Positions 1-64,000 of a stretch of DNA of 64,000 nucleotides are shown piece after piece. Source of the stretch: Thermoproteota archaeon (GTDB taxonomy: Archaea; Thermoproteota; Thermoprotei_A; EX4484-217-1; JAPDJV01). The notes under the pieces are model-generated. The model did no database searches, was not told where the DNA came from, and saw only the letters and a program-made list of their open reading frames with translations. Position 1 is the stretch's first letter. Each line of letters begins with the position of its first letter. The position numbers and the translations under genes were made by a program. Location of the stretch: NCBI GenBank assembly GCA_029258925.1, contig JAPDJV010000001.1, forward strand, positions 9,885 through 73,884, in the 5' to 3' direction.

Positions 1-93
1 GCAGGGTGAAAGCATTTTCTTGATTAGAAGTCTTGAGAGGGTGTTTCCCAAGGCGATTCTCGTAATCCTCACTATATCCGATTCCAATGACAT
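1..93 (-). CDS. hypothetical protein, N-terminal fragment only (gene continues beyond window start)
   Basis: Reverse strand reads ATG..MSLESDIVRITRIALGNTLSRLLIKKMLSPC open to position 1; not in the ORF track because it is truncated. Confidence 0.15.
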   Translation of the reverse strand, partial: MSLESDIVRITRIALGNTLSRLLIKKMLSPC

Positions 94-198
94 AATCTCT
101 ACCCTCTGTAGCTCGTGCTACATCGAATATTCCTTTTTTGAATATAGAATTTAAACAGCGAATATTTAACTCTTCCCGTAATAGATTGTTTGGAAATG

Positions 199-1374
199 TT
201 AGCTGAAAGTAGACTTGTAGAGAAGCGTTATTGATGCTAGCTGGGTTATAAGAGCGTATAGTGCGGAAATCTCCACAAGCCCGCTGTCCAATAAGAGACC
301 GTAAACGTATCCGCTGACAAGGTATCCGAGACCATAGAGGGAATTGAATATTCCATACGCTGTCCCCCTGACTCCTACTGGAACAGTGTCTGAGACCGCT
401 GCTCTATACGTAGACTCCTGCATTCCAAGTATTATGCCGAAGACTATAGATGCCACTATGATATTCCATAAACCTCCTGTAACAGCTAGTATTGGAGGTA
501 TTATGGACAAGGCGAAGGGGATTACCAGTATTTTCATGCCGAAAACGTCGTACGCATAGCCAGATATGATGGCGGAAACAGCGTCTACAGCTTGAACAAA
601 TAGGTATAGGAGAGGAATAGCCCACGAGGCCATTATTGGGGAAGCCTTATACAATATTAATAGTATGTGGATAAGCCCCAACGTATTGAAGAATACTGCC
701 ATAGTATATATTTTAAATCTTAACGGCAATTTAGCCCCCTTCTCTCCACCCCTAGCAGCGGCACTTGGCACCATTGAAGACGTGTACGTTTTAAGGTTGG
801 AATAGGTGAGTGTTAACACCAGCATTAATATCGCGTAGGGTATTATTAAGACAATGAAGGAGTTACTGTAGTTGCCTGTGACGAGCAATGTTAATGCTAC
901 TATACCCGGTCCTAAAATGGCTCCAATCTGGTCTAGGAGTTCGTGGAGACCGAACGCCTTTCCAGACCCTACACTACTACTTATTACTGAGAGGAGGGTG
1001 TCTCTAGCTGGAGATCTAAGCGCTTTAGCTATTCTCTCCACTAAAATCAATATTATTGCTATTTGCCATAAGTTGGCGAAGGCCAGTAGGGGGATCGACA
1101 CTAGGAGTCCGTAGCCTAGGAAAACTAGGAGCCAATAAGTTCTCTTCACGTCCGCTATGTATCCGCTTACGAGGCGAAGAGCATATCCTAGGAAGTCTCC
1201 TAGACCTCCAACTACTCCTACTACCACAGCAGTTGCCCCAAGGGTTTCGAGGTATGGTGATATTATTCCACGAGCACCCTCATATATGATGTCTCCTAGA
1301 AGGCTTATTAAGCCGAAAGAAATTATCCCCATGTACGCTATTCTCTCCACACTCTTCAAGACAATCCCCTTCAC
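199..1374 (-). CDS. major facilitator superfamily (MFS) transporter
   Basis: 391 aa, highly hydrophobic with about 12 predicted TM segments and a central loop; start overlaps the stop of the upstream PGI/PMI gene (operon). Confidence 0.5.
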   Translation of the reverse strand: MKGIVLKSVERIAYMGIISFGLISLLGDIIYEGARGIISPYLETLGATAVVVGVVGGLGDFLGYALRLVSGYIADVKRTYWLLVFLGYGLLVSIPLLAFANLWQIAIILILVERIAKALRSPARDTLLSVISSSVGSGKAFGLHELLDQIGAILGPGIVALTLLVTGNYSNSFIVLIIPYAILMLVLTLTYSNLKTYTSSMVPSAAARGGEKGAKLPLRFKIYTMAVFFNTLGLIHILLILYKASPIMASWAIPLLYLFVQAVDAVSAIISGYAYDVFGMKILVIPFALSIIPPILAVTGGLWNIIVASIVFGIILGMQESTYRAAVSDTVPVGVRGTAYGIFNSLYGLGYLVSGYVYGLLLDSGLVEISALYALITQLASITLLYKSTFS

Positions 1375-2360
1375 TACAGCACGTTCGAAATAGCCTTCTT
1401 ATACCTCTCTATACTAATCGTTCTTATAGGATCTATCCCCCTCTTCTCAGCTAGCACTATTGATACTAGCCCAGCTATCAGGCTACCATAAACTAATTGG
1501 GATAAAAGATTTTCTCCAATACACTCCAGTACTTCAACTCTAAGTCCAATACTTTTATAGTACTCCGCCGCGTAGTCAAGCATATGGTTAGAGACCTCGT
1601 CTCCCCCTTTTCTAGACCTCAATATTATGGCAGTGTATTCCCTAGAGTAGGGCATCTCCCATCCAACAATATCATTGTGACCCCATTCTGGAACAACTTC
1701 GACTTTCACGGGTATCTTAGAGTTCTCGTTTAGCTCGTTTTTAAATCTTAAAGCAAGAGGATAGTAATCGGTGTAAGATATTATTATCGGCATTTTGCCC
1801 TCAATACTCTCTACAATAGAGTCTACTTTACTCCAGTCAACGGGCCTCCTCAATATATCAATAGAGTCCTTAATGTTCTCTTCCGAAACAATCTCTATAC
1901 TGACTTTGTTTAAAGATCCTAGTACAGAGTACAGCATTGCTGGGAGAGAAGCTCTGGGGACGAGGCCTTTAACTAATGGTATGAATGCCACGTTTTTCTC
2001 GGAAGCCAGCTTCTCTAATGTACCATTTGACGAAAAAGCCAGTATGTTCATTTTCCTCATCAAAGCTTCATTAAAACACTTAATTGTTTCACCAGTATTC
2101 CCAGAATAGCTTATGCAAACTAGCAGGTCTTCCCCAGAAGCCCAGCTTGGAAGTTTATAGTCTTTAACAACTACTACTGGTATATTTAATTGATAGTTTC
2201 CTAGGACTTTGACGTAGTCTCCGATAATACCTGAGCCGCCCATCCCAGCAAAAACGATGCACCTGGGCTTAGGGTATTTAGGGAGATCGATTTCCCTTAC
2301 TATTCTTAAAGCCTCTTCTGCCTGTTTAAACCAGTTCAAATAGATTTCACGCATGCTCAC
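1374..2360 (-). CDS. bifunctional phosphoglucose/phosphomannose isomerase (SIS domain, archaeal PGI/PMI family)
   Basis: 328 aa; N-terminal SIS-fold motif FAGMGGSGIIGD; size and layout typical of crenarchaeal PGI/PMI. Confidence 0.55.
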   Translation of the reverse strand: MSMREIYLNWFKQAEEALRIVREIDLPKYPKPRCIVFAGMGGSGIIGDYVKVLGNYQLNIPVVVVKDYKLPSWASGEDLLVCISYSGNTGETIKCFNEALMRKMNILAFSSNGTLEKLASEKNVAFIPLVKGLVPRASLPAMLYSVLGSLNKVSIEIVSEENIKDSIDILRRPVDWSKVDSIVESIEGKMPIIISYTDYYPLALRFKNELNENSKIPVKVEVVPEWGHNDIVGWEMPYSREYTAIILRSRKGGDEVSNHMLDYAAEYYKSIGLRVEVLECIGENLLSQLVYGSLIAGLVSIVLAEKRGIDPIRTISIERYKKAISNVL

Positions 2361-2452
2361 ACCTTATACTAGAAATAGGAAATGGCCTAGCTATTATATA
2401 TTGTACTACAAAATGATTAATAGAATTACTCCTGAATCGCTACAGATATTTA

Positions 2453-3733
2453 ATGGGATTCAGAGTGTCGTCGTGCTCTCAGCTACTTCCTGGCGAGCTG
2501 GCAATTATAAATATTCTATTTAATATAATGTTATATGGGAATGGTGCTGCTAGAATGCTTGAGGGCATAGCGGAGCTACCATTACATGAAGGCCATGTTC
2601 CACAGTGGTTGATAAGACTTATGAAGAGGCTTTCTAAGGCATTAATAGAGGTTCTTGTAATCGAGTACGGACCTCGTAAAGTTGTTGAGAGGCTCAGTAA
2701 CCCTCTATGGTTTCAGGCGTTCAATAATATCATAGGTATGGACTGGGATAGTAGCGGTTCAACTACTGTGACAACAGGTATTTTAAGAGAGGTTTCATGG
2801 AAGAGTGATCTGGGGATACTTGTTTTGGGAGGTAAGGGTAGGAGAGCTAGGAGGATTCCCGAAGAACTTGAGAGGGCTGTTGAAAAGCTGGGTTTAAGCG
2901 ATGAATATGTTAAACGGTTGAGAGATGTTTCGAGGATAATAGCTAAAGTAGACTCCTCTCTCTTACAAGATGGTTACCAGCTTTACCATCAAGCACTTAT
3001 TTTGTCTGAGGACGGTTCTTGGAGCATAGTACAGCAGGGCATGAACATTGAAGCTAGGATGGCCCGTAGATATCATTGGTTTTCTGAAGGTCTAAGAAGC
3101 CTTGTTGAGGAGCCGCACAGGGGCATTGCATGCAGTAGGAGGGAGAACAGGATTATCAATTTAGTTGCGTCTGAGAGTAGGAGGGTTAGATCAATAATAT
3201 TGGATCTCCTCAAAGAACCCCCACGGAAAACCCTTAATCTCATAGGTGAAGCATACAGGGTGTCCAAAGGATATAGGAGTATTCTTGAGTGGACTACACA
3301 CGCGAGTAAAGTTGTCATATTGAAAAAAGATAGATTAGCCTACTATAAGCCTCTGCCAAACCCCCTCAAACTTAAGGGGATCCTTGAAAGCGCATACGAG
3401 TTGAGACCTAGGAGGCTAGAAGAAGCTCTCCTCATTAAGGGCTTAGGCCCCGAAACTATTAGAGCACTTGCTCTAATATCTGACCTAATATACAGGGAGC
3501 CCCCCTCCTGGAGAGACCCTGCTAACTATCCCTACGACCCATTTAAATACGCATATGCTTTCGGAGGAAAAGACGGGGTACCCTATCCTATTAAAAGGGA
3601 GGAAATGGAGAGGATTCTAGAAATGCTGGAGAAAGCTGTTGATGAGGCCAAGCTTGAGGGAGGAGAGAGATCCATGCTTATTAGGAGGCTTAGGTCCATG
3701 AGAAACAATCTAGAACGTTATGAAAACTGTTGA
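2453..3733 (+). CDS. conserved hypothetical protein (possibly DUF763-like); true start probably internal Met
   Basis: 426 aa soluble ORF, GMDWDSSGSTT motif, Arg/Lys-rich C-terminus; no recognisable catalytic motif. Confidence 0.3.
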   Translation: MGFRVSSCSQLLPGELAIINILFNIMLYGNGAARMLEGIAELPLHEGHVPQWLIRLMKRLSKALIEVLVIEYGPRKVVERLSNPLWFQAFNNIIGMDWDSSGSTTVTTGILREVSWKSDLGILVLGGKGRRARRIPEELERAVEKLGLSDEYVKRLRDVSRIIAKVDSSLLQDGYQLYHQALILSEDGSWSIVQQGMNIEARMARRYHWFSEGLRSLVEEPHRGIACSRRENRIINLVASESRRVRSIILDLLKEPPRKTLNLIGEAYRVSKGYRSILEWTTHASKVVILKKDRLAYYKPLPNPLKLKGILESAYELRPRRLEEALLIKGLGPETIRALALISDLIYREPPSWRDPANYPYDPFKYAYAFGGKDGVPYPIKREEMERILEMLEKAVDEAKLEGGERSMLIRRLRSMRNNLERYENC

Positions 3734-3822
3734 TCCAACATGCAGGCTTTTTGTAGAATTATTATAATTGGATTTCTAGCTTGTGAACAGATTTATATGT
3801 GCTATTGCACGTAATCTAAGCG

Positions 3823-4260
3823 GTGAAACACTTGTATAGAGGTGGACCCGGCAGGGGTATGGGTAGGGGAGGGTGGATCCAACCACCTTCAGGCATGCCC
3901 CAAATACCATTACCCCCAAACACGTATAGGGTAGTTACTACAACAATGGATGATAGGGGAGTGGAGTCACTTATAGCTCAACGCTTTACTAGAGCTCCGT
4001 TCATAATGGTGATCGATATTGTAGATGGTAGAGTGGTCAATGTCCAAGCCTTCTCGAATCAGTTCGCTAATTACCCCAGAGGAGCTGGGATAATGTTTTC
4101 ACAATGGATAGCGTCTATTGGTGCTAGAGCAGTACTAGCTTCAAACGTTGGCCCGAATGCAAGCTACGTTCTCCAGCAGGCTGGCATAGCAGTGCACATA
4201 GTGCCTCCTGGAACAAGAATTATTGATGCTCTAAGAAGTTTAGGCATCGCGAGGATGTAG
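3823..4260 (+). CDS. NifX/NifB-C-terminal-like dinitrogenase FeMo-cofactor-binding domain protein
   Basis: C-terminal ~100 aa (RAPFIMVID..GAGIMFSQWIASIGARAVLASNVGPNASYVLQQAGIAVH) matches the NifX/NafY/NifB-C fold; N-terminal 40 aa Gly/Arg/Pro-rich, so real start may be Met at 3946. Confidence 0.5.
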   Translation: MKHLYRGGPGRGMGRGGWIQPPSGMPQIPLPPNTYRVVTTTMDDRGVESLIAQRFTRAPFIMVIDIVDGRVVNVQAFSNQFANYPRGAGIMFSQWIASIGARAVLASNVGPNASYVLQQAGIAVHIVPPGTRIIDALRSLGIARM

Positions 4261-4264
4261 TTCT

Positions 4265-5149
4265 ATGGAGATCGTTGTAGCAAGCGGTAAAGGTGGAACT
4301 GGTAAAACGTTCGTCTCCTCGAATCTAACTTATTTTTTGAGGTCGCTTGGAGCTAAAGTGGTTGCTGTAGATGCTGATGCAGAAGCCCCGGACCTCCTCC
4401 TAGCCCTGGGAGGAGCTTCCGAGAATGTTTATTCGAGAGAAGTCTATAGGTCGCGTAAAGCTGTAATAGACCACGGGAGATGTGTCTCCTGCATGAAGTG
4501 TTTTGAGACTTGCAGATTCAATGCTATAGAGTTATCCAATGGCAAACCCGTTGTTGTTGAAGAGTACTGTGAGGGATGTGGTGCTTGCAGTATTGTTTGC
4601 CCAAGCAATGCTATAAGCTTTGTAGTTAAACGAACAGGTTTAATCAGCTGCGATGTTTCAAAATATGGAATTAAAGTTGTAACAGCCGATCTGGAAGTTG
4701 GTGGAAGAAATACGGGGGAACTGGTTTACATGGCTAAAGAAGAGGCGCATAGAATTGCTGATAGCGAGGGAGCGAAGTACATTGTTGTGGATGCTGCAGC
4801 GGGCATAGGGTGCCCAGTTATATCCAGCTTAGCTGGAGCAGACATATTGATAGTAGTAGTGGAGCCCTCACCCCAGTCGCTTAAGGGTGCCAGAAGACTC
4901 TTAGAAGTAGCGGAGTCTTTTAGGACAAGAAACCTCCTCATATTAAACAAGTACGATTTAAACCCCAATTTCTCCGAAAAAGTTGCTTCAACACTTGGAA
5001 TAGAGGTTTTAGGTAAAATACCCTACGACTACACTATTGTGAAAGCATATGCTAGCATGACACCATTTTTAGCCTATAGTAGTGGGGGGAGAGCTCTTAA
5101 ACCACTCGTAGAATCCTTTAGAACACTCTATGAAGGTGTTTTAAAGTGA
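4265..5149 (+). CDS. MinD/Mrp-superfamily P-loop ATPase with inserted 2x[4Fe-4S] ferredoxin domain (COG1149-like)
   Basis: Deviant Walker A GKGGTGKT; two CxxCxxCxxxC(P) motifs (CVSCMKCFETC, CEGCGACSIVCP). Confidence 0.7.
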   Translation: MEIVVASGKGGTGKTFVSSNLTYFLRSLGAKVVAVDADAEAPDLLLALGGASENVYSREVYRSRKAVIDHGRCVSCMKCFETCRFNAIELSNGKPVVVEEYCEGCGACSIVCPSNAISFVVKRTGLISCDVSKYGIKVVTADLEVGGRNTGELVYMAKEEAHRIADSEGAKYIVVDAAAGIGCPVISSLAGADILIVVVEPSPQSLKGARRLLEVAESFRTRNLLILNKYDLNPNFSEKVASTLGIEVLGKIPYDYTIVKAYASMTPFLAYSSGGRALKPLVESFRTLYEGVLK

Positions 5150-6021
5150 CAAAGATAATTACTGTTGCCGGGGGGAAGGGTGGGACAGGTAAGACGACGG
5201 TTGCAGTAAACCTGTCTTATCTCCTATCCAAGAGGGGGAAGACGATTTTAGTTGATGCAGATGTGGAGAATCCATGTGTTCCCGCAACTATAGCTGGGAG
5301 GATCGTAGTTAATAGAATTGTTGAAGTTAAAGGCTTTAAACCTGTATTCGATTACGGGAAATGCGTTAAATGCGGTCTATGCGTTGAAAAATGTCCAGAA
5401 CACTCCTTAACTATGCTGCCCAGTGGAAGAATAATTTACTTTGAAACCCTCTGCTCAGGATGTAGTTCATGTATGCTTGTTTGCCCAGCGAACGCTATAT
5501 CTGAAGGTTATAGATTGGAGGGATTGTTTAGGTTTGGAAGAGCCTTAGACACCATGGATGTTATTGTAGGCGAGATCGTTCCGGGCAATAGGAGAAGCGG
5601 AGTTCTCATAGCTAGGTTGATAGAGGAAAACTTGGAAAACTTTCGTAAATACGATTTCGTGGTAATTGATTCCCCTCCTGGAACGTTTGCAGGAGTATAC
5701 TCAACAATAAAACATGCTGAAACAATTCTGGCCGTTACTGAGCCAACACCTTTAGGGGTAAACGATCTGAGGAAATTCATTAAGCTTGCTCGGAAGTACG
5801 GTAAAGAAGACATTAACGTGGTTGTAAATAAGTATGGAATACCGGGAGGTTCATATGAGGAAATAGAGCGCATAGTGGAGGAATTAGGACTCCGATTATT
5901 TAAAATACCTTACAGTAGAATAGTGTTCGATTCTGTAGTGCGGGGAGTACTAGTAGTGGAGGAGTACCCCGAATCCGATGCAGCGAAAAGTATAGAGAGG
6001 CTAGCGCTCGCACTCTCATAA
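5146..6021 (+). CDS. MinD/Mrp-superfamily P-loop ATPase with inserted 2x[4Fe-4S] ferredoxin domain (paralog)
   Basis: GGKGGTGKT Walker A; CVKCGLCVEKCP and CSGCSSCMLVCP; start GTG overlaps upstream stop (GTGA), translational coupling. Confidence 0.7.
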   Translation: MTKIITVAGGKGGTGKTTVAVNLSYLLSKRGKTILVDADVENPCVPATIAGRIVVNRIVEVKGFKPVFDYGKCVKCGLCVEKCPEHSLTMLPSGRIIYFETLCSGCSSCMLVCPANAISEGYRLEGLFRFGRALDTMDVIVGEIVPGNRRSGVLIARLIEENLENFRKYDFVVIDSPPGTFAGVYSTIKHAETILAVTEPTPLGVNDLRKFIKLARKYGKEDINVVVNKYGIPGGSYEEIERIVEELGLRLFKIPYSRIVFDSVVRGVLVVEEYPESDAAKSIERLALALS

Positions 6022-6152
6022 GTAGCTTGAAACATATATTCCAGTAAAACTGCTATTAGCAATGGTTAAAGGAGGTGCTGGACCGAGTAAAATACTCCAT
6101 GGATTACTTGCGGCAAGCTCTCTATAAAGAGAGCAATGTCTAAAATGTCCTC

Positions 6153-6413
6153 TCAAATGTTTTCGCCAACTAGCACCTCAAATACTGGCGGGTTCTCAGC
6201 AACTATTTTAACACTTAAACCCTTTTTCCTAGCTATAACTCTTATAGTTTCCACAGGGATCCTCCTAGAATCCGTGATAACTTTTATGATTTCCCCTTTC
6301 CTGAGAGTCTTAACAGCTTTCTTTAGCCTTACTAGAGGGTGTTCCGTACATCCTGGGGGAGGCCTCCTTAAATCTATTATAATAATTTCCTCTTCCAATG
6401 GAGAAGTTTCCAT
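6153..6413 (-). CDS. TusA-like sulfurtransferase / sulfur-carrier protein (variant Cys motif)
   Basis: 86 aa; IDLRRPPPGCTEHPLVRLKKAVKTL aligns with TusA LDxRGLxCPxP..kk; C-x-x-x-P instead of CPxP. Confidence 0.5.
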   Translation of the reverse strand: METSPLEEEIIIIDLRRPPPGCTEHPLVRLKKAVKTLRKGEIIKVITDSRRIPVETIRVIARKKGLSVKIVAENPPVFEVLVGENI

Positions 6414-6416
6414 CGC

Positions 6417-6914
6417 CTACTCACTCCCCATTCTCTTATACATTAACTCCACGATCCTCTCCTCCCCTAACGCCTGTAATTCTTCTCTTGTAAGTTTCTC
6501 GGGAAGCCATTTAGACTTGACCTCTCTACTCTTATAGTATTCTCTAATAGCTCTTCTAAGCGCTCCAACTGCTAGTATGCCGCAGTGATACTTTATTGAG
6601 GGTAATCCGCCTAGTTCATCGGATACGTTTTTCCATGAAATATTCCATGCTTCTTCAAGGCTTAATCCCTTTATCATCTCGGTTAGAATGCTGGCTGTAG
6701 CTATGTTAGCTGCACAACCATAACTCTCGAAAGACGCTCTAACAACTGTTTCCTTCCCATCATCTATTTTCAAATATATTGCTATCATGTCTCCGCATGC
6801 AGGGCTACCTGCAATAGCTTTCACGGAGGCATCATCCATGTAACCCATGTTCTTGGGGTTCCTGAACAACTCTATTATTTTATGTGAGTGCGGTAAAGGT
6901 ATTCTAGTGGACAT
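6417..6914 (-). CDS. iscU: Fe-S cluster assembly scaffold IscU/NifU-N-terminal-like
   Basis: FRNPKNMG..GSPACGDMI..FESYGCAANIATASILTEMIKGLSLEEA..YHCGILAVGALRRAI follows the IscU consensus including the three ligand Cys; ~35 aa C-terminal extension. Confidence 0.75.
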   Translation of the reverse strand: MSTRIPLPHSHKIIELFRNPKNMGYMDDASVKAIAGSPACGDMIAIYLKIDDGKETVVRASFESYGCAANIATASILTEMIKGLSLEEAWNISWKNVSDELGGLPSIKYHCGILAVGALRRAIREYYKSREVKSKWLPEKLTREELQALGEERIVELMYKRMGSE

Positions 6915-8139
6915 TCTTGGCCCTCCTTGGCTTTATTGAGCTTATCCTCCTTAACCTATTAATTGATTCTTGTAACACCTTCAAAGTATACTCCACGTCC
7001 TCGGGGCTATGATATCTAGAAAGTTTGAACAGTATGCTTCCATGGGCCTCCTCGTGTCTCCTACCTATGGCTAAGAGGGCGTGGCTTGGTTCTAAGACTC
7101 TACTCGTGCAAGCACTCCCGCTCGAAACATATATTCCGTTAAGGCTTAACTCGATTGTTATAGCCTCTCCCTCAACATATAGGAAACTGACGTTGAGATT
7201 ATCTACAACTCTCTTCTCCCCTAATAGTCCGTTTACGAGTACTTCCTGAATTTCATCGAGTATCCCATTCAATAGCCTTTCTCTAAGCTCTTTAACATAA
7301 GTTACCTGCTTATTGAAGTCCCTGTAAACAAGCTCGGCAGCTTTATGGAACCCCACTATAGATGGTACATTCTCTACTCCCAGCCAAAGCGTTTGAGTGC
7401 TCAGTGCTCCATGGATTATTTTCTCGACTTTAACTCCATTTCTCACATATAGTGCACCTGCGCCTTTAGAAGCCAGTATTTTATGGTTGCTTAAAGTTAG
7501 CATGTCGACTCCAAGATCCTCAACGTTTATTGGAATCCTGCAATAGGCGTCAGCTGCATCAGTGTGAATAAGGGTTTGGGGATTAATTTCTTTAACAATT
7601 CTGCTTATCTCTCTCAAAGGCTGAATTGAACCTATTTCGTGGTTTACCAGTTGAATGCTGACTAGTACAGTGTCTTTGTCTATGAGTATTTCAAGAATAT
7701 CTAGGTCCACTATTCCTTCTTCGTCCACAGGTACTTGAACCACTTTAAAGCCCAGTTGTTCCAGACTATTTGCCGGTAAGAGTACACTGAAGTGTTCTAT
7801 GGCTGAGATAATTACCTTTCACTTCTTCCCTCCAATAGTGCTTCCAATTATTGCGAGATTATTCACCTCAGTACCACTATGTGTGAAGAATATTTCATCT
7901 GGTGAAGCATTTATGCTGCTTGCAATGAACTCTCTTGCTTCTAATAGAGCTTCAAGAGCCTCCCATCCCGGTTTATGAGTTATGGATGGATGACCATATC
8001 CTCTCTCATTGAAATACAGTATCATAGCTTCCAATACTTCCCTAGGAACCCATCCACTATTTTCCAGGTCGTAGTATACTTCCCTCGTAGGCTTTCCATG
8101 AACTCTCAATAACTCCCTTATCTTAGCTGACTCACTCAT
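6904..8139 (-). pseudogene. iscS: cysteine desulfurase IscS/NifS family interrupted by a single in-frame TGA (at 7819..7821)
   Basis: ORFs 7819..8139 (N-term, ..TEVNNLAIIGSTIGGKK*) and 6904..7743 (..LSNHKILASKGAGALYVR.., SGSACTS) are in the same frame; the stop-free reading KK*KVIISAIEHFSVL aligns with IscS KKGKHIITSKTEHKAVL, the TGA falling on a conserved Gly. Confidence 0.65.
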
Positions 8140-8211
8140 AAAATTATCTCTACTCGAATATACATATATAACACTGTTACAAATATCTTTCTAAGAGGAG
8201 GTACAGGAATA

Positions 8212-9447
8212 TTGGCTTTAAACCCTCATTTAATTAGAAGAGACTTCCCCATCTTAAATAGGAAAATCTACGGGAAGAAAATAATCTACTTGGATAATGC
8301 TGCAACATCTCAAAAACCATTACAGGTCATCAACGCTATTAAAAAATTCTATGAGACAAATAACGCGAACATACATAGAGGCGTACATAAGTTAAGCGAT
8401 GAAGCAACAGACTTATACGAGAAAGCTCGGGAGACTGTAGCCTCCTTCATAAATGCCGAGAAGTCTGAGAACATTGTCTTCGTTAGAAATACTACTGAGG
8501 CATTGAACTTAGTTGCATATTCCTGGGGCTTATTTAATGTTAATCCAGGCGATGAAATAGTTTTATCTATCATGGAACACCACAGCAACATGCTTCCGTG
8601 GATCAAACTTGCCGAAGTGAGGAACGCAGTAATTAAAATAGTCGATGTTGACGATTATGGAAGGCTCTCCATTGATGATCTAGAGGAAAAAATAACCGAG
8701 AAAACAAAGCTTGTGGCGATAACCCACATGTCAAACGTTACTGGGGTAATAAACGACGTAAAGAAAGTTACTAGAATAGCCAAGAGGCGGGGGGCAGTAG
8801 TGGTCGTCGATGGAGCACAAAGCGTGCCGCACATGCCAGTCGACGTTAGGAATATTGGAGCAGACTTCATGGCTTTCAGCGGCCACAAAATGCTTGGCCC
8901 AACTGGGATAGGAGTACTATATGTGAGTGAGGAGAGACTTAATGAAATGAACTGTTTTCTAACTGGTGGAGGAGTGATAAAGGAGGTGCACTACGTTAAT
9001 GGAGGGATAAGCGTTAAATGGGCTGAGCCACCATGGCTTCTCGAGGCTGGCACACCTAATATAGCGGGAGCAGTTGGCCTAATGGAGGCAGTCAACTACC
9101 TTAGGAGTGTGGGATTGGAGAACATTAGAAGGCATGAAATTGAACTAGTAAAACACTTACTTGACAGGTTTGCAGACGAGTTCAAAAACATACGTTTATG
9201 CGGTCCCCTAGATATTGTGGATAGGGGTGGAATAGTATCTTTCACTATAGGCTTATTCGATCCCCACAGCACAGCTATATTCCTAGACAGTGAGGGAATA
9301 GCTGTTAGAAGCGGCTTCCATTGTGCACAGCCACTGCACGAAAAGCTAGGATTTACTAGGGGAAGTGTTAGGGCAAGCTTCTACATATATAATACTGTGG
9401 AAGAAGTTGATTTTCTAGTTGAAGCATTGAAGAGAATTGTCCAGTGA
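8212..9447 (+). CDS. SufS/CsdA-type (class V aminotransferase fold) cysteine desulfurase
   Basis: 411 aa; N-terminal RRDFPIL..IYLDNAATSQKP, PLP-lysine context FSGHKMLGPTGIGVLYV, C-terminal GFHCAQP..RASFYIYNT typical of SufS group II. Confidence 0.7.
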   Translation: MALNPHLIRRDFPILNRKIYGKKIIYLDNAATSQKPLQVINAIKKFYETNNANIHRGVHKLSDEATDLYEKARETVASFINAEKSENIVFVRNTTEALNLVAYSWGLFNVNPGDEIVLSIMEHHSNMLPWIKLAEVRNAVIKIVDVDDYGRLSIDDLEEKITEKTKLVAITHMSNVTGVINDVKKVTRIAKRRGAVVVVDGAQSVPHMPVDVRNIGADFMAFSGHKMLGPTGIGVLYVSEERLNEMNCFLTGGGVIKEVHYVNGGISVKWAEPPWLLEAGTPNIAGAVGLMEAVNYLRSVGLENIRRHEIELVKHLLDRFADEFKNIRLCGPLDIVDRGGIVSFTIGLFDPHSTAIFLDSEGIAVRSGFHCAQPLHEKLGFTRGSVRASFYIYNTVEEVDFLVEALKRIVQ

Positions 9448-9494
9448 ACTCTAAGCTTTATATTTGAGTATAACACTGTTATATAGGGTTAGAA

Positions 9495-10441
9495 ATGAAA
9501 GCTGTTAAACAGAGAGCTAAGAGTGTTTCCAAACACCCTATCCCTGCTCGTAGATAACTGGCCAACACGCTTGTTAGGCTTGAAACAGAGTCGCATGGAG
9601 GTAAAGAGGTTTGGGCAAAGCTGGAATGCTATAATCCATTTAGTAAGAGCATAAAAGGATAGAGCAGTATGGGGTATGGTATTGAAGATGTTGGAGAAGA
9701 GGAGTCTAACAGAGGTCGTTATGGAGGCTACCTCAGGAAATGTGGGATTATCTCTTTTAAGCATTTGTAACATTCTAGGATTAAAATTCACTGCATTCAT
9801 TTTCTCGACAACTCCTCAAGCAACTGAGACACTCTTGAAGACTTTCGGAGCAAATGTTATCAGAACAAACTATGAAACAATAAACCAGGAGTTCTGGAGA
9901 GAGGTCCAAGAGTATGCCGAGAGTACTGGTGCCATCAATTTAAATCAATTCGAAAACGATGCAAACTTCGAAATCCACTACAATACTACAGCAGTGGAAA
10001 TATTGAAACAGTTGGAATCCATAGGTAGGAAACCGGACTATGTTTTTGCTGGAATAGGAACATCAGGGCATATAGCAGCTATTACTAAGAGAATTAGAGA
10101 GCGCTATGGTGGGAATGTGAGAGTTATAGGTGTTCAACCAGCTAGAGGATGCTCTATTCCTGGAATCAAGAGGGTTGAAACTAAGCCTAAGTGGATAAGG
10201 TGTGTGAGCGTAGATGAAGTGGTTGATGTAAGTAGAGCCGAAGCCATTGAGGGTACCATAGATTTGGCTATTAGGGAGGGTATATGTTGGTTTGAGCTCT
10301 GGAGCAGTCTATTCAGCCTACAAGAAGAAAGCCGGTATTAGGGGAACCTGTGTTCTAGTGTTTCCAGATGATGCTTTCAAATACGTTGAAGTATTCGAGG
10401 AATACTTGGCTCTTTCCAGACACCGCTTAGGTTTCAAGTGA
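9495..10441 (+). pseudogene. cysteine synthase / O-acetylserine (O-phosphoserine) sulfhydrylase family (PALP) pseudogene with three lesions
   Basis: Three frames give LANTLVRLETESHGGKEVWAKLECYNPFSKSIK / DRAVWGMV..TSGNVGLSL.. / IVGLSSGAVYSAYKKKAGIRGTCVLVFPDDAFKYVE, all cysteine-synthase hallmarks; in-frame TAA at 9555, +1 shift near 9655, +1 shift near 10285. Confidence 0.6.
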
Positions 10442-10738
10442 TTTTAATTTGTTAAGACTCTCTTAATGCTGTGAGTGCATGCTGATGTTACATGTTTGCC
10501 TAGTTTTCTACTCTCATAAACACTATTGGTCAGAGGAATATAGCGAGAACCAAGCTTCATCCTTATCTCAGTTTCCTCATTGCTCATCGGCTCAGTTCGA
10601 GGAGAAGTCCGAAGTGTTCAAGGGAGTTTTGGAGAGAAGGGAGAGAACGATCAGAGAGCTAGGGTTCTGAAAGATTATGTGGGAAACGGCATGAGGGTGA
10701 TGAAGGGGAGACGTGGAAACTATCAAAAAACTTGGATC

Positions 10739-11296
10739 CTAACAATGAGTGTTGAAGCACTTGGTATAGTTGAGTATCGTGGAGGCTTTCATCAGCGACT
10801 TGAAGGGAACTCCCATGCTCTCTATTCTACTCCTAGCACCCTGCTCTCTATCAACTACTACAACAGCTAAGATGGGCTCACCACCCTCGCTTCTAATAAC
10901 ATTTATAGCCGATGCAATGGAGCTTCCGGTAGTTGCCACATCGTCTACTATAATAACCCTCAAATTCTTAACGAATCCTTCAACTATCTTCATCTCCCCG
11001 TGCTCCTTTCTCTCCCTCCTAACATACGCCATAGGCTTGTTAGTTAATACAGCCATATAGCATGCTAAAGGTATGCCTCCAGTCGCTATTCCAACAAATC
11101 CATCGCACTCATCGACAGGAGATATCTCCAGCAATCCCTCTACAATTAGCCTAAATAATCTGGGTATACTCGGTACCGGCCTTAAATCTATGTAGTAAGC
11201 GCTTTTGATTCCACTTGTGAGAGTGAATTCTCCGAATTTGACTAGACCGTGTCTAAGCATAGATTCCACGATGTATTTTAGACGGTCGTCATCCAA
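10739..11296 (-). CDS. pyrE: orotate phosphoribosyltransferase
   Basis: 185 aa; PRPP-binding motif VIIVDDVATTGSSI; overall OPRTase pattern. Confidence 0.8.
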   Translation of the reverse strand: MDDDRLKYIVESMLRHGLVKFGEFTLTSGIKSAYYIDLRPVPSIPRLFRLIVEGLLEISPVDECDGFVGIATGGIPLACYMAVLTNKPMAYVRRERKEHGEMKIVEGFVKNLRVIIVDDVATTGSSIASAINVIRSEGGEPILAVVVVDREQGARSRIESMGVPFKSLMKASTILNYTKCFNTHC

Positions 11297-11354
11297 TTTA
11301 ATCGCCTTTAATTGAACTAGTATTTCAAACTATTAATTTAACTGTTGTCATGTT

Positions 11355-12023
11355 CTAGCCGTAGATTTTAGCTATTTTCCGCCTAGGATTATCCGAATAC
11401 GTTATGAGTCTACCTACGATCTCGTAATCAGCACCTGCTTCCAACGCTGTTTTAGGTGCAGCTCCTTGAGGTCCTATTCCAGGGGACAATATTTTCAGTC
11501 TGACTCCAACAATTTTCCTGATTTTACGTATTATTTGGGGTCTAGTTGCAGGGGCAACAACTCCCCATACACGTGCATTCTCGGATATTGCTATTAAGTT
11601 CTCTAGGTGCATGTCTATTAGTTCCATGGAGCCTGGATGACTCATGGAGACCACTGTTATCAGTTTCATGGACATTTCACTACATGTTTTAGAGAGTTCT
11701 CCCAGTCCACCTGCTAAACCTATGAAGGCGTGGGCTATTATTGCATTATATCCTACTTCACTCACTCTCTTCAATACTTCAGACATTATGAATCCTATGT
11801 CGGCAAGCTTGAAGTCCGCGATCTTTAGTTCACAGCTTCCCATAGCGTCTGCAAGCTCCTTCAAACCTCTCAAACCCACGTCTAAGAGTAGGGGGAGACC
11901 GATCTTGTAGCCCGCAACAATGTCTGCTGTAGACTCTATTATCCCCTTGCACCATTTTAATGAATCCGCTCCTCTAGGAGGGTCGAGCGCTATTATTACG
12001 TCTCTAGCTTTGATGGCGTCCAC
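11355..12023 (-). CDS. pyrF: orotidine 5'-phosphate decarboxylase
   Basis: 222 aa; IIALDPP..GYKIGLPLLL..ADFKLADIG motifs of OMP decarboxylase. Confidence 0.8.
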   Translation of the reverse strand: MDAIKARDVIIALDPPRGADSLKWCKGIIESTADIVAGYKIGLPLLLDVGLRGLKELADAMGSCELKIADFKLADIGFIMSEVLKRVSEVGYNAIIAHAFIGLAGGLGELSKTCSEMSMKLITVVSMSHPGSMELIDMHLENLIAISENARVWGVVAPATRPQIIRKIRKIVGVRLKILSPGIGPQGAAPKTALEAGADYEIVGRLITYSDNPRRKIAKIYG

Positions 12024-12030
12024 CCCTACG

Positions 12031-12468
12031 TTACTCGCTCAATATTATCTCGGTAAGGTAGTCTATTAGCTCTCTTATAGCATCCTTATTGATCTCGTAC
12101 ATTCTTATCTTCTTATAGCTCCTACACTTCACTATACCTAGACTCCTCATTAAGGCTAGGTGGTGGGAGATTAGGGTGCAGTCCTTATTCAGTATTCCTG
12201 CTATCACACATACACAGTGCGGTCTCCTCATAACTGCGAGCATTTTCAGTCTCAAGGGATTAGACAAACACTTCATCAGTAAAGCCGCTTTCTCCAACTT
12301 CTTATTTGAGGGCACCACTATTTCTTCCTCTAATCTATCCTCGTACGAGGATATTACATCCTCATGGTTCTTATAGTTTATTAATACGTCTTTCACCTTC
12401 AATATCATACCCTCCCCACCCAGTGTAGCCAATGAAATTCTTTTAAACATTTCACCACATTTACCCAT
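12031..12468 (-). CDS. ArsR/SmtB-family winged-helix transcriptional regulator
   Basis: 145 aa; LSNPLRLKMLAVM..CVCVIAGILNKDCTLISHHLALMRSLGIV matches the ArsR HTH (CVC metal-site-like); only 7 nt upstream of pyrF. Confidence 0.55.
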   Translation of the reverse strand: MGKCGEMFKRISLATLGGEGMILKVKDVLINYKNHEDVISSYEDRLEEEIVVPSNKKLEKAALLMKCLSNPLRLKMLAVMRRPHCVCVIAGILNKDCTLISHHLALMRSLGIVKCRSYKKIRMYEINKDAIRELIDYLTEIILSE

Positions 12469-12550
12469 GGTCGATCACGTAAGTCTTAAAAGGAGAATCC
12501 ATTACTTTGTAATGTTGATCAACAACCATGCTGCTTGCGGTGTATGATTA

Positions 12551-13690
12551 TTGAAGGAGAGAGTGTTGATAGTCGATCCCATTAGGAGCGGTGGTGTAGT
12601 ACCTGAGAGTGTGAAGAGAAGTCTTCTGGAATATTTGAATGGCTACTCTGTTTGCATGTACTGTCCAGGAGATTTACACAAAATAACTAAACCAAATATT
12701 AAGAGACTTATTCAAGTAGATCTCCCGGAGTTCATGGGGGCAGATGTTGTGAGACTAGTGCACGGTGCGAGAGAAGCATTTTTCACAGTATTCTACGCCT
12801 TATTCAAGGAACATGTTTTGACGCGGGGTGATAGGGCCCCAGTTATAGTTGTTGATGGAAATACACATTACTCTCTGGAGCTCGCGGCAGAGAGGTCTCT
12901 TCTGAAAATTATTGAAACGGAGACTTCTGGTTATCCATTGTTCAAAGTTGGTCTAGAACATTATGAGGAGGCTTTAGAGTCTGTTGTGGAGGAACACGGT
13001 AAGCCCCCTCTCGTAACATGCATAACATATCCCGATGGAAAATACGGTAACTTCCCCGATAACATTAAGGGAATAATTAAATTAGCGAGGGAACATGGTA
13101 GCTATACTCTAATCAACGCAGCTTACTCCATTGGAAGAATGCCCGTGAGCTTAAGGGATCTTGAAGCAGACTTCATCGTTGGGTCGGCACACAAGTCTAT
13201 GGCGTGTTCAGGACCCTTGGGAGTACTTGGAATGAGGGAGGAAGCGGCAAGTTTAGTATTGAAGAGAAGTGTTCGCCATCCATCAAAGGAAGTAGAGTTG
13301 CTTGGCTGTACCGTTAGAGGTCTGCCTGCAGTATGCCTCATCATGGTAATGCCTTATCTGAGGAGGAGAGTTAAGGAGTGGGAGAGAGTAGTCGATCTAG
13401 CTAGATACTTCTACGAGAGAGCTGAGAGAGAGCTGGGGTTAATGCTTTTGGGAGAGAAACCACATAGCCATGACCTACTTCACTTCGAAACACCTGCTTT
13501 CTACAAGATTTCCCTAAAACTGAGAGACAGGTTTTTCTTATACAAAGAGTTGAAGAAGAGAGGCATTATTGGAGTTAAGCCTGGAATAACGAAGAGAATT
13601 AAATTGAGTACTTACCTACTTAATAGGGAAGAGGTAGACTACGTTCTAGACAGTCTAAGAGAAATATTGGAGTTAGGTGAAGGTGACTAA
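12551..13690 (+). CDS. O-phospho-L-seryl-tRNA(Cys):Cys-tRNA synthase (SepCysS), PLP-dependent
   Basis: 379 aa fold-type I PLP enzyme; CxxC near residues 35/38 (CMYC), PLP-Lys in SAHKSMAC followed by a Cys, the conserved trio described for SepCysS; immediately upstream of and overlapping a SepRS-like gene; TTG start. Confidence 0.6.
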   Translation: MKERVLIVDPIRSGGVVPESVKRSLLEYLNGYSVCMYCPGDLHKITKPNIKRLIQVDLPEFMGADVVRLVHGAREAFFTVFYALFKEHVLTRGDRAPVIVVDGNTHYSLELAAERSLLKIIETETSGYPLFKVGLEHYEEALESVVEEHGKPPLVTCITYPDGKYGNFPDNIKGIIKLAREHGSYTLINAAYSIGRMPVSLRDLEADFIVGSAHKSMACSGPLGVLGMREEAASLVLKRSVRHPSKEVELLGCTVRGLPAVCLIMVMPYLRRRVKEWERVVDLARYFYERAERELGLMLLGEKPHSHDLLHFETPAFYKISLKLRDRFFLYKELKKRGIIGVKPGITKRIKLSTYLLNREEVDYVLDSLREILELGEGD

Positions 13691-15215
13691 TGTGAAACTT
13701 GATATCCAAAGAATTCTAAGAGACTTGGATAAAGAAGAGTTCACTACGGTTTGGGGAAATTATTCTGAAATAATTCCTAGAAAAGGAGGCAAATTAAAGC
13801 TTCCTGAGACCGAGGGCAAGCCCAGCATACTGTTAGAAGTGCTCTTCAAAGTTAGGAAAGCGCTTCTGAACTTAGGGTTCGAGGAAGTGGTCAATCCAAT
13901 ATTCATAGATTCCTCTGAAGTATATCGCCAATATGGTCCTGAAGCCCCTATAATACTTGACAGAATATACTTTCTAGCAGATCTCCCAAGACCAGACATA
14001 GGGTTAGATAAGAAGACCGTTGAGAAAATTAAAGCGATCTCCCAGAACATAAATTTGAGAGTACTTCAAGCAGTTCTGAGGGAGTACAAGGAGAGGAAAA
14101 TAAGTTCTGATGACCTCGTAGGCGAGTTGAAGAAGAGACTACATATTGAAGACCACGAAGCTCTCAAAATACTCGAACTTTTCGAACCCCTAATAAAGCT
14201 CACCCCAATACCGTCATCTCTAACTCTGAGATCCCATATGACTGGAGCCTGGTTTTCTACAATATCGGAAATCTTGGAGTGGAGAGATCCCCCACTATAC
14301 CTATTCTCAATAGACTGGGTTTTCAGGAGGGAACAAAGAGTTGATGAATCCCACCTAAAGTATTATCATTCAGCCTCCATAGTTGTAGTTGATGAGGATC
14401 TTAGTGATGATATAGCTCACAGCTTGACTAGGATAGTGCTAGAGAAAATAGGTTTCAAGAAGTTCAAGACAGTGTTGAAAGATGATACAGCAAGATATTA
14501 TGCCAAGGGCAGGGAGTGGGAGGTATATTTAGATTTCATGGGTGAAGAATATGAGGTTGGAACTTACGGACTATACTCTCCAATATCCCTAGCAAAATAC
14601 GGCATACCCTACCCAGTCTACAACTTCGGTATAGGCTTAGAGAGGCTGGCTCAGGTCATAGTTGGTGAGAGAGATATTAGGAGAATCCTTTTCCCATACA
14701 AATACTTTAAGCTCAGCGATCAAGAAATAGCGGAGCGCATAAAGCCCTTAAGGAGGCCGGAGACGTCTAAGGGAAAACATATCGAGAGAGTGCTGCTGGA
14801 AAAAATATGGGAGCTAAAGGATAAAATTGGTCCATTCAAGGAAAAAATCTACGAGGATGAAGATGTTACGATATTCCTGTGGGAACCAGATCCTAAGCCG
14901 TATGCTGGTAAAGCAACTTTCAACAAGATCTATGTTAAGGACGGGGGCATTATCAGTAGCATAGAGGATATAAGCGGAGTGTACATTGGCCGCTATGTGG
15001 ACTTTATAGTTAAAATGATAGCGTCAAGTATTGAGAGAGGGTTCAGGGGAGTTATTAGGGTTAAGTGGGCTAATGGTCCCTCGGACATAAACGTGCATAT
15101 TCCAAGTAAGATAGTGAAATACATTAACACTATTGGTGGGAGAATAGATATTAAAGGACCTGTGTTTGTAGATGTGATAGTAGAGGACTCTACTAAAGAA
15201 AAGCTCAAAACATAA
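13677..15215 (+). CDS. O-phosphoseryl-tRNA synthetase (SepRS), class II aaRS related to PheRS alpha
   Basis: 512 aa; class II motif 3 GIGLERLAQVIVGERDIRRILFPY located mid-protein and followed by ~180 aa C-terminal domain, the SepRS layout rather than PheRS; 14-nt overlap with SepCysS. Confidence 0.55.
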   Translation: MKVTNVKLDIQRILRDLDKEEFTTVWGNYSEIIPRKGGKLKLPETEGKPSILLEVLFKVRKALLNLGFEEVVNPIFIDSSEVYRQYGPEAPIILDRIYFLADLPRPDIGLDKKTVEKIKAISQNINLRVLQAVLREYKERKISSDDLVGELKKRLHIEDHEALKILELFEPLIKLTPIPSSLTLRSHMTGAWFSTISEILEWRDPPLYLFSIDWVFRREQRVDESHLKYYHSASIVVVDEDLSDDIAHSLTRIVLEKIGFKKFKTVLKDDTARYYAKGREWEVYLDFMGEEYEVGTYGLYSPISLAKYGIPYPVYNFGIGLERLAQVIVGERDIRRILFPYKYFKLSDQEIAERIKPLRRPETSKGKHIERVLLEKIWELKDKIGPFKEKIYEDEDVTIFLWEPDPKPYAGKATFNKIYVKDGGIISSIEDISGVYIGRYVDFIVKMIASSIERGFRGVIRVKWANGPSDINVHIPSKIVKYINTIGGRIDIKGPVFVDVIVEDSTKEKLKT

Positions 15216-15271
15216 TACTTTTATCGATTTCAGTTAACAAGTAGTTAGCACGATTTCAGATTATTGAGCAG

Positions 15272-15958
15272 ATGGTGTCCATGATAGTAGACCTCCACGT
15301 CCACACAAAATTTTCAGATGGACTAATGTCACCTAGGGAAGTATTGAAGATAGCTAGGAGAATAGGTCTTTCAGGAGTAGCTATAACAGATCATGATACC
15401 GTAGATGGGTGCCTAGAGGCTATTAGAGCTAACGTGAGTGGAGATCTGTTAGTCGTTCCCGGAATAGAAGTTTCAACGCCTAGCGGCCATATTTTAGTGT
15501 ACGGTTTACATGAAGCTCCGAGAAAAAATGTGAGTGTTGAAGAACTCATCGACTACGCTAGATCCCAAGGTGCAGTGACGGCACTAGCCCACCCCTTTGG
15601 AAAAGTGTTCTTCGGAAAATATCCAATAGTTGACTCGGAGATCGTCGAGAGGCTTGACTTGATTGAGGGGATTAATGGGAGAATTCCTATGGTGAGCAAT
15701 AGGAAAGCTATAGCTTTAGCCCTCGCCTACGGGAAACCCGCGATAGGGGGGAGTGATGCTCATATTCCCGAGGAACTGGGAACTGCTGCAACATATCTCT
15801 TAGAGAACTGCGAGAATGTCGACGATTTTCTAGTCACTTTAAGGAAGGGTTTATGTAGACCTATTGGGAACACGAGTTTCACAAATATTTTGGGTGGAGT
15901 AGTTAGGAGATTTTATAGGAGAGTTCTCCTAACACTCAATATTATAACCCTCCGTTGA
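15272..15958 (+). CDS. PHP-domain metal-dependent phosphoesterase
   Basis: 228 aa; N-terminal VDLHVHTKFSDG, ITDHDTVDG, later His/Asp residues of the PHP fold. Confidence 0.6.
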   Translation: MVSMIVDLHVHTKFSDGLMSPREVLKIARRIGLSGVAITDHDTVDGCLEAIRANVSGDLLVVPGIEVSTPSGHILVYGLHEAPRKNVSVEELIDYARSQGAVTALAHPFGKVFFGKYPIVDSEIVERLDLIEGINGRIPMVSNRKAIALALAYGKPAIGGSDAHIPEELGTAATYLLENCENVDDFLVTLRKGLCRPIGNTSFTNILGGVVRRFYRRVLLTLNIITLR

Positions 15959-15986
15959 AATAATTATCCTAGTATAAGTCGAGTAG

Positions 15987-17114
15987 GTGGATGTGATAAC
16001 TTTGACCTGGATTTACCTGAGACCTGATGCAATAAGTGTTTGGGAGAACAGTGAGGTTAGAGATAGACTTTCCTGGTATTACAGGGTTATGAGAGATTTG
16101 GCTCCAGCCAGATTCATAATATGCAAGCATATTCCAGTTGAACAGGATCCCTCCTCCCTCAGCGTAGAAGAATTGTGGAAGCAGCACGATAAGGCTGCAG
16201 AAGAGTTTTGGAAAATATATCGCGAAATAGATTCAGGCGAAATGAAACTGGAGGAGTTGGAGAAGCCTAAGTGGAGTCTCCTAGACGTTAAAGCCGAGCT
16301 AGCTAAGAGGATCATCGAATCTTGTAGGCTATGTGAGCATAGATGCGGAGTTAATAGGCTTAAGGGGGAGAGAGGATTTTGCAGACTCTCTTCCGAGACA
16401 ATAGTTGACTCCTGGTTCCTACATTACGGAGAAGAAGCCCCCCTGGTCCCCAGCGGGACAATATTTTATGGAAGCTGTAATTTTAGATGCGTTTTCTGCC
16501 AAAACTATATGATATCCCAGGTGAAGCCGTTCGATGGTATTGTAGTTGATGAAAAACAGTTGGCCCTAATGCAGGAGGAGTTGAGGAGAAAGGGTGCTAG
16601 GAACATAAACCATGTTGGAGGAGAGCCAACTCCCCACCTTCACACGATAATCTCTTCAATGAAGCACTTAGATGAGAATACTCCTCAACTCTGGAATAGC
16701 AACATGTACTGTAGCGTTGAGGCAATGAAGCTGTTACTGGAGGTCATCGACATATGGCTACCTGACTTAAAGTACGGTAATAACAATTGTGCAAGTAGAC
16801 TTTCAGGCATCAAGGGTTACTGGGAGATTGCATCAAGGAATATTAAGATGGCCCACGACCACGGAGACATAATTATAAGACACCTAGTCTTACCGAATCA
16901 TCTTGAGTGCTGCACTAGACCAATTCTGGAGTGGATTTCAAAGAATTGTCCAAGATCCCTAGTAAACGTTATGGAGCAGTATAGACCAATGTACCTCGTA
17001 CCAAGGTATCCCGACAAATACAAGGACATTGCTAGACCTCTTAAAGCAGATGAGATCAAAGAAGCGTATAAGATCGCCGAGGAATTGGGCATAGTATTCG
17101 AGCCAGTAAGCTAA
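15987..17114 (+). CDS. radical SAM enzyme, PFL-activase-like (AmmeMemoRadiSam-type)
   Basis: 375 aa; N-terminal Cys cluster CRLCEHRCGVN..GFCRL then canonical CNFRCVFCQN (CxxxCxxC) radical SAM motif. Confidence 0.55.
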   Translation: MDVITLTWIYLRPDAISVWENSEVRDRLSWYYRVMRDLAPARFIICKHIPVEQDPSSLSVEELWKQHDKAAEEFWKIYREIDSGEMKLEELEKPKWSLLDVKAELAKRIIESCRLCEHRCGVNRLKGERGFCRLSSETIVDSWFLHYGEEAPLVPSGTIFYGSCNFRCVFCQNYMISQVKPFDGIVVDEKQLALMQEELRRKGARNINHVGGEPTPHLHTIISSMKHLDENTPQLWNSNMYCSVEAMKLLLEVIDIWLPDLKYGNNNCASRLSGIKGYWEIASRNIKMAHDHGDIIIRHLVLPNHLECCTRPILEWISKNCPRSLVNVMEQYRPMYLVPRYPDKYKDIARPLKADEIKEAYKIAEELGIVFEPVS

Positions 17115-17122
17115 GGTGATAT

Positions 17123-17338
17123 TTGGAGATGGGGGAAATAACCATAGTTTTTTCGCCGGGAGGAGAGAAGAGAAGAATAGTGGTAGATGAATCGATGAGA
17201 GTCAGAGAACTCCTAAAAACGCTGCTTTTAGATGAGGAAAGCGTTGTAGTTGTTAGGGGGGATGAGGTATTAACTGAGGACAGAGTAGTTAGACCTGGAG
17301 AAATACTAACAGTTTTCAACGTTATGTCTGGAGGCTGA
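17123..17338 (+). CDS. ThiS/MoaD-family ubiquitin-like sulfur-carrier protein (SAMP/TtuB-like), C-terminal Gly-Gly
   Basis: 71 aa, ends ..VFNVMSGG-stop; beta-grasp size; directly upstream of TtuA/NcsA gene. Confidence 0.6.
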   Translation: MEMGEITIVFSPGGEKRRIVVDESMRVRELLKTLLLDEESVVVVRGDEVLTEDRVVRPGEILTVFNVMSGG

Positions 17339-17341
17339 AAA

Positions 17342-18301
17342 TTGAAATGTAAATATTGTAATGGAAAAGCTGTAATATATGTTAGGAGAACAAGGACACC
17401 GCTCTGCCCCAGCCACCTAGAAGAATACCTCATAAAAAATGTGGTAAAAGTCTTCAAGCACTATAGAATAGACTTGTCAAATAAGAAGATATTGATAGCG
17501 TTATCTGGCGGTAAAGATAGTTCAACTATGGCGAGTTTAATGAAGAAGCTTTCTGAAGTAGAAGACTTTGAGGTTGTCGGATTATACATCGACCTCGGCA
17601 TACCAAAATATTCTGATTACAGCTTGAAAGCTGTAGAAAAACTTTCGAGAAGCCTCGATCTAGAAGTTAGAACAATAAATCTTAGGGAAGCCTTAGGCTT
17701 CAATATTTCCGATACCGGATTTAAGAGGAGGACTATTTGTAGTGCATGTGGAATAATAAAGAGGTATCTAATGAATTATGCTGCATTAGTCGATGGTTGC
17801 CAGATCATAGCGACTGGGCACACTTTAGACGACATAACAGCCTACATTCTCAAATCCTACATAACACAGGATCTGAAAAGTCTCGTAAAGTTAGGCGTCT
17901 ACAATCCGCCTTTAAACAAGCTTATCCCCGGAAAAGTTAAGCCCCTCGGATACGTAAGTGAGAAAGAAAGTTTAGTTTACGTGTTATCATCGAATTACCC
18001 CTTCTACCATGAGGAGTGCCCATACGTCTCCCATGAAACCATAGAATTCCAAGCAAAGAGATTTCTCAACATGGTTGAAGCCAAGCATCCAGGCATAAAA
18101 CTTTACATGCTTAGAGAATACGAGAAAAATAGGCAATTATACGAGAAGCTGGTGGAGTACCCACCACTAAGGAGATGTAAAATATGTGGTATGCCTTCTC
18201 AAAGAGAAGTTTGCTCTTTTTGCAGCATAGTAAAGAGAATTACTGGAAGCTATGATAGCGTTCTAAAAATGTGGGAGAATAATTTTCTCAGAATCATTTA
18301 A
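17342..18301 (+). CDS. tRNA 2-thiolation PP-loop ATPase, TtuA/NcsA (Ncs6/Ctu1) family
   Basis: 319 aa; N-terminal CxxC..C..H zinc finger, PP-loop SGGKDS, C-terminal CKICG..CSFCS zinc finger. Confidence 0.7.
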   Translation: MKCKYCNGKAVIYVRRTRTPLCPSHLEEYLIKNVVKVFKHYRIDLSNKKILIALSGGKDSSTMASLMKKLSEVEDFEVVGLYIDLGIPKYSDYSLKAVEKLSRSLDLEVRTINLREALGFNISDTGFKRRTICSACGIIKRYLMNYAALVDGCQIIATGHTLDDITAYILKSYITQDLKSLVKLGVYNPPLNKLIPGKVKPLGYVSEKESLVYVLSSNYPFYHEECPYVSHETIEFQAKRFLNMVEAKHPGIKLYMLREYEKNRQLYEKLVEYPPLRRCKICGMPSQREVCSFCSIVKRITGSYDSVLKMWENNFLRII

Positions 18302-18346
18302 ATTCTCAAAAACATTACAGAGACCTAAGATTTTAGGTGATCAGAT

Positions 18347-19597
18347 ATGGTCGACTACAAGGTTAAAGATATTAGACTAGCAGACGAGGGAAGGAGGCTT
18401 ATAGAATGGGCTGAAACACTTATGCCGGTCCTCATGAGCATAAGAAGGAGGCTTAAAGAAAAAAAGCCTTTAGAGGGCTTAAAGATAGCGGCATGCCTAC
18501 ACGTAACAAAGGAGACCGCCGTCTTAGTTAGAACACTTAGAAGCGGTGGAGCACAAGTATCGCTTGCGGCAAGCAACCCTCTTTCAACACAGGACGAGGT
18601 TGCAGCAGCACTGGCCGATGAGGGTTTTAGAGTATACGCTTGGAGGGGAGAGAACAAGGAGGAATACTTCTGGTGTATAAGGAAGATACTTGAAGTTGAA
18701 CCCAGCATAGTTCTAGATGATGGCGGAGATCTCCATGTCCTCGTTCACAGGGAATTCCCCGATCTAGCAGAGAGGATCCTAGGTGGCACAGAGGAAACCA
18801 CTACAGGTATTGTAAGACTAAGGTCTATGGAGAGGGAGGGAGTTCTAAAATACCCTGTCATAGCAGTAAACAATGCTCTAACGAAGTTCTTATTTGATAA
18901 TCGCTATGGGACAGGGCAAAGTAGCATAGACGGAATAATAAGGGCAACAAACATTCTCATCGCTGGAAAAAGAGTAGTAGTTGCAGGTTACGGATGGGTT
19001 GGCAGGGGGATAGCTATGAGGGCCAGAGGTATGGGGGCTCACGTAATAGTTACAGAGGTGAACCCCATAAGGGCGCTAGAGGCATTCATGGACGGCTTCG
19101 AAGTAATGAGCATGGAGGAGGCAGCTAGAATTGGAGACGTGTTCATAACAGCAACAGGCAACATTAAAGTCATAGATCGCCAGCACATAGAGTTAATGAA
19201 GGATGGTGCAATATTGGCTAACGCAGGACACTTTAACGTTGAAATAAACATAGATGCGCTCGAATCCCTAGCTTCCAGTAAGAGAATTGTAAGAAGAAAT
19301 GTTGAGGAATACGTGCTTAAAGATGGAAGGAGAATATATCTTTTAGCTGAGGGAAGACTAGTAAACCTGGTTGCAGCCGAGGGACACCCAAGCGAAGTAA
19401 TGGATCTATCCTTCTCAAACCAGGCGTTATCAGTAGAATACTTGAAGAAGAGCAGCGGATTATTAAGTGCAAAACTACACAATGTTCCGAGCGAAATAGA
19501 TGAAATGGTTGCGAAAATAAAGCTGGAGTCTCTAGGGATAAAAATTGATGAGCTCACAGAGGAGCAGAGGAAGTATCTGGAAAGCTGGATTATTTAA
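18347..19597 (+). CDS. ahcY: S-adenosyl-L-homocysteine hydrolase
   Basis: 416 aa; DYKVKDI..LAD, NAD-binding [10 protein letters not shown], archaeal short form. Confidence 0.85.
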
Positions 19598-19645
19598 TGC
19601 AACAACTCTATGTGGCCTCTCTTGCTCCAATGCCCCATGTATCGG

Positions 19646-20143
19646 CTACCGTCTTAATACGTTTAACATATGTAAGTATTTTTCTAAGACGTTAATAACT
19701 TCGCAGAATCCCTTCTTAGACGCTTCCTCGACTATCGAGGCTAAAATGTCGTCCCCAATGACGTTTCTAATCCAAGAACCTAAATACCCTACCTTGATGT
19801 GTTGTAACAAAATCTCTTTGTCAACAAGTTTATACTTTGCAACGGCATATAATTGCTCAAGGTTTCTGACCCTGAGCGGAAGAGCTACTCCACTCTTGGG
19901 ATCAGTGAACACGTAGCTTCTTTCAGTGCTTACCTCTGTTATTTGTGAAACCTTTTTCAAGGACTCCCTCAACATTAACCCTTTCTCCGTCAGCGAGTAT
20001 TTTCCCCTCCCCTCAACCAAGCCCTCTGACATAAGCTTTTTAACGTATCTTCTAACAGTTGACTCGGAAACGCCTAGCCTGCTAGCCATTTCCTTTATTG
20101 ACAACTGCTCTCCCTGATTTAAGACCATCAGAGTCTTGTACAC
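19646..20143 (-). CDS. HTH-type transcriptional regulator (winged helix)
   Basis: 165 aa; N-terminal LSIKEMASRLGVSESTVRRYVKKLMSEGLVEG helix-turn-helix. Confidence 0.45.
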   Translation of the reverse strand: MYKTLMVLNQGEQLSIKEMASRLGVSESTVRRYVKKLMSEGLVEGRGKYSLTEKGLMLRESLKKVSQITEVSTERSYVFTDPKSGVALPLRVRNLEQLYAVAKYKLVDKEILLQHIKVGYLGSWIRNVIGDDILASIVEEASKKGFCEVINVLEKYLHMLNVLRR

Positions 20144-20359
20144 TTCTAGTCAGCCTCCACAATCTGAATAATACAGTCACATATAGACTGCTTATAAGCT
20201 GTTTTCCCCATAATTTAATTATAAATCTTTCAGGAGTTTGCAGAATTCACTGCGATCCGTAAATGAACGTTCATGTTATTTCTCAAGAAAATGACTTTTC
20301 CCGTCAACACGTGGAGGAAGTGATGACACGCACAGCTCTCGCTTTAAATATTATCTTAA

Positions 20360-21202
20360 TTAGCTGGCGCTTTTCGCTTCAACTCCTCCCAACGATATCT
20401 CGATTTCAATCTTATTCACCGTAGATGGAATTCCCTTCAACGTCCTTACGAGAGATCCTATAACTTCTAAGAACACTTTTCTAGGATAGGGGGAGAGCGG
20501 AATCGTCTTATTATTGACTACCAGCTTTACATTCCATAATTCCGTTAGTTCGCTTGGGTTTAAGTTACCTCTTAAAGCAGCTAGTGCTAGCGATCTATTA
20601 TCACCGTACTCAAGCCTTTTAACTAATGATGCTGGTATGAGTCCGGCTATTTGTGAAATCATGTCTTCGACCACGTATTCTATCAGCTCCTCTAATTGGT
20701 TCTCGTAGAAGAATTTGATACCCCGTTTCTCAAGTGCTTCAATCAATCTCTGTTCTCTAGATTTAACGTAGCAAGCAACTACGTCCCTCCTTATAGCATC
20801 GATGATCTCGATGTCGTCCCAGTCCTCAACTATTACAACCTTATGATAGCCTGTAATACCCCTGAATCCCTCAACTACGATGGCCAGGATCTCCCAAGGA
20901 ATAATATTATTTAATACTTTATCTAAACTGGCAGTTTCCCTCATAACAATCTCCATGACCCATGGGGAGACAGCTACAACAATATCAGCCCCGCTTTCAA
21001 AAAGTCTCCTAGAATCCCTATTAGCTAAGTCTATTTTCTTTGAGGCATGTTTTACTGCTGCTACTCTTATCCCCCTACTTCTTAAAGCCTTTATTAGGCT
21101 TGAAGCAAGCGAAGTTTTACCTCTCTTCCTCTTAGACGAGACGATTTGTATTATGCTTCTAAAAGGTGCCTTCATCAACATGCAACAAGCCTCCCACAAC
21201 AT
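20360..21202 (-). CDS. MobB-like P-loop protein (molybdopterin-guanine dinucleotide biosynthesis adapter family) with extra C-terminal domain
   Basis: 280 aa; degenerate Walker A SKRKRGKTSL, then VAAVKHAS..D..RDSRRLFESGADIVVAV pattern of MobB; true start probably downstream Met. Confidence 0.4.
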   Translation of the reverse strand: MLWEACCMLMKAPFRSIIQIVSSKRKRGKTSLASSLIKALRSRGIRVAAVKHASKKIDLANRDSRRLFESGADIVVAVSPWVMEIVMRETASLDKVLNNIIPWEILAIVVEGFRGITGYHKVVIVEDWDDIEIIDAIRRDVVACYVKSREQRLIEALEKRGIKFFYENQLEELIEYVVEDMISQIAGLIPASLVKRLEYGDNRSLALAALRGNLNPSELTELWNVKLVVNNKTIPLSPYPRKVFLEVIGSLVRTLKGIPSTVNKIEIEISLGGVEAKSAS

Positions 21203-21486
21203 TTAGATAAACCGATATTAATTAAGCATTTCCTAAATTATATTAATTAGAATTATATTGATTAGCTGAAGAATCAGTACTGTTAAGTCAAAAGACTAGC
21301 ATTCGAAACCAGAGCTCTGAGCAATTTCAAGCATAAAGAATTTCTTAATTTTAAACATGTCCAATACTACTATTTGCTATCGTGCTTTCTCTCTGCATTA
21401 ACCGTAATTCTTTAATTAACTCCTTCACTATTTCCCTTCGCATACTAAAAGATGAGGCTAGAAGACTTGCTAGATACTTTTCATTA

Positions 21487-21880
21487 TTATAAAGTAATTT
21501 TTACAAATATGTTTAATGATACCCCAACAGCGCTCACTAACTCCAATAGTATTGCATATAGTGCTCGAAGATCTTGTCTCTCTCCTTCAAGAATTTTCCT
21601 GAAAATATTTGACATGATGATTACGTTATCGTATATTAATGGTTCCAAGAGAGTCCCTGCATTCTCTCCAGCTACCCCCACTGCTAACCTCTCCGATGTC
21701 AATTAGAGTTTTAAGGGTTTCAGCTATTTTCAAGTGTTCGCAAGCCAACCACTTCAATAATGTTTTGAGTTTCAAGTCTCCTACTCTATTAGCGAATTCG
21801 ATTTTAGCCTTAACACTAGCATACATAAGCTTGTAGAAACACTTCGCCCAGTTCTCTACTTCAGCAGAATTTAAAGCCAT
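21487..21880 (-). pseudogene. small helical protein gene split across two overlapping frames at a C5/G5 run (ferritin-like? frameshifted)
   Basis: ORFs 21626..21880 and 21487..21702 overlap by 77 nt; frames switch at the GGGGG run (21675..21679 on plus strand); joint product ~135 aa. Confidence 0.2.
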
Positions 21881-21957
21881 ATATTTACATCATACAAGTA
21901 ATTAATTTGGCAGAACCAACTAAAATTAGTTAGGTAGTAATAATAATAAGACTATTA

Positions 21958-22890
21958 CTATAATCTGTGGGCTAAACCTACGCACTGACCTAAATCACTT
22001 ATTTCGAGTTTAACCAGTAGTTCTTCGAATTCGTGTAGGATCTCCCTAAGAACCACAACACCTCTATCAATTATAGCTGAACCAACCTGTATAGCGCTTG
22101 CTCCAGCAAATATCATTTCAAGAGCAGATTCGCCGTTTACTACGCCTCCAGCTCCTATTATTAGTGGTTCTAGTTCGGAGTATACTTCATAAATTAGTCT
22201 CACAGCAACTGGGTGGAGAGGTGGGCCTGATAATCCTCCATAAATATTTGTTAGAACTGGTCTCCCAGTGTAGACATCTATGATCATGGCTTTAATGGTA
22301 TTTGATATGGTCAATGCTTTTGCACCTGCTTCAAGAGCTTTCCCCGCTATCTTGACTATGTTGTCCGATGGGCCAAGCTTCGCTATTACAGGTATCTTAA
22401 GTACCGATGAAACCATACCTGTTATGTACTTGGTTGCCTCAGGGTCTTGGCCGAAGACTAGTCCGTATCCCTCGGTGTGGGGGCAGCTTAGGTTTAACTC
22501 TACTGCTGACGCTTTGGCCTCCTCTGCTTCAATAGATACTTCAAGATATTCGTCGGCTGACGACCCCGCAACGCTAACTATTACTGGTACACCGAGTTCA
22601 AGCCCTACACTAACAATACTCCTAATAATCTCTTTCCCGGGGTTCTCTAGTCCAACAGCATTTATGTACCCACCGCAGGGGAGTTTTACTAGGATAGGCG
22701 GATTGTTACCTAATCTAGGTTTAGGAGTTATGGACTTCGTTACAACAGCTGAACACCCTCCTTCAACAATGAGCCTTCTAATTAGTCCTGGCGAAGAAGA
22801 CACTACTCCAGACGCGTTCATAAATGGGTGTGCGAGTCTTATTCCCGCTAGGTTTATTCTTAAATTAGGGTGCGAATTATTTATTTGCAA
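21958..22890 (-). CDS. pyrD: dihydroorotate dehydrogenase catalytic subunit (class 1B)
   Basis: 310 aa; LAGIRLAHPFMNASGV.., FMN-binding TIM-barrel motifs; follows pyrK. Confidence 0.8.
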   Translation of the reverse strand: MQINNSHPNLRINLAGIRLAHPFMNASGVVSSSPGLIRRLIVEGGCSAVVTKSITPKPRLGNNPPILVKLPCGGYINAVGLENPGKEIIRSIVSVGLELGVPVIVSVAGSSADEYLEVSIEAEEAKASAVELNLSCPHTEGYGLVFGQDPEATKYITGMVSSVLKIPVIAKLGPSDNIVKIAGKALEAGAKALTISNTIKAMIIDVYTGRPVLTNIYGGLSGPPLHPVAVRLIYEVYSELEPLIIGAGGVVNGESALEMIFAGASAIQVGSAIIDRGVVVLREILHEFEELLVKLEISDLGQCVGLAHRL

Positions 22891-24130
22891 TCACCTCTCC
22901 ATCATAGAATACTATTTTGCCTTTAACGATGGTTGCATGTATTCTGCATTTAACCGCGAAGTTTTCGAAAGGCGTGTACTTTGCTTTACTATAGAAGTTC
23001 TCAGGTTTTATTTTATATTCTTCCCCCAATTTAAGTAGTGTCATCGAAGCAACATACCCCCTCTCTATTTCACCCATCCTATGTAGTCCGAGAATTCTGG
23101 AAGGATTCCTACACATCAACTTCACAATATCGCTTACGGATATTACATTTTTTTCTACTAGCGTCCACGTCAGCGGGAGCATTGTTTCCAATCCCGGAAT
23201 CCCGGAGGGGCAGTTCATGAAAGATCGTTGTTTCTCTTCTAGGCTGTGGGGCGCGTGGTCGCTGGAAATACAGTCGATTAAGCCTGTTCTGAGAGCAATC
23301 AGCAATCCCTGAACTATGGTTTTCGGCCTTAAAGGCGGATTGACTTTTCCGTAACACCCATATTCCTTCTCATAAGAATTATTTAGGAGCACGTAGTGGG
23401 GGCATGTATCAACAGTTGCGCCAAGAGCCCTAGCTCTTACGGCGGTCTCAAATGATGTTATGTGCGTGAAGTGTATTCCGGAAATCATGTTACCGAATTT
23501 TTCCTGAAAGTATGCTACTGACTCCAATTCCGCTCTAAGAGGTCTGTATCTCCACCTCATGCCTGGAACAGTAGTCTCCCTTAGACATTCCGGATGCTCC
23601 GGATGTACTACGACTAGTTTCCTCTTTTCCAAGGATTTCGAAACACATTCTCCTAGAATCGGTGAGTGGTAGTCTTCAGGGTACACTTTGAGTCCGGCCA
23701 CCTTCTTCTCAGATAACAGAGAGTCTGCTTCCTCAATTCTACTAGGTACGCCGACATATACCAGGTAGTCTACTATGCACTTCTCTTTTAGAGACTTTAT
23801 TTTCTCCTTTAATACATTAAAGCTTCTTATCTGGGGTCTAGTATTGGGCATGTCGGCTACTAATACTACTCCCCCCGCTGCCGCTGCAGCTGAACCAGAA
23901 GACTCGTCCTCTTTATACGATAATTCTAGTCCTCGGAGATGTACGTGCATGTCGACTACTCCCGGAATCAGAAGAAAACCGTTTTCTACAGAGTAATCTA
24001 GTACTGTTTCGGCTCTCTCCGAGTAAGCTTCTCCGTGAACGCCCTTTATTATCCCGTTTTCAACAGTAACTGTACCTTTAACTATTCTTCCTCTATAGAA
24101 AATGTTCCCCCTATAAACGATGTCTGCCAC
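22877..24130 (-). CDS. pyrC: dihydroorotase
   Basis: 417 aa amidohydrolase; VDMHVHLR metal motif, DHAPH; sits inside the pyrB-I-K-C-D operon. Confidence 0.75.
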   Translation of the reverse strand: MADIVYRGNIFYRGRIVKGTVTVENGIIKGVHGEAYSERAETVLDYSVENGFLLIPGVVDMHVHLRGLELSYKEDESSGSAAAAAGGVVLVADMPNTRPQIRSFNVLKEKIKSLKEKCIVDYLVYVGVPSRIEEADSLLSEKKVAGLKVYPEDYHSPILGECVSKSLEKRKLVVVHPEHPECLRETTVPGMRWRYRPLRAELESVAYFQEKFGNMISGIHFTHITSFETAVRARALGATVDTCPHYVLLNNSYEKEYGCYGKVNPPLRPKTIVQGLLIALRTGLIDCISSDHAPHSLEEKQRSFMNCPSGIPGLETMLPLTWTLVEKNVISVSDIVKLMCRNPSRILGLHRMGEIERGYVASMTLLKLGEEYKIKPENFYSKAKYTPFENFAVKCRIHATIVKGKIVFYDGEVIANK

Positions 24131-24909
24131 TATTTAACCTCCAGCCATTCAACTACTTCCTCTAACAAGAATCCTGGACCATCTCTGCACACTAGCAATC
24201 CGCTTCCATCGATTTCGCAAGACCCACATACACCTAACCCGCATTTAACCATGTTCTCCAATATAACCCATGTTTCAACGTCTCTAAATCTAGCTATACC
24301 CTTAGCTAAATATTTGAGCATCGGTTTCGGGCCGCATGCAACCACTTTAGTATAGGTTTCTGCTTCCAGCAATCTTAGTGCTAACTCTACTGCAGATCCC
24401 TTGAAGCCTATTGACCCGTCATCTGAAGATATGTAAATTCTTGAACAAGTTCCCCTTAAAAGTCCGCTAATATCCCCTATTTCACTTGCGCTTCTTCCTC
24501 CGAAAACAATCGTATGTTCTATCTTTTTCGACTCGAGTTCTTCGTGTAACATTTTGATGGGAGCTAGCCCGCTTCCCCCTGCAACAAGCAAGTATTTCCC
24601 ACTTCCATCCAGCTTTAAGGCTTTACCTAATGGACCCTTAACACCTATGGTTTCTCCCTGTTTAGCATTAACTAGGCTTAACGTTGTTCGACCCACAGGC
24701 TTCACTACTAGTTCAATTAGATTCTCCTTGCAACCCGCGATACTCATTGGTATGGATTCGAGTCCTGGAATCCATATCATTACAAACTGCGGGCTTCTAG
24801 GCTTAAAGGGCAACTCCTTTAATAGCTCGATTTCGACGTGATAGAGCGTTTCAGATATTTTCGTACAATTAATTATTCTAGCTGGCCTCATAGATCCCTT
24901 ATCCAACAT
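24130..24909 (-). CDS. pyrK: dihydroorotate dehydrogenase electron-transfer subunit (FAD/NAD, 2Fe-2S)
   Basis: 259 aa; ferredoxin-reductase-like fold, C-terminal CGLGVCGSCE cluster. Confidence 0.75.
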   Translation of the reverse strand: MLDKGSMRPARIINCTKISETLYHVEIELLKELPFKPRSPQFVMIWIPGLESIPMSIAGCKENLIELVVKPVGRTTLSLVNAKQGETIGVKGPLGKALKLDGSGKYLLVAGGSGLAPIKMLHEELESKKIEHTIVFGGRSASEIGDISGLLRGTCSRIYISSDDGSIGFKGSAVELALRLLEAETYTKVVACGPKPMLKYLAKGIARFRDVETWVILENMVKCGLGVCGSCEIDGSGLLVCRDGPGFLLEEVVEWLEVK

Positions 24910-24922
24910 TTTTTCCCTTCAC

Positions 24923-25402
24923 CTATAATTTGCCTACGAGAACCATGCCTTCTGTACCAATTATGATCTTACAGTATTCACATTGCAGTTTTATCGGATC
25001 CCTTGATATGAGGATGAACGATGTTTTCACAGGCTCGTTTGGAGCGTTTGTTATGCACGTTGGATTAGGACACTTTATTAATCCTTTTATCCTCGACGGT
25101 AGCTGGACTTTTCTCTTCGTTATTACCTCGTAGTTCTCTATTATGTTTATTGTTGCTGTTGGAGCTATCAGTGATATGAGGTTCGTTTCGTCTTCTTCAA
25201 GTCTCACATTTTCTATTTTCACTATATCCTTCTTGCCCAGCTTTCTGCTTTCCACATTCATTATTAAAGCTATCCTCTGACCCCTAATCTTCTCTGCTTT
25301 AAGTATACTTAGAACTCTCAATCCCTTGCCTGCTGGTATGTGGTCTATTACTGTTCCGCTATGGATCTTGGGAACTATTAGTCTATGTGGTTCAACACTC
25401 AA
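24923..25402 (-). CDS. pyrI: aspartate carbamoyltransferase regulatory subunit
   Basis: 159 aa; Zn domain [13 protein letters not shown]. Confidence 0.8.
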
Positions 25403-25406
25403 TAAC

Positions 25407-26345
25407 TTACACCTCCACCCCGAAAATTAGTGTTAGAAGAGCCATTCTAACGGGTACTCCCAGCTTAGCCTGATAGAAATATGCTTGATAAGGGGATTTG
25501 TCTACCTTGGGATGTATTTCGTCTACTTTGGGCAGTGGGTGAAGTATTTTAAGGTTTTTCCTAGCATTTTTCTCAAGAAACTCCAGTGTAATCCTGTATG
25601 CACCCTTCACCCTCTCATACTCCATTGGATCCGGAAACCTCTCTTTCTGTATCCTTACGACGTATAGTACGTCTAAGAGTGAAATCACATCTTCTATGTT
25701 ATCGTATTCCTCATACTTTAAGCCTCTCTTCTCTATTGCTTTCAAAACCTCCTCTCTCAACTTCAATGGAGGGGGCGCTATGTAGTATACTTTGTTTGGT
25801 TTGAACAAGGTTAGAGCATAGGAGAGGCTTGCAACAGTTCTAGCATACTTTAAATCTCCCATGATACCTATGTTTAAGCCGTCTATGTCCCCAAATAGCC
25901 TATAAATAGTGTATAGATCCAGCATTGACTGGGTCGGGTGTTCGCATCTTCCATCTCCAGCGTTCACCACAGGGTTTTCAGCTATTTCGGCAGCATATCT
26001 TGCAGCTCCCTCCAAGTTATGTCTCAATACAATTATGTCAGAGTAAGCATCGAGCATTCTAATAGTGTCTGTAAGGTTCTCTCCCTTCATTACACTAGTT
26101 GCTTCGACGCTCGAGAAACCTATTACATCCCCGCCAAGCCTTTTCATGGCAGTAGTAAAGCTTAGTCTTGTCCTCGTAGACGGCTCGAAGAATGCTAGAG
26201 CCATGATTCTGCCTCTCAGAACATTCAACCCTCTGGTTTTACTACGCTCTATGCTATAAGCTCTCTCGAATAATGTCTCCAAATCGGACTTGGAGAAGTC
26301 CAGGATTGATATAATATCTTTTCCCCTAAACGACACGAAGCCCAT
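25407..26345 (-). CDS. pyrB: aspartate carbamoyltransferase catalytic subunit
   Basis: 312 aa; STRTR carbamoyl-phosphate motif, HPLP motif. Confidence 0.85.
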
Positions 26346-26363
26346 GTGAATTTTACGTTAAGG

Positions 26364-26373
26364 TTTTTTTAAG
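26364..26373 (-). promoter_or_regulatory. putative TATA box (CTTAAAAAAA on minus strand) ~20-28 nt upstream of pyrB ATG; near-leaderless transcript
   Basis: A/T-rich TATA-like element at the canonical archaeal distance; divergent 190-bp region shared with the ORF at 26538. Confidence 0.25.
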
Positions 26374-26537
26374 CTTTACGGATAATCAAGTTTTAGGAAT
26401 TTGACTCGCATTTAGAAGTATTCATGATCAGAAACTTATATTTCATGAAATATGTATAAAATATTTTCCTATTCAAGTAAATAGTTTAACAGAAAAAGAA
26501 TTAAATATAATATAGTTATTAATTACTATAGAGTGAA

Positions 26538-27335
26538 ATGATGGAAAATGATAAACAGATCCCATTTAAATTAGGGCACATAGTGTTTGCTGAAAAGAAT
26601 AAACAATTATGGGGTTTCCACGTAACATGCGACAATGTGCCAGGAGTATTAAAGAAGGTGACGGAGAAGTTTTCGAGAAATAACGTAAACATAGTATCAC
26701 TTGCAGTGCCTGAAGCTTCGAGAGAGGAAGTTGTCGGAATATTTATTGTAGGAGACTTCACGAACATTCAATTAGATCCAAGAGAGATACTCGAAGAAAT
26801 CTTAAGCGTGAAGGAGGTCAGAAACGCAAAACTCATTAAACCCTTAAACAACATCTTACATGACCCCTACTTCTTCCCCATAATCATTGGGAAGAGTAGA
26901 GTAGTATTGTTGGGAGAGGCAAATCTGAAGGGATTCTTCAACGTGTTTAGAGAAAGGTTTGGAGACGAGATAGCTCTCACAGTTTTATACCATCTCGGCT
27001 ACAGCGTGGGATTAAAGGCTTTCGAACTACATTTCGAAGAGTATGCTGGAGATTTAACCAAGTGCCTTAACATATTGTCTGCTTTACTATTAAGTTATGG
27101 CTGGGCTAGAATAGAGACTGTAAGTGCTTCGAAAAATGGAATATGTATAAGGGCATACGATTTATGGGAGTGCAGTATTCTCGATAGAAGGGGAAGTACT
27201 GGAAGCAGCTATTTTAGGGGAACTTTAGCGGGTCTCTTTAGCAGGATTTTGGGCAGTGAGGTAAGCGTTATAGAAACAAAGTGTATTAGTAAGGGAGATC
27301 CCTTCTGCGAGTTCTATATAGTAGTAAATGAGTAA
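26538..27335 (+). CDS. ACT-like plus V4R (4-vinyl reductase) domain protein, putative small-molecule-binding regulator
   Basis: 265 aa; C-terminal GDPFCEF motif of V4R domains; N-terminal ~100 aa ACT-like. Confidence 0.4.
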   Translation: MMENDKQIPFKLGHIVFAEKNKQLWGFHVTCDNVPGVLKKVTEKFSRNNVNIVSLAVPEASREEVVGIFIVGDFTNIQLDPREILEEILSVKEVRNAKLIKPLNNILHDPYFFPIIIGKSRVVLLGEANLKGFFNVFRERFGDEIALTVLYHLGYSVGLKAFELHFEEYAGDLTKCLNILSALLLSYGWARIETVSASKNGICIRAYDLWECSILDRRGSTGSSYFRGTLAGLFSRILGSEVSVIETKCISKGDPFCEFYIVVNE

Positions 27336-27404
27336 ATTCTCTTATAGTAGTAGAGTACTTTATAATAATCTAACCAGCTAACTATGGGTTGAAGAGGGAG
27401 GTGG

Positions 27405-29327
27405 TTGTTGAGTCTATTTGAAGTATTTGACACTTTATATAGAGAGTTCTCTAAGAGAAGAGCATTCGAGTATTTAAAGACTTTGACGTCTAAGCATCGG
27501 ATACAGGGCTCTAAAGGAATAGTTGATGCTTGCGGATATGTTTCAAGAATGTTGGAGGATGGCGGAGTAGACGTGGAACTTAAAACATACGAGCATCCGG
27601 GTACGATAGGGCTTTTCGAGTACCCTGTGGGGTGGAATGTTTACGATGCTGAAGTGTGGCTTGAAAAACCTGAGAAGAAGCTTTTACACAGATTTATCGA
27701 TAACCCAACCTTAGTATCAGCCCACTCTCCGCCCTCAAATGGATGGATTGAAGGCGAAGTAGTGTATGTTGAGAGAGGTGAGGCTTCGGGAGACTATGAG
27801 GGAAAGAACGTTGAGGGAAAGATAATACTAGCTCACGGTGACTCCTATCTAGTTTGGAAGCAGGCTGAGAGACGGGGCGTGAAGTGTGTTTTAGTTTACA
27901 GGGATACGGGTGGACCAGACCATGCGGTACCATATACAGGCCTATTCTTGACGCTGGAGGAAGCTGCGAAAGCCAAATGCCCCGTTCTAAACGTGTCCAG
28001 ATCGACTGCACATAAAATTCTAAGATTACTAAGATCCGGGAAGAAACCCGTTATTAGGGTACGTGTTGATGCAGAATATGATTTCAACCCTGTTTTCCCA
28101 GTAGTAAAAGCAACTATTCGAGGATTTGAGGGAGGGAGAAGCGTAATCTTAATAGCACATATATGTCATCCAATGCCCGGTGCAAACGACAATGCTAGCG
28201 GAAGCGTGGCATTGCTGGAGCTAGCATTGACTTTAAACAAGCTCATAAGGGAAGGCATACTGGAGAGACCAAGATACGACATAGTGTTCCTATGGGTTCC
28301 AGAGTATTCTGGAACACTCCTATATGTTTCACGTGAAAAAGTGACCCCGGACAACGTTATCAGCGTTATAAACTTGGACATGGTTGGTGAGAGACAGGAG
28401 AAAACCGGCTCAACAGCAATATTAATAGAGACTCCACTCTATATGAGGGGGATTGTCGACGCGTTAATGGAGCAAACTTTCAATATGGCCTTTCATGCAT
28501 CCAAGGGTTTCGGCGAAGTCTCGAATCTACCCGATAGAAAAGTAGGTTTCTCGTCATATGATGCTGGGAGCGACCACGATATTTTCATAAGCATTAATAT
28601 ACCAGGCGTGATGTTAAACCAGTGGCCAGACCAATACTATCATACAGATCTAGATGACTTAGATAAAGTGGATGTTGAAAATATTAAAAGAAGTGCTGTA
28701 GCAGCCGGTTCGACGGCATATTACATTGCCCTAGGTTCAAAGGATGCTGCCCTGAAAATACTCGGACTCCTCACACTACACTTCTGCAAACTTATATCAA
28801 ACATGTTTTCCGAGATTCTAGTTAAATCTAAAGATGACCCCCGATGGAAGAGGATAGCTTGTGAAAGATATAATATTGTGAGCGCTGCTATTAAGAGGAA
28901 CTATGAGATTCTGGGAAAAATTTACCCTGAAATAATTGACTTAACTCGAACACATTTAGACAAGGCTCTAGCACAGCTTAAAGTCTACTACGATATCATG
29001 GATATTAAAGTGGAGCCCGTGGAAATGGAGGATTGGGAACTCAAGATTTACACTAAAGATTGGATAGGGCCGATTTCCTTGAGAAGACTCTCTAAAATAC
29101 TTGACGAGGAAACATTGTTAAAAATACAGAGGCTCGTAAGGGAGGAAAGAATTTACCGGCCAATACTATTGTACTATCTACCAAATCTGATAGATGGAAG
29201 AAGAAGCGTTGGAGAGATAATACGTGCTATTGAAGCCGAGTATGGTCTCATTAAGGTTGATGTTCTTAAATGGTTCATTGACATTCTCGAGAAACATAGA
29301 CTGATTACAACAATTAATGGAAGCTGA
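27405..29327 (+). CDS. M28-family zinc metallopeptidase (aminopeptidase-like) with PA-type insert
   Basis: 640 aa; HICHPMPGANDNASGSVALLELA and DMVGE metal ligand motifs of peptidase M28. Confidence 0.55.
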   Translation: MLSLFEVFDTLYREFSKRRAFEYLKTLTSKHRIQGSKGIVDACGYVSRMLEDGGVDVELKTYEHPGTIGLFEYPVGWNVYDAEVWLEKPEKKLLHRFIDNPTLVSAHSPPSNGWIEGEVVYVERGEASGDYEGKNVEGKIILAHGDSYLVWKQAERRGVKCVLVYRDTGGPDHAVPYTGLFLTLEEAAKAKCPVLNVSRSTAHKILRLLRSGKKPVIRVRVDAEYDFNPVFPVVKATIRGFEGGRSVILIAHICHPMPGANDNASGSVALLELALTLNKLIREGILERPRYDIVFLWVPEYSGTLLYVSREKVTPDNVISVINLDMVGERQEKTGSTAILIETPLYMRGIVDALMEQTFNMAFHASKGFGEVSNLPDRKVGFSSYDAGSDHDIFISINIPGVMLNQWPDQYYHTDLDDLDKVDVENIKRSAVAAGSTAYYIALGSKDAALKILGLLTLHFCKLISNMFSEILVKSKDDPRWKRIACERYNIVSAAIKRNYEILGKIYPEIIDLTRTHLDKALAQLKVYYDIMDIKVEPVEMEDWELKIYTKDWIGPISLRRLSKILDEETLLKIQRLVREERIYRPILLYYLPNLIDGRRSVGEIIRAIEAEYGLIKVDVLKWFIDILEKHRLITTINGS

Positions 29328-29490
29328 TAGCTCGATGATTTCAGTAAGTGGAAATAATGTATCGAAAATACTGGAGACTAGGATGGTATAGGGCAGTAAA
29401 ACTTAATTAGTCAAATATGTGATAAATTAGAAACATAATTCAAAAATGGACCGTCCTAGCCGTTGGGTAATGTCATATTAGGGGATTAAT

Positions 29491-29868
29491 GTGAGCTCTA
29501 AGTGCAAGTTAGTAGATGAGTTACTGGAAATATTTAGAAAAATGGGGTTAAGAGTCTTCTTGAATACCAGCATTAAGGGGACTTCAGGTATCAGACACTT
29601 CTTCGACGTGGTAGTTTTTTCAGAGGATGTTAAAAAACCCAAGGTGACGGTGACTATAGTTGAAGCCGGTAATGTAAAGGCCAGTTTACTATTAGAGTTA
29701 ATAGCGAAAGGTGTCGATGTTAAGTGTCCCCACATATTAGTGTTATCGGGTCAAAAAGAGTTTAATGGAATATTTAAACCAATAAACTATACTATTATAG
29801 AGTGCTCAAATGAGAAAGGAAAATTAGAAGTTGATAGGATAAAGAAACTAGTACTTGAAAGAGTGTAA
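29491..29868 (+). CDS. hypothetical protein, possible restriction-endonuclease-like (PD-(D/E)xK / Hjc-like) fold
   Basis: 125 aa; FDVVVF then IVEAGNVK pattern loosely resembling D..E.K. Confidence 0.25.
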   Translation: MSSKCKLVDELLEIFRKMGLRVFLNTSIKGTSGIRHFFDVVVFSEDVKKPKVTVTIVEAGNVKASLLLELIAKGVDVKCPHILVLSGQKEFNGIFKPINYTIIECSNEKGKLEVDRIKKLVLERV

Positions 29869-29940
29869 AATAAAGAATCACATTTAGCTAAAGCTGTGGA
29901 ATAGGGAGTATAGTGCACGTTAGCCTGTTGATTACTGGAG

Positions 29941-30297
29941 GTGAATAGATTGAGAGAAGAAAGAGTTTTCTTAGTATTGTTTGGCTTATTTTTATCTATT
30001 CTCGGCATTCTCATTATAGCATACTCCTATAATATAGTATCCCTATTGTCTCTGGAATTCGTAATACTTTTAATTATAGGCTCTTCGCTAATAGGCTACG
30101 GCTTCACCTATGGCAAAAAGGACTTGGTATCATATTATGCTATTGGAGCTATTTTAGTTATTCTGGCGTTTACTCTAATATTTTCATCATATCTTGGACC
30201 TTTAGCTGGTCTCGGGGTTTTCTTAATAGGTACGGGCGTTACAAGCATTTTATGGCCGCTCGTAGTGTCCAGGAAAAGAGAGAAGGGAAACGCTTAA
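29941..30297 (+). CDS. small integral membrane protein
   Basis: 118 aa, four hydrophobic segments. Confidence 0.3.
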   Translation: MNRLREERVFLVLFGLFLSILGILIIAYSYNIVSLLSLEFVILLIIGSSLIGYGFTYGKKDLVSYYAIGAILVILAFTLIFSSYLGPLAGLGVFLIGTGVTSILWPLVVSRKREKGNA

Positions 30298-31242
30298 CTA
30301 TTGAACTCTAGCTCCACATATGGGGCAATAATTTGCTCCCTCTGGAACGATATGACCGTTAGGACATTTCTTCAGCTTTTTGCCGCAGAATGGACAGAAG
30401 TTTGCTTCTCTCGGTATTTGTTTACCGCAGTAGGGACAAATTACCTGTTGAACTTGTGGTGGCGGAGCTTGTTGGGGTGGGGGTGTGAATAATGGTGGGA
30501 TTATAGCTATTCCCGCTCCCACTCCGGCACCAGGACTCTTGCCAAGTTCCTTTGCTACCTGTTTCACAGTATCCATCTGCATGACGTATGCTGCCTGACC
30601 TGTCTGTCTTAGCCAGAATATTCTCTGCCTCCACTCATCAGTTGTGTCGACCCCCTCAAACTTTAAGTCGATTAGCTCTAACCCTATTCTCCTAAGGTCT
30701 TCCAATAACAATATTTTTACTTCGCTTGAAACCCTGTCCACGTTCTGAAACACGTCGACTATACTGTATTTACTCAAATGTTTCATTAGGTTCTCGTTAA
30801 AGTATCCTCTTAGAAACTTTGTTACGTCGCTACTCTCGTAAAGTCCTTGACCACCTACGACTTCAACTATGAACAGCCTTGGATCGGAGACTTTAAACCA
30901 ATATGTTCCGTGAAACATTAATGGAGCTAGCTCTCTGGTCTGGGTTCTCCCCCCAAACTTTCCTTGAAACTGTTTTAAGCTTACAAATATTACCGTTGCT
31001 CTAAACGGTATTTTATCGAAACCTGAAATCCTGCTTAAAACCTTTGTTAGTAGAGGTAAATTCAACGTTGTTATCGTATGTCTTCCCGGACCGAAAATAT
31101 CGTATAGTTTTCCGTCTCTCATGAAAACTGCTACTTCGTATTCGTGGACGATTAACTGGCTACCCCATTCTATTTCCTCGCTGGGATACTTCCACACTAT
31201 TTCGTCTTCTCTCGGATTAACCCATTCTATTACTTTGGGCAT
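30298..31242 (-). CDS. SPFH/band-7-like protein (COG4260 / YdjI-like) with Pro/Gln-rich linker and two C-terminal zinc ribbons
   Basis: 314 aa; N-terminal ~230 aa resembles COG4260 SPFH-like proteins; PPPQQAPPPQVQQ linker; CPYCG..CPFCG and CPNGH..CPICG. Confidence 0.5.
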   Translation of the reverse strand: MPKVIEWVNPREDEIVWKYPSEEIEWGSQLIVHEYEVAVFMRDGKLYDIFGPGRHTITTLNLPLLTKVLSRISGFDKIPFRATVIFVSLKQFQGKFGGRTQTRELAPLMFHGTYWFKVSDPRLFIVEVVGGQGLYESSDVTKFLRGYFNENLMKHLSKYSIVDVFQNVDRVSSEVKILLLEDLRRIGLELIDLKFEGVDTTDEWRQRIFWLRQTGQAAYVMQMDTVKQVAKELGKSPGAGVGAGIAIIPPLFTPPPQQAPPPQVQQVICPYCGKQIPREANFCPFCGKKLKKCPNGHIVPEGANYCPICGARVQ

Positions 31243-31252
31243 GCTTTTAACC

Positions 31253-31747
31253 TCATTCAGCTACCTTAAATAATCTATCCCTCTCTCGTATAAGACTATC
31301 TATCCTCTCAAGACGCTCCGTGATTGAGGTAAGCTTCCTTTTCAATAAGTCGGTGTCGCTCATAGATCCTCTCAACTCTTCCATCAAGTTCATGATTTCA
31401 CTTGCATCTTTAATCAGATTGTAGTCGTACTCCAGAATCTTCTTTAACTCCTCCTCCCTGATCTTAACCCTATCATAGTATCCGGAGTAACCATGTGGTG
31501 CATGTTTGACCATGCTTATAACCATCATTAGTTTCTTCCTAGTCTTATCCATTAATTCCATTACTTCAAAATTGCCTGTCGCCGCCGGCATAATTCTTTC
31601 TAGAGATCTCTTAGAGTCTTCTAGTATAGATGCTACCTTCTCTCTCACCAATCTATCATCTTCTCTCAACAGCTCTTTTCTCTTGTAGCCTCTGAACCCG
31701 GGTATTATTGTCTCAAGTTTTTCCAGAAAACGAAGTTCTCTACTCAA
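31253..31747 (-). CDS. coiled-coil protein, uncharacterised
   Basis: 164 aa, charged heptad-rich (EELKKILE, LERIDSLIRERDRL); 10-nt gap to downstream gene. Confidence 0.4.
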   Translation of the reverse strand: MSRELRFLEKLETIIPGFRGYKRKELLREDDRLVREKVASILEDSKRSLERIMPAATGNFEVMELMDKTRKKLMMVISMVKHAPHGYSGYYDRVKIREEELKKILEYDYNLIKDASEIMNLMEELRGSMSDTDLLKRKLTSITERLERIDSLIRERDRLFKVAE

Positions 31748-31758
31748 CTTGATACACC

Positions 31759-32748
31759 TTAAATTCCAATTCTAAAGAATATCTTGCTGGTTTTTAAAAT
31801 CTTTGTAAAGCCTGCGGGTACGGTCCCCCCTAACTCTCTTACCTGAGACGCCTTAACCTTCACTTCTACGCTTCTAATAAGTGGTTGAATTGCTCCAGCG
31901 AAGCCTGCTGCAATCCCTCCAACTATCCCCAAGATAGAGTGAAAAATTATTGAAGTAAATCCTCCTACTACCAGACCCGCAGTAATTAGTCCAATACCTA
32001 TCGCGATCTGTGTTGCTCTAATAGCAACCGTTATTGGGTGCTCTACTAAAATTATTCTACCATCAGCACCATCGATCCAGCCCTCATATGTTTCCCCCTT
32101 GTAAGTATATGCTAGCTCCCATACGGGATAGTGGACTAGACCCCTATATTCCACATTCTTCGACTCCTCCTGAAGGTCACTAATACTACTACAAGACTTT
32201 CTGGCTTCATCAAGTAGGGCTGAGGTTAAAAAGAATTCCGCTTTCTTCTTAGCCTCCTCCGCGTCAAATAAGGGTTCGTGGAATACTCCAGCTCTCTTAA
32301 CATCTTCTTCGAAGAATCTTTTACCTCTTATTGGGAAAGGATAGTCCTCTAATAGTAATCCAAGCTTTCCGCCTATGGCTGGTATTCCCAAATACTTCAC
32401 TACCTCGACTCTCGTTCTCCTATTAGATAAAAATGGTTTAACGATTGCCGACCCATGTAAGTAGAAGAAGTATACTGGAACGTAATGCAGTACTCTTTTC
32501 GTAAGGCTTGAAGCCGATGCTATGTCTGCTGGAGACCCGTATTGTCTTGAAACAAATTTGAGTAGAAGCTCGTAAGGGTCTCTTTCGTCGAGGGGGAAAT
32601 AGTAGTGGTCTACTTTAGAAACCTCGTATTTACCTTCCTCCCCAATGTGGAATACTAGGCCGCAATAGGGGCATGTAACCGTCTTAACAGTATCGGGTAC
32701 TGTGAATACTGCGCTACAGTGTGGACATGTCACCTCCACAGCGTTCAC
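31759..32748 (-). CDS. zinc-ribbon membrane protein (YdjG/YdjH-like?), paralog 2
   Basis: 329 aa; N-terminal CPHC..CPYCG double ribbon, C-terminal Gly-rich TM helices. Confidence 0.4.
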   Translation of the reverse strand: MNAVEVTCPHCSAVFTVPDTVKTVTCPYCGLVFHIGEEGKYEVSKVDHYYFPLDERDPYELLLKFVSRQYGSPADIASASSLTKRVLHYVPVYFFYLHGSAIVKPFLSNRRTRVEVVKYLGIPAIGGKLGLLLEDYPFPIRGKRFFEEDVKRAGVFHEPLFDAEEAKKKAEFFLTSALLDEARKSCSSISDLQEESKNVEYRGLVHYPVWELAYTYKGETYEGWIDGADGRIILVEHPITVAIRATQIAIGIGLITAGLVVGGFTSIIFHSILGIVGGIAAGFAGAIQPLIRSVEVKVKASQVRELGGTVPAGFTKILKTSKIFFRIGI

Positions 32749-33680
32749 CTCTCGATTCTAACTCCTGAAACTAGTCTTCCCCCAAAAAACAGTGATATAA
32801 GTGCTCCCATAACTATTAGAGCTATGCCAAAGTCTGTGGGGAAAGCTGAACTAAATGAGGCCAATAATACTCCTCCAAGGGCGCCCATAAGATAACCTGT
32901 TCTTCTCAGGAGAGTGACGGGTTCTGTTGCAACAGTTCTTCTTGCATCCCAGCCCGAGAAAACCATTCTGAAGATAGCTTTCCTACACTTATAGTATACT
33001 GTCCATATGGGTACGAGTATTAACTTGAGGTTTTCAGGGTCACTTGGATCGCAGTAGTAGAAGTCTATTCCATCAGAAATACTCTCATAATGTCTTCTCA
33101 CACTATCACAGGCTTCATCCCTGATCTTGGTTGATGCATCAACTCTATCCATTTCCGTATTTAATATAGGCAGCTTTATCTTCCCCCATTCCTCTTCGCC
33201 TAGATCCACTAGTTTTTCTTGAGGCGGTGTATCTACTCCTATTTTTTCAATAACGTTTCTAACTCCAAACTCCACTACTTGCCTTCTTGCTGGAAGCCTG
33301 ACTAGGACACTCTTATCGAAACGATCTCTATAGGTTCTTTTAACTCTTCTTTTATCCCTAATTTCATACTTATGATATTCGACCATACCCTTAACTCTAA
33401 CATTGCCCACCCATACTGGAACATATTCTCCCTCTACGTCGTAAACCTCTATTTCCCCCTTCATCTTCCTTAGATCAAAATCCCTTTCCACAGCCTTCCA
33501 GAATGAGCTGATTATAGACTCTCTGTCAGTAGATTTAATTAAGTATATGTCATCTATGGACACGACGCCACTAATTACATTGGGATATCCGCAGTAATCA
33601 CATATGGCTATAATAGTTTCCGGAGTGGCTGGTAGTGGTGCACCACACCTACCACACTTGAATTCTTGGCTCGCGGCCAA
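32745..33680 (-). CDS. zinc-ribbon membrane protein, paralog 1
   Basis: 311 aa; CGRCG..CDYCG ribbon, two C-terminal TM helices; 4-nt overlap with downstream paralog. Confidence 0.4.
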   Translation of the reverse strand: MAASQEFKCGRCGAPLPATPETIIAICDYCGYPNVISGVVSIDDIYLIKSTDRESIISSFWKAVERDFDLRKMKGEIEVYDVEGEYVPVWVGNVRVKGMVEYHKYEIRDKRRVKRTYRDRFDKSVLVRLPARRQVVEFGVRNVIEKIGVDTPPQEKLVDLGEEEWGKIKLPILNTEMDRVDASTKIRDEACDSVRRHYESISDGIDFYYCDPSDPENLKLILVPIWTVYYKCRKAIFRMVFSGWDARRTVATEPVTLLRRTGYLMGALGGVLLASFSSAFPTDFGIALIVMGALISLFFGGRLVSGVRIER

Positions 33681-33850
33681 AATGCGACACCGTGCCTTTA
33701 TGTGTGGTTATGTAAATGGTTATCCTAGAATAAAAGCATTTTTTATTCAACTATCTTTGAGAAGGCGTCCTACCTATGGAAGCGATGATTTCGGTTTATA
33801 TACTATATTTTAGTATTTCATTTGAGGAACCTTGTTGCGATGTACTGCTC

Positions 33851-34123
33851 TTAGGATATGGCGGCAAGTATTATCGCCAGCGTTAGGAGACCCCAGCCTA
33901 TTATTAACAGTACCTTCAAAAACTTCTTCAGTCCTTCGAATAGAGTCATTATGATGTATATAGCTGTTATGTTAATTAGAATACTTATGGCCTCCGAGAA
34001 CTCTCTAGCCACACTAGGATTTTCCTTAAATATTGTTGATTCGAGCATGTATCTTAACAGTAATGAGAGCCAGTTATATAACATTAGGAGGGCTTGAGCT
34101 GCAAGCATTAACACGTTTGACAT
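33851..34123 (-). CDS. small membrane protein
   Basis: 90 aa, three hydrophobic helices. Confidence 0.25.
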   Translation of the reverse strand: MSNVLMLAAQALLMLYNWLSLLLRYMLESTIFKENPSVAREFSEAISILINITAIYIIMTLFEGLKKFLKVLLIIGWGLLTLAIILAAIS

Positions 34124-34705
34124 ATAACCATCACCGCCACTCCTCTACTAGTAATGTGCTAAAAATATAAAGCTATAGGAGAATTCCTCCAAGCTATCTA
34201 GCTTCAATGAGTCCGATAATTGTTTGAAGTCAAGAGATAAGTCTCTGATTTTGGGCTTTAGGGTTTCCACATGAATCTCGTTGAATAATACAATCTGATA
34301 GATTATAAATCATGTAAGTCTGAAGTTCATGTTTCATTCCATAAATAGACCTCTAACTATTCAGAATACTATTTAGAAGAGCAACCTCTATATAGTGGCG
34401 GCAGTAGTCTAAATAATGTGGGGCGATGATGAGCCGCTGTCCCCATCCGATATCACAGTGGGGATAGCCTTCCCCTTTCCAGAGCCCTCTCACATATTCT
34501 AGCCGTTTTATAGACCAGCTTTATGGAGAACACCAGTGATCTCACATGAATTGCTTTAATATTATATGTGTTTAAAATAAAAGCCTGTCATAATAAGTAT
34601 GGTTCTAATGCGATCTAAATCACGTTTCCACCAATATTCTTATATCAGTCTTCTATGATTTGATATGTAAAATTTGGTTTAACCATTAGGGTAGTTGATA
34701 ATTAT

Positions 34706-35467
34706 TTGAGAGGGAGAAGTTTGGGGGAAGAGGACAGGATTATCGTATGTAGACCTTCCCATACATTGATGATTATAGTTCTTCTAATAATAGGTTCAAT
34801 AGTTGTATTCTTCGGCTTACTGATGTGGAGCGCTTTTGCCATATTATTATCTACTATTGGATGGGATATTTACACAGGTATAATAGTCGGATTCACCATA
34901 GTATATTTATCCCTTCTCTTGAGTCCTGTAAACATTCCCCTGGTAAAAGTTGAGAGAAGGATTCTGATACCTTCAGTTGACTTCGTTGTAGTCTTCGGAA
35001 TACCCTACCCTATTCCAAGACTCAAGGAGTCTATTAGGAGGATGATAATAGCTGTGAACCTTGGAGGAGCAGTAATCCCAGTAATAATATCTATATATCT
35101 TATTCACAAAATGCTCTTATTCAATATTCCTCTAATAACGATACTCGCAGGAATCACCATAGTTTCCCTAATAACATTTGCTGTTTCAAGAGTTGTACCG
35201 GGAGTTGGAATAGTAACACCTGCACTAATACCTCCGCTAACATCTGCAGTAGTATCCATATTATTATCTGGAGGCGGCTTGCCTTCAATACCGCTATCGT
35301 ACGTCTCAGGGTGTCTGGGAACACTTATTGGAGCTGACGTGTTAAGATTTGCCAAAGAGTGGAGGAAGCTTAACGCTCCAATGGTTAGTATTGGCGGTGC
35401 GGGAACTTTTGACGGAATATACTTGACCGGAATTCTATCAGTTATACTAGTCTTGTTTATACTGTGA
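34706..35467 (+). CDS. polytopic integral membrane protein, uncharacterised
   Basis: 253 aa, about seven hydrophobic segments. Confidence 0.4.
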   Translation: MRGRSLGEEDRIIVCRPSHTLMIIVLLIIGSIVVFFGLLMWSAFAILLSTIGWDIYTGIIVGFTIVYLSLLLSPVNIPLVKVERRILIPSVDFVVVFGIPYPIPRLKESIRRMIIAVNLGGAVIPVIISIYLIHKMLLFNIPLITILAGITIVSLITFAVSRVVPGVGIVTPALIPPLTSAVVSILLSGGGLPSIPLSYVSGCLGTLIGADVLRFAKEWRKLNAPMVSIGGAGTFDGIYLTGILSVILVLFIL

Positions 35468-35718
35468 CTATTTTTAATAGAAAAAGTTAAATAACATACA
35501 TCTTCTACAATTTTGCGAGGGATCGACTTGGCAAAGAACTTGTTTGACGGAGAATCCCTAATAAACAACTATTGTTCTTGTTTCAGCATAGAAGTGTTTA
35601 TTCCATTGAATAGCTTTTCGCGCTCGTAAAAAAGTTCTCTCGAATTCTAGTTTAAGTAGACAGCCCAATGTAGGAGTCTGCATAGAGGACTCTCCAAGCT
35701 ACTCAGAGGTGTTCTTCG

Positions 35719-36654
35719 GTGAACAATAGAGTAAAACACTGTATTTTATGCCTAATTTATTGTAGGATCATGGATTTGATAAGGCTTGGACTAAATAGCG
35801 CTGAGAATGCTTCAGCTATAATGGAGAAAATATCCGAGTTGATGACTGATTCAGATAGAACAGAGTGCTTTGTCGAGACTTTCGAAGAAATAAAGAGGAT
35901 TGCAGGTAAAAGTGATCCCTACGAGGAATTGAAGGAGAAGTTTAATGAGGCAGCTTTCAGATCCTTAGAGCTCATTCGTGAAATAAGGCCGGAGCTGCTT
36001 GCAAAGCCTTCTAGCATACTTAAATTATCTGCGGTTGCAAATATGGCTGATACCCAGGTGCTGGGGTTCAATGGCAGACCTGAACATATGGCTTGCTTGC
36101 TTGAGAACCTTAACGTTGTGGTGGATGAGAGCAGGATTATCGATATGCTTGAGAACAGGAATGTGATGATCATTCTAGATAATGCTGGGGAAGCAGTATT
36201 TGATATAGAATTGGCTAAACGGCTGAGTATTATGGGAAACGATGTTACGATAGTTGCTAGACACTATTCATATGAAATAGACGTAACATTTGATGAAGTA
36301 TCTCGCTTACTCAGCGGCTACGGATTAAAGGTTCTATCAACAATGTCTTCCTACCCATTCTTCTACCCGAAAAACATACCTGAAAAACTTCTAAGTGAAG
36401 CCAGGAGATCCGATATTGTAATATCTAAAGGCATCGCAAACCTGGAGGCATACATAGACTACCACGAATATTATAGTGATATTAACGTGGTCTTCGCATT
36501 CAATGTAAAGTGCGATGTACTATCAGACCTCGTGGGGGTGAGGAAAGGTAGTTCTCTAGTAATAACTGGGGACAGACTTCTCGAAAGAGTCAGGAAAAAT
36601 ATTAGAGAGAATCCGAGACTTAGAGGATTTATAAGGGTAAAACAATCTATGTGA
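35719..36654 (+). CDS. DUF89/ARMT1-like damage-control phosphatase family protein
   Basis: DNAGEAVFD and KGIANLE motifs match the DUF89 metal site; real start probably Met at MDLIRLG. Confidence 0.5.
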   Translation: MNNRVKHCILCLIYCRIMDLIRLGLNSAENASAIMEKISELMTDSDRTECFVETFEEIKRIAGKSDPYEELKEKFNEAAFRSLELIREIRPELLAKPSSILKLSAVANMADTQVLGFNGRPEHMACLLENLNVVVDESRIIDMLENRNVMIILDNAGEAVFDIELAKRLSIMGNDVTIVARHYSYEIDVTFDEVSRLLSGYGLKVLSTMSSYPFFYPKNIPEKLLSEARRSDIVISKGIANLEAYIDYHEYYSDINVVFAFNVKCDVLSDLVGVRKGSSLVITGDRLLERVRKNIRENPRLRGFIRVKQSM

Positions 36655-36820
36655 GATCTGAGAGTGCTGATCGGTTAGCTCGGTTAACGCGTTTTGATTT
36701 TCCGCTAAGTATGATACTTTGCAATAGGGGATGTTAAATGGAGACTACAACGTGAAGCACGTCCAAATTGTTTCCCGGGATCAAAGGAGTTTGAGGCTTT
36801 TAGAATAGACTATGGTTTCC

Positions 36821-37432
36821 TCAAGTCGCACCCAAGGAATTTATGTATTCCAAGCTAGTCCATGTGGCTTCCTCTTCCCTCTTAGACCATAGCTCCTCCA
36901 AAACTGATGTTAATCCCTCTAGGGGAGTGCGTCCTTCTTCGAGTATTTTCCTCAAAAGCATTGAATAATGTTCTTTTAATTCCCAGAAGAAGTGTTTGAC
37001 CAATTTGATGGGAACCTTAATTCTTTCCCCTTTACCGACACCTGGACACTTTAAATCTAAATGGAGGGAATTAACTGAGGGAGAGATTACTTCGAGAGGG
37101 TATAGGCGACATCTTAGTGGTCTAGCTGGATAAATGCTACACTCTATAATTCCATCTCCTTCATTAATAAATATGCATGAGTCTCCGCGGCTTTTAAGGG
37201 ATAAAAATGGTATTACGTCTGCTATTATTGGTTTAACATAGTCATATAGGAAGCCAAGCCAGTGGATGTTCAAGTACTTGGACATCCTTATGACATCAAA
37301 TACTGTTAACACTACATTTGGGCCTGTGGTGCAGCACAAGCCACATCTCAGACACTTGAATTCGAATCCTCCATGTAAATCCACCGTTAAGTGACTACAC
37401 AATTCACACACCTTTTCGTAAATAGCCAACAC
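36821..37432 (-). CDS. YkgJ-family CxxCxxCC cysteine-cluster protein (putative Zn/Fe-S)
   Basis: 203 aa; CLRCGLCC motif plus an additional downstream Cys. Confidence 0.5.
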   Translation of the reverse strand: MLAIYEKVCELCSHLTVDLHGGFEFKCLRCGLCCTTGPNVVLTVFDVIRMSKYLNIHWLGFLYDYVKPIIADVIPFLSLKSRGDSCIFINEGDGIIECSIYPARPLRCRLYPLEVISPSVNSLHLDLKCPGVGKGERIKVPIKLVKHFFWELKEHYSMLLRKILEEGRTPLEGLTSVLEELWSKREEEATWTSLEYINSLGAT

Positions 37433-37682
37433 TGTTGGGAATGCTTTAGGTTATCACCCCTCAATTCCCAAACTAAAACTACTCTTATAAATGTTCCAAT
37501 AAGTAGCCTACAAGACCCAATGTTCTAGAATTTTAATTAGAGATAGCAGCCTACACAGTGGGTCCAATACATTGCCATAAATTTCATAGTGCTCCCGTCT
37601 AAGAGGTTGCTCCAAATTTTATAATTGTAGAAGGTGCCTTCACGAAATTGTGGAAATTTTGTAAATGGTGCTGGAAGTATTT

Positions 37683-38216
37683 TTATATAAAAAAGCTTGT
37701 CAGTTTATGCTTTCTTTTCTGATAAGATGATAAGCGTCCTCCTGTTTCAATAGGCTTTATTATCTCATCGTCATGGTCGTAGGTGAAGATGTTCGTGTAT
37801 AGACCCCATTGAATAAAGTTCATGAAAGCCTCGTCTAGGTCGTCTGGATTACTTTTCTTTACAATAATGTCCACAACCTCCTCTCTATCTATTTCCCCTT
37901 TCTCCTCTAACATTTTGAGAATTGTTTTAAAGGGTTCAACGCTAACAAGCTGTTTTCTAAGAATCTTCTTTACAACCTTGGGGTTCTCCATAGCTATTTT
38001 CTCGCCGATACTTGTCAAACTAATGTTTCCCTCCTTAAACTCGAGGAGACCGAGAGCTTCTGCATCGTCGATTACGTGAGACAATATGTCTAAATCAACA
38101 TCTGTTACATTATTGACCTCCGACGCGTCCAGCATGCCTCCACTACTATATGCAACCTCTATAAGGCCAAGCACCTGGCTTATAGAAGATCGGAGAGTAA
38201 GTTTTCTACCCGTCAT
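37683..38216 (-). CDS. hypothetical protein upstream of ABC transporter
   Basis: 177 aa soluble, acidic; no motif recognised. Confidence 0.3.
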   Translation of the reverse strand: MTGRKLTLRSSISQVLGLIEVAYSSGGMLDASEVNNVTDVDLDILSHVIDDAEALGLLEFKEGNISLTSIGEKIAMENPKVVKKILRKQLVSVEPFKTILKMLEEKGEIDREEVVDIIVKKSNPDDLDEAFMNFIQWGLYTNIFTYDHDDEIIKPIETGGRLSSYQKRKHKLTSFFI

Positions 38217-38276
38217 CTCCTATTTATGCACCAATTATAGAGGTTACATAAAACTAGTATTTAAGCTTGAATATTT

Positions 38277-39068
38277 TCAGCTAATGTACTCGTATACTTC
38301 GTCCAGTATTTCCAGGAATCTCTTAGACCTCCTATTTCTCGGCCTAGGTAGGTCTATGACTACCTCTTTTACAACAGTCGTCGGCCTACTGGACAATACT
38401 ATTATCCTATCGGTCATGAATACTGCCTCGTCGACAGCGTGGGTCACCAGTATTATCCCCCTTATTCCCGCAACTCCCATCCTCCATAAATCGAGTATTT
38501 CCGATCTAAGGCTTTCGGCAGTTAGAGGGTCTAGTTGAGAGAAGGCTTCATCTAATAGCAGTAATTGGGGGGAAACTGCTAGTGCCCTAGCTATACTTAC
38601 CCTCTGCTTCATTCCCCCGCTTAACTCTCTAGGATAAGAGTTTTCGAATCCTGCTAAGCCGACTAGAGAAAGGTATCTTCTAGCAATCTCCATAGAAGTT
38701 TTCTTATCCATGCCCCTAGCTTCTAGAACTAAAGACACGTTTTCCAATGCTGTTAACCATGGTAGGAGAGCTGGGGATTGAAAAACCATAGCTATTCTCG
38801 GGGAAATACCCTCTATAGGCTTATTCATGAATAGAATTTGACCTGAGGTGGGCTTTTCGAGGCCAGCAATAATTCTCAACAAAGTTGATTTACCGCAACC
38901 TGATGGACCTAGAATGGCGATGAATTCTCCGTCGTACATTTTGAACGAAACATCTCTAATAACTTCTAGCTTCCTCTTACCGATAACATAGGTTTTCTTA
39001 ACTTTAATTAATTCCAGTAAAACCGGTAGCTCATCCAATTCTTCCACATCCCACCATTCTGTTCCCAC
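38277..39068 (-). CDS. ABC transporter ATP-binding protein (NitT/TauT nitrate/sulfonate/bicarbonate-type)
   Basis: Walker A GPSGCGKST, LSGGMKQR signature, Walker B LLLDEAFS. Confidence 0.75.
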   Translation of the reverse strand: MGTEWWDVEELDELPVLLELIKVKKTYVIGKRKLEVIRDVSFKMYDGEFIAILGPSGCGKSTLLRIIAGLEKPTSGQILFMNKPIEGISPRIAMVFQSPALLPWLTALENVSLVLEARGMDKKTSMEIARRYLSLVGLAGFENSYPRELSGGMKQRVSIARALAVSPQLLLLDEAFSQLDPLTAESLRSEILDLWRMGVAGIRGIILVTHAVDEAVFMTDRIIVLSSRPTTVVKEVVIDLPRPRNRRSKRFLEILDEVYEYIS

Positions 39069-40670
39069 TTAGAGTTCAGCTAGGTATTTCTCACTTATCA
39101 CCTTGTAAAGTCTGCTCCAAATCAGTTTGTTAAATAATACTATGAATATGCTCATCCACATAATATAAAAGAATAATCCGCCTACATCTCCTAAATTAGC
39201 CGCCCTGCTGATCAACCCTCCAATTCCATGAATATAAATAACGTCTTTTCCAGTAGTTATGTATTCAGCTAATATCGTAGTGTTCCATGCACCTCCCCAA
39301 CCACTTATGCTTCCAGTCACTAGGAACGGTAAAATCCCCGGCAATATTATTTTAGATACGTAGAGCCTACCCCTTATATTATATAATCTAGCTACTTGCC
39401 TGAAGTGTAATGGTATCCCCTTTACGCCTCCCATCACGTTGAAGAATATGTACCATTGCATTCCAGTTAAGATGATGAGTATGGATGCTATATTTGGATC
39501 CACACCGTATTTTTCTATTAATATTATGAAGGCTGGATACCATATTGTTGCAGGTATCGAGGCAAGTACCTCTCCTATAATGATCGAGTATGCGAAGAGT
39601 TTACTGCGGTTCTCCACTAAAATGCAGACTGCTAATATCCATCCTACGCTTATGATATATGCTACTATTATTCTGAAAAGCGTTAGAGCTGTTCCAGTTA
39701 AAGCATTATAGAGATATAGTGTGAAATTCATTGAGAAAAAGAATTCAATAATCGTTGGAAACGCTTTACTGATGCAGAATACCCCCAGAAATACTACTGC
39801 AATTATTACACCCACCATAATCATTTTCAGGATCAACATCGCTTTACTGAGAATCCTGTTCCACGTCTCTCTTGGAATTTTACTAATTAGCTGGTGCAAT
39901 CTATCATCGATCTTACTGTAGATTGCGGAGAGAAAGTCTATTAGGAAACTCGTGCTTACCACAGTGATCGTGGGCGAAGTAATAGATCTAGCCACCTCTC
40001 TATATTCCTCAGCTTTCTCAAGAAGAGGATTCCATATTAACAGGTTGACTAGTATTATGGAAGTAAGCATCATTACTAATCCTATGGCTAGCTTATAGAA
40101 ATCTCCCTTATAGGCTGACATCAATATGAATGATCCGAGACCCGGCAATACTATATTAAACTCTCCCATGGAAATCATTTCACACGCTGTTACAAAAAAC
40201 CATCCGCCCGCCCAAGCCATCATGCTATTGTATATTAAACTGTGGAACGTTGACGGTATAACTATTCTGGTAACATACTTTAAACCTTTAATGCCATATG
40301 CTTTAGCGAGATCCTTAAATTCGCTCGGAATAGTTAGAGCACTCTGGTAAACTCCGAAGGTTATGTTCCATGCTTGGCTTGTGAAAATCAAGAAGATTGA
40401 TGCCAATTCAACTCCTATTCTATCAGGGAAGACAGCTACTAGCAAGTATATTGCTACTGGGAAAAATCCTAGTATTGGAACAGACTGCAATATGTCCAAT
40501 ATCGGTATGATGATTTTCCCTAATCTCTCGTTTAAAGCAGCAGCTATGCCCACGGTTAAGCTGAAGACCAGAGATATCATGTAGGCTAGGAAGAGCCTGA
40601 TGTTAGTGAAGATTGTAGCTTCGATGGCGTAGATCCATATCTCTATTGAGACCATGATTACCATCTGCAT
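39069..40670 (-). CDS. ABC transporter permease, tandem-duplicated (two BPD-transport TM domains)
   Basis: 533 aa, ~12 TM segments, two copies of the permease loop. Confidence 0.6.
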   Translation of the reverse strand: MQMVIMVSIEIWIYAIEATIFTNIRLFLAYMISLVFSLTVGIAAALNERLGKIIIPILDILQSVPILGFFPVAIYLLVAVFPDRIGVELASIFLIFTSQAWNITFGVYQSALTIPSEFKDLAKAYGIKGLKYVTRIVIPSTFHSLIYNSMMAWAGGWFFVTACEMISMGEFNIVLPGLGSFILMSAYKGDFYKLAIGLVMMLTSIILVNLLIWNPLLEKAEEYREVARSITSPTITVVSTSFLIDFLSAIYSKIDDRLHQLISKIPRETWNRILSKAMLILKMIMVGVIIAVVFLGVFCISKAFPTIIEFFFSMNFTLYLYNALTGTALTLFRIIVAYIISVGWILAVCILVENRSKLFAYSIIIGEVLASIPATIWYPAFIILIEKYGVDPNIASILIILTGMQWYIFFNVMGGVKGIPLHFRQVARLYNIRGRLYVSKIILPGILPFLVTGSISGWGGAWNTTILAEYITTGKDVIYIHGIGGLISRAANLGDVGGLFFYIMWMSIFIVLFNKLIWSRLYKVISEKYLAEL

Positions 40671-40783
40671 GCCATTGACTATTGGTTAAAATATTGTGTC
40701 GAATATTAATCTTTTAATACTTCTTAATGAATTAGCTAAGTTGAAGTGGGATGTACAAATCCTATAGAACTGTTTTAATACTT

Positions 40784-40823
40784 GTAATAGGAGAACTATT
40801 CCAATAATAGGAGAACTATTCCA
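40784..40823 (+). repeat. perfect tandem duplication of 20 bp (ATAATAGGAGAACTATTCCA) abutting the GTG start at 40826
   Basis: Copy 1 40784..40803 and copy 2 40804..40823 differ only at the first base; contains GGAG (SD-like). Confidence 0.7.
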
Positions 40824-40825
40824 AG

Positions 40826-41695
40826 GTGAAGACGTTGTTCGACATCGTCAGCTTCCTGTTCTGGATATTATTCTTAATCATTATAGTGACGCCGCAATTA
40901 CAGTATAGGAGTCTCAGGACTGCTAGAATGAGGATTATCAGGGATATCGAGAGAAAATATGGATTAAGAGTTATAACAATGATACATAGACAGGAGAGAA
41001 TAGGGTTCTTCGGTATACCTATATACAGATTCATTGACATAGAGGATTCGGAAGCCGTTGTTAGAGCCATCAGGTCTACTCCACCAGACAAACCTATAGG
41101 TTTAATCTTACATACTCCTGGAGGACTAGTATTAGCAGCATCTCAAATAGCATATGCTCTGAAAAGACATCCCGGGAAGAAGATAGTAATAGTCCCCCAC
41201 TACGCTATGTCTGGAGGGACATTAATAGTCCTAGTAGCAGATGAAATATGGATGGATCCAAATGCCGTCCTAGGACCGCTGGATCCCCAGCTCAACACTG
41301 GTAGGGGAATGTCGCTTCCAGCACCATCGATAATTAAGGTAGCTAAAATGAAGGGCATGAAGGCGTCCGATACAACTCTAATGATAGCTGATATTGCTGA
41401 GAAGGCTCTTGAAGAGGTCCAGGAAATAATAATTGATTTACTTAAAGAAAAAATGGGGGAGGAGAAAGCAAGGAATATAGCTATTGCCCTCACAGAGGGA
41501 AGATGGACCCACGATTACCCGATTACCGTGGAGAAAGCCAAAGAGCTAGGGTTACCTGTAATAGAGAAGGTGCCCCTAGAAGTATATGAGCTAATGTCGC
41601 TGTATCCACAGGCCCATCAGCAGAGACCTGGAATAGAGTACATACCATACCCAATACCGCAACCAGCTAAACCTTTGAGGAGAGAGGGCGGGTAA
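40826..41695 (+). CDS. membrane-anchored Clp-fold serine protease, SDH (S49-like) family
   Basis: 289 aa; N-terminal TM helix, LHTPGG motif and surrounding pattern of SDH proteases. Confidence 0.5.
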   Translation: MKTLFDIVSFLFWILFLIIIVTPQLQYRSLRTARMRIIRDIERKYGLRVITMIHRQERIGFFGIPIYRFIDIEDSEAVVRAIRSTPPDKPIGLILHTPGGLVLAASQIAYALKRHPGKKIVIVPHYAMSGGTLIVLVADEIWMDPNAVLGPLDPQLNTGRGMSLPAPSIIKVAKMKGMKASDTTLMIADIAEKALEEVQEIIIDLLKEKMGEEKARNIAIALTEGRWTHDYPITVEKAKELGLPVIEKVPLEVYELMSLYPQAHQQRPGIEYIPYPIPQPAKPLRREGG

Positions 41696-41759
41696 ACGCG
41701 CTCCACTTAAATCGGGAAACTGTTACAAAATATTTTTACACACCCTAATACCACTCATA

Positions 41760-42605
41760 TTGGGGATTGATATGAGAGCTTTTATATCAGTTGACCTAGA
41801 GGGTATGCCTTACATCGTTACCGTTGAACACCTACTATTGAAGAGAGCTTTATACGATGAAGCTAGAAACATAGCAACTGAAATAACATCAATTGTTTGT
41901 GAAGCACTCCACGAGGAAGGCGTCGATGAAATAGTAGTAGCAGATAGCCACGGACCAATGGTTAACATACGTCCCGAAAAAATCCCCGACTACGTTCATC
42001 TAATAAGAGGCTACCCGCGTCCCCTAAGCATGGTTACAGGAGGCTTCGAGTGCGATATGGCAATATTCTTAGGTTATCATGCTAAACCGGGCACGATGAA
42101 ATCAACATTCGACCACACATATAGTGGCAGATCTTTTCATAAAGTAAAAATTAATGGTGTTGAGGTGAGCGAGTACCTTCTGAACGCCTACGTGCTCGGA
42201 TATAGAGGAGTACCCGTAGTAATGGTGGCTGGAGACGATAAGCTCATAGAGGAAGTCATGGAGACGGCTCCATGGATAGAAACCGTAGTATTGAAGAAGT
42301 CTTACGGCAGATATTCTGCTCAAAGTCCAAGCATGAGGAAGCTGAGGGAAATGCTCACGTATGCAGCTAAGAGGTCTATAAGAAAGTTCAATGAAAAAAG
42401 AGTTAAACCCTTAATCCCTTCCACTCCAGTAAATGTGGAGATTTCATTTACTTCAACAGGATATGCTGATGTAGCTGAACTCCTCCCTAAAGCTAGGCGC
42501 ATAAACGGTTTAACAGTTAGCTTCCAGAGTGAAAACATTGAAGAAGCATATAAAACCATAGAGTTGATTGCATTGGCCTGTGCTGGCGTGAGATCAGAGC
42601 TATAG
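41760..42605 (+). CDS. D-aminopeptidase DppA-like (peptidase M55)
   Basis: 281 aa; N-terminal ISVDLEGMP and SHG metal motifs typical of M55 DppA. Confidence 0.5.
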   Translation: MGIDMRAFISVDLEGMPYIVTVEHLLLKRALYDEARNIATEITSIVCEALHEEGVDEIVVADSHGPMVNIRPEKIPDYVHLIRGYPRPLSMVTGGFECDMAIFLGYHAKPGTMKSTFDHTYSGRSFHKVKINGVEVSEYLLNAYVLGYRGVPVVMVAGDDKLIEEVMETAPWIETVVLKKSYGRYSAQSPSMRKLREMLTYAAKRSIRKFNEKRVKPLIPSTPVNVEISFTSTGYADVAELLPKARRINGLTVSFQSENIEEAYKTIELIALACAGVRSEL

Positions 42606-42615
42606 CAGCGTGCTT

Positions 42616-43970
42616 CTAAGCAATTCTCCCATACTCTTTTATAAATGATATAGTATACATTATGCTTCTCTTAAAGCCGTCAACAGTTATGTACTCGTTA
42701 GGTGTGTGAGCCCTCGCACCATAGCCTAAACCAGCTCCTACTACTGGAAGTTTTAGGAGTTTATTGAATAGGTAGAATGGTGCTGATCCGGGCATCATTG
42801 GAACTATGCATGGCTCAAATCCTAAATTGCGATAGGCCTGTATCGACGTGCTAACTAGAGGATGTTCGATATCGGTTTTGCTCCAATCATACATATCATG
42901 AACTATTACGTCGACGTCTTGGAATCCACGCTTATTTAAGTAATTAATTATTTTCTCTAGAGTTCTAGCAGGATTCATGTTGGGTACGAGTCTCACATCT
43001 ATCCTAGCCCTAGCCTCCGAGGGTGTGATAGTTTTAGTGCCTGAGCCCATGTATCCTGCCTCGATTCCGTCGACGTTTATGGAGGGCTCGAAGAATACTT
43101 TCCTGTAAAACTCCTCGCCAGAACACCTCAACTCTTTAACCCCATGCTCTTCTACGAGTTCTTCGAGTCTAAAGTATTCCATTAAATCTTTCAAAAACTC
43201 CAAGTCTCTACTAGGTATCTCCACGTCATCGTATAATTCTTCAACCAGTACTTCTCCTCTGGGACCTATCAAACTAGAAATAGCATGTATTATTCTGGCA
43301 ACAGAGCTTACTATGCCCTGAGCTAGCGATGAGTGTACGTCTGAAGAGGCCTTCACGCATTTTAATTCCAGGAATATTATGCCCTTGTTCCCTAAAATTA
43401 CTGCAGGCTTCCCTGCTTATTCTCGGTCATTTCCTGGAAATATACTCCCCCTGCACCCATGAGTTCCTGCTTATGGTCTTCAACGAACCTGGGCATGCTT
43501 ATACTCCCTAACTCCTCTTCTCCCTCAACCACGAATACTACGTCAAACGGCAGTTTTCCTTCAACTTCTAAAACCGTTTCTAATCCACACATGAAAGCCA
43601 TTAAAGGCCCTTTACTGTTTACTGCTCCTCTTGCAATAATCTTATTTCCGATGATTTCCGCTTCAAATGGGGGAGAAATCCACTTGTCTACTGGATCAGG
43701 GGGTTGGACATCGTACATGCCGTATGATATTAGGGGTTTTGATTCTCCAGATCCCTTAATCACTCCATATACTATTGGGTGGCCCTCGTATCTAATGGGT
43801 CTGGCCTCCCCGCCCATCTCCTCTATGTATTGTTTGACTAGTGCTGCACAGTCCTCTATGCCCTCTCCCGTCCCAGATATGCTGGGTTGCATTAGTAGTG
43901 ATCTGAGTTTTTCCAGGTATTCGTCGAATCTCTCATTTAGTATTTTGAAGTATGAATCCAGATTCGCCAT
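42616..43970 (-). pseudogene. M20-family metallopeptidase (dipeptidase/deacylase) split by a frameshift near 43395
   Basis: ORF 43398..43970 has the M20 catalytic domain (YDVQP, EGEEELG); ORF 42616..43356 has the dimerisation/C-terminal domain (GNKGIIFLEL reading upstream, HSS, HTPNE); frames differ by 1. Confidence 0.55.
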
Positions 43971-43994
43971 TTACCCACCCGCATTCAAGGTTAT

Positions 43995-45155
43995 CTACTT
44001 GTATACTTCAAAGAGTTGCCTGTTCAAGTATTTTTCAACAATATCCTTTCTCAGCTCTACACCTAACCCGGGCTTCTCGGGGACCTTAATGTGAAGAACT
44101 CCATTAATCATTGTCTCCTCTAGTCCCACTCCAGGATCCTCCAATATACCCCAATCCGCTCCCGGAATTCTGATGTCCCCGAAAACCATGTTTCCCAATG
44201 CTGCGAATATGTGGATGGCTGCGGCGTGGCCTATGCTTGTCTCACCCATTCCACCCATGTAAGTCGGTATCCCGGCTACTTCTGCAATAGCATTTATTCT
44301 GAGAGCATTATATATTCCGCCTGATTTCATCAGCTTTATATTTATTATATCGCAAGCCCTCTTCTCAATGGCTCTTAGCGCGTCTCTGGAACTGTGGACG
44401 CTTTCGTCGAGCATTATGGGCGTGTCTACTGCTCTCCTTATCTCCGATAAGCCGTCTAGATCCCACCAGACTATTGGTTGCTCAACTAGTTCAAGCTCGT
44501 ATTTTTCCATCAACCTTATTGCTTTTATTGCTCTTTTAGGTTTAATCCACCCCTGATTAGCGTCAGCCCTTATCTTCACACCCCACCCAACAGCTTCTCT
44601 TATCAACTTTATTTTCTCTGCATCCTTATAGGGGTCTTCTCCCACCTTTATTTTCAATATCTTAAGACCTCTATCAACGTCTCTTTTAACCTTCTCTAAA
44701 ACCTCTCTTACATCTGCTATTACTGCACCACCTACTTCAGGTATAACATTCCTCGTCATACCGCCTATAATTTTGCAGACTGGTTCACCTGTAGCCTTAC
44801 CCACAATATCGTATAACGCCATTTCGATTGCTGCTTTAGCGCTCGGATTCCCCACTGTCGCGCGATCCATTAATCTAACCGCTTCATCGATATTGAAGGG
44901 ATCTAGTCCTATCAAGCATTTTTCGAGTCTCTCCTTAATTATTGCAGTTACTGTTCCCATAGTTTCGCCTGTAAACTCGTATGCAGGGCAGGCCTCTCCG
45001 AAACCTGTTATTCCACTATCTGTTTTCACTTCGACGTAAATAAAGGGCTGACTAAGATAAGTCGCTGTTGCTATTTTAAAAGGCTTCTTATAGGGTATTT
45101 CAACGGGGTAAACCCTTATTTCAGTTATCTTCACGTCTATGCTCACCCGAGTCAT
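43995..45155 (-). CDS. enolase-superfamily dipeptide epimerase (L-Ala-D/L-Glu epimerase-like, MR/MLE family)
   Basis: 386 aa; KIKVG motif, metal-ligand Asp/Glu pattern of the MR/MLE barrel. Confidence 0.6.
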   Translation of the reverse strand: MTRVSIDVKITEIRVYPVEIPYKKPFKIATATYLSQPFIYVEVKTDSGITGFGEACPAYEFTGETMGTVTAIIKERLEKCLIGLDPFNIDEAVRLMDRATVGNPSAKAAIEMALYDIVGKATGEPVCKIIGGMTRNVIPEVGGAVIADVREVLEKVKRDVDRGLKILKIKVGEDPYKDAEKIKLIREAVGWGVKIRADANQGWIKPKRAIKAIRLMEKYELELVEQPIVWWDLDGLSEIRRAVDTPIMLDESVHSSRDALRAIEKRACDIINIKLMKSGGIYNALRINAIAEVAGIPTYMGGMGETSIGHAAAIHIFAALGNMVFGDIRIPGADWGILEDPGVGLEETMINGVLHIKVPEKPGLGVELRKDIVEKYLNRQLFEVYK

Positions 45156-45230
45156 ACATTTTATAAAAGGTTTGAAAACTAAATGACTTTAAAAAACTTA
45201 AATATATTGCATATGGAAATACAATATTTT

Positions 45231-46997
45231 TCACGAACATTTAACACCTCTTCCCTTTCTTAGAGCCATCCCACACTTTTCGCCAGTATATTCTCCATTG
45301 ACAACCACTGGAACACCATTAACCACTACATGTACTATTCCGCTGGAATACCTTCGCGGTTCGATAAAGTCTCCATTATCCTTGATCTTGTTCTCGTCAA
45401 AAACTACTATATCAGCCCAAGCACCAACTTTCAAGACGCCTCTATTCTCCAGTTTAAACCTTTCAGCAGGATAGGGAGTTACTTTTCTTATGGCTTCCTC
45501 TAATGCTAAAACCCTCTTCTCGTAAACATATCTTCTTATAAGCCTAGTGAATGCCCCGTAGGTGTTCATGTGTGGTAGAAAGTATGGTGGATAGTTAACT
45601 TTCCACTTAACGTCTAGTGCAAATGTGTCTGAACCAATCATACATCTAGGGTCTTCGAGGAATTCCTCTACCTCTCCCTCACTCACATAATCTCTCTTAA
45701 TTCTCGTCTCCGTGTCGAGTTCTAGAAGTCTGAAGACGGTTTCGTACTCGTTTAAGCCCATGATTTTCGAAACTTCTGAAATACTTTTACCAACATAATC
45801 CTCTACAGCATGTTCTATTACTACTATCGTATGCATCCAGTACGGGTTCTTCCCTCCCCTAATATCCCTTAAAATCTCTTCCTTAACTTCAGGTATTTTC
45901 AATGCTCTTAACACTCTCTCTATGGATCCCATCTCTATTATCCATGGCGATAATAGAGATTTTAAATAAGGTATTACGAATAGTCCTCCGCTAGTATTAG
46001 GTATTATATCATACGTTACGTTTATTCCTTTACCAAGTGCATCATCTATAATCTTTATTGTCTGCCTTGCAGCACACCTGTGCATATAATCGTTTATCAG
46101 CGGAGGATACACATCGTAGACTGAGAACAAGTGGGATATGTGGACAGGGACTCCTGTTCTCCTACCTATCTCTATAGCCTCCACTACGCCATAGTATTTT
46201 TCCCCGAGAAAACCTTTAACCCTAGACCTCACATGGCTAACGTAGATGCCGCCATGATCTCTCAACGTCTCCACTAACTCCACTATCTCACCCGTTGTAG
46301 CATAACGGCCTGGCTCGTAGTCTAGTCCGGTTGAGAAACCAATTGCCCCCTCATCTAGAGACTCTTCTAACAACTCTTTCATCTCTCTTAGCTCACTTTT
46401 ACTGGCTTCACGCTTGTAATCTAAGCCCATTACAGCTGCTCTGATAGTGTTGTGGCCCGCCATCGGCACGTAATTTATTGACACTCCTCTTTCCTCGAGT
46501 CTATCTAAGAATTCTCCAATAGTTTTCCAATCGATGATCCAACCATACTTCTCCCTCATTTTCTCGTTAACCTTTTCAAGAGAGAGCATAACCAGCCTAT
46601 ACCACTTGTATGGCGATATCTCATGCCACCAATCATACTCCCAGTCGTCCATCAACCACATTTCTCTCAGAGGCCTTGGAGAATACCCGCAATTTCCCCC
46701 TATTACCGTGGTGACTCCTTGGTAAACATAGTTTAAGGCTTCAGGGTAGTGGAGGAGTATTGTGTCGGCGTGAGTGTGAACATCTATGAAGCCAGGGGAG
46801 ACTATTAGGCCTTCAGCGTTTAAAGTGATTTCACCAGTTTCTCCCCCAAGGTCTCCTATGAAAGATATTTTTCCACGTGAAATCCCTATGTCTCCCTTAA
46901 ATCTCTCCCTACCAGTACCGTCCACTATTGTCCCGTTCTTGATTACAACATCGTAGACCATTATTTCACCTGTCTTGAACCTATGAGTATCGACCAT
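45231..46997 (-). CDS. N-acyl-D-amino-acid deacylase (D-aminoacylase) family amidohydrolase
   Basis: 588 aa; N-terminal YDVVIKNGTIVDGTG..GDIGI..GKI and FIDVHTHAD metal motif of the D-aminoacylase family; true start maybe Met at MVYDV. Confidence 0.55.
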   Translation of the reverse strand: MVDTHRFKTGEIMVYDVVIKNGTIVDGTGRERFKGDIGISRGKISFIGDLGGETGEITLNAEGLIVSPGFIDVHTHADTILLHYPEALNYVYQGVTTVIGGNCGYSPRPLREMWLMDDWEYDWWHEISPYKWYRLVMLSLEKVNEKMREKYGWIIDWKTIGEFLDRLEERGVSINYVPMAGHNTIRAAVMGLDYKREASKSELREMKELLEESLDEGAIGFSTGLDYEPGRYATTGEIVELVETLRDHGGIYVSHVRSRVKGFLGEKYYGVVEAIEIGRRTGVPVHISHLFSVYDVYPPLINDYMHRCAARQTIKIIDDALGKGINVTYDIIPNTSGGLFVIPYLKSLLSPWIIEMGSIERVLRALKIPEVKEEILRDIRGGKNPYWMHTIVVIEHAVEDYVGKSISEVSKIMGLNEYETVFRLLELDTETRIKRDYVSEGEVEEFLEDPRCMIGSDTFALDVKWKVNYPPYFLPHMNTYGAFTRLIRRYVYEKRVLALEEAIRKVTPYPAERFKLENRGVLKVGAWADIVVFDENKIKDNGDFIEPRRYSSGIVHVVVNGVPVVVNGEYTGEKCGMALRKGRGVKCS

Positions 46998-48004
46998 ACA
47001 GCTCTTGCTTCACTCGATACGTCTATTTCCCCGATTCTATGGCATGCAACAACGTGTCCTCCTCCTATATCCACCAAGCTGGGCTCTTTCCTAGAACATT
47101 TTTCGATGGCATAAGGACATCTTGGATGAAACCTGCATCCTTTCGGAATATTTATTGGACTTGAGGGCTCTCCTCTAATAATCATTTTCTTGAGAGACTT
47201 TCTCCTGGGATCCGGTATGGGGGCAGCGGATAAGAGTGTAGCTGTATAAGGATGCTTCATATTCTTGAACAACTCGTCTGTTTCAGCTATTTCAACTATT
47301 TTACCTAAGTACATTACTCCAATTTTATCACTCATGTGCCTTATTGTAAGTAGGTCGTGGCTTATAAAGAGGTAGGTTAAACCCATATCTTTTTGCAAAT
47401 CTAGTAGGAGGTTCAGTATTTGAGCTCTTACGGAAACATCTAGAGAAGACGTGGGCTCGTCTAGAATTATTAGGTCGGGCCTCAATATTATAGCTCTAGC
47501 TATTGCAACTCTCTGCTGCTGTCCCCCGCTAAGCTGGTGAGGATATCTGTGGACGTGTTCTACTCCTAGCCCCACTTTTCTTAATGTTTCTATAATCAAT
47601 TCGTCTGCCTTTTCTCCTGAAGCTATTTTATGTATTTTAAGCGGTCTAAGCAAGTGTTGTCTGACAGTCATTCTAGGATTTAGAGAAGAGTAGGGGTCTT
47701 GAAAAACCACGCTGACTCTGCGCCTGAACTCCTTCATTTTTCTTCTGGGAATTTCAGTGATATCCATACCGTCGAAGAAGACTTTGCCTGATGTAGGCTT
47801 GTATAGCATAAGTATTGTTAGACCTACTGTGGTTTTGCCGGAACCGGATTCGCCAACTAGACCAAAAGTTTCCCCTCTATTGATACTGAATGAAACCCCG
47901 TCGACAGCTTTCACAACGATCTTCTTCCTGAATAAAATGCCCCTGCTGTGGACAAAGTACTTCTTTAAATTTACTACCTCAAGTAACGGGTTCAAAGGAT
48001 TCAC
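46961..48004 (-). CDS. peptide ABC transporter ATP-binding protein (OppF/DppF-like)
   Basis: [24 protein letters not shown]-terminal oligopeptide-transporter extension with Cys residues. Confidence 0.8.
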
Positions 48005-48972
48005 CTACTATACATGTGGCATGCAACAATATGTCCTCCCAAATCTATAGTCTCAGGAGGCTTCTCTCTACAAATGTCCATGGCGTACTTGCATCTTGGA
48101 TGGAATTTGCAACCCCTGGGAGGGTTTATGGGGCTTGGAAGTACCCCCGGTATGTGCTCCAACTTTTTCTTCCTCTCAGGCTTCAAAGGCAGACAAGCTA
48201 TCAACCCCTTAGTGTACGGATGGAGAGGGTTCTCGAAAACCTCCTCTACCTCACCCATTTCGACAATGTTGCCGAGGTACATTACTCCAACTCTATCGCT
48301 CATCTCAGCTACAACGCCGAAATCATGGGTTATCATGAGCATCGATGTTTTATAGTCCTTCTTCAACTCCATTAGTAAGTCGAGTATTTGGGCCTGAATT
48401 GTGACATCTAATGCTGTAGTCGGCTCATCGGCTATCAGCAGCTTTGGTCTACACGAGATCATCATTGCTATGAGTGCTCTCTGCCTCATGCCACCGCTGA
48501 ACTGATGAGGATAATATCTTGCCCTAATATCGGGGTCAGGAATCTTGACTCTTCTAATCAATTTGATAGCCTTCGATATAGCACTCTTCTTATCTTCTCC
48601 GAAATGAGCCATTAAGGGTTCTCCTATCTGAAATCCCACTGTTAAAATGGGGTTGAGAGACGTCATTGGGTTTTGAAATATCATTGCAATTTCTTTACCC
48701 CTAATCTTCCTCATATCGGCTTCATTAAGTTCCAATAGATTTCTTCCCTCAAACATCACTTTACCAGACACTATTTTCCCTGGAGGCCCAATCAGCCTTA
48801 GAATGCTTAGAGCAGTAACGCTCTTGCCACACCCGGTTTCTCCAACTAGGGAGAATACTTCGTCTCTCATAATGTTAAAGCTGACTCCATCTACGGCCTT
48901 AACAACTCCTCTGCTAAGGTAAAAGTATGTTCTAAGATTTTCCACAGATAGCAGAGGCTCCATTTTCGACAC
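48001..48972 (-). CDS. peptide ABC transporter ATP-binding protein (OppD/DppD-like)
   Basis: [25 protein letters not shown]; overlaps neighbours by 4 nt. Confidence 0.8.
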
Positions 48973-49875
48973 CTAGATCTTCAGTTTAGGATCAAGCATG
49001 TCTCTGAGGCCGTCTCCAAGCAGGTTGAATCCTAGGGCTGTTATGACAATGAATATTCCTGGGAAAGTCGTTATCCAAGGTGCATAAATCATTTTGTCTC
49101 TTCCCTCAGCAAGCATTGCACCCCAATCCGGCGTTGGAGGCTGAGCCCCAAATCCTAGGAAGCTCAGAGCAGTTGTCGACAGTATGGCGCTTGGAATAGT
49201 TAGAGTCGCTAAAACAATTATTGGAGACAGCACGTTCGGCAGTATGTACCTAACTATAATATTGAAGTTGTTTTCGCCTATTGCCCTAGCAGCTAGTATG
49301 AACTCTCTGTTAACGAGGGATTGAACCTTCGCTCTAGTGATTCTGGTGAAAGGAGGCCAGCTTACTATAGCAATTGCGGCTACAACGTTTAGTAGACCGG
49401 GGCCAATAATTATCACTATCCCCAAAGCTAATACTAATGGTGGAAGTGCCCAGATGATGTCTGTTATAGCTGAGATCACTTTATCAGCTATTCCACCGTA
49501 GTAACCGGCTATCAGCCCCAATACAACACCTATCGATGCCTCGATTAACATCACTATTAGGCCGACCATTAAAGCTATTCTCGATCCATAAATCACTCTA
49601 CTAAAAATACATCTTCCGAGGTCGTCGGTTCCAAAAGGATACTCTGAGCTAGGTGGCTTCAACCTATCTGCCACATTGGTTTCATCATATCTCCTTAAAG
49701 CTATGAGCGGAGCCGCGATTGCTATAATAGTCACTGCGCACACTATGAAGAAGCCTATTAGCGCCATTTTATAATAGAACATCATTCTTAGACCTTCTAT
49801 AATTCTTCTAGCATTCAACAAAACGTTATCCATAATACCAATCTTAGACTTATACATCTCACCCGGCCTCCTCAA
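48973..49875 (-). CDS. peptide ABC transporter permease (OppC/DppC-like)
   Basis: 300 aa, six TM, EAA-like loop. Confidence 0.75.
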   Translation of the reverse strand: MRRPGEMYKSKIGIMDNVLLNARRIIEGLRMMFYYKMALIGFFIVCAVTIIAIAAPLIALRRYDETNVADRLKPPSSEYPFGTDDLGRCIFSRVIYGSRIALMVGLIVMLIEASIGVVLGLIAGYYGGIADKVISAITDIIWALPPLVLALGIVIIIGPGLLNVVAAIAIVSWPPFTRITRAKVQSLVNREFILAARAIGENNFNIIVRYILPNVLSPIIVLATLTIPSAILSTTALSFLGFGAQPPTPDWGAMLAEGRDKMIYAPWITTFPGIFIVITALGFNLLGDGLRDMLDPKLKI

Positions 49876-50797
49876 GCCTTATTCTAGGGTCGAGTATGGC
49901 TGAGACTATATCGCCTAGAATGTTCGATATGACTGTTAGTATAGCTATGATTAATATGATTGCTTGAACCACGGGATAGTCTTGTCTAACAATGCTCTTG
50001 TAGAGCAGCCTACCCATTCCAGGCCAGGCGAAAACCGTTTCTATCACAACAGCTCCACCTATAAGCCAGGGTAGTTGTAGGAAAAACATTACTATTACGG
50101 GTATCAAGGCATTTTTGAATGCATGTCTAAATATGACTGTTCTAGAAGGAAGACCTTTAGCCCAAGCAGTTCTAACGTAGTCCTCAGTTAACACCTCAAG
50201 CATTTCAGATCTTATCAACCTAGCAATCATGGCTATTGAGGGTAAAGCTAGAGTCAGTGCGGGTAATATCAGGGATTCTGGCCCACTATAACCTGATAAT
50301 GGAAGCCACTTCAAGTACAATCCGAATAGGAGCATTAGCATTAATCCAAGCCAGAAACCTGGCATGGAGTAGAAGAATATTGCAAAACCCATTGCAAGGT
50401 AATCAATCCAACTTCCCCTCTTTAAAGCTGCAACCACGCCTATCGGTATTCCAATAATGTAAGCTATGATCAAAGATGTTAAAGTTAACTCTATTGTAAA
50501 TGGAAGTCTAGAGAATATTAGATCGCTAACAGGCTGTCTATGAATAATTGATGTCCCGAAGTCTCCTTGAATAAAGTGGCTTAACCAATAAAAATATTGA
50601 ATGTAGATGGGTTTATTTAGACCCCATGCCTCCCTCAGCTCCTCTATCCTGGACGGATCAACTCTTTCTCCGACAATAAGTACTATTGGGTCTCCTGGGA
50701 TCATGTGCATTATTGAAAAAAGGATTATTGATACTCCTAGTATCGCTGGTATTCCCAAGAATATCTTCTTAACAGCATATTTCAGCATTCCAGCCAA
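49859..50797 (-). CDS. peptide ABC transporter permease (OppB/DppB-like)
   Basis: 312 aa, six TM, conserved permease loop. Confidence 0.75.
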   Translation of the reverse strand: MAGMLKYAVKKIFLGIPAILGVSIILFSIMHMIPGDPIVLIVGERVDPSRIEELREAWGLNKPIYIQYFYWLSHFIQGDFGTSIIHRQPVSDLIFSRLPFTIELTLTSLIIAYIIGIPIGVVAALKRGSWIDYLAMGFAIFFYSMPGFWLGLMLMLLFGLYLKWLPLSGYSGPESLILPALTLALPSIAMIARLIRSEMLEVLTEDYVRTAWAKGLPSRTVIFRHAFKNALIPVIVMFFLQLPWLIGGAVVIETVFAWPGMGRLLYKSIVRQDYPVVQAIILIIAILTVISNILGDIVSAILDPRIRLEEAG

Positions 50798-50826
50798 AGC
50801 CGCTTAATCCCTCCCACGCTAGTGGC

Positions 50827-52458
50827 CTATGACTCTCCTATAATTATTTTGACATCATTTATCACGATACTCCCGTAGGGTGGGAGAACTATCAATCCCA
50901 CCACGTTCTTTCTTACAGCAGTGTACTCCTTGTTCACGAAGAGGGGTATCATCGGTAGATCTTCTAGTAGTATGCTTTGAATCCTGCTATACACTTTCGT
51001 CCTCTCAACAGGATCCATAACAGTCCTACCTTCTTCGAGCAACTGGTCGACTGTTGGATTGGCATACGTGTAGTTCGCTATAGTGCCGTGGACCAAGTAA
51101 ATCAGTATATCTGGGTCTGCCCAAGACCATGCTCTCAAAGCTAAGTCGAAATCCCACTCCCTAGTCTTCTGTCTAACATAGGAGTACTCAAACTCCCTAA
51201 CATTAACCTTAATACCTATTTGCTTAAGTTGGTCTTGTATTAGTGGGCCAACTCTCTTGAGCTGTGGCCTGTCTACTGGGACAAGCAATGTTAACTCTAG
51301 TGGTGCACCGTCCTTATCTACATATCCATCGCCATCGGTGTCCGTCCACCCTGCACTGGCCAGTAGGGACTTGGCTTCATCGATGTTCGTGCTGTAAGTG
51401 TTTTTCGCTATCTCCTCGATAGTCTCGTTATAGCACATCATGGATGGAGATATGAAGCAGTACCATGGTATTGAAGTGTTCTCCAATACTTGAACAAGGC
51501 TGTCCCTATCAACAGCTAAAGCTATAGCCTTCCTAACTCTCACATCGTCTAGAGGGGGCTTCCTCACGTTCACCATGATGTAGTCTATTCCTGGTTGAAG
51601 AGTGTAGTAGAGCTTTATGTCTGGGTTCTGCATTAGCCTGCTGACAGCGTCTACAGGCACTCCCCTCACGATATCAACATTCCCAGCCTCTAACTCGCTT
51701 ATTCTCGTTAAGTCTTCAGGTATGAACCTTATTATGACCTCGTCGATGTACGGGTTGGGCCCCTTATTCTCCACGAATGGCAGATTTGTCTTGTACTTGT
51801 CGTTCCTCACTAACACTATGTGTGAGCCGTGGACCCACTCCTTCAGCTTGTAAGGCCCACTCCCAATAGCCTCCACGTTAAACTGCTCGTTACCCATAGA
51901 CCTAGCTGAGACAACGTCGACAGGAGCTCCGTAAACAGTTATTAGAACAGCCCATAAATATGCTGGTGGCTCCTCGCACACTAGTTTGACAGTGTAGTCG
52001 TCTATTATTTCTATTGATGATACTACTGCGAAGTCCTCGGCGTAGGGACTTATCTGCCTATATCTTTCAATAGAGTCCTTTATTACTTGGGCTGTTATGG
52101 GGTTTCCGCTGGAGAATTGAGCGTCTTGTGGCAAGTGGAATATTATCGATTTACCGTTATCCGTTACTTCCCATGAAACAGCCAGGTCGCATACCATGTT
52201 CATGTTTTCGTCGAATACTACTAGGGGCTGATATATTAGGTCGTGGATTTCGTTTGCCCATGAAACTTGTTGGATGTCTAGTCCTTCAGGTTCTTCTGGG
52301 ATAGCTATTACTAGAGTCTTCTTATATTGTATTTGTGGGGTTGGAGATGGCATTAGATGTGGATATATGAAGAATATTATTGGAACAGCTATGGCAACTA
52401 TAATAACTACTGCAATTAATGCATGAATTTTACTAATTGCCCTCCTCGAATAACTCAA
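50827..52458 (-). CDS. extracellular solute-binding protein, family 5 (peptide/nickel SBP) with N-terminal membrane anchor
   Basis: 543 aa; N-terminal TM helix, size and layout of OppA/DppA SBPs. Confidence 0.7.
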   Translation of the reverse strand: MSYSRRAISKIHALIAVVIIVAIAVPIIFFIYPHLMPSPTPQIQYKKTLVIAIPEEPEGLDIQQVSWANEIHDLIYQPLVVFDENMNMVCDLAVSWEVTDNGKSIIFHLPQDAQFSSGNPITAQVIKDSIERYRQISPYAEDFAVVSSIEIIDDYTVKLVCEEPPAYLWAVLITVYGAPVDVVSARSMGNEQFNVEAIGSGPYKLKEWVHGSHIVLVRNDKYKTNLPFVENKGPNPYIDEVIIRFIPEDLTRISELEAGNVDIVRGVPVDAVSRLMQNPDIKLYYTLQPGIDYIMVNVRKPPLDDVRVRKAIALAVDRDSLVQVLENTSIPWYCFISPSMMCYNETIEEIAKNTYSTNIDEAKSLLASAGWTDTDGDGYVDKDGAPLELTLLVPVDRPQLKRVGPLIQDQLKQIGIKVNVREFEYSYVRQKTREWDFDLALRAWSWADPDILIYLVHGTIANYTYANPTVDQLLEEGRTVMDPVERTKVYSRIQSILLEDLPMIPLFVNKEYTAVRKNVVGLIVLPPYGSIVINDVKIIIGES

Positions 52459-52609
52459 TATTCCTCTACCTTCCCACCAAATTCTTTACTTTGGTTTAGC
52501 CTTAAGGGTCATATTTAAGTTTTAATGAGGAGAGAAGTCTTTTAATTAAATAATTCTAAATATTAGTATTTGGCTCTGCTCGCATTCTCGATAATTTTTA
52601 TTTAGTTGA

Positions 52610-53863
52610 TTAAATACAGTTCAATTCGTCCTCTGAGAATACTATGTTTCCTTTAACGATAGTTAAACTAGGCTTACCCTTAAGTCTTAATCCTTTAAAT
52701 GGAGAGTACTTCGCTTTGGATTTGAATTCAGCCGGGTTTATCGTGAACTCCTCTCCAATGTTGATTATTGTGAGAGATGCAGGTGAACCTGGAGTAATAC
52801 TACCATACCCTTTAAGTCCTAGGATTTCGGCTGGTCCCCTACTAGTTAAGTTAACGAATTCTTTAATCGATATAACCCCGTATTCGACAAATGTCCACAT
52901 TAACGGTATTAAAGTTTCTAGACCCGGAATACCCGGCGGACACTTATTAAATTCTAACGATTTCTCATCTACGCTGTGGGGAGTGTGGTTGCTTGTTATT
53001 GCATCAATCCATCCCTCAATTAAGGCTTCAACCAGTCCTTCAACTATATCCTCGGGTCTTAGGGGTGGATCTACTTTAGCTAAACACTTCATAGATTTCT
53101 CGTGGTCACAGTCGAGGAGTAAGTAGTGGGGTGAAGTATCTACGGTTGCACCACCTATTTTAGCTAACAGTACTCCGCTTCTACAAGTCATGTGAGTAAA
53201 GTGGACTCTTACTCCAGTGTCCTCAGTTATCTCTAAAACTCTCTTAATGTACTCTCTTTCAACCTTAATACTTCTATCAATCCACCTAAATCCTGCCTCG
53301 CAGCGTTCCTCAGAACTTCTCATTTGAGCACTGTTGAAGACTATGATCTTCCCCGTTGAAGCAACTATTTTAGCGATGTTTGAAATCATGTCGATGTTCT
53401 CTAGGTCCTCTGGGATTACCTCGAATCCCAGTACTCTGCAGTGTTTTGCAAGCATCCATGCCTCCTCGACGCTGTCAGGTACTCCAGCGTAACAATAATA
53501 TTCCGGAGCGTTTTCCCTAACATAAGACTTCAATTTCTCCTCTAACACTGAAACAGATTTTACTTGGGGAAGAGTATTCGGGGAATCCACTACTACAACG
53601 ATCCCCCCAGACCCCGCTGCGCTTAGACCCGATTCCCCATCCTCCTTATACGAATATTTCAACCCCATTAAATGAGCGTGTATGTCGATTACTCCAGGTA
53701 TCAGAACATACTTGTTCTCCTCGGTGAAATCTAGTTCAACTTGTCCTTGAACGCTGTGAAGAGGACCATAAACACCAGTTATAATACCGTTGCTGATAGT
53801 GACTGTTGCTAAAACAGTCGTATTACCATGCACTATTTTACCTTTATAAACAATATCTTCCAT
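52610..53863 (-). CDS. dihydroorotase-like cyclic amidohydrolase, paralog of pyrC
   Basis: 417 aa; co-linear with pyrC at 22877..24130 (same length, shared IDIHAHL..SYKED..DSPNT blocks), ~40% identical by eye. Confidence 0.6.
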   Translation of the reverse strand: MEDIVYKGKIVHGNTTVLATVTISNGIITGVYGPLHSVQGQVELDFTEENKYVLIPGVIDIHAHLMGLKYSYKEDGESGLSAAGSGGIVVVVDSPNTLPQVKSVSVLEEKLKSYVRENAPEYYCYAGVPDSVEEAWMLAKHCRVLGFEVIPEDLENIDMISNIAKIVASTGKIIVFNSAQMRSSEERCEAGFRWIDRSIKVEREYIKRVLEITEDTGVRVHFTHMTCRSGVLLAKIGGATVDTSPHYLLLDCDHEKSMKCLAKVDPPLRPEDIVEGLVEALIEGWIDAITSNHTPHSVDEKSLEFNKCPPGIPGLETLIPLMWTFVEYGVISIKEFVNLTSRGPAEILGLKGYGSITPGSPASLTIINIGEEFTINPAEFKSKAKYSPFKGLRLKGKPSLTIVKGNIVFSEDELNCI

Positions 53864-54080
53864 AAGCTAACCCACACTACTGGAGTCGTTCCCTACTAAA
53901 ATGTTTACCTACACGACACTATTTTATGGTTGCTTAATTCCATGCCTACATCTAAATTCTCCCATCAAATACGTAACTGTTCGAAGCCATTCTACAGGGA
54001 TTAGAGCTTCCATCGGTCCTTAAACCTATATATCGTGGAGGAGGATACTGTTCACACGAGTCCACGGGGAGGGGGAAGGA

Positions 54081-54953
54081 GTGGATGTAGAGTTCTTGGC
54101 CTTCGATAGCATGGGTGTTAGATCGCAGTCAACCATTATTAGAACAAAAGACTTGACAATACATATTGATCCAGCAGCCGCACTTGCACCTAGAAGATAC
54201 GGTTATCCTCCACACGAGTTAGAGCTGAGAAGACTGGTAGAGCTTTGTGAAATTATCGCTGATAGAGCTAGGGAGGCAGACGTAATAATTATAACACACT
54301 ACCACTACGACCACCACGACCCAGGCCGCCTAGTACCGATAGAGATCTATAAGGGGAAAACGGTTTACATTAAGGACCCCGAGAGAAAAATCAATCTAAG
54401 TCAGAAAATTAGGGCTAGAAGGTTCATTAACCTCATCAAGCCCATAGCTAGGAAAATAGAGATCGCTGACTCCAGGACTCTAAGCATAGGCGACACTGCC
54501 ATAAAATTCTCTAAACCTGTTCCACACGGCTCTAACAATAAATTGGGGTATGTCGTAGAGGTATCGATATCTGACGGAGAGCAGAAATTAGTGTTTTCAT
54601 CGGATGTCGAGGGGCCTGTCCTCGGAGAACAAGTTGAATTCATATTAGCAGAGAAGCCAGACATGGCGATAATAGACGGGCCAATGACATACATGCTCGG
54701 ATATAGGTATAGTTTTGAAAGCTTGAAGCAAAGCATTGAAAACTTAAGGAAGATAATTATGAACGGAACTAAAACCATTGTTCTAGACCACCATCTGCTT
54801 AGGGATCTGGAATATAAGAATAGGATTAGTGAAGTACTCGACACTGCCTCGATTATGGGAGCCAGAATACTATCCGCAGCAGAATACATGGGGCAGCCTT
54901 TGAACATGTTGGAGGCAAATAGAAGAAAACTTTACCAGGAAAATAAATGTTAA
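54081..54953 (+). CDS. metallo-beta-lactamase-fold hydrolase
   Basis: 290 aa; HYHYDHHDP (HxHxDH) motif. Confidence 0.5.
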   Translation: MDVEFLAFDSMGVRSQSTIIRTKDLTIHIDPAAALAPRRYGYPPHELELRRLVELCEIIADRAREADVIIITHYHYDHHDPGRLVPIEIYKGKTVYIKDPERKINLSQKIRARRFINLIKPIARKIEIADSRTLSIGDTAIKFSKPVPHGSNNKLGYVVEVSISDGEQKLVFSSDVEGPVLGEQVEFILAEKPDMAIIDGPMTYMLGYRYSFESLKQSIENLRKIIMNGTKTIVLDHHLLRDLEYKNRISEVLDTASIMGARILSAAEYMGQPLNMLEANRRKLYQENKC

Positions 54954-55032
54954 GAGAAGCCTTCGGGAGGCTGTACTCGAGGACTTCAAATATTAATGAG
55001 GACCCATTAAAGCCTTCTTAAATGTTCTTGAA

Positions 55033-56889
55033 TTAGCGAGATTGATGGATACGTCTTGGTTTAAATAAGAGTAAGAGTACTGGTACTGCCAGTAATAGAA
55101 ACCCTATTATCATTCTAACTACGTCTTCATTCAAACCCATTTTAGGCGATGTTGTTATCTCCACTTTCATGCTGCCTTTAGGCTCTACATGTACTATTCT
55201 CTCAGGGTATTCAGATAGGTAGGCTAGTACTATAATGCTTGTAGTTTCAACATTACATGTAGACCACGAAGTCCCCGCTGTCCAAGGACTTGGACTATAT
55301 TGTGTTCTAAAGCCTCCTGTAGCTGGATCCTGCATGAACGCTATCATCAGGCTAATGTTTTCTATTAGCTGGGAGTACTTTGATGAATATGCGTTGTCTA
55401 CTACACAGAGAGACCTCCATGAATAATATAGTAAAGCCAGCTTAAACGTATCATATGCTTGGTTAACGTAGAATGCTTTGTCTCTGAATCCCCGTCCATC
55501 GTATAAGCAGAGAAGTTTCTCCCATAATGTCTTCGCACTATCAACAGAGGAATCCATAAATTCCCTAAGAATTCTTAGGGCAACAAGGTCCGCGTAAGCA
55601 ACATAGTCTTTGAAGGGTTTCGAGAGATCACTATGATTTTCGAAGATAATGGTGTACCCGTCTATGGTCTCTAATATCTCATTTTCACCCATTAAAGGAG
55701 TATTCCCCCGCCAATGAGGCTTCACTCCTAGAAGTACCTCGTGGTGATTGTTATATCCGTTAGCATATTTAGCGGAGAGCAAACCAGTGATTCTGTCCCC
55801 TAGCTCCGAGCCTAATACTTCAAGTGCTCTAGAAGCAAGCAGGTTGTCTGCTGCAATATATATCCTCGACCTTCCCGATTTGTCATCGGACTCGTAGAGT
55901 AAACCAATATTGTCAACATAGTGTGATTCAAGATATTTCCTAGCCATATCCCAGTCGGCCACCCAACTCGACAATACTGCTCCTCCCTTCAGCCTCCTGA
56001 TGAAAGCCCACGTGACTCTTAGAAGATAATATGGGTCACACTTATTGTAGTAATCGTAGTGCGGCTCGATCATAGTCCTCTCATGGTATTCGTTCCACGA
56101 AGTTATTGCAACAATTTTAATATTGTTCACCATATGAACAACGTTCATCCACTCTCTAACATACACTCCGAGAGTTAAGTCGGGGTCGACCCTCCTAGAA
56201 GCATTCCTCCCACTAGCCCCCGCCAAAGCCAGGAAGTATTCGTCGTATCTGGGTGCAACACTGACATAGCCGTCGACACATATCTTATTGGAGAAATCCA
56301 CGTAACTCCATTCTCTCCCAACAACTCTAATATTAAATCTTGCATCAACTACTCTGCCGATAATATTTGAAGCTTCAACCCATATTAGTAAGAGAGGTTT
56401 GCCTTCGAATATGTAGTAGGAGTGATTATAGTTTTCGACATAATTATTCCAAATATAATTAAGCACATAGCTAACATTAAATTTCTCTACCGCTCCCCTC
56501 TCTACCATCAATGCCGCCTTCAATCCATATTCTTCTAATAGGTTGAATAGTGTCCTACTGGCATTATCCTCATAGCTCCAAGGACCCCACCAGCTGACAA
56601 AGAGTACATCTATACCTATTCTCTTCATGATCTCCAGTTGCCACCTGACTACAGTTTCATTCATTGAAGAATAATATCCCTTGAGAGGTTTGTCTACAAC
56701 AACTGTATCATTATCCCCATTCCAATGGCGGTTACCTAGCCCTCCACCATACCACGGATAATAGTATACTGCAACTACGGGCTTTGAGAAACTTTTCATG
56801 TCTGGAACTATGTTAAATTCTACAGCTTTAAGCACCACTGGAACTATTAAGAGTGCGAGCAATATTATTGCGCAAGTAAATGCTCTCAT
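55033..56889 (-). CDS. secreted, C-terminally anchored glycoside-hydrolase-like protein, N-terminal GH99 (endo-alpha-mannosidase)-like domain
   Basis: 618 aa; signal peptide, VYYYPWYGG..RHWNG and VLFVSWWGPW blocks parallel GH99 YYSWYGN..HWNH and LALSWY; many N-x-S/T sequons; C-terminal TM plus basic tail. Confidence 0.45.
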   Translation of the reverse strand: MRAFTCAIILLALLIVPVVLKAVEFNIVPDMKSFSKPVVAVYYYPWYGGGLGNRHWNGDNDTVVVDKPLKGYYSSMNETVVRWQLEIMKRIGIDVLFVSWWGPWSYEDNASRTLFNLLEEYGLKAALMVERGAVEKFNVSYVLNYIWNNYVENYNHSYYIFEGKPLLLIWVEASNIIGRVVDARFNIRVVGREWSYVDFSNKICVDGYVSVAPRYDEYFLALAGASGRNASRRVDPDLTLGVYVREWMNVVHMVNNIKIVAITSWNEYHERTMIEPHYDYYNKCDPYYLLRVTWAFIRRLKGGAVLSSWVADWDMARKYLESHYVDNIGLLYESDDKSGRSRIYIAADNLLASRALEVLGSELGDRITGLLSAKYANGYNNHHEVLLGVKPHWRGNTPLMGENEILETIDGYTIIFENHSDLSKPFKDYVAYADLVALRILREFMDSSVDSAKTLWEKLLCLYDGRGFRDKAFYVNQAYDTFKLALLYYSWRSLCVVDNAYSSKYSQLIENISLMIAFMQDPATGGFRTQYSPSPWTAGTSWSTCNVETTSIIVLAYLSEYPERIVHVEPKGSMKVEITTSPKMGLNEDVVRMIIGFLLLAVPVLLLLFKPRRIHQSR

Positions 56890-57137
56890 AGAGGTCGGAT
56901 ACTAGATATAAATCTATAAGTATATAGTTTTACCTTAGTTGGCTTCTAAGAGTTGTTCACAGAAAGCTGCATAAACAGCTTTGTTAAGTAATTTAGAAAG
57001 TTTAGATCACATGAAACTCGTGAGATTTCCTAATCCACGTTTCAGATTTGAAAAGCACGATAATGATAATATTTCATATTAAGTCAAGTATTTTGAGATT
57101 TATAAGTATCTTAGTTCAATATTATATAAGTGGTGAT

Positions 57138-57368
57138 AACATGCGTAGAGTTGCAGGTATATTGATAGCAGATAACATTATGGTGGAAGATACGGACACC
57201 ATTATAGTTATTCCAGGAGGAGTCAGGATCAGGGTTGAGGGATTGAAAATAGATGTCCCAGAGGAATGCAAGCCGCCTCTTCTAGTATCCATATTCGAAG
57301 ATGAAATTCAAATATCTAGAATTGCAGGTTCGTGTACCATTTATATTCCAATGGAGAAAACCGGATGA
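57138..57368 (+). CDS. small hypothetical protein
   Basis: Internal Met of ORF 57048..57368; no motif. Confidence 0.15.
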   Translation, partial: NMRRVAGILIADNIMVEDTDTIIVIPGGVRIRVEGLKIDVPEECKPPLLVSIFEDEIQISRIAGSCTIYIPMEKTG

Positions 57369-57411
57369 CTTTGTTCGATGGAAATGGGAATAATTGTTTT
57401 AGCAACGTGGT

Positions 57412-59859
57412 TCAAGGCAATATGCTGAACGTTATCTCCGGATGGTCTACAACCTCGTGTTCTCCCCTACCTTCATCCTCTACTATCAATTCTTTGATTC
57501 TTAAAGTTCCCTTAATATCCTCCAATCCCCTCTCAACAATCTCCTTTAGTGGACCAGCATATATCGTTACGCTGCTTATTGGAGCGCTGAGCGCGATCTT
57601 CATGTCATGCTTTACTCTCCTAATAGAGGCTATCACATCTATTATTAGTTCACCTGCTTTAGCCCTGTCTTTATTAGCTATTCTCATGGGTTCAGGCCAT
57701 TCAGCTATCGTTATGCTTTTCCATGGCTCATGTTTGGAGTAGAGTATGTGGTATATCTCCTCTGTTATGAAGGGTGCGAAAACCGAGAGCATTCTCAAGG
57801 TGTTTAGCAGGACATGGTATAACGTGAACTGTGCTCCTTCCCTGTACTCCCCGTCTTTCCCTGCAATCCTGTATTTCACTGCTTCCAAGTAGTGGTCGCA
57901 TAGTTTGTGCCAGAAGAAGTCTATTATTGTTGAGCCTGCTCTTTGGAAATCGAATTTTTCGAATGCATCCGTAATTGCTTCAATTGTCTCGTCTAGGAGG
58001 GATAGAATCCAATGGTCTACATCCCTTAACTCCACCTTAACGCTCTTTGAGGGAGTATAGTCTTCTAGAGCTATTGAAATTAGTCTTGCAGCATTCCACA
58101 CTTTCACCAGAAATCTCCAACAATAATCGACTAGTTGCCAGTTGAATCTAACGTCCTGGCCTGTTGCGGCAGATGTGGCAGCCCACAGTCTGAACGCGTC
58201 TGCGCCGTACTTGTCTAAAACCTCTGTTAGACTCACGTAGTTTCCATAACTCTTATGCATCATTCTGCCATCAGTTCCCCTGACCATGCCGTTTATCAAA
58301 GCGACTTTAAACTGTGGTTTCCCGAATAATGCTACACCTCTAACTATGAGATAGTAGTCCCAAGACCTTATTATGTCGTAACCGTTTGGCTGGAGGTCTG
58401 CTGGGAACAGCCTTTCATCGACGTTGTCTGGCCATCCAGCATGTACCGCTGCTGTAATACTGGAATCCATCCAAGTGTCCATTACGTCTGTTTCAGGATA
58501 TATTTCTCCGCCGCACTGAGGACATTTGTCTATTGGAGGCTTGTCTCTTCTAGGGTCTATTGGAAGCCAGCTTGGATCAGCAACTATGATGTGCCCGTTT
58601 TTACAGTACCATACTGGGAAGGGTGTGGCGAAGATTCTTTGCCTACTTATAGGCCAATCCCAGTCAACGCTTTCAACCCAGTCGAGTAATCTTTTCTTAG
58701 CGTACTCGGGCACCCATTTTATTTGGTCTGCTGCCTTCCTTATCTCCTCTCTTAGTTCAATAGTCTTCACGAACCATTGCTCCTTGGGTATTATTTCTAC
58801 AGGAGTGTGGCATCTCCAGCACGTACCAATATTACTCACTATGCCCTCCTCTTTCACGTATAGACCTTCTTCTCTTAACTTAAGGATTGTTTTCTCCCTA
58901 GCCTCCACTATAGTTAGACCCCTTAGATCCTCCAACGCGTTATCAGTCATTCTACCCTTCTCGTCTACACCCTTTATTATTGGGAGACCGTGTTTTTTCT
59001 GCCATCTTACGTCAGTTTTGTCGCCATAGGTGCAGACCATTACGACTCCTGTGCCAAACTCCGGATCAACGTCTCTATCACCAATTATCGGTATCACTCT
59101 ATTATATAATGGTACAATGGCTTTCTTCCCTATCAGGTTCTTATACCGGTTGTCCTCTGGATGCACGAGAAGTGAGACACATGATACTAGAAGTTCCGGT
59201 CTAGTTGAAGCAACAGTGATCTCCCCTCCCTCCTCAAGTTTAAACTTGAAATAAACTAGGTGTCTTCTCTCAGCTCTATACTCGACTTCTGCTTCGGCTA
59301 AAGCTGTTTCACATCTTGGACACCAGTGTACTGGGTGAACTCCCCTATAAGCCAGACCCTTTCTGTACATTTCTATGAAGCTTAGCTGTGTTCTCCTCCA
59401 GTAATCTGGGTTCATCGTCTCGTATTCCGAGGTCCAGTCAATACTACATCCAAGCCTCCTAATAGCCTCCTTCATCGGCTTAATCCAGTTCTTGGTGAAT
59501 TCAACACATAGCTTGTAGAAGTATTCCTTAGGTACTTCGCTCTTCGATTTTCCAATAGCTCTCTCCACCCTAACCTCCGTTGGAAGACCGTGGCAATCCC
59601 ATCCTTGGGGGAAGAGAACGTTGTATCCTCTCATTCTCTTATATCTTGCAACGAAGTCTATGTAAGAGTGGTTTAAGGCGTTTCCTACATGAAATTCTCC
59701 GCTAGGGTAGGGGGGTGGCGTGTTTATGCAATATGTTGGTTTATCTCTGTCTTCTCTGTCAAATCTATAAACTCCCCACTCCTCCCATTTTTTTAACCAC
59801 TTTTCCTCTATTGCTCTAAAATCAAATCTTTTAGGCATTTTCATGGACAATTCGACCAC
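57412..59859 (-). CDS. class Ia aminoacyl-tRNA synthetase of the Val/Ile/Leu family, most likely valyl-tRNA synthetase; atypical HVGN and MMHKS signature motifs
   Basis: 815 aa; TPPPYPSGEFHVGN (HIGH region), ARYKRMRGYNVLFPQGWDCHGLPTE, CP1 GTGVVMV, Zn knuckle CPQCG, DVMDTWMDSS..GWP, GRMMHKSYGN..YGADAFRLW (KMSKS region). Confidence 0.6.
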   Translation of the reverse strand: MVELSMKMPKRFDFRAIEEKWLKKWEEWGVYRFDREDRDKPTYCINTPPPYPSGEFHVGNALNHSYIDFVARYKRMRGYNVLFPQGWDCHGLPTEVRVERAIGKSKSEVPKEYFYKLCVEFTKNWIKPMKEAIRRLGCSIDWTSEYETMNPDYWRRTQLSFIEMYRKGLAYRGVHPVHWCPRCETALAEAEVEYRAERRHLVYFKFKLEEGGEITVASTRPELLVSCVSLLVHPEDNRYKNLIGKKAIVPLYNRVIPIIGDRDVDPEFGTGVVMVCTYGDKTDVRWQKKHGLPIIKGVDEKGRMTDNALEDLRGLTIVEAREKTILKLREEGLYVKEEGIVSNIGTCWRCHTPVEIIPKEQWFVKTIELREEIRKAADQIKWVPEYAKKRLLDWVESVDWDWPISRQRIFATPFPVWYCKNGHIIVADPSWLPIDPRRDKPPIDKCPQCGGEIYPETDVMDTWMDSSITAAVHAGWPDNVDERLFPADLQPNGYDIIRSWDYYLIVRGVALFGKPQFKVALINGMVRGTDGRMMHKSYGNYVSLTEVLDKYGADAFRLWAATSAATGQDVRFNWQLVDYCWRFLVKVWNAARLISIALEDYTPSKSVKVELRDVDHWILSLLDETIEAITDAFEKFDFQRAGSTIIDFFWHKLCDHYLEAVKYRIAGKDGEYREGAQFTLYHVLLNTLRMLSVFAPFITEEIYHILYSKHEPWKSITIAEWPEPMRIANKDRAKAGELIIDVIASIRRVKHDMKIALSAPISSVTIYAGPLKEIVERGLEDIKGTLRIKELIVEDEGRGEHEVVDHPEITFSILP

Positions 59860-60010
59860 TCTTCTTAGCAGTACTTAAGGTCTTTGATTGAATCTGGCCT
59901 ATAGAAATATTTCTCTGAAACATTAATAAATGTAAGTTGCTCATTACTACTTTAAAGCAAAAGGTTACGAATTCAAGTCCTGCATAGTATTTGAAGAGGG
60001 GCCTGGAAAA

Positions 60011-60826
60011 TTGGAGTTTACTGGACTAATTATCGGTATTGTAATGTTGACTATAGGTGTGATGTGCTTAGGGGGATTTCCGAGGAGCCCCAGGTTCTGG
60101 ATTAAAATGAGGGTGGGGAAAGGGATACTAGTGGATGATGCATGGAAAAAAGCGAACACTATAATTGGAGCACACATCTTCTTTACTGGAATTCTTCTCG
60201 CCACATTATCCATTTACATTGAGGATCCCATGATGTCGTTAATAACCTCCTTTTTCTGCGTACCAGTATCATTAATAGCCTCGATCATCCACGCCTCAAG
60301 GATATCCGAGGAGAAAGCATTAAAGAAAAAGAAGGTGACTGGGCCCAGAATCCCTAGGCCGTCGAGAGAATTGTCAAGAAAGTTCTTCACCGTCTTCACA
60401 GTCTTAAGTATAGTTTTTGTTATCCTCTCAGCTTACTTATCATCGTACAGTAGCGTAGGAGTCCCAATGTCTTTTGACGTAGAGGGTAGGCCGATACAGC
60501 TATTAGATAACTGGGACTATTTTACTAGAAGCGTATTGGTAGGGTTTGTACTATACTTCACGGGCCTCATCTTACTGATATTCTTGAGTAAACCTGTTAG
60601 GATTACGGGAGATGAGAGAACTAGATTGGGGAGGAGAATAATATTAAATTTCGTAGTACTCATGGATTCTTCAGTTCTCGCTTCCATAATGGTTTCCCAA
60701 GTAAATACGATATGCTACTACCATTATGGTAGTCCGCTACTTACGGGAACATTATTTGATGTAGCGAGGTTTTCTGTAATATTGCTTCCAACCATATGGT
60801 TCTTGAAGAACCTATTATTCTCCTAA
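60011..60826 (+). CDS. integral membrane protein, uncharacterised
   Basis: 271 aa, 6-7 hydrophobic segments. Confidence 0.35.
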   Translation: MEFTGLIIGIVMLTIGVMCLGGFPRSPRFWIKMRVGKGILVDDAWKKANTIIGAHIFFTGILLATLSIYIEDPMMSLITSFFCVPVSLIASIIHASRISEEKALKKKKVTGPRIPRPSRELSRKFFTVFTVLSIVFVILSAYLSSYSSVGVPMSFDVEGRPIQLLDNWDYFTRSVLVGFVLYFTGLILLIFLSKPVRITGDERTRLGRRIILNFVVLMDSSVLASIMVSQVNTICYYHYGSPLLTGTLFDVARFSVILLPTIWFLKNLLFS

Positions 60827-60913
60827 CAAACATTCGAGAATCGTAATACCGCCGTGTTTATACTAGAAGTTTTTCTTAAAAAATAAATTAAATTTAGGTT
60901 ATTGTCTGTTTAT

Positions 60914-63900
60914 CTATTTCCTCCTCATAATAAACGTCAATACTGCTGCTCCAACCACTAGGCCTATTACAGCTCCTACTGCTCCACCCATCGTGGTACC
61001 TGATTGCCTTGCCTGATCTGCCTGGTGGGAGTTGTAAGCGTTGATTATGCTCACTGGACTGCTTTCACCAGTGTTCCCTGCAGCATCTGTAACTACGAGC
61101 TTGAAGGTGTATGTGCCGTCACCCATTTTAGTGAAGTCTACCGTCATGTGATCTACATTCGATACATCTATTTCCGTGACGTCTCCTGAGGGCAGCGTCA
61201 TTATGAGGCGTGCTTTAACTACGTCAGTAGACCAGGTGAAGTTTAGTGTAGCTGGAGCAGTAACTTCCTGTCCAGCTACAGCACACTCTATTGAAGCTGT
61301 TGGAGCAGTATTGTCTGAAGTAAACGATAATTCTCTTCTAACAACGTTCCCTGCTTCATCGATGACCCTAATAGCCAGCGTGTGGTTTCCATCGCTCAAA
61401 CCTGTAGTATCTATTGTGAGCACCTTCTCATCGTAGAGTCCTGTGAGATTCCAAGTGGCAAGCAAGCTTCCATCTATGTATGCTTCCATAGATTTCAGTT
61501 CTATGTTGTCACTTGCCTGGAGCGTGAAGGTTATTGAGCCTGCAATGGGTTTATCCAGCCTGGCTGGAACTATGGTGATTGAAGGCCTTGACTTGTCGGT
61601 TACGAACGTGGCCGATGATATGGTCCTTAAACCTACCAAATCTGATGCTTCTACTTCAACTACGTGGCTTCCATCATCTAGGTCTGCTACAACAACAGTT
61701 ATAGTAGTACTGTATACAGTTACGTTCTCCTCGAAGGCGACGTTTAATACTTCTCTACCGTCCACTCTAACCACAACATGAGCTAGTCCAACGTTGTCTG
61801 ATGCAACAATTTCCATGTTAAACGTGTTGTTTTGTACTCCAGATGGCACTATTGCTGTCGCGGAGGGCGCGGTTCTGTCCACTATTACTTGAACAACAGC
61901 ATCCGAGCTGTGTCCAACCACGTCGAATACCATAGCCCTTATTTCGTAAGCTCCTTCACCTAGAGCTGTAACGTTGACATTTAAGTCTGCTACAAAACTT
62001 GCCTGCTCAGATATCTCCCATTCTCCTATAATCTCTCCGTTCAGGAGGACTGTGACATGTAATATTCCAATGCTATCCGATGCCTCGATCCTAACAGGTA
62101 TGTTGTTTAATGCATACTCTGTGGCAGCCTCTAAGTCCACTGTTGGAGGCGTGTTATCTGACACAAAGCTCACACTAGCGTTTTCAACGTTCCCAGCTAA
62201 ATCGAATACTTTGAATATGACAACGTGGTCTCCGTCTGGAATACTGGATGTATCAACTATTAAAAAGTCCTCGTACTCCGTTAGATCGGTGATGTTGAAC
62301 ACTGCTATAAGATAGTCTTCGCTATCTAAGTAGGCTTCTACCCTCATTAATCCAATGCTATCGTATACGTTGAACGATATGTTTATGCTATTTGAAACGT
62401 AGTACTCACCTAGCCATGGAAGCACTGTTGGACTAGAGTAGTCAACTATGAACGTTCCAGTCCAAGTATTAACGAGGCCTGCTGCATCCCATGCTATAAT
62501 AGTTATGTTGTGCTGTCCCTCCCATAGATCTGTTACATTAATTACTATGGTGTCTGCGACCTCCGTAGCAGCGGGTATGTAGTACTTTACTAGTATGCCA
62601 TCTAGATAAACATCGACCTCAGACAACATCGCGTCTGACGTGTATATTGATATGTTGAAGTTGCTGTTATAGTAGCCCTCAGTTACCGGAGCCTCCTCCA
62701 TTTCGATGTTGAGGCATGGAGGTGTTCTGTCGAGCGTAAACGTTGTATTGTACCAGGTATATCTTCCAACCTGGTCGAATCCCTTAATCGAGATTTCATG
62801 TTTGCCCTCGTCCAGTCCAGTAGTATTGACGTAGAAGACGAATGCTCCATATTTCATAGCATTGGCTACAAGGTAATATTCTGTGGTTGCATCTCCACTA
62901 TAATAGTCCACTACTATATAATATGTTCCAGTGTAGGTGGCAACGAAGTCAACTTCCTCGTATGTTGTCGTGCCTACGGAATATCCTATGACGTTGAAGT
63001 CTTCATCTAAAACGTATAGGTCTAGGTCTACTGTTGGATCATCCCATTCCAGGACGACTGAAGTGGTCTCGCCTATCATTAAGCTCATAGAATACATCTT
63101 GTACACATCCTTTGGGCTGATAGTATCGTAAACTTCTACGGGAGTCCTGATCGAAACCGGCATCGTGGTGTTCACTAGCTGATTGTCTATGTAGAGCTCT
63201 ACTTCCCATGGCTGCGCATCGATTATTTCACCTGTGATCTCGAAGTCTCCTGAAGTGACCTCAGGTATTCCATAGACCTCTATTTCTGGAGGCTTCGTGT
63301 CCAGTATTATAGTGTCGGAAATGCTTTCCACGTAATTACCAATGTAGTCGTTGCACTGAGATGATACAACCAGTTTTCCATCTGGAATGATGTCCCAGGC
63401 CCCGTCGAGCACTACCACATTGAATACAATTCTGAGCAATCCGTCTCCCACAATACTGTATGTTGCCTCTACCTCCACTTGCTCTTCGATTCCAGGTACG
63501 TTAGGCGTTATCTGGCTTTCAACGTTCACCACTGTGCCTCCAGACTCTATGTAAGAATCTAAGTCTAATTCCCAGGATATGGTGAAGATGTCGCGTGATT
63601 CGCCGTATATGTCTTCGAGTTCGGATAACACTATCGTCCCACTAATTGGCGTGTAGTCTTCTACTACAACGGCGAAAGTTGCATTTCCTCCTGTCCAAAT
63701 GTTGCTGTCGATTGTACATTGTGTTTTAGGCGGAGACCTGTCGACTATGAAGTATACTTCACGAGAGGTTTCTGCGAATGCTGTTTCAACGTCCAGTTTA
63801 ATTGATCTGAAGCCCTCGGCTAATGATAGCGTGTTCATCTCTGCTATTATGTACCCTATTACATTGTTTATTGGAATTATGAAGACCTCTGCTTCGACTC

Positions 63901-64000
63901 CTACATCAGTTACTGCCTTAATACTCGAAATTCCTTCAGGCGCAATGTATATCCAGGTAAACGACGCCTCGTAGCTGTCGGCTGAAGCTATCTTAGTTGC
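60914..64000 (-). CDS. large cell-surface (glyco)protein with more than 8 tandem Ig-like/Big-like repeat domains and C-terminal TM anchor; 5' end lies beyond window
   Basis: Reading frame stays open from 63838 to the window edge (I translated it); recurring ~95-aa units marked by ASD(N/S)(I/V)G-type motifs; dense N-x-S/T sequons; C-terminal GGAVGAVIGLVVGAAVLTFIMRRK anchor. Confidence 0.5.
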   Translation of the reverse strand, partial: ATKIASADSYEASFTWIYIAPEGISSIKAVTDVGVEAEVFIIPINNVIGYIIAEMNTLSLAEGFRSIKLDVETAFAETSREVYFIVDRSPPKTQCTIDSNIWTGGNATFAVVVEDYTPISGTIVLSELEDIYGESRDIFTISWELDLDSYIESGGTVVNVESQITPNVPGIEEQVEVEATYSIVGDGLLRIVFNVVVLDGAWDIIPDGKLVVSSQCNDYIGNYVESISDTIILDTKPPEIEVYGIPEVTSGDFEITGEIIDAQPWEVELYIDNQLVNTTMPVSIRTPVEVYDTISPKDVYKMYSMSLMIGETTSVVLEWDDPTVDLDLYVLDEDFNVIGYSVGTTTYEEVDFVATYTGTYYIVVDYYSGDATTEYYLVANAMKYGAFVFYVNTTGLDEGKHEISIKGFDQVGRYTWYNTTFTLDRTPPCLNIEMEEAPVTEGYYNSNFNISIYTSDAMLSEVDVYLDGILVKYYIPAATEVADTIVINVTDLWEGQHNITIIAWDAAGLVNTWTGTFIVDYSSPTVLPWLGEYYVSNSINISFNVYDSIGLMRVEAYLDSEDYLIAVFNITDLTEYEDFLIVDTSSIPDGDHVVIFKVFDLAGNVENASVSFVSDNTPPTVDLEAATEYALNNIPVRIEASDSIGILHVTVLLNGEIIGEWEISEQASFVADLNVNVTALGEGAYEIRAMVFDVVGHSSDAVVQVIVDRTAPSATAIVPSGVQNNTFNMEIVASDNVGLAHVVVRVDGREVLNVAFEENVTVYSTTITVVVADLDDGSHVVEVEASDLVGLRTISSATFVTDKSRPSITIVPARLDKPIAGSITFTLQASDNIELKSMEAYIDGSLLATWNLTGLYDEKVLTIDTTGLSDGNHTLAIRVIDEAGNVVRRELSFTSDNTAPTASIECAVAGQEVTAPATLNFTWSTDVVKARLIMTLPSGDVTEIDVSNVDHMTVDFTKMGDGTYTFKLVVTDAAGNTGESSPVSIINAYNSHQADQARQSGTTMGGAVGAVIGLVVGAAVLTFIMRRK

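What the first reader, a model, noticed from the sequence alone, without database searches (positions are those of the whole stretch)
3823..9447. Compact Fe-S / sulfur-trafficking neighbourhood: NifX-like protein, two ferredoxin-containing MinD/Mrp ATPases, TusA-like protein, IscU, IscS and SufS
A NifX/NifB-C-like cofactor-binding domain protein precedes two translationally coupled P-loop ATPases (GTGA overlap at 5146), each carrying an inserted 2x[4Fe-4S] ferredoxin domain. This trio is conserved in anaerobic archaea and of unknown function. Convergently arranged are a TusA-like protein with a variant CTEHP motif, IscU and IscS, and divergently a SufS-type desulfurase. The co-localisation suggests a dedicated Fe-S cluster or persulfide relay, with the ATPases as cluster carriers or insertases.
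Basis: partly seen in the sequence, partly recalled or inferred. Interest (0 to 1): 0.55.

Follow-up and report, generated by a model that had tools for sequence, protein, structure and literature searches.

The report
Two unrelated iron-sulfur gene modules, adjacent
The genes are real and correctly named, but they form two separately conserved modules (an 'orange-protein'-type ATPase trio and a minimal Fe-S assembly cassette) that sit together only in this archaeal lineage, and the IscS gene here carries a premature stop codon.

Summary
All seven genes are at the stated coordinates and belong to the stated families. There is one correction: IscS (6904-8139, minus strand) is interrupted by an in-frame TGA at 7819-7821. 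A 99.98%-identical contig has GGA (Gly) there.

The region holds two independent modules.

- **Module A (3823-6021, plus strand).** A Cys-free NifX-domain protein of the IssA/orange-protein type, with a cationic Gly/Arg/Pro N-terminal tail. It is followed by two translationally coupled MinD/NifH-fold ATPases, each with an inserted 2x[4Fe-4S] ferredoxin domain. This is the archaeal counterpart of the Orp8-Orp3-Orp4 core of the Desulfovibrio ORP complex.
- **Module B (6153-9447).** A SufS-type desulfurase divergent from IscS-IscU-TusA-like. This is an extended archaeal minimal iron-sulfur system (MIS) cassette.

The linkage is not conserved. None of the 80 other ATPase-pair loci carries the Isc cassette; one holds a weak (6e-14) aminotransferase-like SufS hit. 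None of 83 archaeal IscU loci carries the trio. In a closed relative genome the two modules lie about 800 kb apart.

New details:
- The IssA-like tail sits on the N-terminus in 17 of 19 archaeal trios.
- One switch-II cysteine is invariant in ATPase1.
- A small TusA-like clade has a C-x-x-x-P motif.

Interest is modest.

The parts
3823..4260 (+). Module A, gene 1: Cys-free NifX-domain (PF02579/IPR003731) protein of the IssA/orange-protein type. It has a cationic Gly/Arg/Pro-rich N-terminal tail (MKHLYRGGPGRGMGRGGWIQPPSGMPQIPLPP). The start is ambiguous: GTG at 3823 or ATG at 3859.
   Evidence: Pfam E 2.7e-14. Closest solved structures: MTH1175 1eo1 (1.7e-12) and ORP 2wfb (4.1e-7). No Cys; the first 35 residues contain 8 Gly, 7 Pro, 3 Arg and no acidic residue. 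An equivalent N-terminal tail occurs in 17 of 19 complete archaeal orthologues.
4265..5149 (+). Module A, gene 2: ATPase1. MinD/NifH-fold deviant-Walker-A ATPase with a 2x[4Fe-4S] ferredoxin domain inserted between switch I and the Walker B strand. It has an invariant switch-II Cys183 (GIGCPV).
5146..6021 (+). Module A, gene 3: ATPase2, a paralogue (29% identity) translationally coupled by a GTGA overlap. It has the same architecture, with 8 invariant ferredoxin cysteines, but no switch-II Cys.
   Evidence: Fused double-ATPase ORFs in L071 and L077 argue that the two paralogues work as a dimer.
6153..6413 (-). Module B: TusA-like small protein with the variant motif GC-TEH-P. The family motif is C-x-x-x-P, with an invariant Cys.
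   Evidence: PF01206, 33.7 bits against cutoff 28.6. Only 29 clusters at E<=1e-3 among 1.84e9 representatives. C22, P26 and P53 are invariant in 29 sequences. Found directly downstream of IscU in 16 of 77 informative archaeal loci.
6417..6914 (-). Module B: IscU/MisU scaffold with the canonical ligands C40, D42, C67, H110 and C111, plus a conserved C-terminal extension.
   Evidence: NifU_N E 1.2e-35. 64-76% identical across Thermoproteota, with those residues invariant.
6904..8139 (-). Module B: IscS/MisS type-I cysteine desulfurase (SNHK Lys at residue 217, SGSAC at residue 340). It is interrupted by an in-frame TGA at 7819-7821 (codon 107).
   Evidence: The TGA is also in contigs L083 and L084, which are 100% identical to the window. 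L085 (99.976% identical over 16.4 kb) has G instead of T at 7821, giving GGA and an intact 411-aa IscS.
8212..9447 (+). Module B: SufS-type (type II) cysteine desulfurase, divergent from IscS across a 72-bp AT-rich spacer.
   Evidence: TIGR01979, 538.5 bits against cutoff 475.1. SGHK at 223 and HCA at 370. A SufS-type gene lies within 3.5 kb of IscU in 21 of 33 informative archaeal loci, in varying order.
9514..10408 (+). Outside the stated range: a decayed CysK/CysM-like (PALP) pseudogene next to SufS.
   Evidence: Alignment to the intact orthologue in L090 needs three frame switches and crosses an in-frame stop. It is the same 221-aa fragment in all four same-species assemblies.

Best explanation
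The region holds two independent, individually conserved modules that lie tail-to-tail only in this lineage.

**Module A** is an ORP-type operon.
- Shown: a Cys-free, IssA/orange-protein-like NifX-domain protein is encoded with two paralogous MinD/NifH-fold ATPases. Each ATPase has a deviant Walker A and an inserted 2x[4Fe-4S] ferredoxin domain.
- Inferred: the two ATPases form an ATP-sandwich heterodimer.
- Inferred: the NifX-domain protein holds an anionic inorganic metal-sulfide species non-covalently, helped by its cationic Gly/Arg tail. That species would be thioferrate-like Fe-S, or a Mo/W-S cluster as in the orange protein.
- Inferred: the heterodimer acts on this species as a nucleotide-gated redox partner in the manner of NifH. 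The ferredoxin clusters would pass electrons, and switch II with its conserved Cys183 would couple ATP binding and hydrolysis to docking, so that the bound species is assembled or reductively mobilised.

**Module B** is an extended archaeal minimal Fe-S assembly (MIS) cassette.
- Shown: IscS plus IscU, a second SufS-type desulfurase, and a TusA-like protein with an invariant cysteine.
- Inferred: the TusA-like protein is a persulfide carrier taking sulfur from one of the desulfurases.
- Inferred: in this genome IscS is knocked out by a recent G-to-T nonsense change, leaving SufS (or free sulfide) as the sulfur source.
For: **Independence of the two modules**
- The trio occurs in all 20 archaeal loci, and the ATPase pair in 60 further loci, without the Isc cassette beside them; one locus has a weak SufS-like hit.
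- Of 83 archaeal IscU loci, IscS is adjacent in 78 of 79 informative cases and none has the trio.
- In closed genome CP072660 the modules are about 800 kb apart.
- The four genes of module B stay together while changing order (L089, L090, L093-L096, L109).

**ORP identity of module A**
- Bacterial loci holding homologues of both ATPases also encode a NifX-like protein and an MrpORP-type P-loop protein (363-386 bits to NF041136).
- The orange protein structure 2wfb matches the NifX-like protein.
- Orp3, Orp4 and Orp8 co-purify and bind Fe-S (PMC6345978).

**Dimer**
- GTGA translational coupling.
- Signature Lys in both Walker A motifs.
- Fused double ATPases in L071 and L077.

**Redox-switch idea**
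- Ferredoxin-type CxxCxxCxxxCP motifs are invariant.
- A Cys lies seven residues after the Walker B Asp. It is invariant in 21/21 archaeal ATPase1 and present in 68 of 89 bacterial ATPase1-like ORFs. From memory, this is the spacing of NifH D125...C132.

**Carrier idea**
- The NifX-like protein has no Cys and a cationic tail, as IssA does (PMC5524996).
- The best solved match is the IssA-type protein MTH1175.
- SipA/IssA and two adjacent 'CobQ + 4Fe-4S' genes are co-induced by S0 in Palaeococcus (PMC6981617).

**IscS lesion**
-.
Against: - The mechanism of module A is inference only. No cluster, complex, ATPase activity or electron transfer was or could be measured here.
- The NifH analogy rests on fold similarity and motif spacing. 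hhalign against a recalled NifH sequence aligned only the C-terminal part, so the equivalence of Cys183 and Cys132 is not demonstrated. ATPase2 lacks that Cys, so no symmetric bridging site exists.
- The window's tail is short (about 30 residues) and N-terminal, unlike the roughly 70-residue C-terminal tail of IssA. If translation starts at ATG 3859 it is shorter still.
- The Desulfovibrio authors favour a cell-division role.
- The assemblies carrying the TGA have only about 5-6x coverage and may derive from one sample, so a consensus error cannot be excluded.
- Adjacency in this one lineage could still reflect local co-regulation.
Confidence: 0.7

Rival explanations
1. One reading: the seven genes form one dedicated Fe-S or persulfide relay. 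The desulfurases feed TusA and IscU, and the ferredoxin-ATPases carry or insert the finished clusters, with the NifX-like protein as an intermediate carrier.
For: The genes are physically adjacent in four same-species assemblies. All products plausibly touch Fe-S or sulfur chemistry. The wider 6-18 kb stretch is rich in sulfur-related genes: SepCysS, SepRS, ThiS-like and TtuA-like.
Against: The linkage is absent in 80 ATPase loci and 83 IscU loci, and the modules are 800 kb apart in a closed relative genome. The two modules are convergently transcribed and so cannot share a transcript. The ATPases lack the Mrp/NBP35 CxxC motif and score 36-61 bits against cutoffs of 348-450. Orp3/Orp4 are cluster recipients in vitro (PMC6345978).
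Confidence: 0.08
2. Module A is a MinD-like positioning or cell-division device, as proposed for the Desulfovibrio ORP complex, with the Fe-S domains acting as redox sensors.
Against: The MinD models are missed by a wide margin: 76-82 bits against a cutoff of 201.75. The strict coupling to a cluster-binding NifX-domain protein with a mineral-binding-type tail is not explained by this role. No division genes sit beside the trio in the 20 archaeal loci. Many Thermoproteota do not divide by FtsZ (general knowledge).
Confidence: 0.12
3. Module A handles a molybdenum or tungsten sulfide cluster, as the orange protein binds [S2MoS2CuS2MoS2], rather than an iron sulfide.
For: Orange protein 2wfb is a detectable homologue. 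Orp8 binds a Mo-Cu-S cluster non-covalently (PMC6345978). The protein has no Cys. A MobB-like gene lies at 20360-21202.
Against: The best solved match is the IssA-type MTH1175, not the orange protein (1.7e-12 against 4.1e-7). The Gly/Arg/aromatic tail is the IssA hallmark tied to thioferrate (PMC5524996). Bacterial ORP-type NifX-likes lack such tails. The physiological relevance of the Mo-Cu cluster is itself unsettled.
Confidence: 0.1
4. The IscS TGA is not a knockout. It is either a low-coverage consensus error, or it is read through or recoded, so IscS is functional.
For: The contigs carrying it have about 5-6x coverage. The change is G to T, a common artefact class. A near-identical contig has GGA. 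A second archaeal IscS (L162) also has TGA at a Gly position 8 codons away.
Against: The same base appears in three assemblies made under different accessions. TGA ends 17 of 59 ORFs in the window, including ATPase1, so it is not reassigned. The neighbouring CysK-like gene is unambiguously decayed, which shows real gene loss at this locus.
Confidence: 0.2

Closest known systems
ORP (orange protein) complex core of Desulfovibrio vulgaris: Orp8 (DVU2108), Orp3 (DVU2103), Orp4 (DVU2104)
   Same: One single-domain Nitro_FeMo-Co protein plus two adjacent paralogous MinD/ParA-type ATPases, each with two [4Fe-4S] ferredoxin motifs. Bacterial loci holding homologues of the window's ATPases also encode MrpORP-type proteins (PMC6345978).
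   Different: There is no MrpORP (Orp9), Orp5, Orp7 or sigma54 regulator OrpR next to the archaeal trio. The gene order is NifX-ATP1-ATP2, against ATP2-ATP1 in bacteria. The NifX-domain protein carries a cationic N-terminal tail that bacterial versions lack. ATPase2 has lost the switch-II Cys.
IssA (SipA, PF2025) of Pyrococcus furiosus, the thioferrate iron-sulfur storage protein
   Same: IPR003731/PF02579 domain and no ligating cysteines. It has a Pro-rich linker plus a Gly/Arg/aromatic cationic tail. The nearest solved structure is the IssA-type MTH1175 (PMC5524996).
   Different: The tail is N-terminal and about 30 residues here, against about 70 C-terminal residues in IssA. It is encoded in a tight operon with two ferredoxin-ATPases, which the IssA paper does not mention. 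Nanoparticle formation is untested.
Nitrogenase Fe protein NifH and its relatives (BchL)
   Different: The clusters sit in an inserted ferredoxin domain, not in a single subunit-bridging [4Fe-4S]. There is no Cys97 equivalent. Pfam Fer4_NifH is matched only marginally, over the P-loop. No nitrogenase-like partner is present.
MIS (minimal iron-sulfur system, MisS/MisU) of archaea and anaerobic bacteria
   Same: An IscS-type desulfurase is directly upstream of a single-domain IscU with canonical ligands. No chaperones or ferredoxin are present (PMC13066941).
   Different: Here, and in many Thermoproteota, the pair travels with a SufS-type desulfurase (21 of 33 loci) and a TusA-like protein (16 of 77 loci). 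The review describes MIS as having no further components. IscS is interrupted in this genome.
TusA / YedF sulfur carrier family (PF01206)
   Same: Same domain above the Pfam cutoff. An invariant Cys sits at the start of the first helix region, and the gene is adjacent to a desulfurase.
   Different: The motif is C-x-x-x-P (CTEHP) instead of CPxP. The clade is small (29 clusters by phmmer). It is tied to IscU rather than to tRNA thiolation or Dsr genes.

Membership tests
ORP complex core (Orp3/Orp4/Orp8 type) | Two adjacent paralogous MinD/ParA-type P-loop ATPases, each with two 4Fe-4S ferredoxin motifs | tested here: met
   both have GKGGTGKT and 2x CxxCxxCxxxCP, are 29% identical, and overlap by GTGA.
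ORP complex core (Orp3/Orp4/Orp8 type) | Single-domain Nitro_FeMo-Co (orange-protein-like) gene in the same operon | tested here: met
   PF02579 E 2.7e-14. It lies 4 nt upstream of ATPase1. The ORP structure 2wfb matches at 4.1e-7.
ORP complex core (Orp3/Orp4/Orp8 type) | Homology to ATPase pairs of bacterial operons that also encode MrpORP | tested here: met
   In bacterial loci L026, L028, L029 and L033, the third ATPase beside the pair scores 363-386 bits to NF041136 MrpORP. No direct comparison with DVU2103/2104 sequences was possible.
ORP complex core (Orp3/Orp4/Orp8 type) | Accompanying Orp5, Orp7, Orp9 (MrpORP) and regulator OrpR | tested here: not met
   None of these lies next to the trio in the window or in the 20 archaeal loci. 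Four archaeal loci have a DUF134 HTH gene instead.
ORP complex core (Orp3/Orp4/Orp8 type) | Physical complex of the three proteins with bound Fe-S | not testable with these tools
   Needs anaerobic purification.
IssA (thioferrate storage protein) | IPR003731/PF02579 globular domain without ligating cysteines | tested here: met
   (zero Cys). The best PDB match is the IssA-type MTH1175.
IssA (thioferrate storage protein) | Cationic, Gly- and aromatic-rich C-terminal tail after a Pro-rich stretch | tested here: inconclusive
   The same composition is present but at the N-terminus and shorter. 17 of 19 archaeal orthologues have longer N-terminal GYG/GWGRGRG tails plus a PPPP linker. L079 has the tail at the C-terminus.
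IssA (thioferrate storage protein) | Forms thioferrate nanoparticles | not testable with these tools
   Needs EM, XAS or Mossbauer spectroscopy.
Mrp/NBP35/ApbC Fe-S carrier ATPases | Family model cutoffs and the C-terminal CxxC motif that bridges a labile [4Fe-4S] | tested here: not met
   ApbC scores 36 bits against 348 and MrpORP 48-61 bits against 450. There is no CxxC outside the ferredoxin insert.
MinD | Family model cutoff | tested here: not met
NifH/BchL-type ATP-dependent reductases | Subunit-bridging [4Fe-4S] bound by two Cys per subunit (Cys97 and Cys132 in Av2) | tested here: not met
   Only the switch-II Cys (C183, Walker B D176+7) is present, and only in ATPase1. hhalign to a recalled NifH sequence did not align this region.
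MIS (MisS/MisU) | Adjacent IscS-type desulfurase and single-domain IscU with Cys/Asp/Cys/His/Cys ligands | tested here: met
   IscS is adjacent to IscU in 78 of 79 related loci.
MIS (MisS/MisU) | Intact desulfurase reading frame | tested here: not met
   In-frame TGA at 7819-7821. The frame is intact in L085.
SufS (type II cysteine desulfurase) | Family cutoff, PLP lysine and catalytic cysteine | tested here: met
   TIGR01979, 538.5 bits against 475.1. SGHK at 223 and HCA at 370.
SufS (type II cysteine desulfurase) | Dedicated acceptor (SufE or SufU) or SufBCD scaffold nearby | tested here: not met
   None lies within 3823-9447 or among the neighbouring genes scanned. The rest of the window was not scanned with profiles.
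TusA (PF01206) | Pfam gathering score and conserved cysteine | tested here: met
   33.7 bits against 28.6. The Cys is invariant in 29 of 29 sequences.
TusA (PF01206) | CPxP active-site motif | tested here: not met
   The motif is CTEHP here and C-x-x-x-P across the clade.

The most novel reading that the evidence does not exclude
The archaeal trio is an energy-driven iron-sulfide store. The N-tailed IssA-like protein would nucleate a thioferrate-like Fe-S polymer. The ferredoxin-ATPase heterodimer would be its NifH-like, ATP-gated reductase, loading or reductively releasing Fe-S fragments. That would supply the missing in vivo counterpart of the DTT used in IssA experiments. In this lineage the trio would sit beside IscU so that stored Fe-S can feed the scaffold when cysteine-derived sulfur is lost (IscS stop codon, CysK pseudogene).
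Probability: 0.12. Interest if true: 0.7.

Novelty: new variant of a known kind. Interest (0 to 1): 0.3.

Why it matters
As submitted, the finding is mostly ordinary. It describes two known kinds of Fe-S-related modules that are neighbours by chance of genome arrangement.

The value lies in three by-products.

1. The poorly understood ORP-type ATPase pair is tied, across Thermoproteota, to NifX-domain proteins that carry the mineral-binding tail typical of the thioferrate store IssA. This links two literatures (ORP and IssA) and suggests a testable role for the ATPases.
2. The 'minimal' MIS system often comes with a second, SufS-type desulfurase and a distinct TusA-like carrier. It may therefore be less minimal than described.
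3. A natural IscS nonsense allele lies beside a decayed cysteine synthase gene, in an organism that has SepRS/SepCysS. This fits the view that some anaerobes can do without cysteine-derived sulfur for Fe-S assembly.

Tried and rejected
- **TusA word search.** The search for homologous proteins with the TusA-like protein returned only itself because of the word-index limit. It was replaced by the exhaustive phmmer search and by an HMM built from three orthologues.
- **NifH alignment.** The Cys183/Cys132 equivalence therefore rests on motif spacing alone.
- **RNA genes.** Rfam and tRNA scans of the whole window found nothing.
- **Missing paper.** The key ORP paper (PMC3133258) is not held. Its content was taken only as cited by later papers.
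- **Organism name.** The source remains an unnamed Thermoproteota-like archaeon whose closest ATPase1 is 63% identical and closest IscU 76% identical.
- **Recoding of the TGA.** Selenocysteine or a TGA reassignment in IscS was considered and rejected. TGA ends 17 of 59 ORFs, a near-identical strain has GGA, and the position is a non-conserved Gly.
- **Radical SAM link.** The radical-SAM gene beside the trio in CP072660 was checked as a possible orthologue of the window's radical-SAM gene at 15987-17114. The domain positions differ.
- **Antisense ORF.** The antisense ORF 6136-6537 overlapping TusA and IscU was treated as spurious.

Full report
**1. What is in the sequence**

- **NifX-like protein, 3823-4260 (+).** It is a PF02579 protein. 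Gene callers start it at ATG 3859. A TATA-like TTTATATG at 3793-3800 is also compatible with a leaderless GTG start at 3823.
- **ATPase1 (4265-5149) and ATPase2 (5146-6021).** They follow with a 4-nt gap and a GTGA overlap. Both have the deviant Walker A GKGGTGKT and two CxxCxxCxxxCP motifs.
- **Opposite strand.** A TusA-like gene (6153-6413, motif CTEHP), IscU (6417-6914) and IscS.
- **SufS-type desulfurase (8212-9447).** It is divergent from IscS and scores above its NCBIfam cutoff.
- **Correction.** IscS is broken by one in-frame TGA at 7819-7821 (...GGKK*KVIIS...), with no frameshift.

**2. The IscS stop codon**

- Contigs from two other accessions (L083, L084) are 100% identical to the window and carry the TGA.
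- A 51-kb contig from a third run (L085) is 99.976% identical over 16.4 kb. It differs at this base, reading GGA (Gly), and encodes an intact 411-aa IscS.
- TGA ends 17 of 59 ORFs in the window, including ATPase1, so it is not recoded.
- The lesion is therefore a very recent G-to-T nonsense allele. Less likely, it is a low-coverage consensus error, since the contigs have about 5-6x coverage.
- An unrelated archaeal contig (L162) has another in-frame TGA at a Gly position 8 codons upstream.
- Next to SufS lies a CysK/CysM-like gene. Aligning it to the intact orthologue in L090 needs three frame switches and crosses a stop. It is decayed in all four assemblies.

**3. Is the neighbourhood conserved?**

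*From the ATPase side.* An alignment of ATPase homologues was scanned against one genome per prokaryotic species and gave 80 loci. The window's proteins were then searched against all ORFs of those loci.
- NifX-ATPase1-ATPase2 occurs in that order in all 20 archaeal loci (Thermoprotei, Bathyarchaeia, Nitrososphaeria, Njordarchaeota and others).
- The bacterial loci, and the one Asgard locus, have the pair in the order ATP2-ATP1. They often have a NifX-like gene upstream and a third ATPase downstream.
- IscS, IscU, TusA and DUF763 were found beside the trio in none of the 80. One locus has a weak (6e-14) SufS-like hit.

*From the IscU side.* An IscU alignment was scanned against metagenomes. 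Together with three look-ups this gave 83 archaeal loci.
- IscS is adjacent in 78 of 79 informative loci.
- A SufS-type gene lies within 3.5 kb in 21 of 33.
- A TusA-like gene lies directly after IscU in 16 of 77.
- The trio is present in 0 of 83.
- The order of the four genes varies (for example SufS-IscU-TusA-IscS, or IscU-TusA-IscS-SufS), yet they stay together.

*In a closed genome.* In Desulfurococcaceae archaeon MEX13E-LK6-19 the cassette is at 0.757 Mb and the trio at 1.559 Mb.

These are two modules. Their juxtaposition is specific to this species-level lineage.

**4. Module A**

*The NifX-like protein*
- It has no cysteine.
- Its closest solved relatives are MTH1175 (1.7e-12), TM-type 1rdu, and the Desulfovibrio gigas orange protein 2wfb (4.1e-7).
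- Its first roughly 35 residues are Gly/Arg/Pro-rich with no acidic residue.
- 17 of 19 complete archaeal orthologues have longer N-terminal GYGYGWGRGRG-type tails, followed by a PPPP linker. One Asgard orthologue has the tail at the C-terminus.
- Bacterial versions lack such tails.
- This composition is the hallmark of IssA, the thioferrate store of Pyrococcus, where the tail is C-terminal (PMC5524996). That paper names MTH1175 as an IssA-type protein.

*The ATPases*
- The ATPase1 model is confident, with pLDDT 94.5.
- The sequence search of the PDB returned no chain matching both the ATPase and the ferredoxin part.
- The ferredoxin domain is inserted between switch I and the Walker B strand.
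- All ferredoxin cysteines are invariant in ATPase1, except C105 (15 of 21). Cys183, seven residues after the Walker B Asp, is invariant in 21/21 archaeal ATPase1. It is also present in most bacterial homologues but absent from ATPase2.
- Fused double ATPases exist in L071 and L077.

*Link to the ORP complex*
- The third ATPase of the bacterial loci is an MrpORP-type P-loop protein, at 363-386 bits.
- These loci are therefore the ORP operons described in Desulfovibrio. There, Orp3 and Orp4 (each with two ferredoxin motifs) co-purify with Orp8, the orange protein, and receive clusters from MrpORP (PMC6345978).
- The orp genes are expressed only at low redox potential (PMC8359166).
- A cell-division role has been suggested but not shown (PMC4672049).
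- In Palaeococcus, SipA/IssA and two adjacent 'CobQ + 4Fe-4S' genes are among the genes most induced by sulfur (PMC6981617).

**5. Proposed working of module A (inferred)**

The two ATPases form an ATP-sandwich heterodimer. The tailed, Cys-free NifX domain holds an anionic inorganic metal sulfide. The heterodimer docks on it and, in the manner of NifH, uses nucleotide-driven switch movements and its ferredoxin clusters to move electrons, so that the bound species is built up or reductively released. Only the architecture and its conservation are shown. Every functional step is inference.

**6. Module B**

- IscU has the canonical C40, D42, C67, H110 and C111 and is 64-76% identical across Thermoproteota.
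- IscS keeps its PLP lysine and catalytic cysteine.
- The pair corresponds to what recent literature calls MIS (MisS/MisU), described there as having no further components (PMC13066941).
- Here, and in many relatives, it is accompanied by a SufS-type enzyme and a TusA-like protein.
- The TusA-like protein belongs to a small clade: 29 clusters among 1.84 billion representatives.
- That clade has an invariant cysteine in a C-x-x-x-P motif rather than CPxP.
- A persulfide-carrier role is the natural inference.

**7. Context**

- Downstream lie SepCysS (above cutoff) and SepRS (just below cutoff).
- After them come a PHP hydrolase, a radical-SAM protein, a ThiS-like protein ending in GG, and a TtuA-like tRNA thiolase.
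- The stretch from 6 to 18 kb is thus rich in sulfur-related genes.
- In CP072660 the cassette is likewise followed by ThiS, a TtuA-like gene and an intact PALP gene.
- This supports a loose sulfur island around module B, but it does not include module A.

**8. Verdict**

It is wrong on the functional meaning of the adjacency and probably on the carrier role of the ATPases.
- Both modules are known kinds. The archaeal trio is a variant of the ORP core with an IssA-like tail, and the cassette is a variant of MIS.
- Interest is modest.

Noticed in passing
window 7819-7821 (minus strand): In-frame TGA in IscS (codon 107, a Gly position). A 99.976%-identical contig (L085) has GGA.
   Followed up: yes
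window 9514-10408 (+): CysK/CysM-like PALP gene decayed by at least three frameshifts and an in-frame stop. The lesions are identical in four same-species assemblies. The orthologue in L090 is intact and sits next to ThiS/TtuA-like genes.
   Followed up: yes
window 12551-15215 (+): SepCysS (424.8 bits against cutoff 365) overlaps SepRS (371 bits, just under cutoff 380.65). This is the tRNA-dependent cysteine pathway in a Thermoproteota-like genome, beside a decayed cysteine synthase gene.
   Followed up: partly
window 15987-18301 (+): A radical-SAM protein (375 aa), a 71-aa ThiS/SAMP-like protein ending in ...MSGG, and a TtuA-like tRNA 2-thiolase (231.6 bits, below cutoff 450), apparently in one operon with SepCysS/SepRS and a PHP hydrolase.
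   Followed up: partly
window 5083-5088: A G6 homopolymer near the 3' end of ATPase1. L085 has one extra base here, which would frameshift the last ~22 codons of ATPase1 in that strain, or it is an assembly error.
   Followed up: partly
L162:688-1914: An unrelated archaeal IscS with its own in-frame TGA (AIM*TAL), again at a Gly position, 8 codons upstream of the window's stop.
   Followed up: partly
L006:8916-9230, L011:2511-2858, L013:8875-9231, L015:3884-4201, L017:11958-12302: Beside the NifX-like gene in five archaeal trio loci there is a ~110-aa ORF made almost entirely of Trp, Tyr, Pro, Gly and Arg (for example MGWGWRGRGWGWWSPWPGRG...YYPWYSYWWPYPW). It has no Pfam match. It may be another mineral-binding peptide or a low-complexity artefact.
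   Followed up: partly
L006:9240-9995, L008:158-907, L010:280-1020: Nitrososphaeria versions of the NifX-like protein carry a predicted coiled-coil segment ahead of the Gly/Arg/aromatic tail, which doubles the protein length.
   Followed up: no
L071:8807-10909 and L077:551-2416: Single ORFs of about 700 and 620 residues containing four ferredoxin motifs. These are fusions of the two ATPase paralogues, in Spirochaetota and Hydrogenedentota MAGs.
   Followed up: partly
L006, L013, L015, L017 (e.g. L013:8035-8397): A DUF134 (sigma-70 region 4-like HTH) gene lies next to the archaeal trio in four loci. It is a likely regulator and is absent from the window's locus.
   Followed up: partly
L089:9765-10384: Three short fragments of a further SufS-like desulfurase lie downstream of the cassette in the closest relative. 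Desulfurase paralogues seem to decay repeatedly in this group.
   Followed up: no
window 2453-3733 (+): A DUF763 gene lies 90 bp upstream of the trio on the same strand. It is not found beside the trio in any other locus.
   Followed up: partly
window 20360-21202 (-): A MobB-like protein with a long C-terminal extension (74.4 bits, just under cutoff 76.2). It is relevant only if the NifX-like protein handles Mo/W sulfides.
   Followed up: no

Follow-up and report, generated by a model that had tools for sequence, protein, structure and literature searches.

The iscS gene on the minus strand of the analysed window (the whole stretch of 64,000 nucleotides studied here) is interrupted by a premature TGA, which we consider, with a probability of around three in four, to be a real and very recent loss-of-function nonsense allele of a dispensable gene, carried by one population of an uncultured archaeon of heat vents. 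Positions 8139..6904 of the minus strand form a single iscS frame of 412 codons whose sole internal stop is the TGA at 7821..7819, corresponding to codon 107. The ORF at 8139..7819 (106 amino acids plus TGA) and the stop-free stretch at 7818..6904 share this frame, as shown by the ORF list and the frame translation and as had been described in a previous examination of these letters (hereafter the sequence-only reading). Codons 1-106 (7822..8139), predicted to be translated as an N-terminal fragment, include THSGTEVNN and lack His116, Lys220, and Cys344; these three residues are carried by codons 108-411 (6904..7818, TAG stop included), as the His of AIEH, the PLP lysine of SNHK, and the catalytic Cys of SGSAC. 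Only by read-through of the UGA would this second part now be translated. The region 6904..8139 should be annotated as one iscS pseudogene or nonsense allele, neither as two genes nor as a candidate for recoding.

With the stop masked, the 411-residue product matched the Pfam profile PF00266 (Aminotran_5) at residues 21-383, covering profile positions 1-369 of 371 (E = 4.9e-58, 197.3 bits), so that a single unbroken match to the full-length class-V aminotransferase fold ran across the stop position. The best NCBIfam matches corresponded to NifS (TIGR03402, 371 bits vs. a cutoff of 530.75) and then to IscS (TIGR02006, 321.7 bits vs. a cutoff of 643.2), the equivalog cutoff being reached in neither case; judged by these profiles, the product is a member of the family and no curated equivalog of the bacterial enzymes. 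Among solved structures the best match was IscS2 of Archaeoglobus fulgidus (4EB5/4EB7/4HVK, and the D199K variant 4R5F; E ~1e-93), colinear over residues 21-402. The proposal that the stop-free product is colinear with IscS was thus borne out, the full-length protein being however of 411 amino acids and not of about 385 as had been estimated. Downstream of the stop, H116 in AIEH aligned with AVEH of A. fulgidus IscS, K220 in LSNHK with its position 199 (K in 4R5F, D in 4EB5), and C344 in the catalytic loop SSGSACTS with STGSACSS. The SSGSAC catalytic loop and the gene pairing with iscU are common to both proteins. In A. fulgidus IscS the place of the PLP lysine is naturally taken by Asp199, and the protein has no desulfurase activity (PMC7585200), whereas the protein described here keeps this lysine (SNHK, K220) and its window allele is truncated at residue 106. 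From these aligned residues, the intact allele looks catalytically competent. The fold family (PF00266), the conserved His, the PLP-Lys, the catalytic Cys, and the location upstream of iscU are also shared with the type I enzymes E. coli IscS and Azotobacter NifS; unlike these, the gene belongs here to a minimal iscS-iscU-tusA operon, without hscBA or fdx, and its copy in the window bears a nonsense codon.

Among the matches listed, about 120 homologues with 59-70% identity were all uninterrupted and mostly 404-417 amino acids long, the closest ones in that list (approximately 68-70% identity) coming from Thermoprotei and Desulfurococcaceae MAGs. In the alignment of 119 homologues the loop varied in length at the position of the stop, and the column aligned with it was mostly Gly; in A. 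fulgidus IscS, the counterpart of codon 107 was the K-G-K loop Gly, directly before the strand bearing the conserved His. The stop falls on a position that is mostly Gly, in agreement with the sequence-only reading. A search of the read-through protein against GTDB species representatives matched no more than two loci, both bacterial and distant (41 and 34% identity), thus indicating that the species, or its iscS, is absent from that representative collection.

The strongest evidence on the origin of the TGA came from contigs of the same species. The 90% protein cluster of the C-terminal fragment contained a member of 411 amino acids (P0123) equal to the read-through product at all residues and with Gly at position 107. 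Its sources were a 51-kb Logan contig from SRR21024894 (L004) and an ENA contig (ERZ25515408; L005), that is, two other samples, and the DNA of both presented GGA where the window has TGA: base 7821 of the plus strand is C in the conspecific contigs and A in the window, equivalent to G vs. T on the coding strand. The single G to T change from GGA that had been postulated from the window was therefore literally correct, and the frame broken at codon 107 in the window is whole in the two conspecific contigs. Over 13,236 aligned bp, L004 differed from the window in one substitution (GGA/TGA) and in two indels of 1 nt, of which the first affects a G run at approximately 5090 and the second an intergenic site at 2365. 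As two other samples of the species show GGA, the TGA is the derived state, reached by changing one base, and no conserved recoding site; the comparison with relatives, which had been suggested as a check, gave conspecifics with GGA at codon 107 and uninterrupted homologues. The order of haplotypes deduced from SNPs (a sister lineage represented by contigs L006 and L007, then L005, which has two variants in common with them, then L004, and finally the window) placed the TGA on the terminal branch, as would be expected of a recent real mutation. Another ENA contig (ERZ25515786; L010, positions 1..8982) was 100% identical to positions 12465..21446 of the window over 8,982 bp, this indicating a population nearly clonal across samples. 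In the look-ups of the protein collection, the 106-residue N-terminal fragment had no record, the IscU query returned only the L004 contig, and a C-terminal product of 268 amino acids was counted on a second contig besides the one shown (at least one contig). Altogether, TGA was found in one run (SRR22064146) and in the deposited contig, and GGA in two samples and in the frameshifted sister lineage.

A different explanation of the same base would be an artefact of sequencing or consensus, the organism having GGA and the T being a read error of one run or a promoted minority variant. The difference is of a single base and G was found in every other sample; moreover, the two indels of 1 nt between the window and L004 imply small errors in at least one of the assemblies, or else real microvariation, and other genes of the window, such as that of an M20 peptidase, also appear broken. 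Against this, two contigs of the Logan assembly of SRR22064146 (L003 and L009) matched the window at 100% identity over 3,985 and 3,885 bases, respectively, including the TGA and a run of six G. The same base was thus obtained with two different assemblers, and the TGA is not the artefact of one of them, although both assemblies bearing it probably come from one run and share reads, and are hence not independent of an artefact at the read level. Substitution errors seldom persist in the consensus of contigs 20-124 kb long. In addition, the broken PALP gene located beyond sufS, where the lesions could be checked, was broken identically in the independent sample L004, which indicates that disruptions here are real rather than noise, and iscS itself was disrupted independently in another lineage. 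We regard an artefact as unlikely on this evidence, although it is the most serious competitor of a genuine mutation. The order given by the sequence-only reading (nonsense mutation or pseudogene first, then base-call error, and finally read-through) is supported by the GGA of the conspecifics and by the second assembly.

The lineage with an independently disrupted iscS was represented by L006 (ENA ERZ1742239) and L007 (IMG 3300014911, one of two Guaymas Basin metagenomes in PMC6478937), which shared 98.8% identity with the window and did not differ from each other within iscS. Both are low-coverage contigs (approximately 2.9x for L006) and may derive from the same read set. Positions 493..1728 of L006 and 844..2079 of L007 match window positions 8139..6904 and keep GGA at codon 107. 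Three indels (+3, -4, and +1) were present, with a net change of 0, the length of the gene being again exactly 1236 nt: ATG is duplicated after codon 38 (window position approximately 8026), 4 nt are missing from CATCCATCCAT at codons 50-51 (approximately 7989-7992), leading to a stop after 52 residues, and 1 nt is inserted at codon 195 (approximately 7556). Codons 51-195 are in consequence out of frame and the gene is split into three called ORFs. Given that this lineage inactivated iscS independently by frameshifts, selection on the gene appears to be weak in this species. Differences between lineages amounted to seven nonsynonymous and three synonymous changes in iscS, and were nonsynonymous in four out of four cases in a short stretch of sufS; the dN/dS ratio was rejected as a sign of relaxed selection on iscS, the flanking sufS showing only nonsynonymous changes too and the counts being tiny. 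Scanning JGI metagenomes with a 25-mer that spans the stop and has its variable base set to N retrieved only the contig already known (L007, the same as L008).

Leaky or programmed read-through of the UGA, by which a near-cognate or suppressor tRNA would decode codon 107 and yield some full-length, possibly active IscS, is very improbable. In its favour, the stop occupies a site in a surface loop whose length varies, at which an exchanged residue would probably do little harm, and the remainder of the gene is undamaged and the same as in the intact allele; an undamaged remainder is, however, equally expected of a very recent mutation. The stop is not conserved, the conspecifics having GGA and the homologues a sense codon (about 120 among the matches listed, 119 of them aligned). 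No stimulatory context was apparent either: folding of 131 nt around and downstream of the UGA was no better than that of shuffled controls (z = +0.63), the Rfam scan of the window, SECIS included, gave no family at gathering score, and no tRNA was found by a tRNA scan of the window. Stop-codon read-through in archaea has been demonstrated for selenocysteine and pyrrolysine only (PMC8211752, PMC8037382). If it were true, partial read-through would represent a natural case in an archaeon involving neither selenocysteine nor pyrrolysine, with a reduced amount of active full-length IscS. The gene fucA1 of Sulfolobus solfataricus is also an archaeal gene seen as two ORFs in the genome sequence, and it is expressed by programmed -1 frameshifting (PMC1616953). 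In contrast with fucA1, which has a slippery site and demonstrated expression, the iscS described here is interrupted by an in-frame stop that its conspecifics do not have, and no recoding signal accompanies it.

It is scarcely credible that the 106-residue peptide and a re-initiated C-terminal fragment form an active split desulfurase. The two pieces are ORFs free of stops, and gene finders call each as a gene of its own, but the first start-type codon after the TGA is the GTG at codon 133 (7743), without GGAGG ahead of it and already beyond His116, so that residues 108-132, including this conserved His, would be missing and a two-piece enzyme is implausible. No split architecture was found in the relatives among the matches listed, and the conspecific gene is unsplit.

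The weakest possibility, a recoded UGA (selenocysteine at codon 107, or an amino acid genome-wide, for example the Gly of code 25 or the Trp of code 4), superficially resembles the UGA = Gly of code 25 in that a Gly is replaced, but it is effectively refuted: TGA ends 18 of the 60 long non-overlapping ORFs of the window, among them full-length sufS and a Gly-Gly-terminated ubiquitin-like protein, no other conserved gene with an in-frame TGA was found in the 64 kb, no SECIS was matched, and the same species writes this Gly as GGA. Selenocysteine replaces a catalytic Cys and not a loop Gly, and codon 107 is Gly in the conspecific and mostly Gly in the homologues. The claim that TGA is a genuine stop elsewhere, for which 5147 had been cited, is confirmed by the stop at 5147..5149. 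The ubiquitin-like protein is a ThiS/MoaD-like product of 71 residues ending in ...SGG-TGA (17336..17338), with a TtuA-like gene immediately following, and for its function a free Gly-Gly end is needed. This locus (17126..18301, plus strand), in which a same-frame TtuA-like tRNA 2-sulfurtransferase (NF049949, 231.6 bits, below cutoff) starts one codon after the gene of the ubiquitin-like protein, was rejected as a TGA-interrupted gene and is a pair of sulfur carrier and enzyme. Other same-frame ORF pairs separated by one stop corresponded to antisense noise or adjacent genes.

Returning to the preferred reading, a recent nonsense mutation, the ancestral state is an intact iscS of 411 codons heading the iscS-iscU-tusA operon. 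A change of C to A at plus-strand position 7821 (G to T on the coding strand) turned GGA (Gly107) into UGA, which acts here as an ordinary stop. As judged from the alignment and from knowledge of the family, ribosomes would release a peptide of 106 residues without His116, Lys220, and the persulfide-forming Cys344, and the loss of these residues implies that no desulfurase would be obtained from the window iscS. The C-terminal part would not be made, no usable restart being present before codon 133. The scaffold gene iscU (NifU_N, 165 amino acids; 6417..6914, minus strand), which overlaps the 3' end of iscS by 11 nt and provides the IscU/NifU pairing typical of the family, has kept its own Shine-Dalgarno sequence (GGAGG, 7 nt upstream of the ATG) and is probably still translatable. 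The last gene of the operon, identified by profile search, encodes a tusA-like sulfur carrier of 86 amino acids (6153..6413, minus strand). A TATA-like TTATATAT is located approximately 33 nt upstream of the iscS ATG, and its position suggests that the transcript is leaderless or has a short leader.

The operon is divergent from an intact sufS, from which iscS is separated by an intergenic region of 72 bp (8140..8211). This SufS-type (type II) cysteine desulfurase of 411 amino acids (8212..9447, plus strand; TIGR01979, 538.5 bits vs. a cutoff of 475.1) ends in TGA, and its start at 8212 agrees well with the distance of 70 bp reported before. It is likely the functional back-up for the lost IscS; SufBC was not found in the 64-kb window. 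The loss would be tolerated owing to this intact SufS encoded 72 bp away, and also to the capacity of anaerobic archaea of sulfidic habitats to make Fe-S clusters from sulfide without IscS. Tolerance through redundancy, already advanced by the sequence-only reading, gains support from the double-frameshift allele of the sister lineage and from the intact adjacent SufS. In Methanosarcina acetivorans, deletion of iscSU2 left growth and Fe-S content normal, and Methanococcales have no desulfurases and use sulfide (PMC7585200). The minimal iscSU clusters of M. acetivorans are likewise archaeal two-gene ISC cores, and the iscSU2 deletion illustrates dispensability where other routes exist. That deletion was nevertheless engineered, and the methanogen has three paralogous clusters, whereas here a nonsense polymorphism arose naturally in a Thermoproteota-like archaeon that has a single iscSU with sufS beside it. 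Whether the three alleles (intact, nonsense, and double frameshift) record an ongoing loss of the ISC desulfurase in an archaeon of sulfide habitats is, in our estimation, evenly balanced. The locus offers a small but clear illustration of independent knockouts of one cysteine desulfurase gene among nearly clonal populations of an archaeon not yet cultured, in keeping with the accepted notion that IscS matters little to anaerobic archaea of sulfidic environments. Neither the type of event nor the gene family is new, and no new question arises; only the visibility of three iscS alleles across near-clonal environmental populations is mildly notable.

Beyond sufS, a CysK/CysM-like PALP pseudogene (9470..10441, plus strand) presented at least three lesions: a stop in frame immediately ahead of LANTLVRL, one A too many in a run of A at the codon of the PLP lysine (SIK|DR, position approximately 9650), and a frameshift close to 10290-10300. 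After reconstruction, its protein matched TIGR01136 (cysKM) with 170 bits. The gene was broken in every assembly covering it, and the lesions were identical in those of SRR22064146 (L003) and SRR21024894 (L004), this indicating genuine gene decay at this sulfur locus. Near this dead cysteine synthase-like gene, genes of the tRNA-dependent cysteine pathway overlap in an operon at 12551..15215 (plus strand), namely those of SepCysS (TIGR02539, 424.8 bits, above cutoff) and of a SepRS-like protein (TIGR00470, 371 bits, just under the cutoff of 380.65). These genes, like the decay of the PALP gene, count among the grounds on which a loss of iscS is plausible.

On the other side, the iscSU-tusA operon is adjoined at 3823..6021 (plus strand) by the gene of a small Nitro_FeMo-Co (NifX/NifB-like) protein followed by those of two P-loop MinD/ParA proteins, paralogues in tandem that have 2x[4Fe-4S] ferredoxin domains inserted; these products may be Fe-S carrier or delivery proteins. 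The G run at 5085..5090 (plus strand; approximately 9051 in L004) has six G in the window and in SRR22064146 and seven in SRR21024894, reflecting either polymorphism or error. The G6 version gives a MinD/ParA-ferredoxin protein of 294 amino acids, whose TGA overlaps the GTG of the next gene, and the G7 version a product of 278 amino acids; as the C-terminus resembles that of the adjacent paralogue, the G6 version present in the window looks like the intact form. Farther along the window, a gene of an M20-family peptidase (42616..43970, minus strand) is apparently split by a frameshift near 43385-43400, with the N-terminal part of Peptidase_M20 encoded by the ORF at 43398..43970 and M20_dimer by the ORF at 42616..43356, in another frame.

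Follow-up and report, generated by a model that had tools for sequence, protein, structure and literature searches.

The locus at 9495-10441 (+) is, with a probability of about 0.9 judged from sequence, a recent unitary pseudogene of an archaeal O-phosphoserine-sulfhydrylase-type (OPSS) cysteine synthase from the CysO/Tk-CysK branch of the PALP fold. It lies in a 64-kb window, by which we mean the whole stretch of DNA analysed, from an uncultured heat-vent archaeon. The best locus among GTDB representatives was 58% identical, which places the organism roughly, as a relative within Thermoprotei/Thermoproteota. Joining three reading frames reconstructs a full-length gene of the PALP cysteine synthase family, as the original prediction had proposed. 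All five motifs quoted in that prediction are present, and the reconstruction matches Pfam PALP (PF00291) with an E-value of 4.2e-54 and 184.3 bits over model positions 10-295 of 295. We collected 464 homologues, the intact ones coming from Thermoprotei MAGs. Because the best of these are 58-66% identical over about 90% of its length, the match is beyond chance. The catalytic and loop motifs SKSIKDR, ATSGNVG, GIGTSGH and GLSSGA occupy invariant alignment columns and are all encoded, split over the three frames; all 24 aligned sequences share the K-D-R triplet. An uninterrupted frame for the complete enzyme is absent. The longest open reading frame spans 221 aa (9676-10341), and the frame changes at 9567/9568, at 9654-9657 and at 10285. 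Because the window offers no frame that would give a complete enzyme, the gene presumably does nothing; it is presumably also unexpressed.

By its profile scores and alignments, the gene represents a distinct archaeal branch and not canonical CysK or CysM. The bacterial-type equivalogs TIGR01136, TIGR01138 and TIGR01139 gave 170.1, 159 and 147.3 bits, below their cut-offs of 344, 394 and 351. The closest solved structure is CysO from Aeropyrum pernix K1 (PDB 1wkv; E 3e-47, reconstruction residues 10-303). CysO (APE1586; also 3vsa and 5b36) shares the VFP...PTPLVR N-terminal motif, the S-x-K-D-R lysine, the TS(G/S)N and GTSGH loops, the PGI(K/R)RVET segment and the FKY C-terminus. It differs in its roughly 36% identity, in an N-terminal extension of about 80 residues that the reconstruction lacks, and in being a functional enzyme where the window copy is frameshifted at three or four places. 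In the 1wkv alignment, the lysine of PGIKRVET corresponds to A. pernix Arg297; it is lysine in the family of the window gene and invariant there. The basic residue at this site (Arg297 in A. pernix, Lys188 in Tk-CysK) serves O-phosphoserine recognition (PMC5120207).

Two further groups of relatives bracket the gene. Tk-CysK (TK1687) of Thermococcus kodakarensis and its Thermococcales orthologues are short enzymes of the same archaeal kind that show 53-56% identity to the reconstruction, the annotated N-termini of the Thermococcales proteins falling short by about 40 residues; for TK1687, orthology is suggested by size, annotation and family matches. TK1687 has Lys188 as the equivalent of Arg297; genetically, the gene is needed to make cysteine via O-phosphoserine, and its knockout is a Cys auxotroph (PMC5120207). 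TK1687 is intact and essential without added cysteine, whereas the window gene is broken. By analogy with CysO and Tk-CysK, the intact enzyme would have converted O-phosphoserine and sulfide into free L-cysteine. Guaymas-type "Thermoprotei archaeon" MAGs (P0002, P0007, P0011; L036, L002/L084) carry orthologues of equal length and 58-66% identity, with the N-terminal RVFPNT..WPTPLVRLE motif and with IscS-IscU and a 411-aa SufS-family gene nearby. Unlike the window copy, these are unbroken open reading frames of 319-322 aa, and their gene order is different: PALP precedes SufS and shares its strand with IscS-IscU.

Alignments to a 99%-identical contig and to 23 homologues placed the lesions (Table 1). 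Set against intact orthologues, the frame of the locus is certainly disrupted at three sites and probably at a fourth. The original prediction began its list with an in-frame TAA at 9555..9557, which does not hold up: the triplet lies within the Asp-Asn codons GAT|AAC, and the lesion actually found in this part is the loss of one nucleotide at 9567/9568, 12 nt further downstream. The coding frame upstream of 9568 is that of the central block, as the alignment of KLLNRELRVFPNTLSLLVDNWPT with ELLNKALRVYPDT of P0018 and RVFPNTISLLIDGWPTPLVRLE of P0002 indicates. This segment is homologous to the N-termini of P0002, P0004, P0012 and P0018 and of the A. pernix OPSS (VFPSPLDFFERGKPTPLVR). Reading the N-terminus as MKAVKQRAKSVSKHPIPARR* is out of frame and is ruled out by the homologue alignment.

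Near the start, an extra A after the ATG is a probable additional lesion; N-terminal similarity is modest. Read as ATG A AAG CTG TTA AAC, the sequence would give M-KLLNRELRVFPNT, which fits both the N-terminal lengths of homologues and their motif. With the extra A, the coding frame reads TGA at 9496-9498 (ATG A AAG CTG); the additional base is common to all haplotypes, the region being identical in L041, L091 and L092. An alternative start is the GTG at 9523, as called for P0001. TATA-like stretches lie 5' of the PALP start at 9458-9465 and 9479-9486.

The next two lesions act as a pair. The deletion turns ACA CCG CTT into ACA CG CTT between 9567 and 9568, and it occurs in the window and in L090, L093, L091 and L092; L041/L001 retain the extra C. 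The 1-nt insertion near 9655, correctly called by the original prediction, is an extra A in AAAA where the 99%-identical contig has AAA, and it is distributed among haplotypes exactly like the deletion. A ribosome coming from segment A would read RLLGLKQSRMEVKRFGQSWNAIIHLVRA and stop at the TAA at 9652-9654.

The frame change near 10285 is real; its description as a 1-nt insertion fared less well. The region EG[LIVM][LF][IVL]G[LM]S[SA]GAV is constant in length and has one more residue in 23 of 23 aligned homologues, so the most likely event is a net loss of 2 nt that removed a Leu/Phe codon except for one T, and a 1-nt insertion is less likely.

Table 1. Features of the PALP locus and of the neighbouring sulfur and tRNA-dependent cysteine genes, in window coordinates
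Feature	Coordinates	Strand	Basis or remark
IscU/NifU scaffold, intact	6417..6914	-	downstream of broken IscS
IscS/NifS-type cysteine desulfurase, broken	6904..8139	-	one TGA in frame, at 7819-7821, where sister strains have GGA (Gly107)
SufS-family cysteine desulfurase, intact	8212..9447	+	TIGR01979, 538.5 bits, above cut-off; immediately upstream of PALP
Probable ancestral ATG start	9495..9497	+	would now be offset by one base from the coding frame
Putative lesion 0, extra A in AAA run after ATG	9498..9500	+	reading frames, compared with N-termini of homologues
Coding segment A, frame of 9499: KLLNRELRVFPNTLSLLVDNWPT	9499..9567	+	translation and homology
TAA outside the coding frame (GA|TAA|C, Asp-Asn codons), no lesion	9555..9557	+	homologue alignment
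Lesion 1, 1-nt deletion in Pro codon of WPTPLVRL motif	9567..9569	+	alignment with L001/L041
Coding segment B, shifted frame: LVRLETESHGGKEVWAKLECYNPFSKSIK	9570..9656	+	translation; ends at PLP-lysine codon
Lesion 2, 1-nt insertion, AAAA for AAA, in catalytic lysine codon (SIKDR)	9654..9657	+	contig alignment
Coding segment C: DRAVWG...TSGNVG...GIGTSGH...PGIKRVET...REGI	9658..10284	+	within 221-aa ORF 9676-10341; matches Pfam PALP
Lesion 4 site, intact in window	10042..10047	+	haplotype C: G10042A and loss of one T, giving ...KPDYILLE*
Lesion 3, frame change just 5' of GLSSGA loop	10285..10285	+	alignment and frame analysis
Coding segment D, third frame: VGLSSGAVYSAYKK...VLVFPDDAFKYVEVFEEYL...GFK	10286..10441	+	aligns with C-termini of all homologues; stop TGA 10439-10441
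SepCysS (Sep-tRNA:Cys-tRNA synthase), intact	12551..13690	+	TIGR02539, 424.8 bits, cut-off 365.25
SepRS (O-phosphoseryl-tRNA synthetase), intact	13677..15215	+	TIGR00470, E 7e-111, 371.3 bits, just below cut-off 380.65

The same lesions recur, in a nested pattern, in contigs from seven other public datasets. L041/L001 (JGI 3300014911, ERZ1742239) have the 10285 shift without the -1/+1 pair. The window haplotype has both. It is matched by a SPAdes contig (L090, ERZ25515786) that is 100% identical to window positions 6870-12447, and by a Logan contig (L093, SRR21024894) with 99.97% identity over 18,139 bp and zero differences inside the PALP gene. L091/L092 (ERZ584659, ERZ27227321) add a deletion at 10043 to the pair; L091 covers 10285 and has the shift, and L092 stops at about 10060. 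This further lesion defines haplotype C, carried by L091, L092, P0123 and P0125. Because the 10285 lesion is found in every contig that spans the site, it is the oldest that can be dated. Proteins from other samples in three datasets (P0001, P0126, P0124) end in the same out-of-frame tail, ...REGICWFELWSSLFSLQEESRY.

The nesting suggests an order of decay. The 10285 shift, which costs the C-terminal 50 residues including the GLSSGA loop, came first, and the extra A behind the start codon probably arose with it. The -1/+1 pair at 9567/9568 and 9654-9657 followed, scrambling 29 codons that include the PLP lysine and running into a TAA. The deletion at 10043 was a third step in one sub-lineage. 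Substitutions in PALP between haplotypes A and B number 5 nonsynonymous and 3 synonymous, against 3 to 1 in the intact SufS gene; both genes thus have a nonsynonymous excess, and the counts are too small to reveal a relaxation of constraint.

Sequencing or assembly artefacts, with homopolymer miscalls masking a gene intact in the cell, are an exceedingly improbable explanation. Lesions 0, 1 and 2 do take a typical error form, being single-base length changes in short runs (AAA, CC, AAA), and assemblies of this population occasionally disagree on indels, as the window and L093 do in a G6/G7 run elsewhere. Yet the same lesions turn up across at least five dataset groups, whether the assembly is from SPAdes, MEGAHIT-style (k141), JGI or Logan. 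Some of these assemblies may draw on common samples, since L001 is identical to L041, and L095 to L096, where they overlap. Their nesting parallels nucleotide divergence between haplotypes less than 1% apart, lesion 3 lies outside any homopolymer, and among about 60 window ORFs only PALP and IscS are broken. The claim that the gene is really decaying, and is not a product of base-call error, therefore stands.

A gene that still works, through programmed ribosomal frameshifting or other recoding or through separately translated fragments that assemble, is very improbable. Such a gene would account for a lesion 3 shared by every spanning contig, for the 49-codon frame still open downstream of it, and for indels that add up to zero in both multi-indel genes (-1/+1 in PALP, +3/-4/+1 in haplotype B IscS). 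It would also account for the 54 of 54 alignment-invariant residues still encoded; because haplotypes differ by less than 1%, such retention is expected of a very young pseudogene. Against recoding, we saw no slippery motif on reading 10279-10290 by eye, and the spacing there speaks for the loss of a residue. Between lesions 1 and 2, the frame followed by the ribosome runs into a TAA, and the catalytic lysine would be replaced. Sub-lineages also keep gaining lesions, as dead genes do.

Decay extends to a neighbouring sulfur gene. The IscS/NifS gene next to PALP is, by its reading frame, a second and younger pseudogene. Its sister P0257 (intact, 411 aa) differs from it solely at the TGA codon, which is TGA in the window and L090 and GGA in L093, L094, L095 and L096. 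Haplotype B (L095, L096) carries +3, -4 and +1 indels of its own in IscS. Selenocysteine insertion or other recoding of the TGA is ruled out by the glycine codon in sister strains. A scan of the window against Rfam returned no family at gathering score, SECIS included, and a tRNA search of the window found none, tRNA(Cys) included. The pairing of PALP with SufS recurs in the relative L036. Because the adjoining SufS-family desulfurase is intact, cysteine has probably not been wholly abandoned.

The rest of the window looks healthy. About 58 other long ORFs are contiguous, IscS excepted. Of about 30 that we checked against profiles, most are full-length and none looks truncated; several gave a partial-domain match or no match. 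Genome-wide decay is therefore unsupported as an explanation. Two large ORF-poor gaps in the window yielded no recognisable gene remnant on ORF inspection. Proteins identical to those of the window occur in the public collection on a 124,115-bp contig. The window also encodes an oligopeptide/nickel-type ABC transporter (50827-52458 and neighbours) and an M28 peptidase.

SepCysS and SepRS, the genes of tRNA-dependent cysteine synthesis, lie 2-5 kb downstream of the PALP pseudogene. The SepRS match covers model positions 7-530 of 533 in TIGR00470, and SepRS has been found in uncultured Crenarchaeota lineages (PMC5424206). Among about 90 fetched loci, none showed SepRS/SepCysS within 10 kb of an intact PALP orthologue. 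The original prediction saw the broken gene as fitting these neighbours; both genes are indeed there, and the causal link would run as follows. If Cys-tRNA(Cys) is made directly from O-phosphoserine by SepRS/SepCysS and the host lives in sulfide-rich sediment, free-cysteine synthesis would therefore become dispensable. Alongside, the cysteine-consuming IscS desulfurase next door is being lost too. SepRS/SepCysS together with sulfide may thus have caused the loss of PALP.

A pseudogene whose loss had nothing to do with SepRS/SepCysS is rather unlikely, though a serious competitor. A paralogue, import of cysteine or peptides, or an original role in sulfur relay with the flanking desulfurases could then explain the loss. 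The window's ABC transporter and M28 peptidase would suit import, and an IscS-IscU-PALP-SufS sulfur cluster conserved in the nearest relative would suit a relay; scores well below the NCBIfam cysK/cysM cut-offs also speak for an unrelated loss. The view of the genome is also limited to 64 kb, so a second cysteine synthase, a CysRS or an uptake system could lie elsewhere. Against this, the window holds no second PALP homologue, the closest characterised relatives are bona fide O-phosphoserine-using cysteine synthases, and co-loss of cysteine synthase and IscS under SepRS/SepCysS and sulfide reliance has a precedent (PMC7585200).

That precedent lies in methanogens. In SepRS/SepCysS-dependent Methanococcales, IscSU is missing and the sulfur of Fe-S clusters comes from sulfide instead of cysteine (PMC7585200). 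Methanococcales and Methanopyrales combine tRNA-dependent cysteine synthesis, the absence of a cysteine desulfurase and sulfide as sulfur donor (PMC7585200, PMC5424206). There the genes for cysteine synthase and IscSU are absent, whereas here they are recognisable and inactivated strain by strain; the window organism is a Thermoproteota relative and no methanogen, and its SufS-family desulfurase and IscU are still intact. We tentatively suggest, as a possibility we consider on the unlikely side, that co-existing strains of a single uncultured Thermoproteota species with SepRS/SepCysS are independently losing the OPSS-type synthase and IscS and abandoning free cysteine as a sulfur currency. Such losses would be driven by selection, not drift, and would converge on the sulfide-based, tRNA-dependent economy of Methanococcales.

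Strain-level decay makes this locus a natural experiment. Across metagenomes the PALP gene forms a dated series with one or two, three or four, and four or five lesions, and three strains show the adjoining IscS in three states: intact in a near-clonal one, with a nonsense codon in the second and frameshifted in the third. Which goes first, the synthesis of free cysteine or the mobilisation of sulfur from it, where SepRS/SepCysS and ambient sulfide would make both dispensable, has so far been a matter of presence/absence comparisons among methanogens only. Taken alone, the PALP locus is a pseudogene of an ordinary kind, though one whose ongoing decay is unusually well documented; it calls for annotation as a pseudogene, and three small ORFs or "cysteine synthase" would be the wrong labels. 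In metabolic reconstructions of such MAGs, a match to a PALP fragment (221 aa or 272 aa) would wrongly imply cysteine synthesis.

No reading frame of the broken cysteine synthase gene (9495-10441, +) yields a complete enzyme. The longest ORF is 221 aa, and a complete PALP-fold protein is obtained by joining pieces from all three forward frames, as the original prediction held; all five motifs that it quoted are found in the translation. This reconstruction matches Pfam PF00291 (E 4.2e-54, model positions 10-295 of 295). The nearest NCBIfam models are cysteine synthases, all scoring far under cut-off (TIGR01136, 170 bits vs 344), which argues for a distinct archaeal branch and against canonical CysK/CysM. 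Intact homologues, mostly from 'Thermoprotei archaeon' MAGs, are 58-66% identical and share the N-terminus ...(K/R)(E/A)(K/L)RVFPNTISLLxDxWPTPLVRLE. All 54 alignment-invariant positions are still encoded in the broken gene, pointing to a recent death.

The closest solved structure is the Aeropyrum pernix O-phosphoserine sulfhydrylase CysO (1wkv, E 3e-47), whose alignment to the reconstruction begins at the VFP...PTPLVR motif common to both. Where CysO has Arg297, the locus encodes a lysine (PGIKRVET) that is invariant across the family. Thermococcus kodakarensis Tk-CysK carries the same substitution (Lys188); its deletion causes cysteine auxotrophy, and its proposed substrate is O-phosphoserine (Makino et al., PMC5120207). 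Thermococcales relatives are 53-56% identical to the reconstruction. From the CysO match, the lysine and the Tk-CysK genetics, we infer that the intact ancestor produced free cysteine from O-phosphoserine and sulfide. These data support a pseudogenised archaeal OPSS-type cysteine synthase.

Alignment to homologues revises the lesion map. N-terminal coding runs through KLLNRELRVFPNTLSLLVDNWPT in the frame of the central block, not the frame originally read. Of the three lesions first claimed, two (near 9655 and 10285) are right, and the in-frame TAA at 9555-9557 is a framing error: in the coding frame it spans the Asp-Asn codons GAT AAC. The 1-nt insertion near 9655 proved to be an extra A. A ribosome entering from the N-terminus mistranslates 28 codons before it meets the stop codon TAA 9652-9654. 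Near 10285 the frame shift stands and its type changes: each of the 23 aligned homologues is one residue longer here, with no length variation, so a 2-nt deletion is more parsimonious than the proposed 1-nt insertion. N-terminal similarity to homologues suggests a probable further lesion, a surplus A after the start codon (ATG A AAG CTG...), with TGA 9496-9498 in the coding frame; GTG 9523 is an alternative start to ATG 9495.

Lesions of the cysteine synthase pseudogene and features around it
Feature	Position	Strand	Detail
Lesion 0 (probable)	after ATG 9495	+	surplus A
Lesion 1	between 9567 and 9568	+	1-nt deletion in Pro codon of WPTPLVRL; vs 99%-identical contig L001/L041
Lesion 2	AAAA 9654-9657	+	extra A in codon of invariant PLP lysine (SIKDR); contig comparison
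Lesion 3	10285	+	frame change separating REGI from VGLSSGA
Lesion 4	10043	+	haplotype C
Nitro_FeMo-Co (DUF) protein and two tandem MinD/ParA-like ATPases	3823-6021	+	ATPases with inserted 4Fe-4S ferredoxin domains
TusA-like ORF	~6150-6410	-	86 aa; adjoins IscU
IscU	6417-6914	-	intact; after IscS
IscS/NifS-type desulfurase	6904-8139	-	divergent to SufS-family gene
SufS-family desulfurase	8212-9447	+	intact; directly upstream of pseudogene
SepCysS	12551-13690	+	above model cut-off
SepRS	13677-15215	+	TIGR00470 E 7e-111, positions 7-530 of 533
TtuA-like PP-loop protein	17342-18301		

Other assemblies order the lesions in time. The window's ORF fragments are already among publicly collected proteins, assigned to a contig of 124,115 bp, and seven further public datasets contribute contigs that span the locus. 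Two metagenome contigs of the window type (haplotype A) carry its lesions: L090 (ERZ25515786, SPAdes) is 100% identical over 6870-12447, and L093 (Logan, SRR21024894, 51 kb) differs by 3 substitutions and 2 indels in 18,139 bp, with the cysteine synthase gene unchanged. Haplotype B (L041 = L001; JGI 3300014911 / ERZ1742239), 12 substitutions from the window in 1.5 kb, has only lesion 3 and the start-region sequence. Haplotype C (L091, ERZ584659, 99.2% identity; L092, ERZ27227321, 99.6%) shares lesions 1 and 2 with haplotype A and alone carries lesion 4, where G10042A and one lost T give ...KPDYILLE-stop. L091 has lesion 3 too and L092 ends before its site; lesion 3, and probably lesion 0, is in every contig covering its site. 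This nesting tracks divergence, a pattern that random assembly error does not generate. That the lesions are artefacts is therefore highly improbable, contradicted by both replication and nesting, and the original preference for a decaying gene over base-call error is supported. Continued function through programmed frameshifting or a split enzyme is scarcely more credible: we noticed no slippery site, a stop codon lies inside the shifted stretch and lesions are still accruing. L091 also has a TA insertion at 9458, within CTTTATATT, a TATA-like stretch that lies upstream of the pseudogene; the insertion may be a promoter change in a gene already dead.

IscS is a second pseudogene. In the window its 412 codons are open but for a single in-frame TGA (7819-7821). 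Near-clonal L093, like L094, has GGA (Gly) there and a 411-aa product (P0257) otherwise identical; the nonsense mutation is thus very young, later than all cysteine synthase lesions. Haplotype B (L095 = L096, two assemblies agreeing) retains GGA and has its own indels at window 7554 (+1), 7982-7985 (-4) and 8020 (+3), net zero with 143 codons out of frame; this strain has the fewest cysteine synthase lesions. IscS was thus inactivated at least twice, independently. Every copy whose sequence covers the codons concerned also differs from the family at near-invariant sites (ILGPKG to ILASKG, WPGVEN to WLGVEN), a hint that constraint had relaxed earlier. The intact SufS-family gene differs between haplotypes A and B (L041/L095/L096) by 3 nonsynonymous changes (V/I, A/V, L/P) and 1 synonymous; the replacement excess extends beyond the pseudogenes, in counts too small to demonstrate relaxed selection. 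Among ~60 long window ORFs we saw no other broken gene; of ~30 profile-checked, most gave full-length matches, several a partial-domain or no match, and none looks truncated.

Cysteine synthase lesions accumulate stepwise and cysteine-consuming IscS is failing in parallel, with SepRS/SepCysS intact. The latter pair lies near the pseudogene as predicted, its genes overlapping by 14 nt; the downstream order is pyrE, pyrF, ArsR regulator, SepCysS, SepRS, TtuA-like PP-loop protein, AhcY. SepRS scores 371.3 bits against a curated cut-off of 380.65 and presumably belongs to a divergent crenarchaeotal clade; SepRS is known in uncultured Crenarchaeota lineages (PMC5424206). Cys-tRNA(Cys) would be formed on tRNA from O-phosphoserine. 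If sulfide is abundant in the habitat, apparently Guaymas-type hydrothermal, free-cysteine synthesis and IscS-type sulfur mobilisation would then become dispensable. There is precedent: Methanococcales are without IscSU and take Fe-S cluster sulfur from sulfide, not cysteine (PMC7585200). Intact SufS and IscU, and a genome view of 64 kb, are caveats to dispensability. Redundancy through a paralogue or cysteine/peptide uptake, not SepRS/SepCysS, is a less likely but sizeable possibility for a true pseudogene. The value of the pseudogenised cysteine synthase lies mainly in showing pathway loss within a population at good resolution, and in cautioning those who annotate the metabolism of such MAGs.

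The region is a dense sulfur/Fe-S trafficking neighbourhood (Nitro_FeMo-Co, MinD/ParA, TusA-like, IscU, TtuA-like, SepCysS, AhcY). A comparable IscS-IscU-x-PALP-SufS cluster, accompanied by ThiF-like, ThiI and ThiN/ThiL genes, contains the nearest intact orthologue (P0002, locus L036), so the association with cysteine desulfurases is conserved. A G run (5078-5083) in the MinD/ParA-ferredoxin ORF 4265-5149 (+) has 6 G in the window vs 7 in L093, where the protein shortens from 294 to 278 aa; the window form looks native because its C-terminus, which extends into the following gene, is similar to the paralogue at 5146-6021, and the L093 form may be an error or a genuine variant. A single-T indel between window and L093 falls at 2364, a few bases upstream of where ORF 1374-2360 (-) begins; this ORF encodes a bact-PGI_C/SIS protein. 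The largest gaps without a long ORF, 21203-21957 (755 nt) and 34124-34705 (582 nt), hold only short overlapping ORFs, with no tRNAs or Rfam matches at gathering score. Two dihydroorotase paralogues of 417 aa lie at 22877-24130 (-) and 52610-53863 (-), one within a pyrB-pyrI-pyrC-pyrK-like-pyrD cluster (21958-26345) and the other beside an oligopeptide/nickel-type ABC transporter operon.

Follow-up and report, generated by a model that had tools for sequence, protein, structure and literature searches.

A sepCysS-sepS operon beside a cysteine synthase pseudogene suggests tRNA-dependent cysteine synthesis in a Thermoprotei-type archaeon

tRNA-dependent cysteine synthesis depends on two enzymes, SepRS (O-phosphoseryl-tRNA synthetase) and SepCysS (Sep-tRNA:Cys-tRNA synthase), which have been described from TACK archaea, deeply branching Thermoprotei among them (Mukai 2017, PMC5424206; Mukai 2022, PMC8762117). 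The view taken in the first-pass annotation of this DNA, that the pathway is classically associated with methanogens and Archaeoglobus, is therefore out of date. Both enzymes have structures from Archaeoglobus fulgidus (SepRS, 2du3; SepCysS1, 2e7i and 2e7j), and Methanocaldococcus jannaschii combines them with SepCysE in the transsulfursome SepRS-SepCysE-SepCysS (5x6b, 5x6c). TACK-type SepRS, known from named Thermoprotei and from MAGs of Nezhaarchaeota and part of the Bathyarchaeota, is about 534 aa long and is encoded in TRAX/endonuclease V clusters (PMC5424206, PMC8762117). The arrangement of SepRS and SepCysS in one operon has been ascribed to DPANN, early-branching Euryarchaeota and bacteria (PMC8762117). 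Among the bacteria, such operons occur in Dehalococcoidia and Parcubacteria, and there the m1G37-recognition motif typical of archaeal SepRS (Ile444 of A. fulgidus and the adjacent helix) is lacking and is not needed for activity (PMC5424206).

Here we describe a SepCysS-SepRS pair in the window, by which we mean the whole 64,000-nucleotide stretch analyzed, taken from contig JAPDJV010000001.1. We estimate at roughly 90% the probability that the two genes form a functional sepCysS-sepS operon of a distinct lineage, in an uncultured host whose free-cysteine route is decaying and where the tRNA-bound route has probably taken over. By analogy with the A. fulgidus and methanogen enzymes, SepRS would charge tRNA(Cys) with O-phosphoserine, and the PLP enzyme SepCysS would then exchange the phosphate for sulfur by means of three conserved cysteines, giving Cys-tRNA(Cys).

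The pair consists of overlapping plus-strand ORFs. sepCysS occupies 12551..13690 (379 aa from the first TTG) and is followed by sepS at 13677..15215 (512 aa, GTG start). As sepS overlaps the sepCysS stop by 14 nt, translational coupling of the two genes is likely. The first-pass annotation had recognized two overlapping genes and named both correctly, as the ORFs and their profile and PDB matches confirm, but it had placed the synthetase first, whereas SepCysS lies upstream and SepRS downstream. Gene callers elsewhere use a sepCysS start equivalent to 12566 (374 aa), and the true start is likely 12563 or 12566, with GGAG ahead of it. For sepS, an alternative start at 13683 would give 510 aa. 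For both proteins the profile matches lie far outside what chance would give, at E-values between 1e-111 and 1e-127. When two strains were compared, sepCysS and sepS together differed by 10 synonymous and 3 non-synonymous changes, a ratio that we counted in favor of functional constraint on the predicted operon.

SepCysS matched the equivalog TIGR02539 at 424.8 bits, above its cutoff of 365.25 and covering profile positions 8-367 of 370, and NF006810 at 393.2 bits (cutoff 301); the next family after TIGR02539, SufS, reached 34 bits. Its PDB matches were the SepCysS structures 2e7i from A. fulgidus (E 9e-102) and 3wkr from M. jannaschii (E 3e-92). The CxxC/Lys/Cys set that had been noticed at first reading is present, with C35, C38, K215 and C253 aligning with C39, C42, K209 and C247 of 2e7i. 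The A. fulgidus enzyme aligns full length, identity to an A. fulgidus SepCysS is 48%, and the window form is likewise short, having neither an N-terminal extension nor the 8-aa insertion after A. fulgidus residue 234, an insertion that bacterial SepCysS also lacks. In contrast, residues 1-50 of M. jannaschii SepCysS have no counterpart in the window protein, and the loop at A. fulgidus residues 144-147, missing from most bacterial SepCysS, is kept. Since the nearest named relatives are Archaeoglobi (47-51% identity), the predicted enzyme is closest to the Archaeoglobus type. Unlike the M. jannaschii transsulfursome, the pair has no gene for SepCysE or SepCysSn in the 82-nt and 56-nt spacers that flank it.

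SepRS matched TIGR00470 (sepS) along its full length, profile positions 7-530 of 533, and scored 371.3 bits, while PheRS-alpha reached 65.9 bits. The TIGR00470 score falls 9 bits short of the curated equivalog cutoff (380.65), and ten clade relatives score between 346 and 405 bits, on either side of it. Among structures, the SepRS entries 2du7, 2odr and 2du3 gave E-values of 3e-90 to 5e-78, compared with 5e-8 for PheRS. The class II core is evident (PF01409, 105 bits), with motif 2 (FRRE) at residues 216-219 and motif 3 at 319-325, which locates the mid-protein GIGLERL already noted in the 512-aa synthetase. The Sep pocket is present as T189 of SHMT, S232 and S234 of HSAS and N317-F-G319, all of which M. 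jannaschii and the other clade members share; we take the SHMT threonine and the two HSAS serines to be phosphoserine-pocket residues on the basis of the A. fulgidus SepRS structure. The Asn-X-Gly element is described as invariant among SepRS, with changes to it in SepRS-like proteins (PMC8762117). Against the M. jannaschii transsulfursome, SepRS aligned at E 3e-90 and SepCysS at E 3e-92, with identical catalytic motifs.

The C-terminal part of SepRS is less typical. The Pfam domain SepRS_C (PF18006) was undetected at E<=1e-3, and residues 344-502 alone matched the A. fulgidus C-terminal anticodon-binding domain (355-531) at E 1.7e-5. The predicted anticodon-binding domain is thus present but divergent. 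Overall the window SepRS aligns with the A. fulgidus enzyme over its full length and is about 22 residues shorter. In the m1G37 loop, where the alignment has moderate confidence, A. fulgidus Ile444 corresponds to a serine and the adjacent helix (KKWRSFF) is deleted. A 16-column gap replaces the helix at the proposed motif in all 12 of 12 clade members, as it does in Dehalococcoidia. Like bacterial SepRS, the window protein carries a hydrophilic residue where A. fulgidus has Ile444, and it has lost the helix. The clade, as aligned, is without the helix proposed to recognize m1G37, like bacterial SepRS. ARAGORN and Rfam identified no tRNA(Cys) gene in the window, nor did ARAGORN in nine related loci.

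The window SepRS shares family and superphylum with the TACK-type enzymes of PMC5424206 and PMC8762117 (40-44% identity). However, at about 500 aa it is shorter than their ~534 aa, falls in a separate clade, and lacks the GIP...helix segment as well as a detectable PF18006 domain. It is also encoded in an operon with SepCysS rather than in a TRAX/endonuclease V cluster; no TRAX or EndoV gene was seen among the scanned window ORFs, and neither these nor serine/phosphoserine genes were found in the window or in the adjoining 9.3 kb on its left. With the bacterial operons of PMC5424206 it has in common the operon form and the ~500-aa SepRS, but the host is archaeal and the protein belongs to a different, well-separated clade at 38-40% identity.

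The host is supported as a Thermoprotei-type archaeon by its predicted ValRS, which is 60-62% identical to those of Thermofilum and Infirmifilum and bears out the earlier description of a crenarchaeote-like genome. The window encodes peptidases and an Opp/Dpp-type transporter, which suggests that the host uses peptides. Immediately upstream of the operon, all on the minus strand as first reported and now identified by HMM, lie an ArsR/SmtB-family HTH regulator (12031..12468; NF033788 54.3 bits, PF01022 30 bits), pyrF (11355-12023) and pyrE (10739-11296). The ArsR gene is divergent from sepCysS across the 82-nt spacer, and this adjacency is not conserved in relatives; the ArsR-family protein is a possible regulator of the operon. 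Several neighbors belong to sulfur metabolism. An intact SufS-type cysteine desulfurase lies on the plus strand at 8212..9447 (TIGR01979 538.5 bits, cutoff 475) in a sulfur-trafficking context, and a nifS-nifU-tusA cluster, identified by HMM in a sulfur and Fe-S context, on the minus strand at 6153..8139. Downstream of the operon is another sulfur-to-tRNA enzyme, a TtuA-type tRNA 2-thiolation enzyme (17342..18301, plus strand; NF049949 231.6 bits with a cutoff of 450, PF22082 (TtuA LIM), PP-loop domain).

About 2.1 kb upstream of the operon, at 9523..10441 on the plus strand, a three-frame translation recovered a cysteine synthase pseudogene of the CysM/O-phosphoserine-sulfhydrylase type, matching the degraded cysteine-synthase gene reported earlier at 2 kb. 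The frame is broken at ~9568 (-1), ~9653 (+1) and ~10284 (-2, a 2-nt loss in a TA repeat). The reconstructed 306-aa product aligns over residues 1-296 with homologues of ~300 aa that are intact in one ORF. It matched TIGR01136 (cysKM) at 170.5 bits over profile positions 10-294 of 299, against a cutoff of 344, which places its putative former function at family level only. The best PDB match was the Aeropyrum pernix cysteine synthase/CysO (1wkv, also 3vsa), which we take to be an O-phosphoserine sulfhydrylase; residues 1-294 align with 83-380 at E 2e-46. The product shares with CysO the SxKDR lysine motif and the IPGI(K/R)R segment. The window pseudogene differs from CysO in lacking the N-terminal domain of ~80 residues and in its three frameshifts, and its use of O-phosphoserine as opposed to O-acetylserine is putative.

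Our model suggests that this lineage formerly also had a free-cysteine route through this type of synthase. As its gene is decaying, the tRNA-bound route would probably have taken over cysteine supply, possibly together with peptide-derived cysteine. No CysRS and no intact cysK/cysM was found in ~73 kb (the window and 9.3 kb to its left), which tells little about the more than 1 Mb of genome beyond; that cysteine is made mainly or only on tRNA, as suggested at first reading, is a candidate reading. The chances are about even, in our judgment, that the pair is real but redundant, with CysRS and/or another cysteine synthase also encoded and the decayed gene a dispensable paralogue. SepRS and SepCysS would then be supplementary or mainly biosynthetic, the situation in Methanococcus maripaludis and Methanosarcina. 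Some organisms do encode CysRS alongside SepRS, and in them SepRS may serve mainly to make cysteine (PMC8762117); the genome was inspected over ~73 kb only; and the intact SufS, along with NifS in other assemblies, implies that free cysteine is available. Nothing speaks directly against redundancy, although, as the pseudogene shows, two strains have lost at least one free-cysteine route.

The SepRS clade of ~500-aa proteins has at least 12 members, nearly all without a name in the databases, is monophyletic in 200/200 neighbor-joining (NJ) bootstraps, and is missing from the supplement of PMC8762117. SepCysS adjoins SepRS in 7/7 clade relatives with DNA, in three different arrangements. We regard it as somewhat less probable than redundancy, and short of an even chance, that the operon, instead of descending within Thermoprotei, arrived horizontally as a two-gene cassette whose donor was of euryarchaeal or DPANN type. 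In its favor, the NJ tree separates the clade from the ~534-aa clade (named Thermoprotei, Nezhaarchaeota and one Bathyarchaeota sequence) and, with M. jannaschii as reference, groups it at 90% with Altiarchaeota, Dehalococcoidia and Bathyarchaeota P0040. The Archaeoglobi affinity of SepCysS points the same way, as does an operon layout of the type ascribed to DPANN, early-branching Euryarchaeota and bacteria (PMC8762117). Clade members also carry MAG labels from different phyla and span 27-42% GC, and the housekeeping PGI shared with the relative L017 is 34% identical, compared with 56-62% for the operon proteins. However, the relatives were judged by MAG labels, which are unreliable, by GC content and by one PGI comparison, in which the pair may be paralogues, and the trees are NJ only. 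The operon GC of 0.42 equals the window average, leaving no recent transfer visible. Finally, SepRS identity to a Nitrososphaerales-labelled relative (55%) is close to that of ValRS between the groups (54%), so old vertical descent within TACK would also fit.

Returning to the cysteine synthase, we consider it very improbable that an assembly artefact makes it look degraded while the organism carries an intact gene. Of the three frameshifts, two change the length by a single base, and both are absent from the JGI strain L021 (99% identical, independently assembled). Other lesions in the window also differ between assemblies. nifS (6904-8139) can be read through in a single frame with one in-frame TGA at 7819-7821, which is found solely in the window assembly; L070, a Logan contig 99.97% identical to the window, has GGA at that codon, and its 411-aa nifS is intact. 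This GGA, together with the use of TGA as a normal stop in neighboring genes, ruled out that nifS is a second fixed pseudogene or that UGA is recoded to Gly. An M20 gene frameshift is a further single-gene lesion in the window assembly. As at least one such lesion is absent from another assembly, some of them may be assembly or strain noise. In contrast, the third frameshift in the cysteine synthase (~10284) is found in the window, in L070, which is identical to the window at the pseudogene, and in the independent contig L021. It cuts off from the rest ~50 residues at the C terminus, among them the conserved SSGA segment. Between strains the pseudogene shows 5 non-synonymous and 3 synonymous changes plus indels. 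We conclude from these comparisons that 9523-10441 is a real pseudogene. An in-frame TAA at 9555 was also considered as a nonsense mutation and rejected: L021 shows the frame running from the GTG at 9523, with the break caused by loss of 1 nt at ~9568.

Least probable by a wide margin is that the synthetase is a paralogue of PheRS-alpha and its partner a cysteine desulfurase, SepSecS or generic class-V aminotransferase, much as in the outcome that the first-pass annotation had set as refuting its reading. For the synthetase Pfam offers only the shared PheRS-type core (PF01409), and the PLP enzyme matches PF05889 (SepSecS) and Aminotran_5, but the NCBIfam scores (371 versus 66 bits for PheRS-alpha, 425 versus 34 bits for SufS), best PDB matches that are solely SepRS and SepCysS, the cysteine and lysine residues of the PLP enzyme, a Sep pocket and Asn-X-Gly left intact, unlike in the SepRS-like proteins of PMC8762117, and the lack of Sec machinery among the ORFs scanned rule out these identities for both proteins.

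A functional sepCysS-sepS operon thus remains our preferred reading. A more specific scenario, which we hold to be possible but doubtful, is that an undescribed clade, combining an archaeal SepRS without the m1G37 helix and an Archaeoglobus-type SepCysS in one cassette, displaced an O-phosphoserine-sulfhydrylase-type synthase in peptide-using Thermoprotei. If true, the replacement of a free-cysteine route would have been caught in progress.

The known mechanism and the superphylum-level distribution of the pathway are unchanged by these observations. The locus adds a well-documented case of predicted tRNA-dependent cysteine synthesis in a Thermoprotei lineage, the pathway being already known from such archaea. 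Because the SepRS clade straddles the NCBIfam cutoff, its members go mostly unnamed in MAG annotation. The comparison of strains, with one shared and two extra frameshifts, provides a small, clean snapshot of the loss of a free-cysteine gene beside a tRNA-bound route.

The two overlapping forward-strand ORFs that the first-pass annotation had read as a SepRS/SepCysS pair are present at 12551-13690 (+, 379 aa) and 13677-15215 (+, 512 aa), and profile scores, solved structures and catalytic residues bear this identification out. Their order had been reversed, as the PLP enzyme comes first and the synthetase second. The 379-aa protein scores 424.8 bits against the NCBIfam SepCysS equivalog TIGR02539 (cutoff 365.25), with SufS the next unrelated family at 34 bits, and it aligns end to end with the SepCysS structures of A. 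fulgidus (2e7i, E 9e-102) and M. jannaschii (3wkr, E 3e-92). Its residues C35, C38, K215 and C253 correspond to A. fulgidus C39, C42, K209 (the PLP lysine) and C247. We assign it as SepCysS on these sequence features. It is the short form: the N-terminal extension is missing, and so is the 8-aa insertion that would follow A. fulgidus residue 234. With its own clade excluded, its closest named relatives are Archaeoglobi (47-51%).

The 512-aa protein reaches 371.3 bits against the SepRS equivalog TIGR00470, spanning profile positions 7-530 of 533, versus 65.9 bits for PheRS-alpha, and matches solved SepRS structures with E values of 3e-90 to 5e-78. This score lies 9 bits under the curated cutoff; since ten same-clade relatives score 346-405 bits, on both sides of that cutoff, we regard the protein as a member of a divergent SepRS clade and not as a different enzyme. 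Motif 2 (FRRE, 216-219) and motif 3 (GIGLERL, 319-325) are present, and the phosphoserine-pocket positions T189 (SHMT), S232 and S234 (HSAS) and N317-x-G319 are kept. According to Mukai et al. 2022 (PMC8762117), the Asn-X-Gly element is kept without exception by true SepRS, whereas degenerate SepRS-like proteins show changes in it. As the top profile families were SepRS and SepCysS, and structure matches and catalytic residues agreed, a reading of the pair as PheRS-alpha and a generic class-V aminotransferase is rejected.

The two ORFs overlap by 14 nt and a GGTGA-like stretch lies directly 5' of the sepS start, which together suggest that sepCysS and sepS would share a single transcript with coupled translation. 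Around the operon (~6150-19600) runs a series of sulfur- and tRNA-related genes, comprising tusA, nifU, nifS, sufS, a cysteine-synthase pseudogene, sepCysS, sepS and the genes for a PHP-domain protein, a radical SAM protein, a TtuA-type tRNA thiolase and adenosylhomocysteinase, broken only by pyrE, pyrF and arsR.

A distance tree built on 134 SepRS sequences places the window protein in a clade of some 14 proteins, 496-519 aa in length (50-56% identity). In a subset of 26 sequences, with M. jannaschii as the reference, this clade was recovered in 200/200 bootstraps, apart from the ~534-aa group of named Thermoprotei, Nezhaarchaeota and one Bathyarchaeota sequence (P0023), and it joined Altiarchaeota, Dehalococcoidia and the other Bathyarchaeota sequence (P0040) at 90%. 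SepCysS adjoins SepRS in all 7 of the 7 clade relatives with DNA, the genes being overlapping, divergent or separated by one gene. In contrast, the usual partners of TACK-type SepRS are TRAX and endonuclease V, both absent among the window ORFs scanned. In one relative (L018), sepS and sepCysS are separated by a serine-dehydratase-alpha-like gene (PF03313, 11553-12806), behind which come an unannotated 390-aa gene and a weak tRNA-synt_1b match. The alignment also revealed a 16-column deletion in the anticodon-binding domain, common to the whole clade, at which A. fulgidus Ile444 aligns with Ser and the helix after it is missing. The same change in bacterial SepRS has been tied to loss of m1G37 recognition (Mukai et al. 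2017, PMC5424206). The C-terminal domain of the window protein is otherwise homologous (E 1.7e-5 by itself), with no match to Pfam PF18006.

The host had been called crenarchaeote-like, correctly so, as the best named matches of its ValRS (57412-59859, minus) are in Thermoprotei. Identity is 68% to a Desulfurococcales MAG, 64-66% to Thermoprotei MAGs, 60-62% to Thermoproteales, Thermofilaceae, Thermofilum and Infirmifilum, and 53-55% to Nezhaarchaeota, Bathyarchaeota and Nitrososphaerota. The same population was found in JGI sample 3300014911 (L015, L021), in a 51-kb Logan contig (L070/L071) and in ENA contigs. Several features point towards lateral spread of the operon: its layout, the position of SepRS in the tree, a SepCysS resembling that of Archaeoglobus, MAG labels that differ among clade members (Thermoprotei, Nitrososphaerales, Aenigmatarchaeota) and a GC content spanning 27 to 42% among clade loci. 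However, operon GC equals the window average, SepRS is 55% identical to its Nitrososphaerales-labelled relative, much as ValRS is between those groups (54%), the labels of MAGs cannot be relied on, and the trees are neighbour-joining only. On balance, we give a horizontal origin somewhat less than an even chance.

The degraded cysteine-synthase gene noted in the first pass (9523-10441, +) lies between sufS and pyrE with its pieces in different frames. Comparison with L021, a 99% identical JGI contig from another strain, places its true start at GTG 9523 and reveals three frameshifts. A 1-nt deletion at ~9568 and a 1-nt insertion at ~9653 in the window scramble 28 codons, including the catalytic-lysine motif, and create a stop; a TA repeat at ~10284 is 2 nt short in both the window and L021, which shifts the final ~50 codons into another frame. 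L070 does not differ from the window anywhere in this region. Residues 1-296 of the repaired 306-aa product align with intact ~300-aa homologues from other metagenomes. The product scores 161-170 bits against the cysKM and cysM profiles, well below their cutoffs, and among solved structures it is closest to the Aeropyrum pernix cysteine synthase/CysO (1wkv, 3vsa; E 2e-46), an O-phosphoserine sulfhydrylase. Its former function would be that of a cysteine synthase by family assignment only. Between the two strains, the gene carries 5 non-synonymous and 3 synonymous changes, and SepCysS plus SepRS carry 3 and 10, respectively. The cysteine-synthase gene is a real pseudogene, still accumulating lesions, and the operon is evidently under purifying selection. 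A 54-57% identical homologue from another metagenome, on L061 (Ga0190367_1000511, 5992-6868), is likewise split into two ORFs, and a second on L063, from the same sample, is intact; neither SepRS nor SepCysS occurs on these 9-13 kb loci. In many other relatives (L023-L045), the CysM-like domain occupies residues ~282-577 of a ~580-600-codon stop-to-stop frame, suggesting either fusion to an N-terminal domain of ~280 residues or a gene upstream that shares the frame.

Gene decay is not confined to cysteine genes, as other lesions are also present. nifS (6904-8139, minus) is one frame with a single in-frame TGA at 7819-7821, a position occupied by Gly in homologues. In the 99.97% identical L070 this codon is GGA and the gene is intact (411 aa), which rules out a fixed pseudogene or recoding; the TGA is either a SNP between strains or a mistake in the assembly. 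In the window, the one assembly examined at this site, a frameshift near 43360-43400 splits an M20-family peptidase gene (42616-43970, minus) into two ORFs (42616-43356 and 43398-43970). Two 1-nt indels separate the window from L070, at 2364 and at 5084, the latter altering the C-terminus of a CbiA/ParA-type Fe-S ATPase ORF (294 aa versus 278 aa); ENA contig L072 matches the window version in this comparison. Strain variation or misassembly may account for some of these lesions, and the frameshift at ~10284 is the only one confirmed by an independent assembly. Elsewhere, pyrimidine-biosynthesis genes (pyrE, pyrF, pyrD, pyrC, a pyrK-like Fe-S subunit, pyrI and pyrB) are scattered at 10739-12023, 21958-26345 and 52610-53863, with a second dihydroorotase-like paralogue under the equivalog cutoff. 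The intergenic stretches 21203-21957 (755 bp) and 33681-34705 (1025 bp) hold short ORFs only and gave no tRNA or Rfam matches.

By analogy, the mechanism would be that of the characterised methanogen and Archaeoglobus system. CysRS, intact cysK/cysM and tRNA(Cys) were absent from the window and from 9.3 kb on its left side, which together make up little of the genome, and organisms that encode SepRS as well as CysRS are well documented (PMC8762117). An intact SufS in the window and an intact NifS in L070 imply that the host uses free cysteine, and the peptidases and peptide transporter encoded in the window suggest peptides as an additional source. For these reasons, the proposal that cysteine is made mainly or only on tRNA is kept as a hypothesis; replacement of the free-cysteine route by the tRNA route is plausible.

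SepRS/SepCysS have been reported beyond methanogens in Asgard, DPANN, certain bacteria and TACK, the last including deeply branching Thermoprotei as well as uncultured groups of Crenarchaeota (PMC5424206, PMC8762117), so the operon is unsurprising here. Three traits at the level of the clade may already figure in the published trees: an operon shared with SepCysS, an archaeal SepRS that has lost the m1G37 helix, and profile scores close to the annotation cutoff. The occurrence of the operon in a Thermoprotei lineage whose ValRS is ~60-62% identical to that of Thermofilum/Infirmifilum is a useful extra data point.
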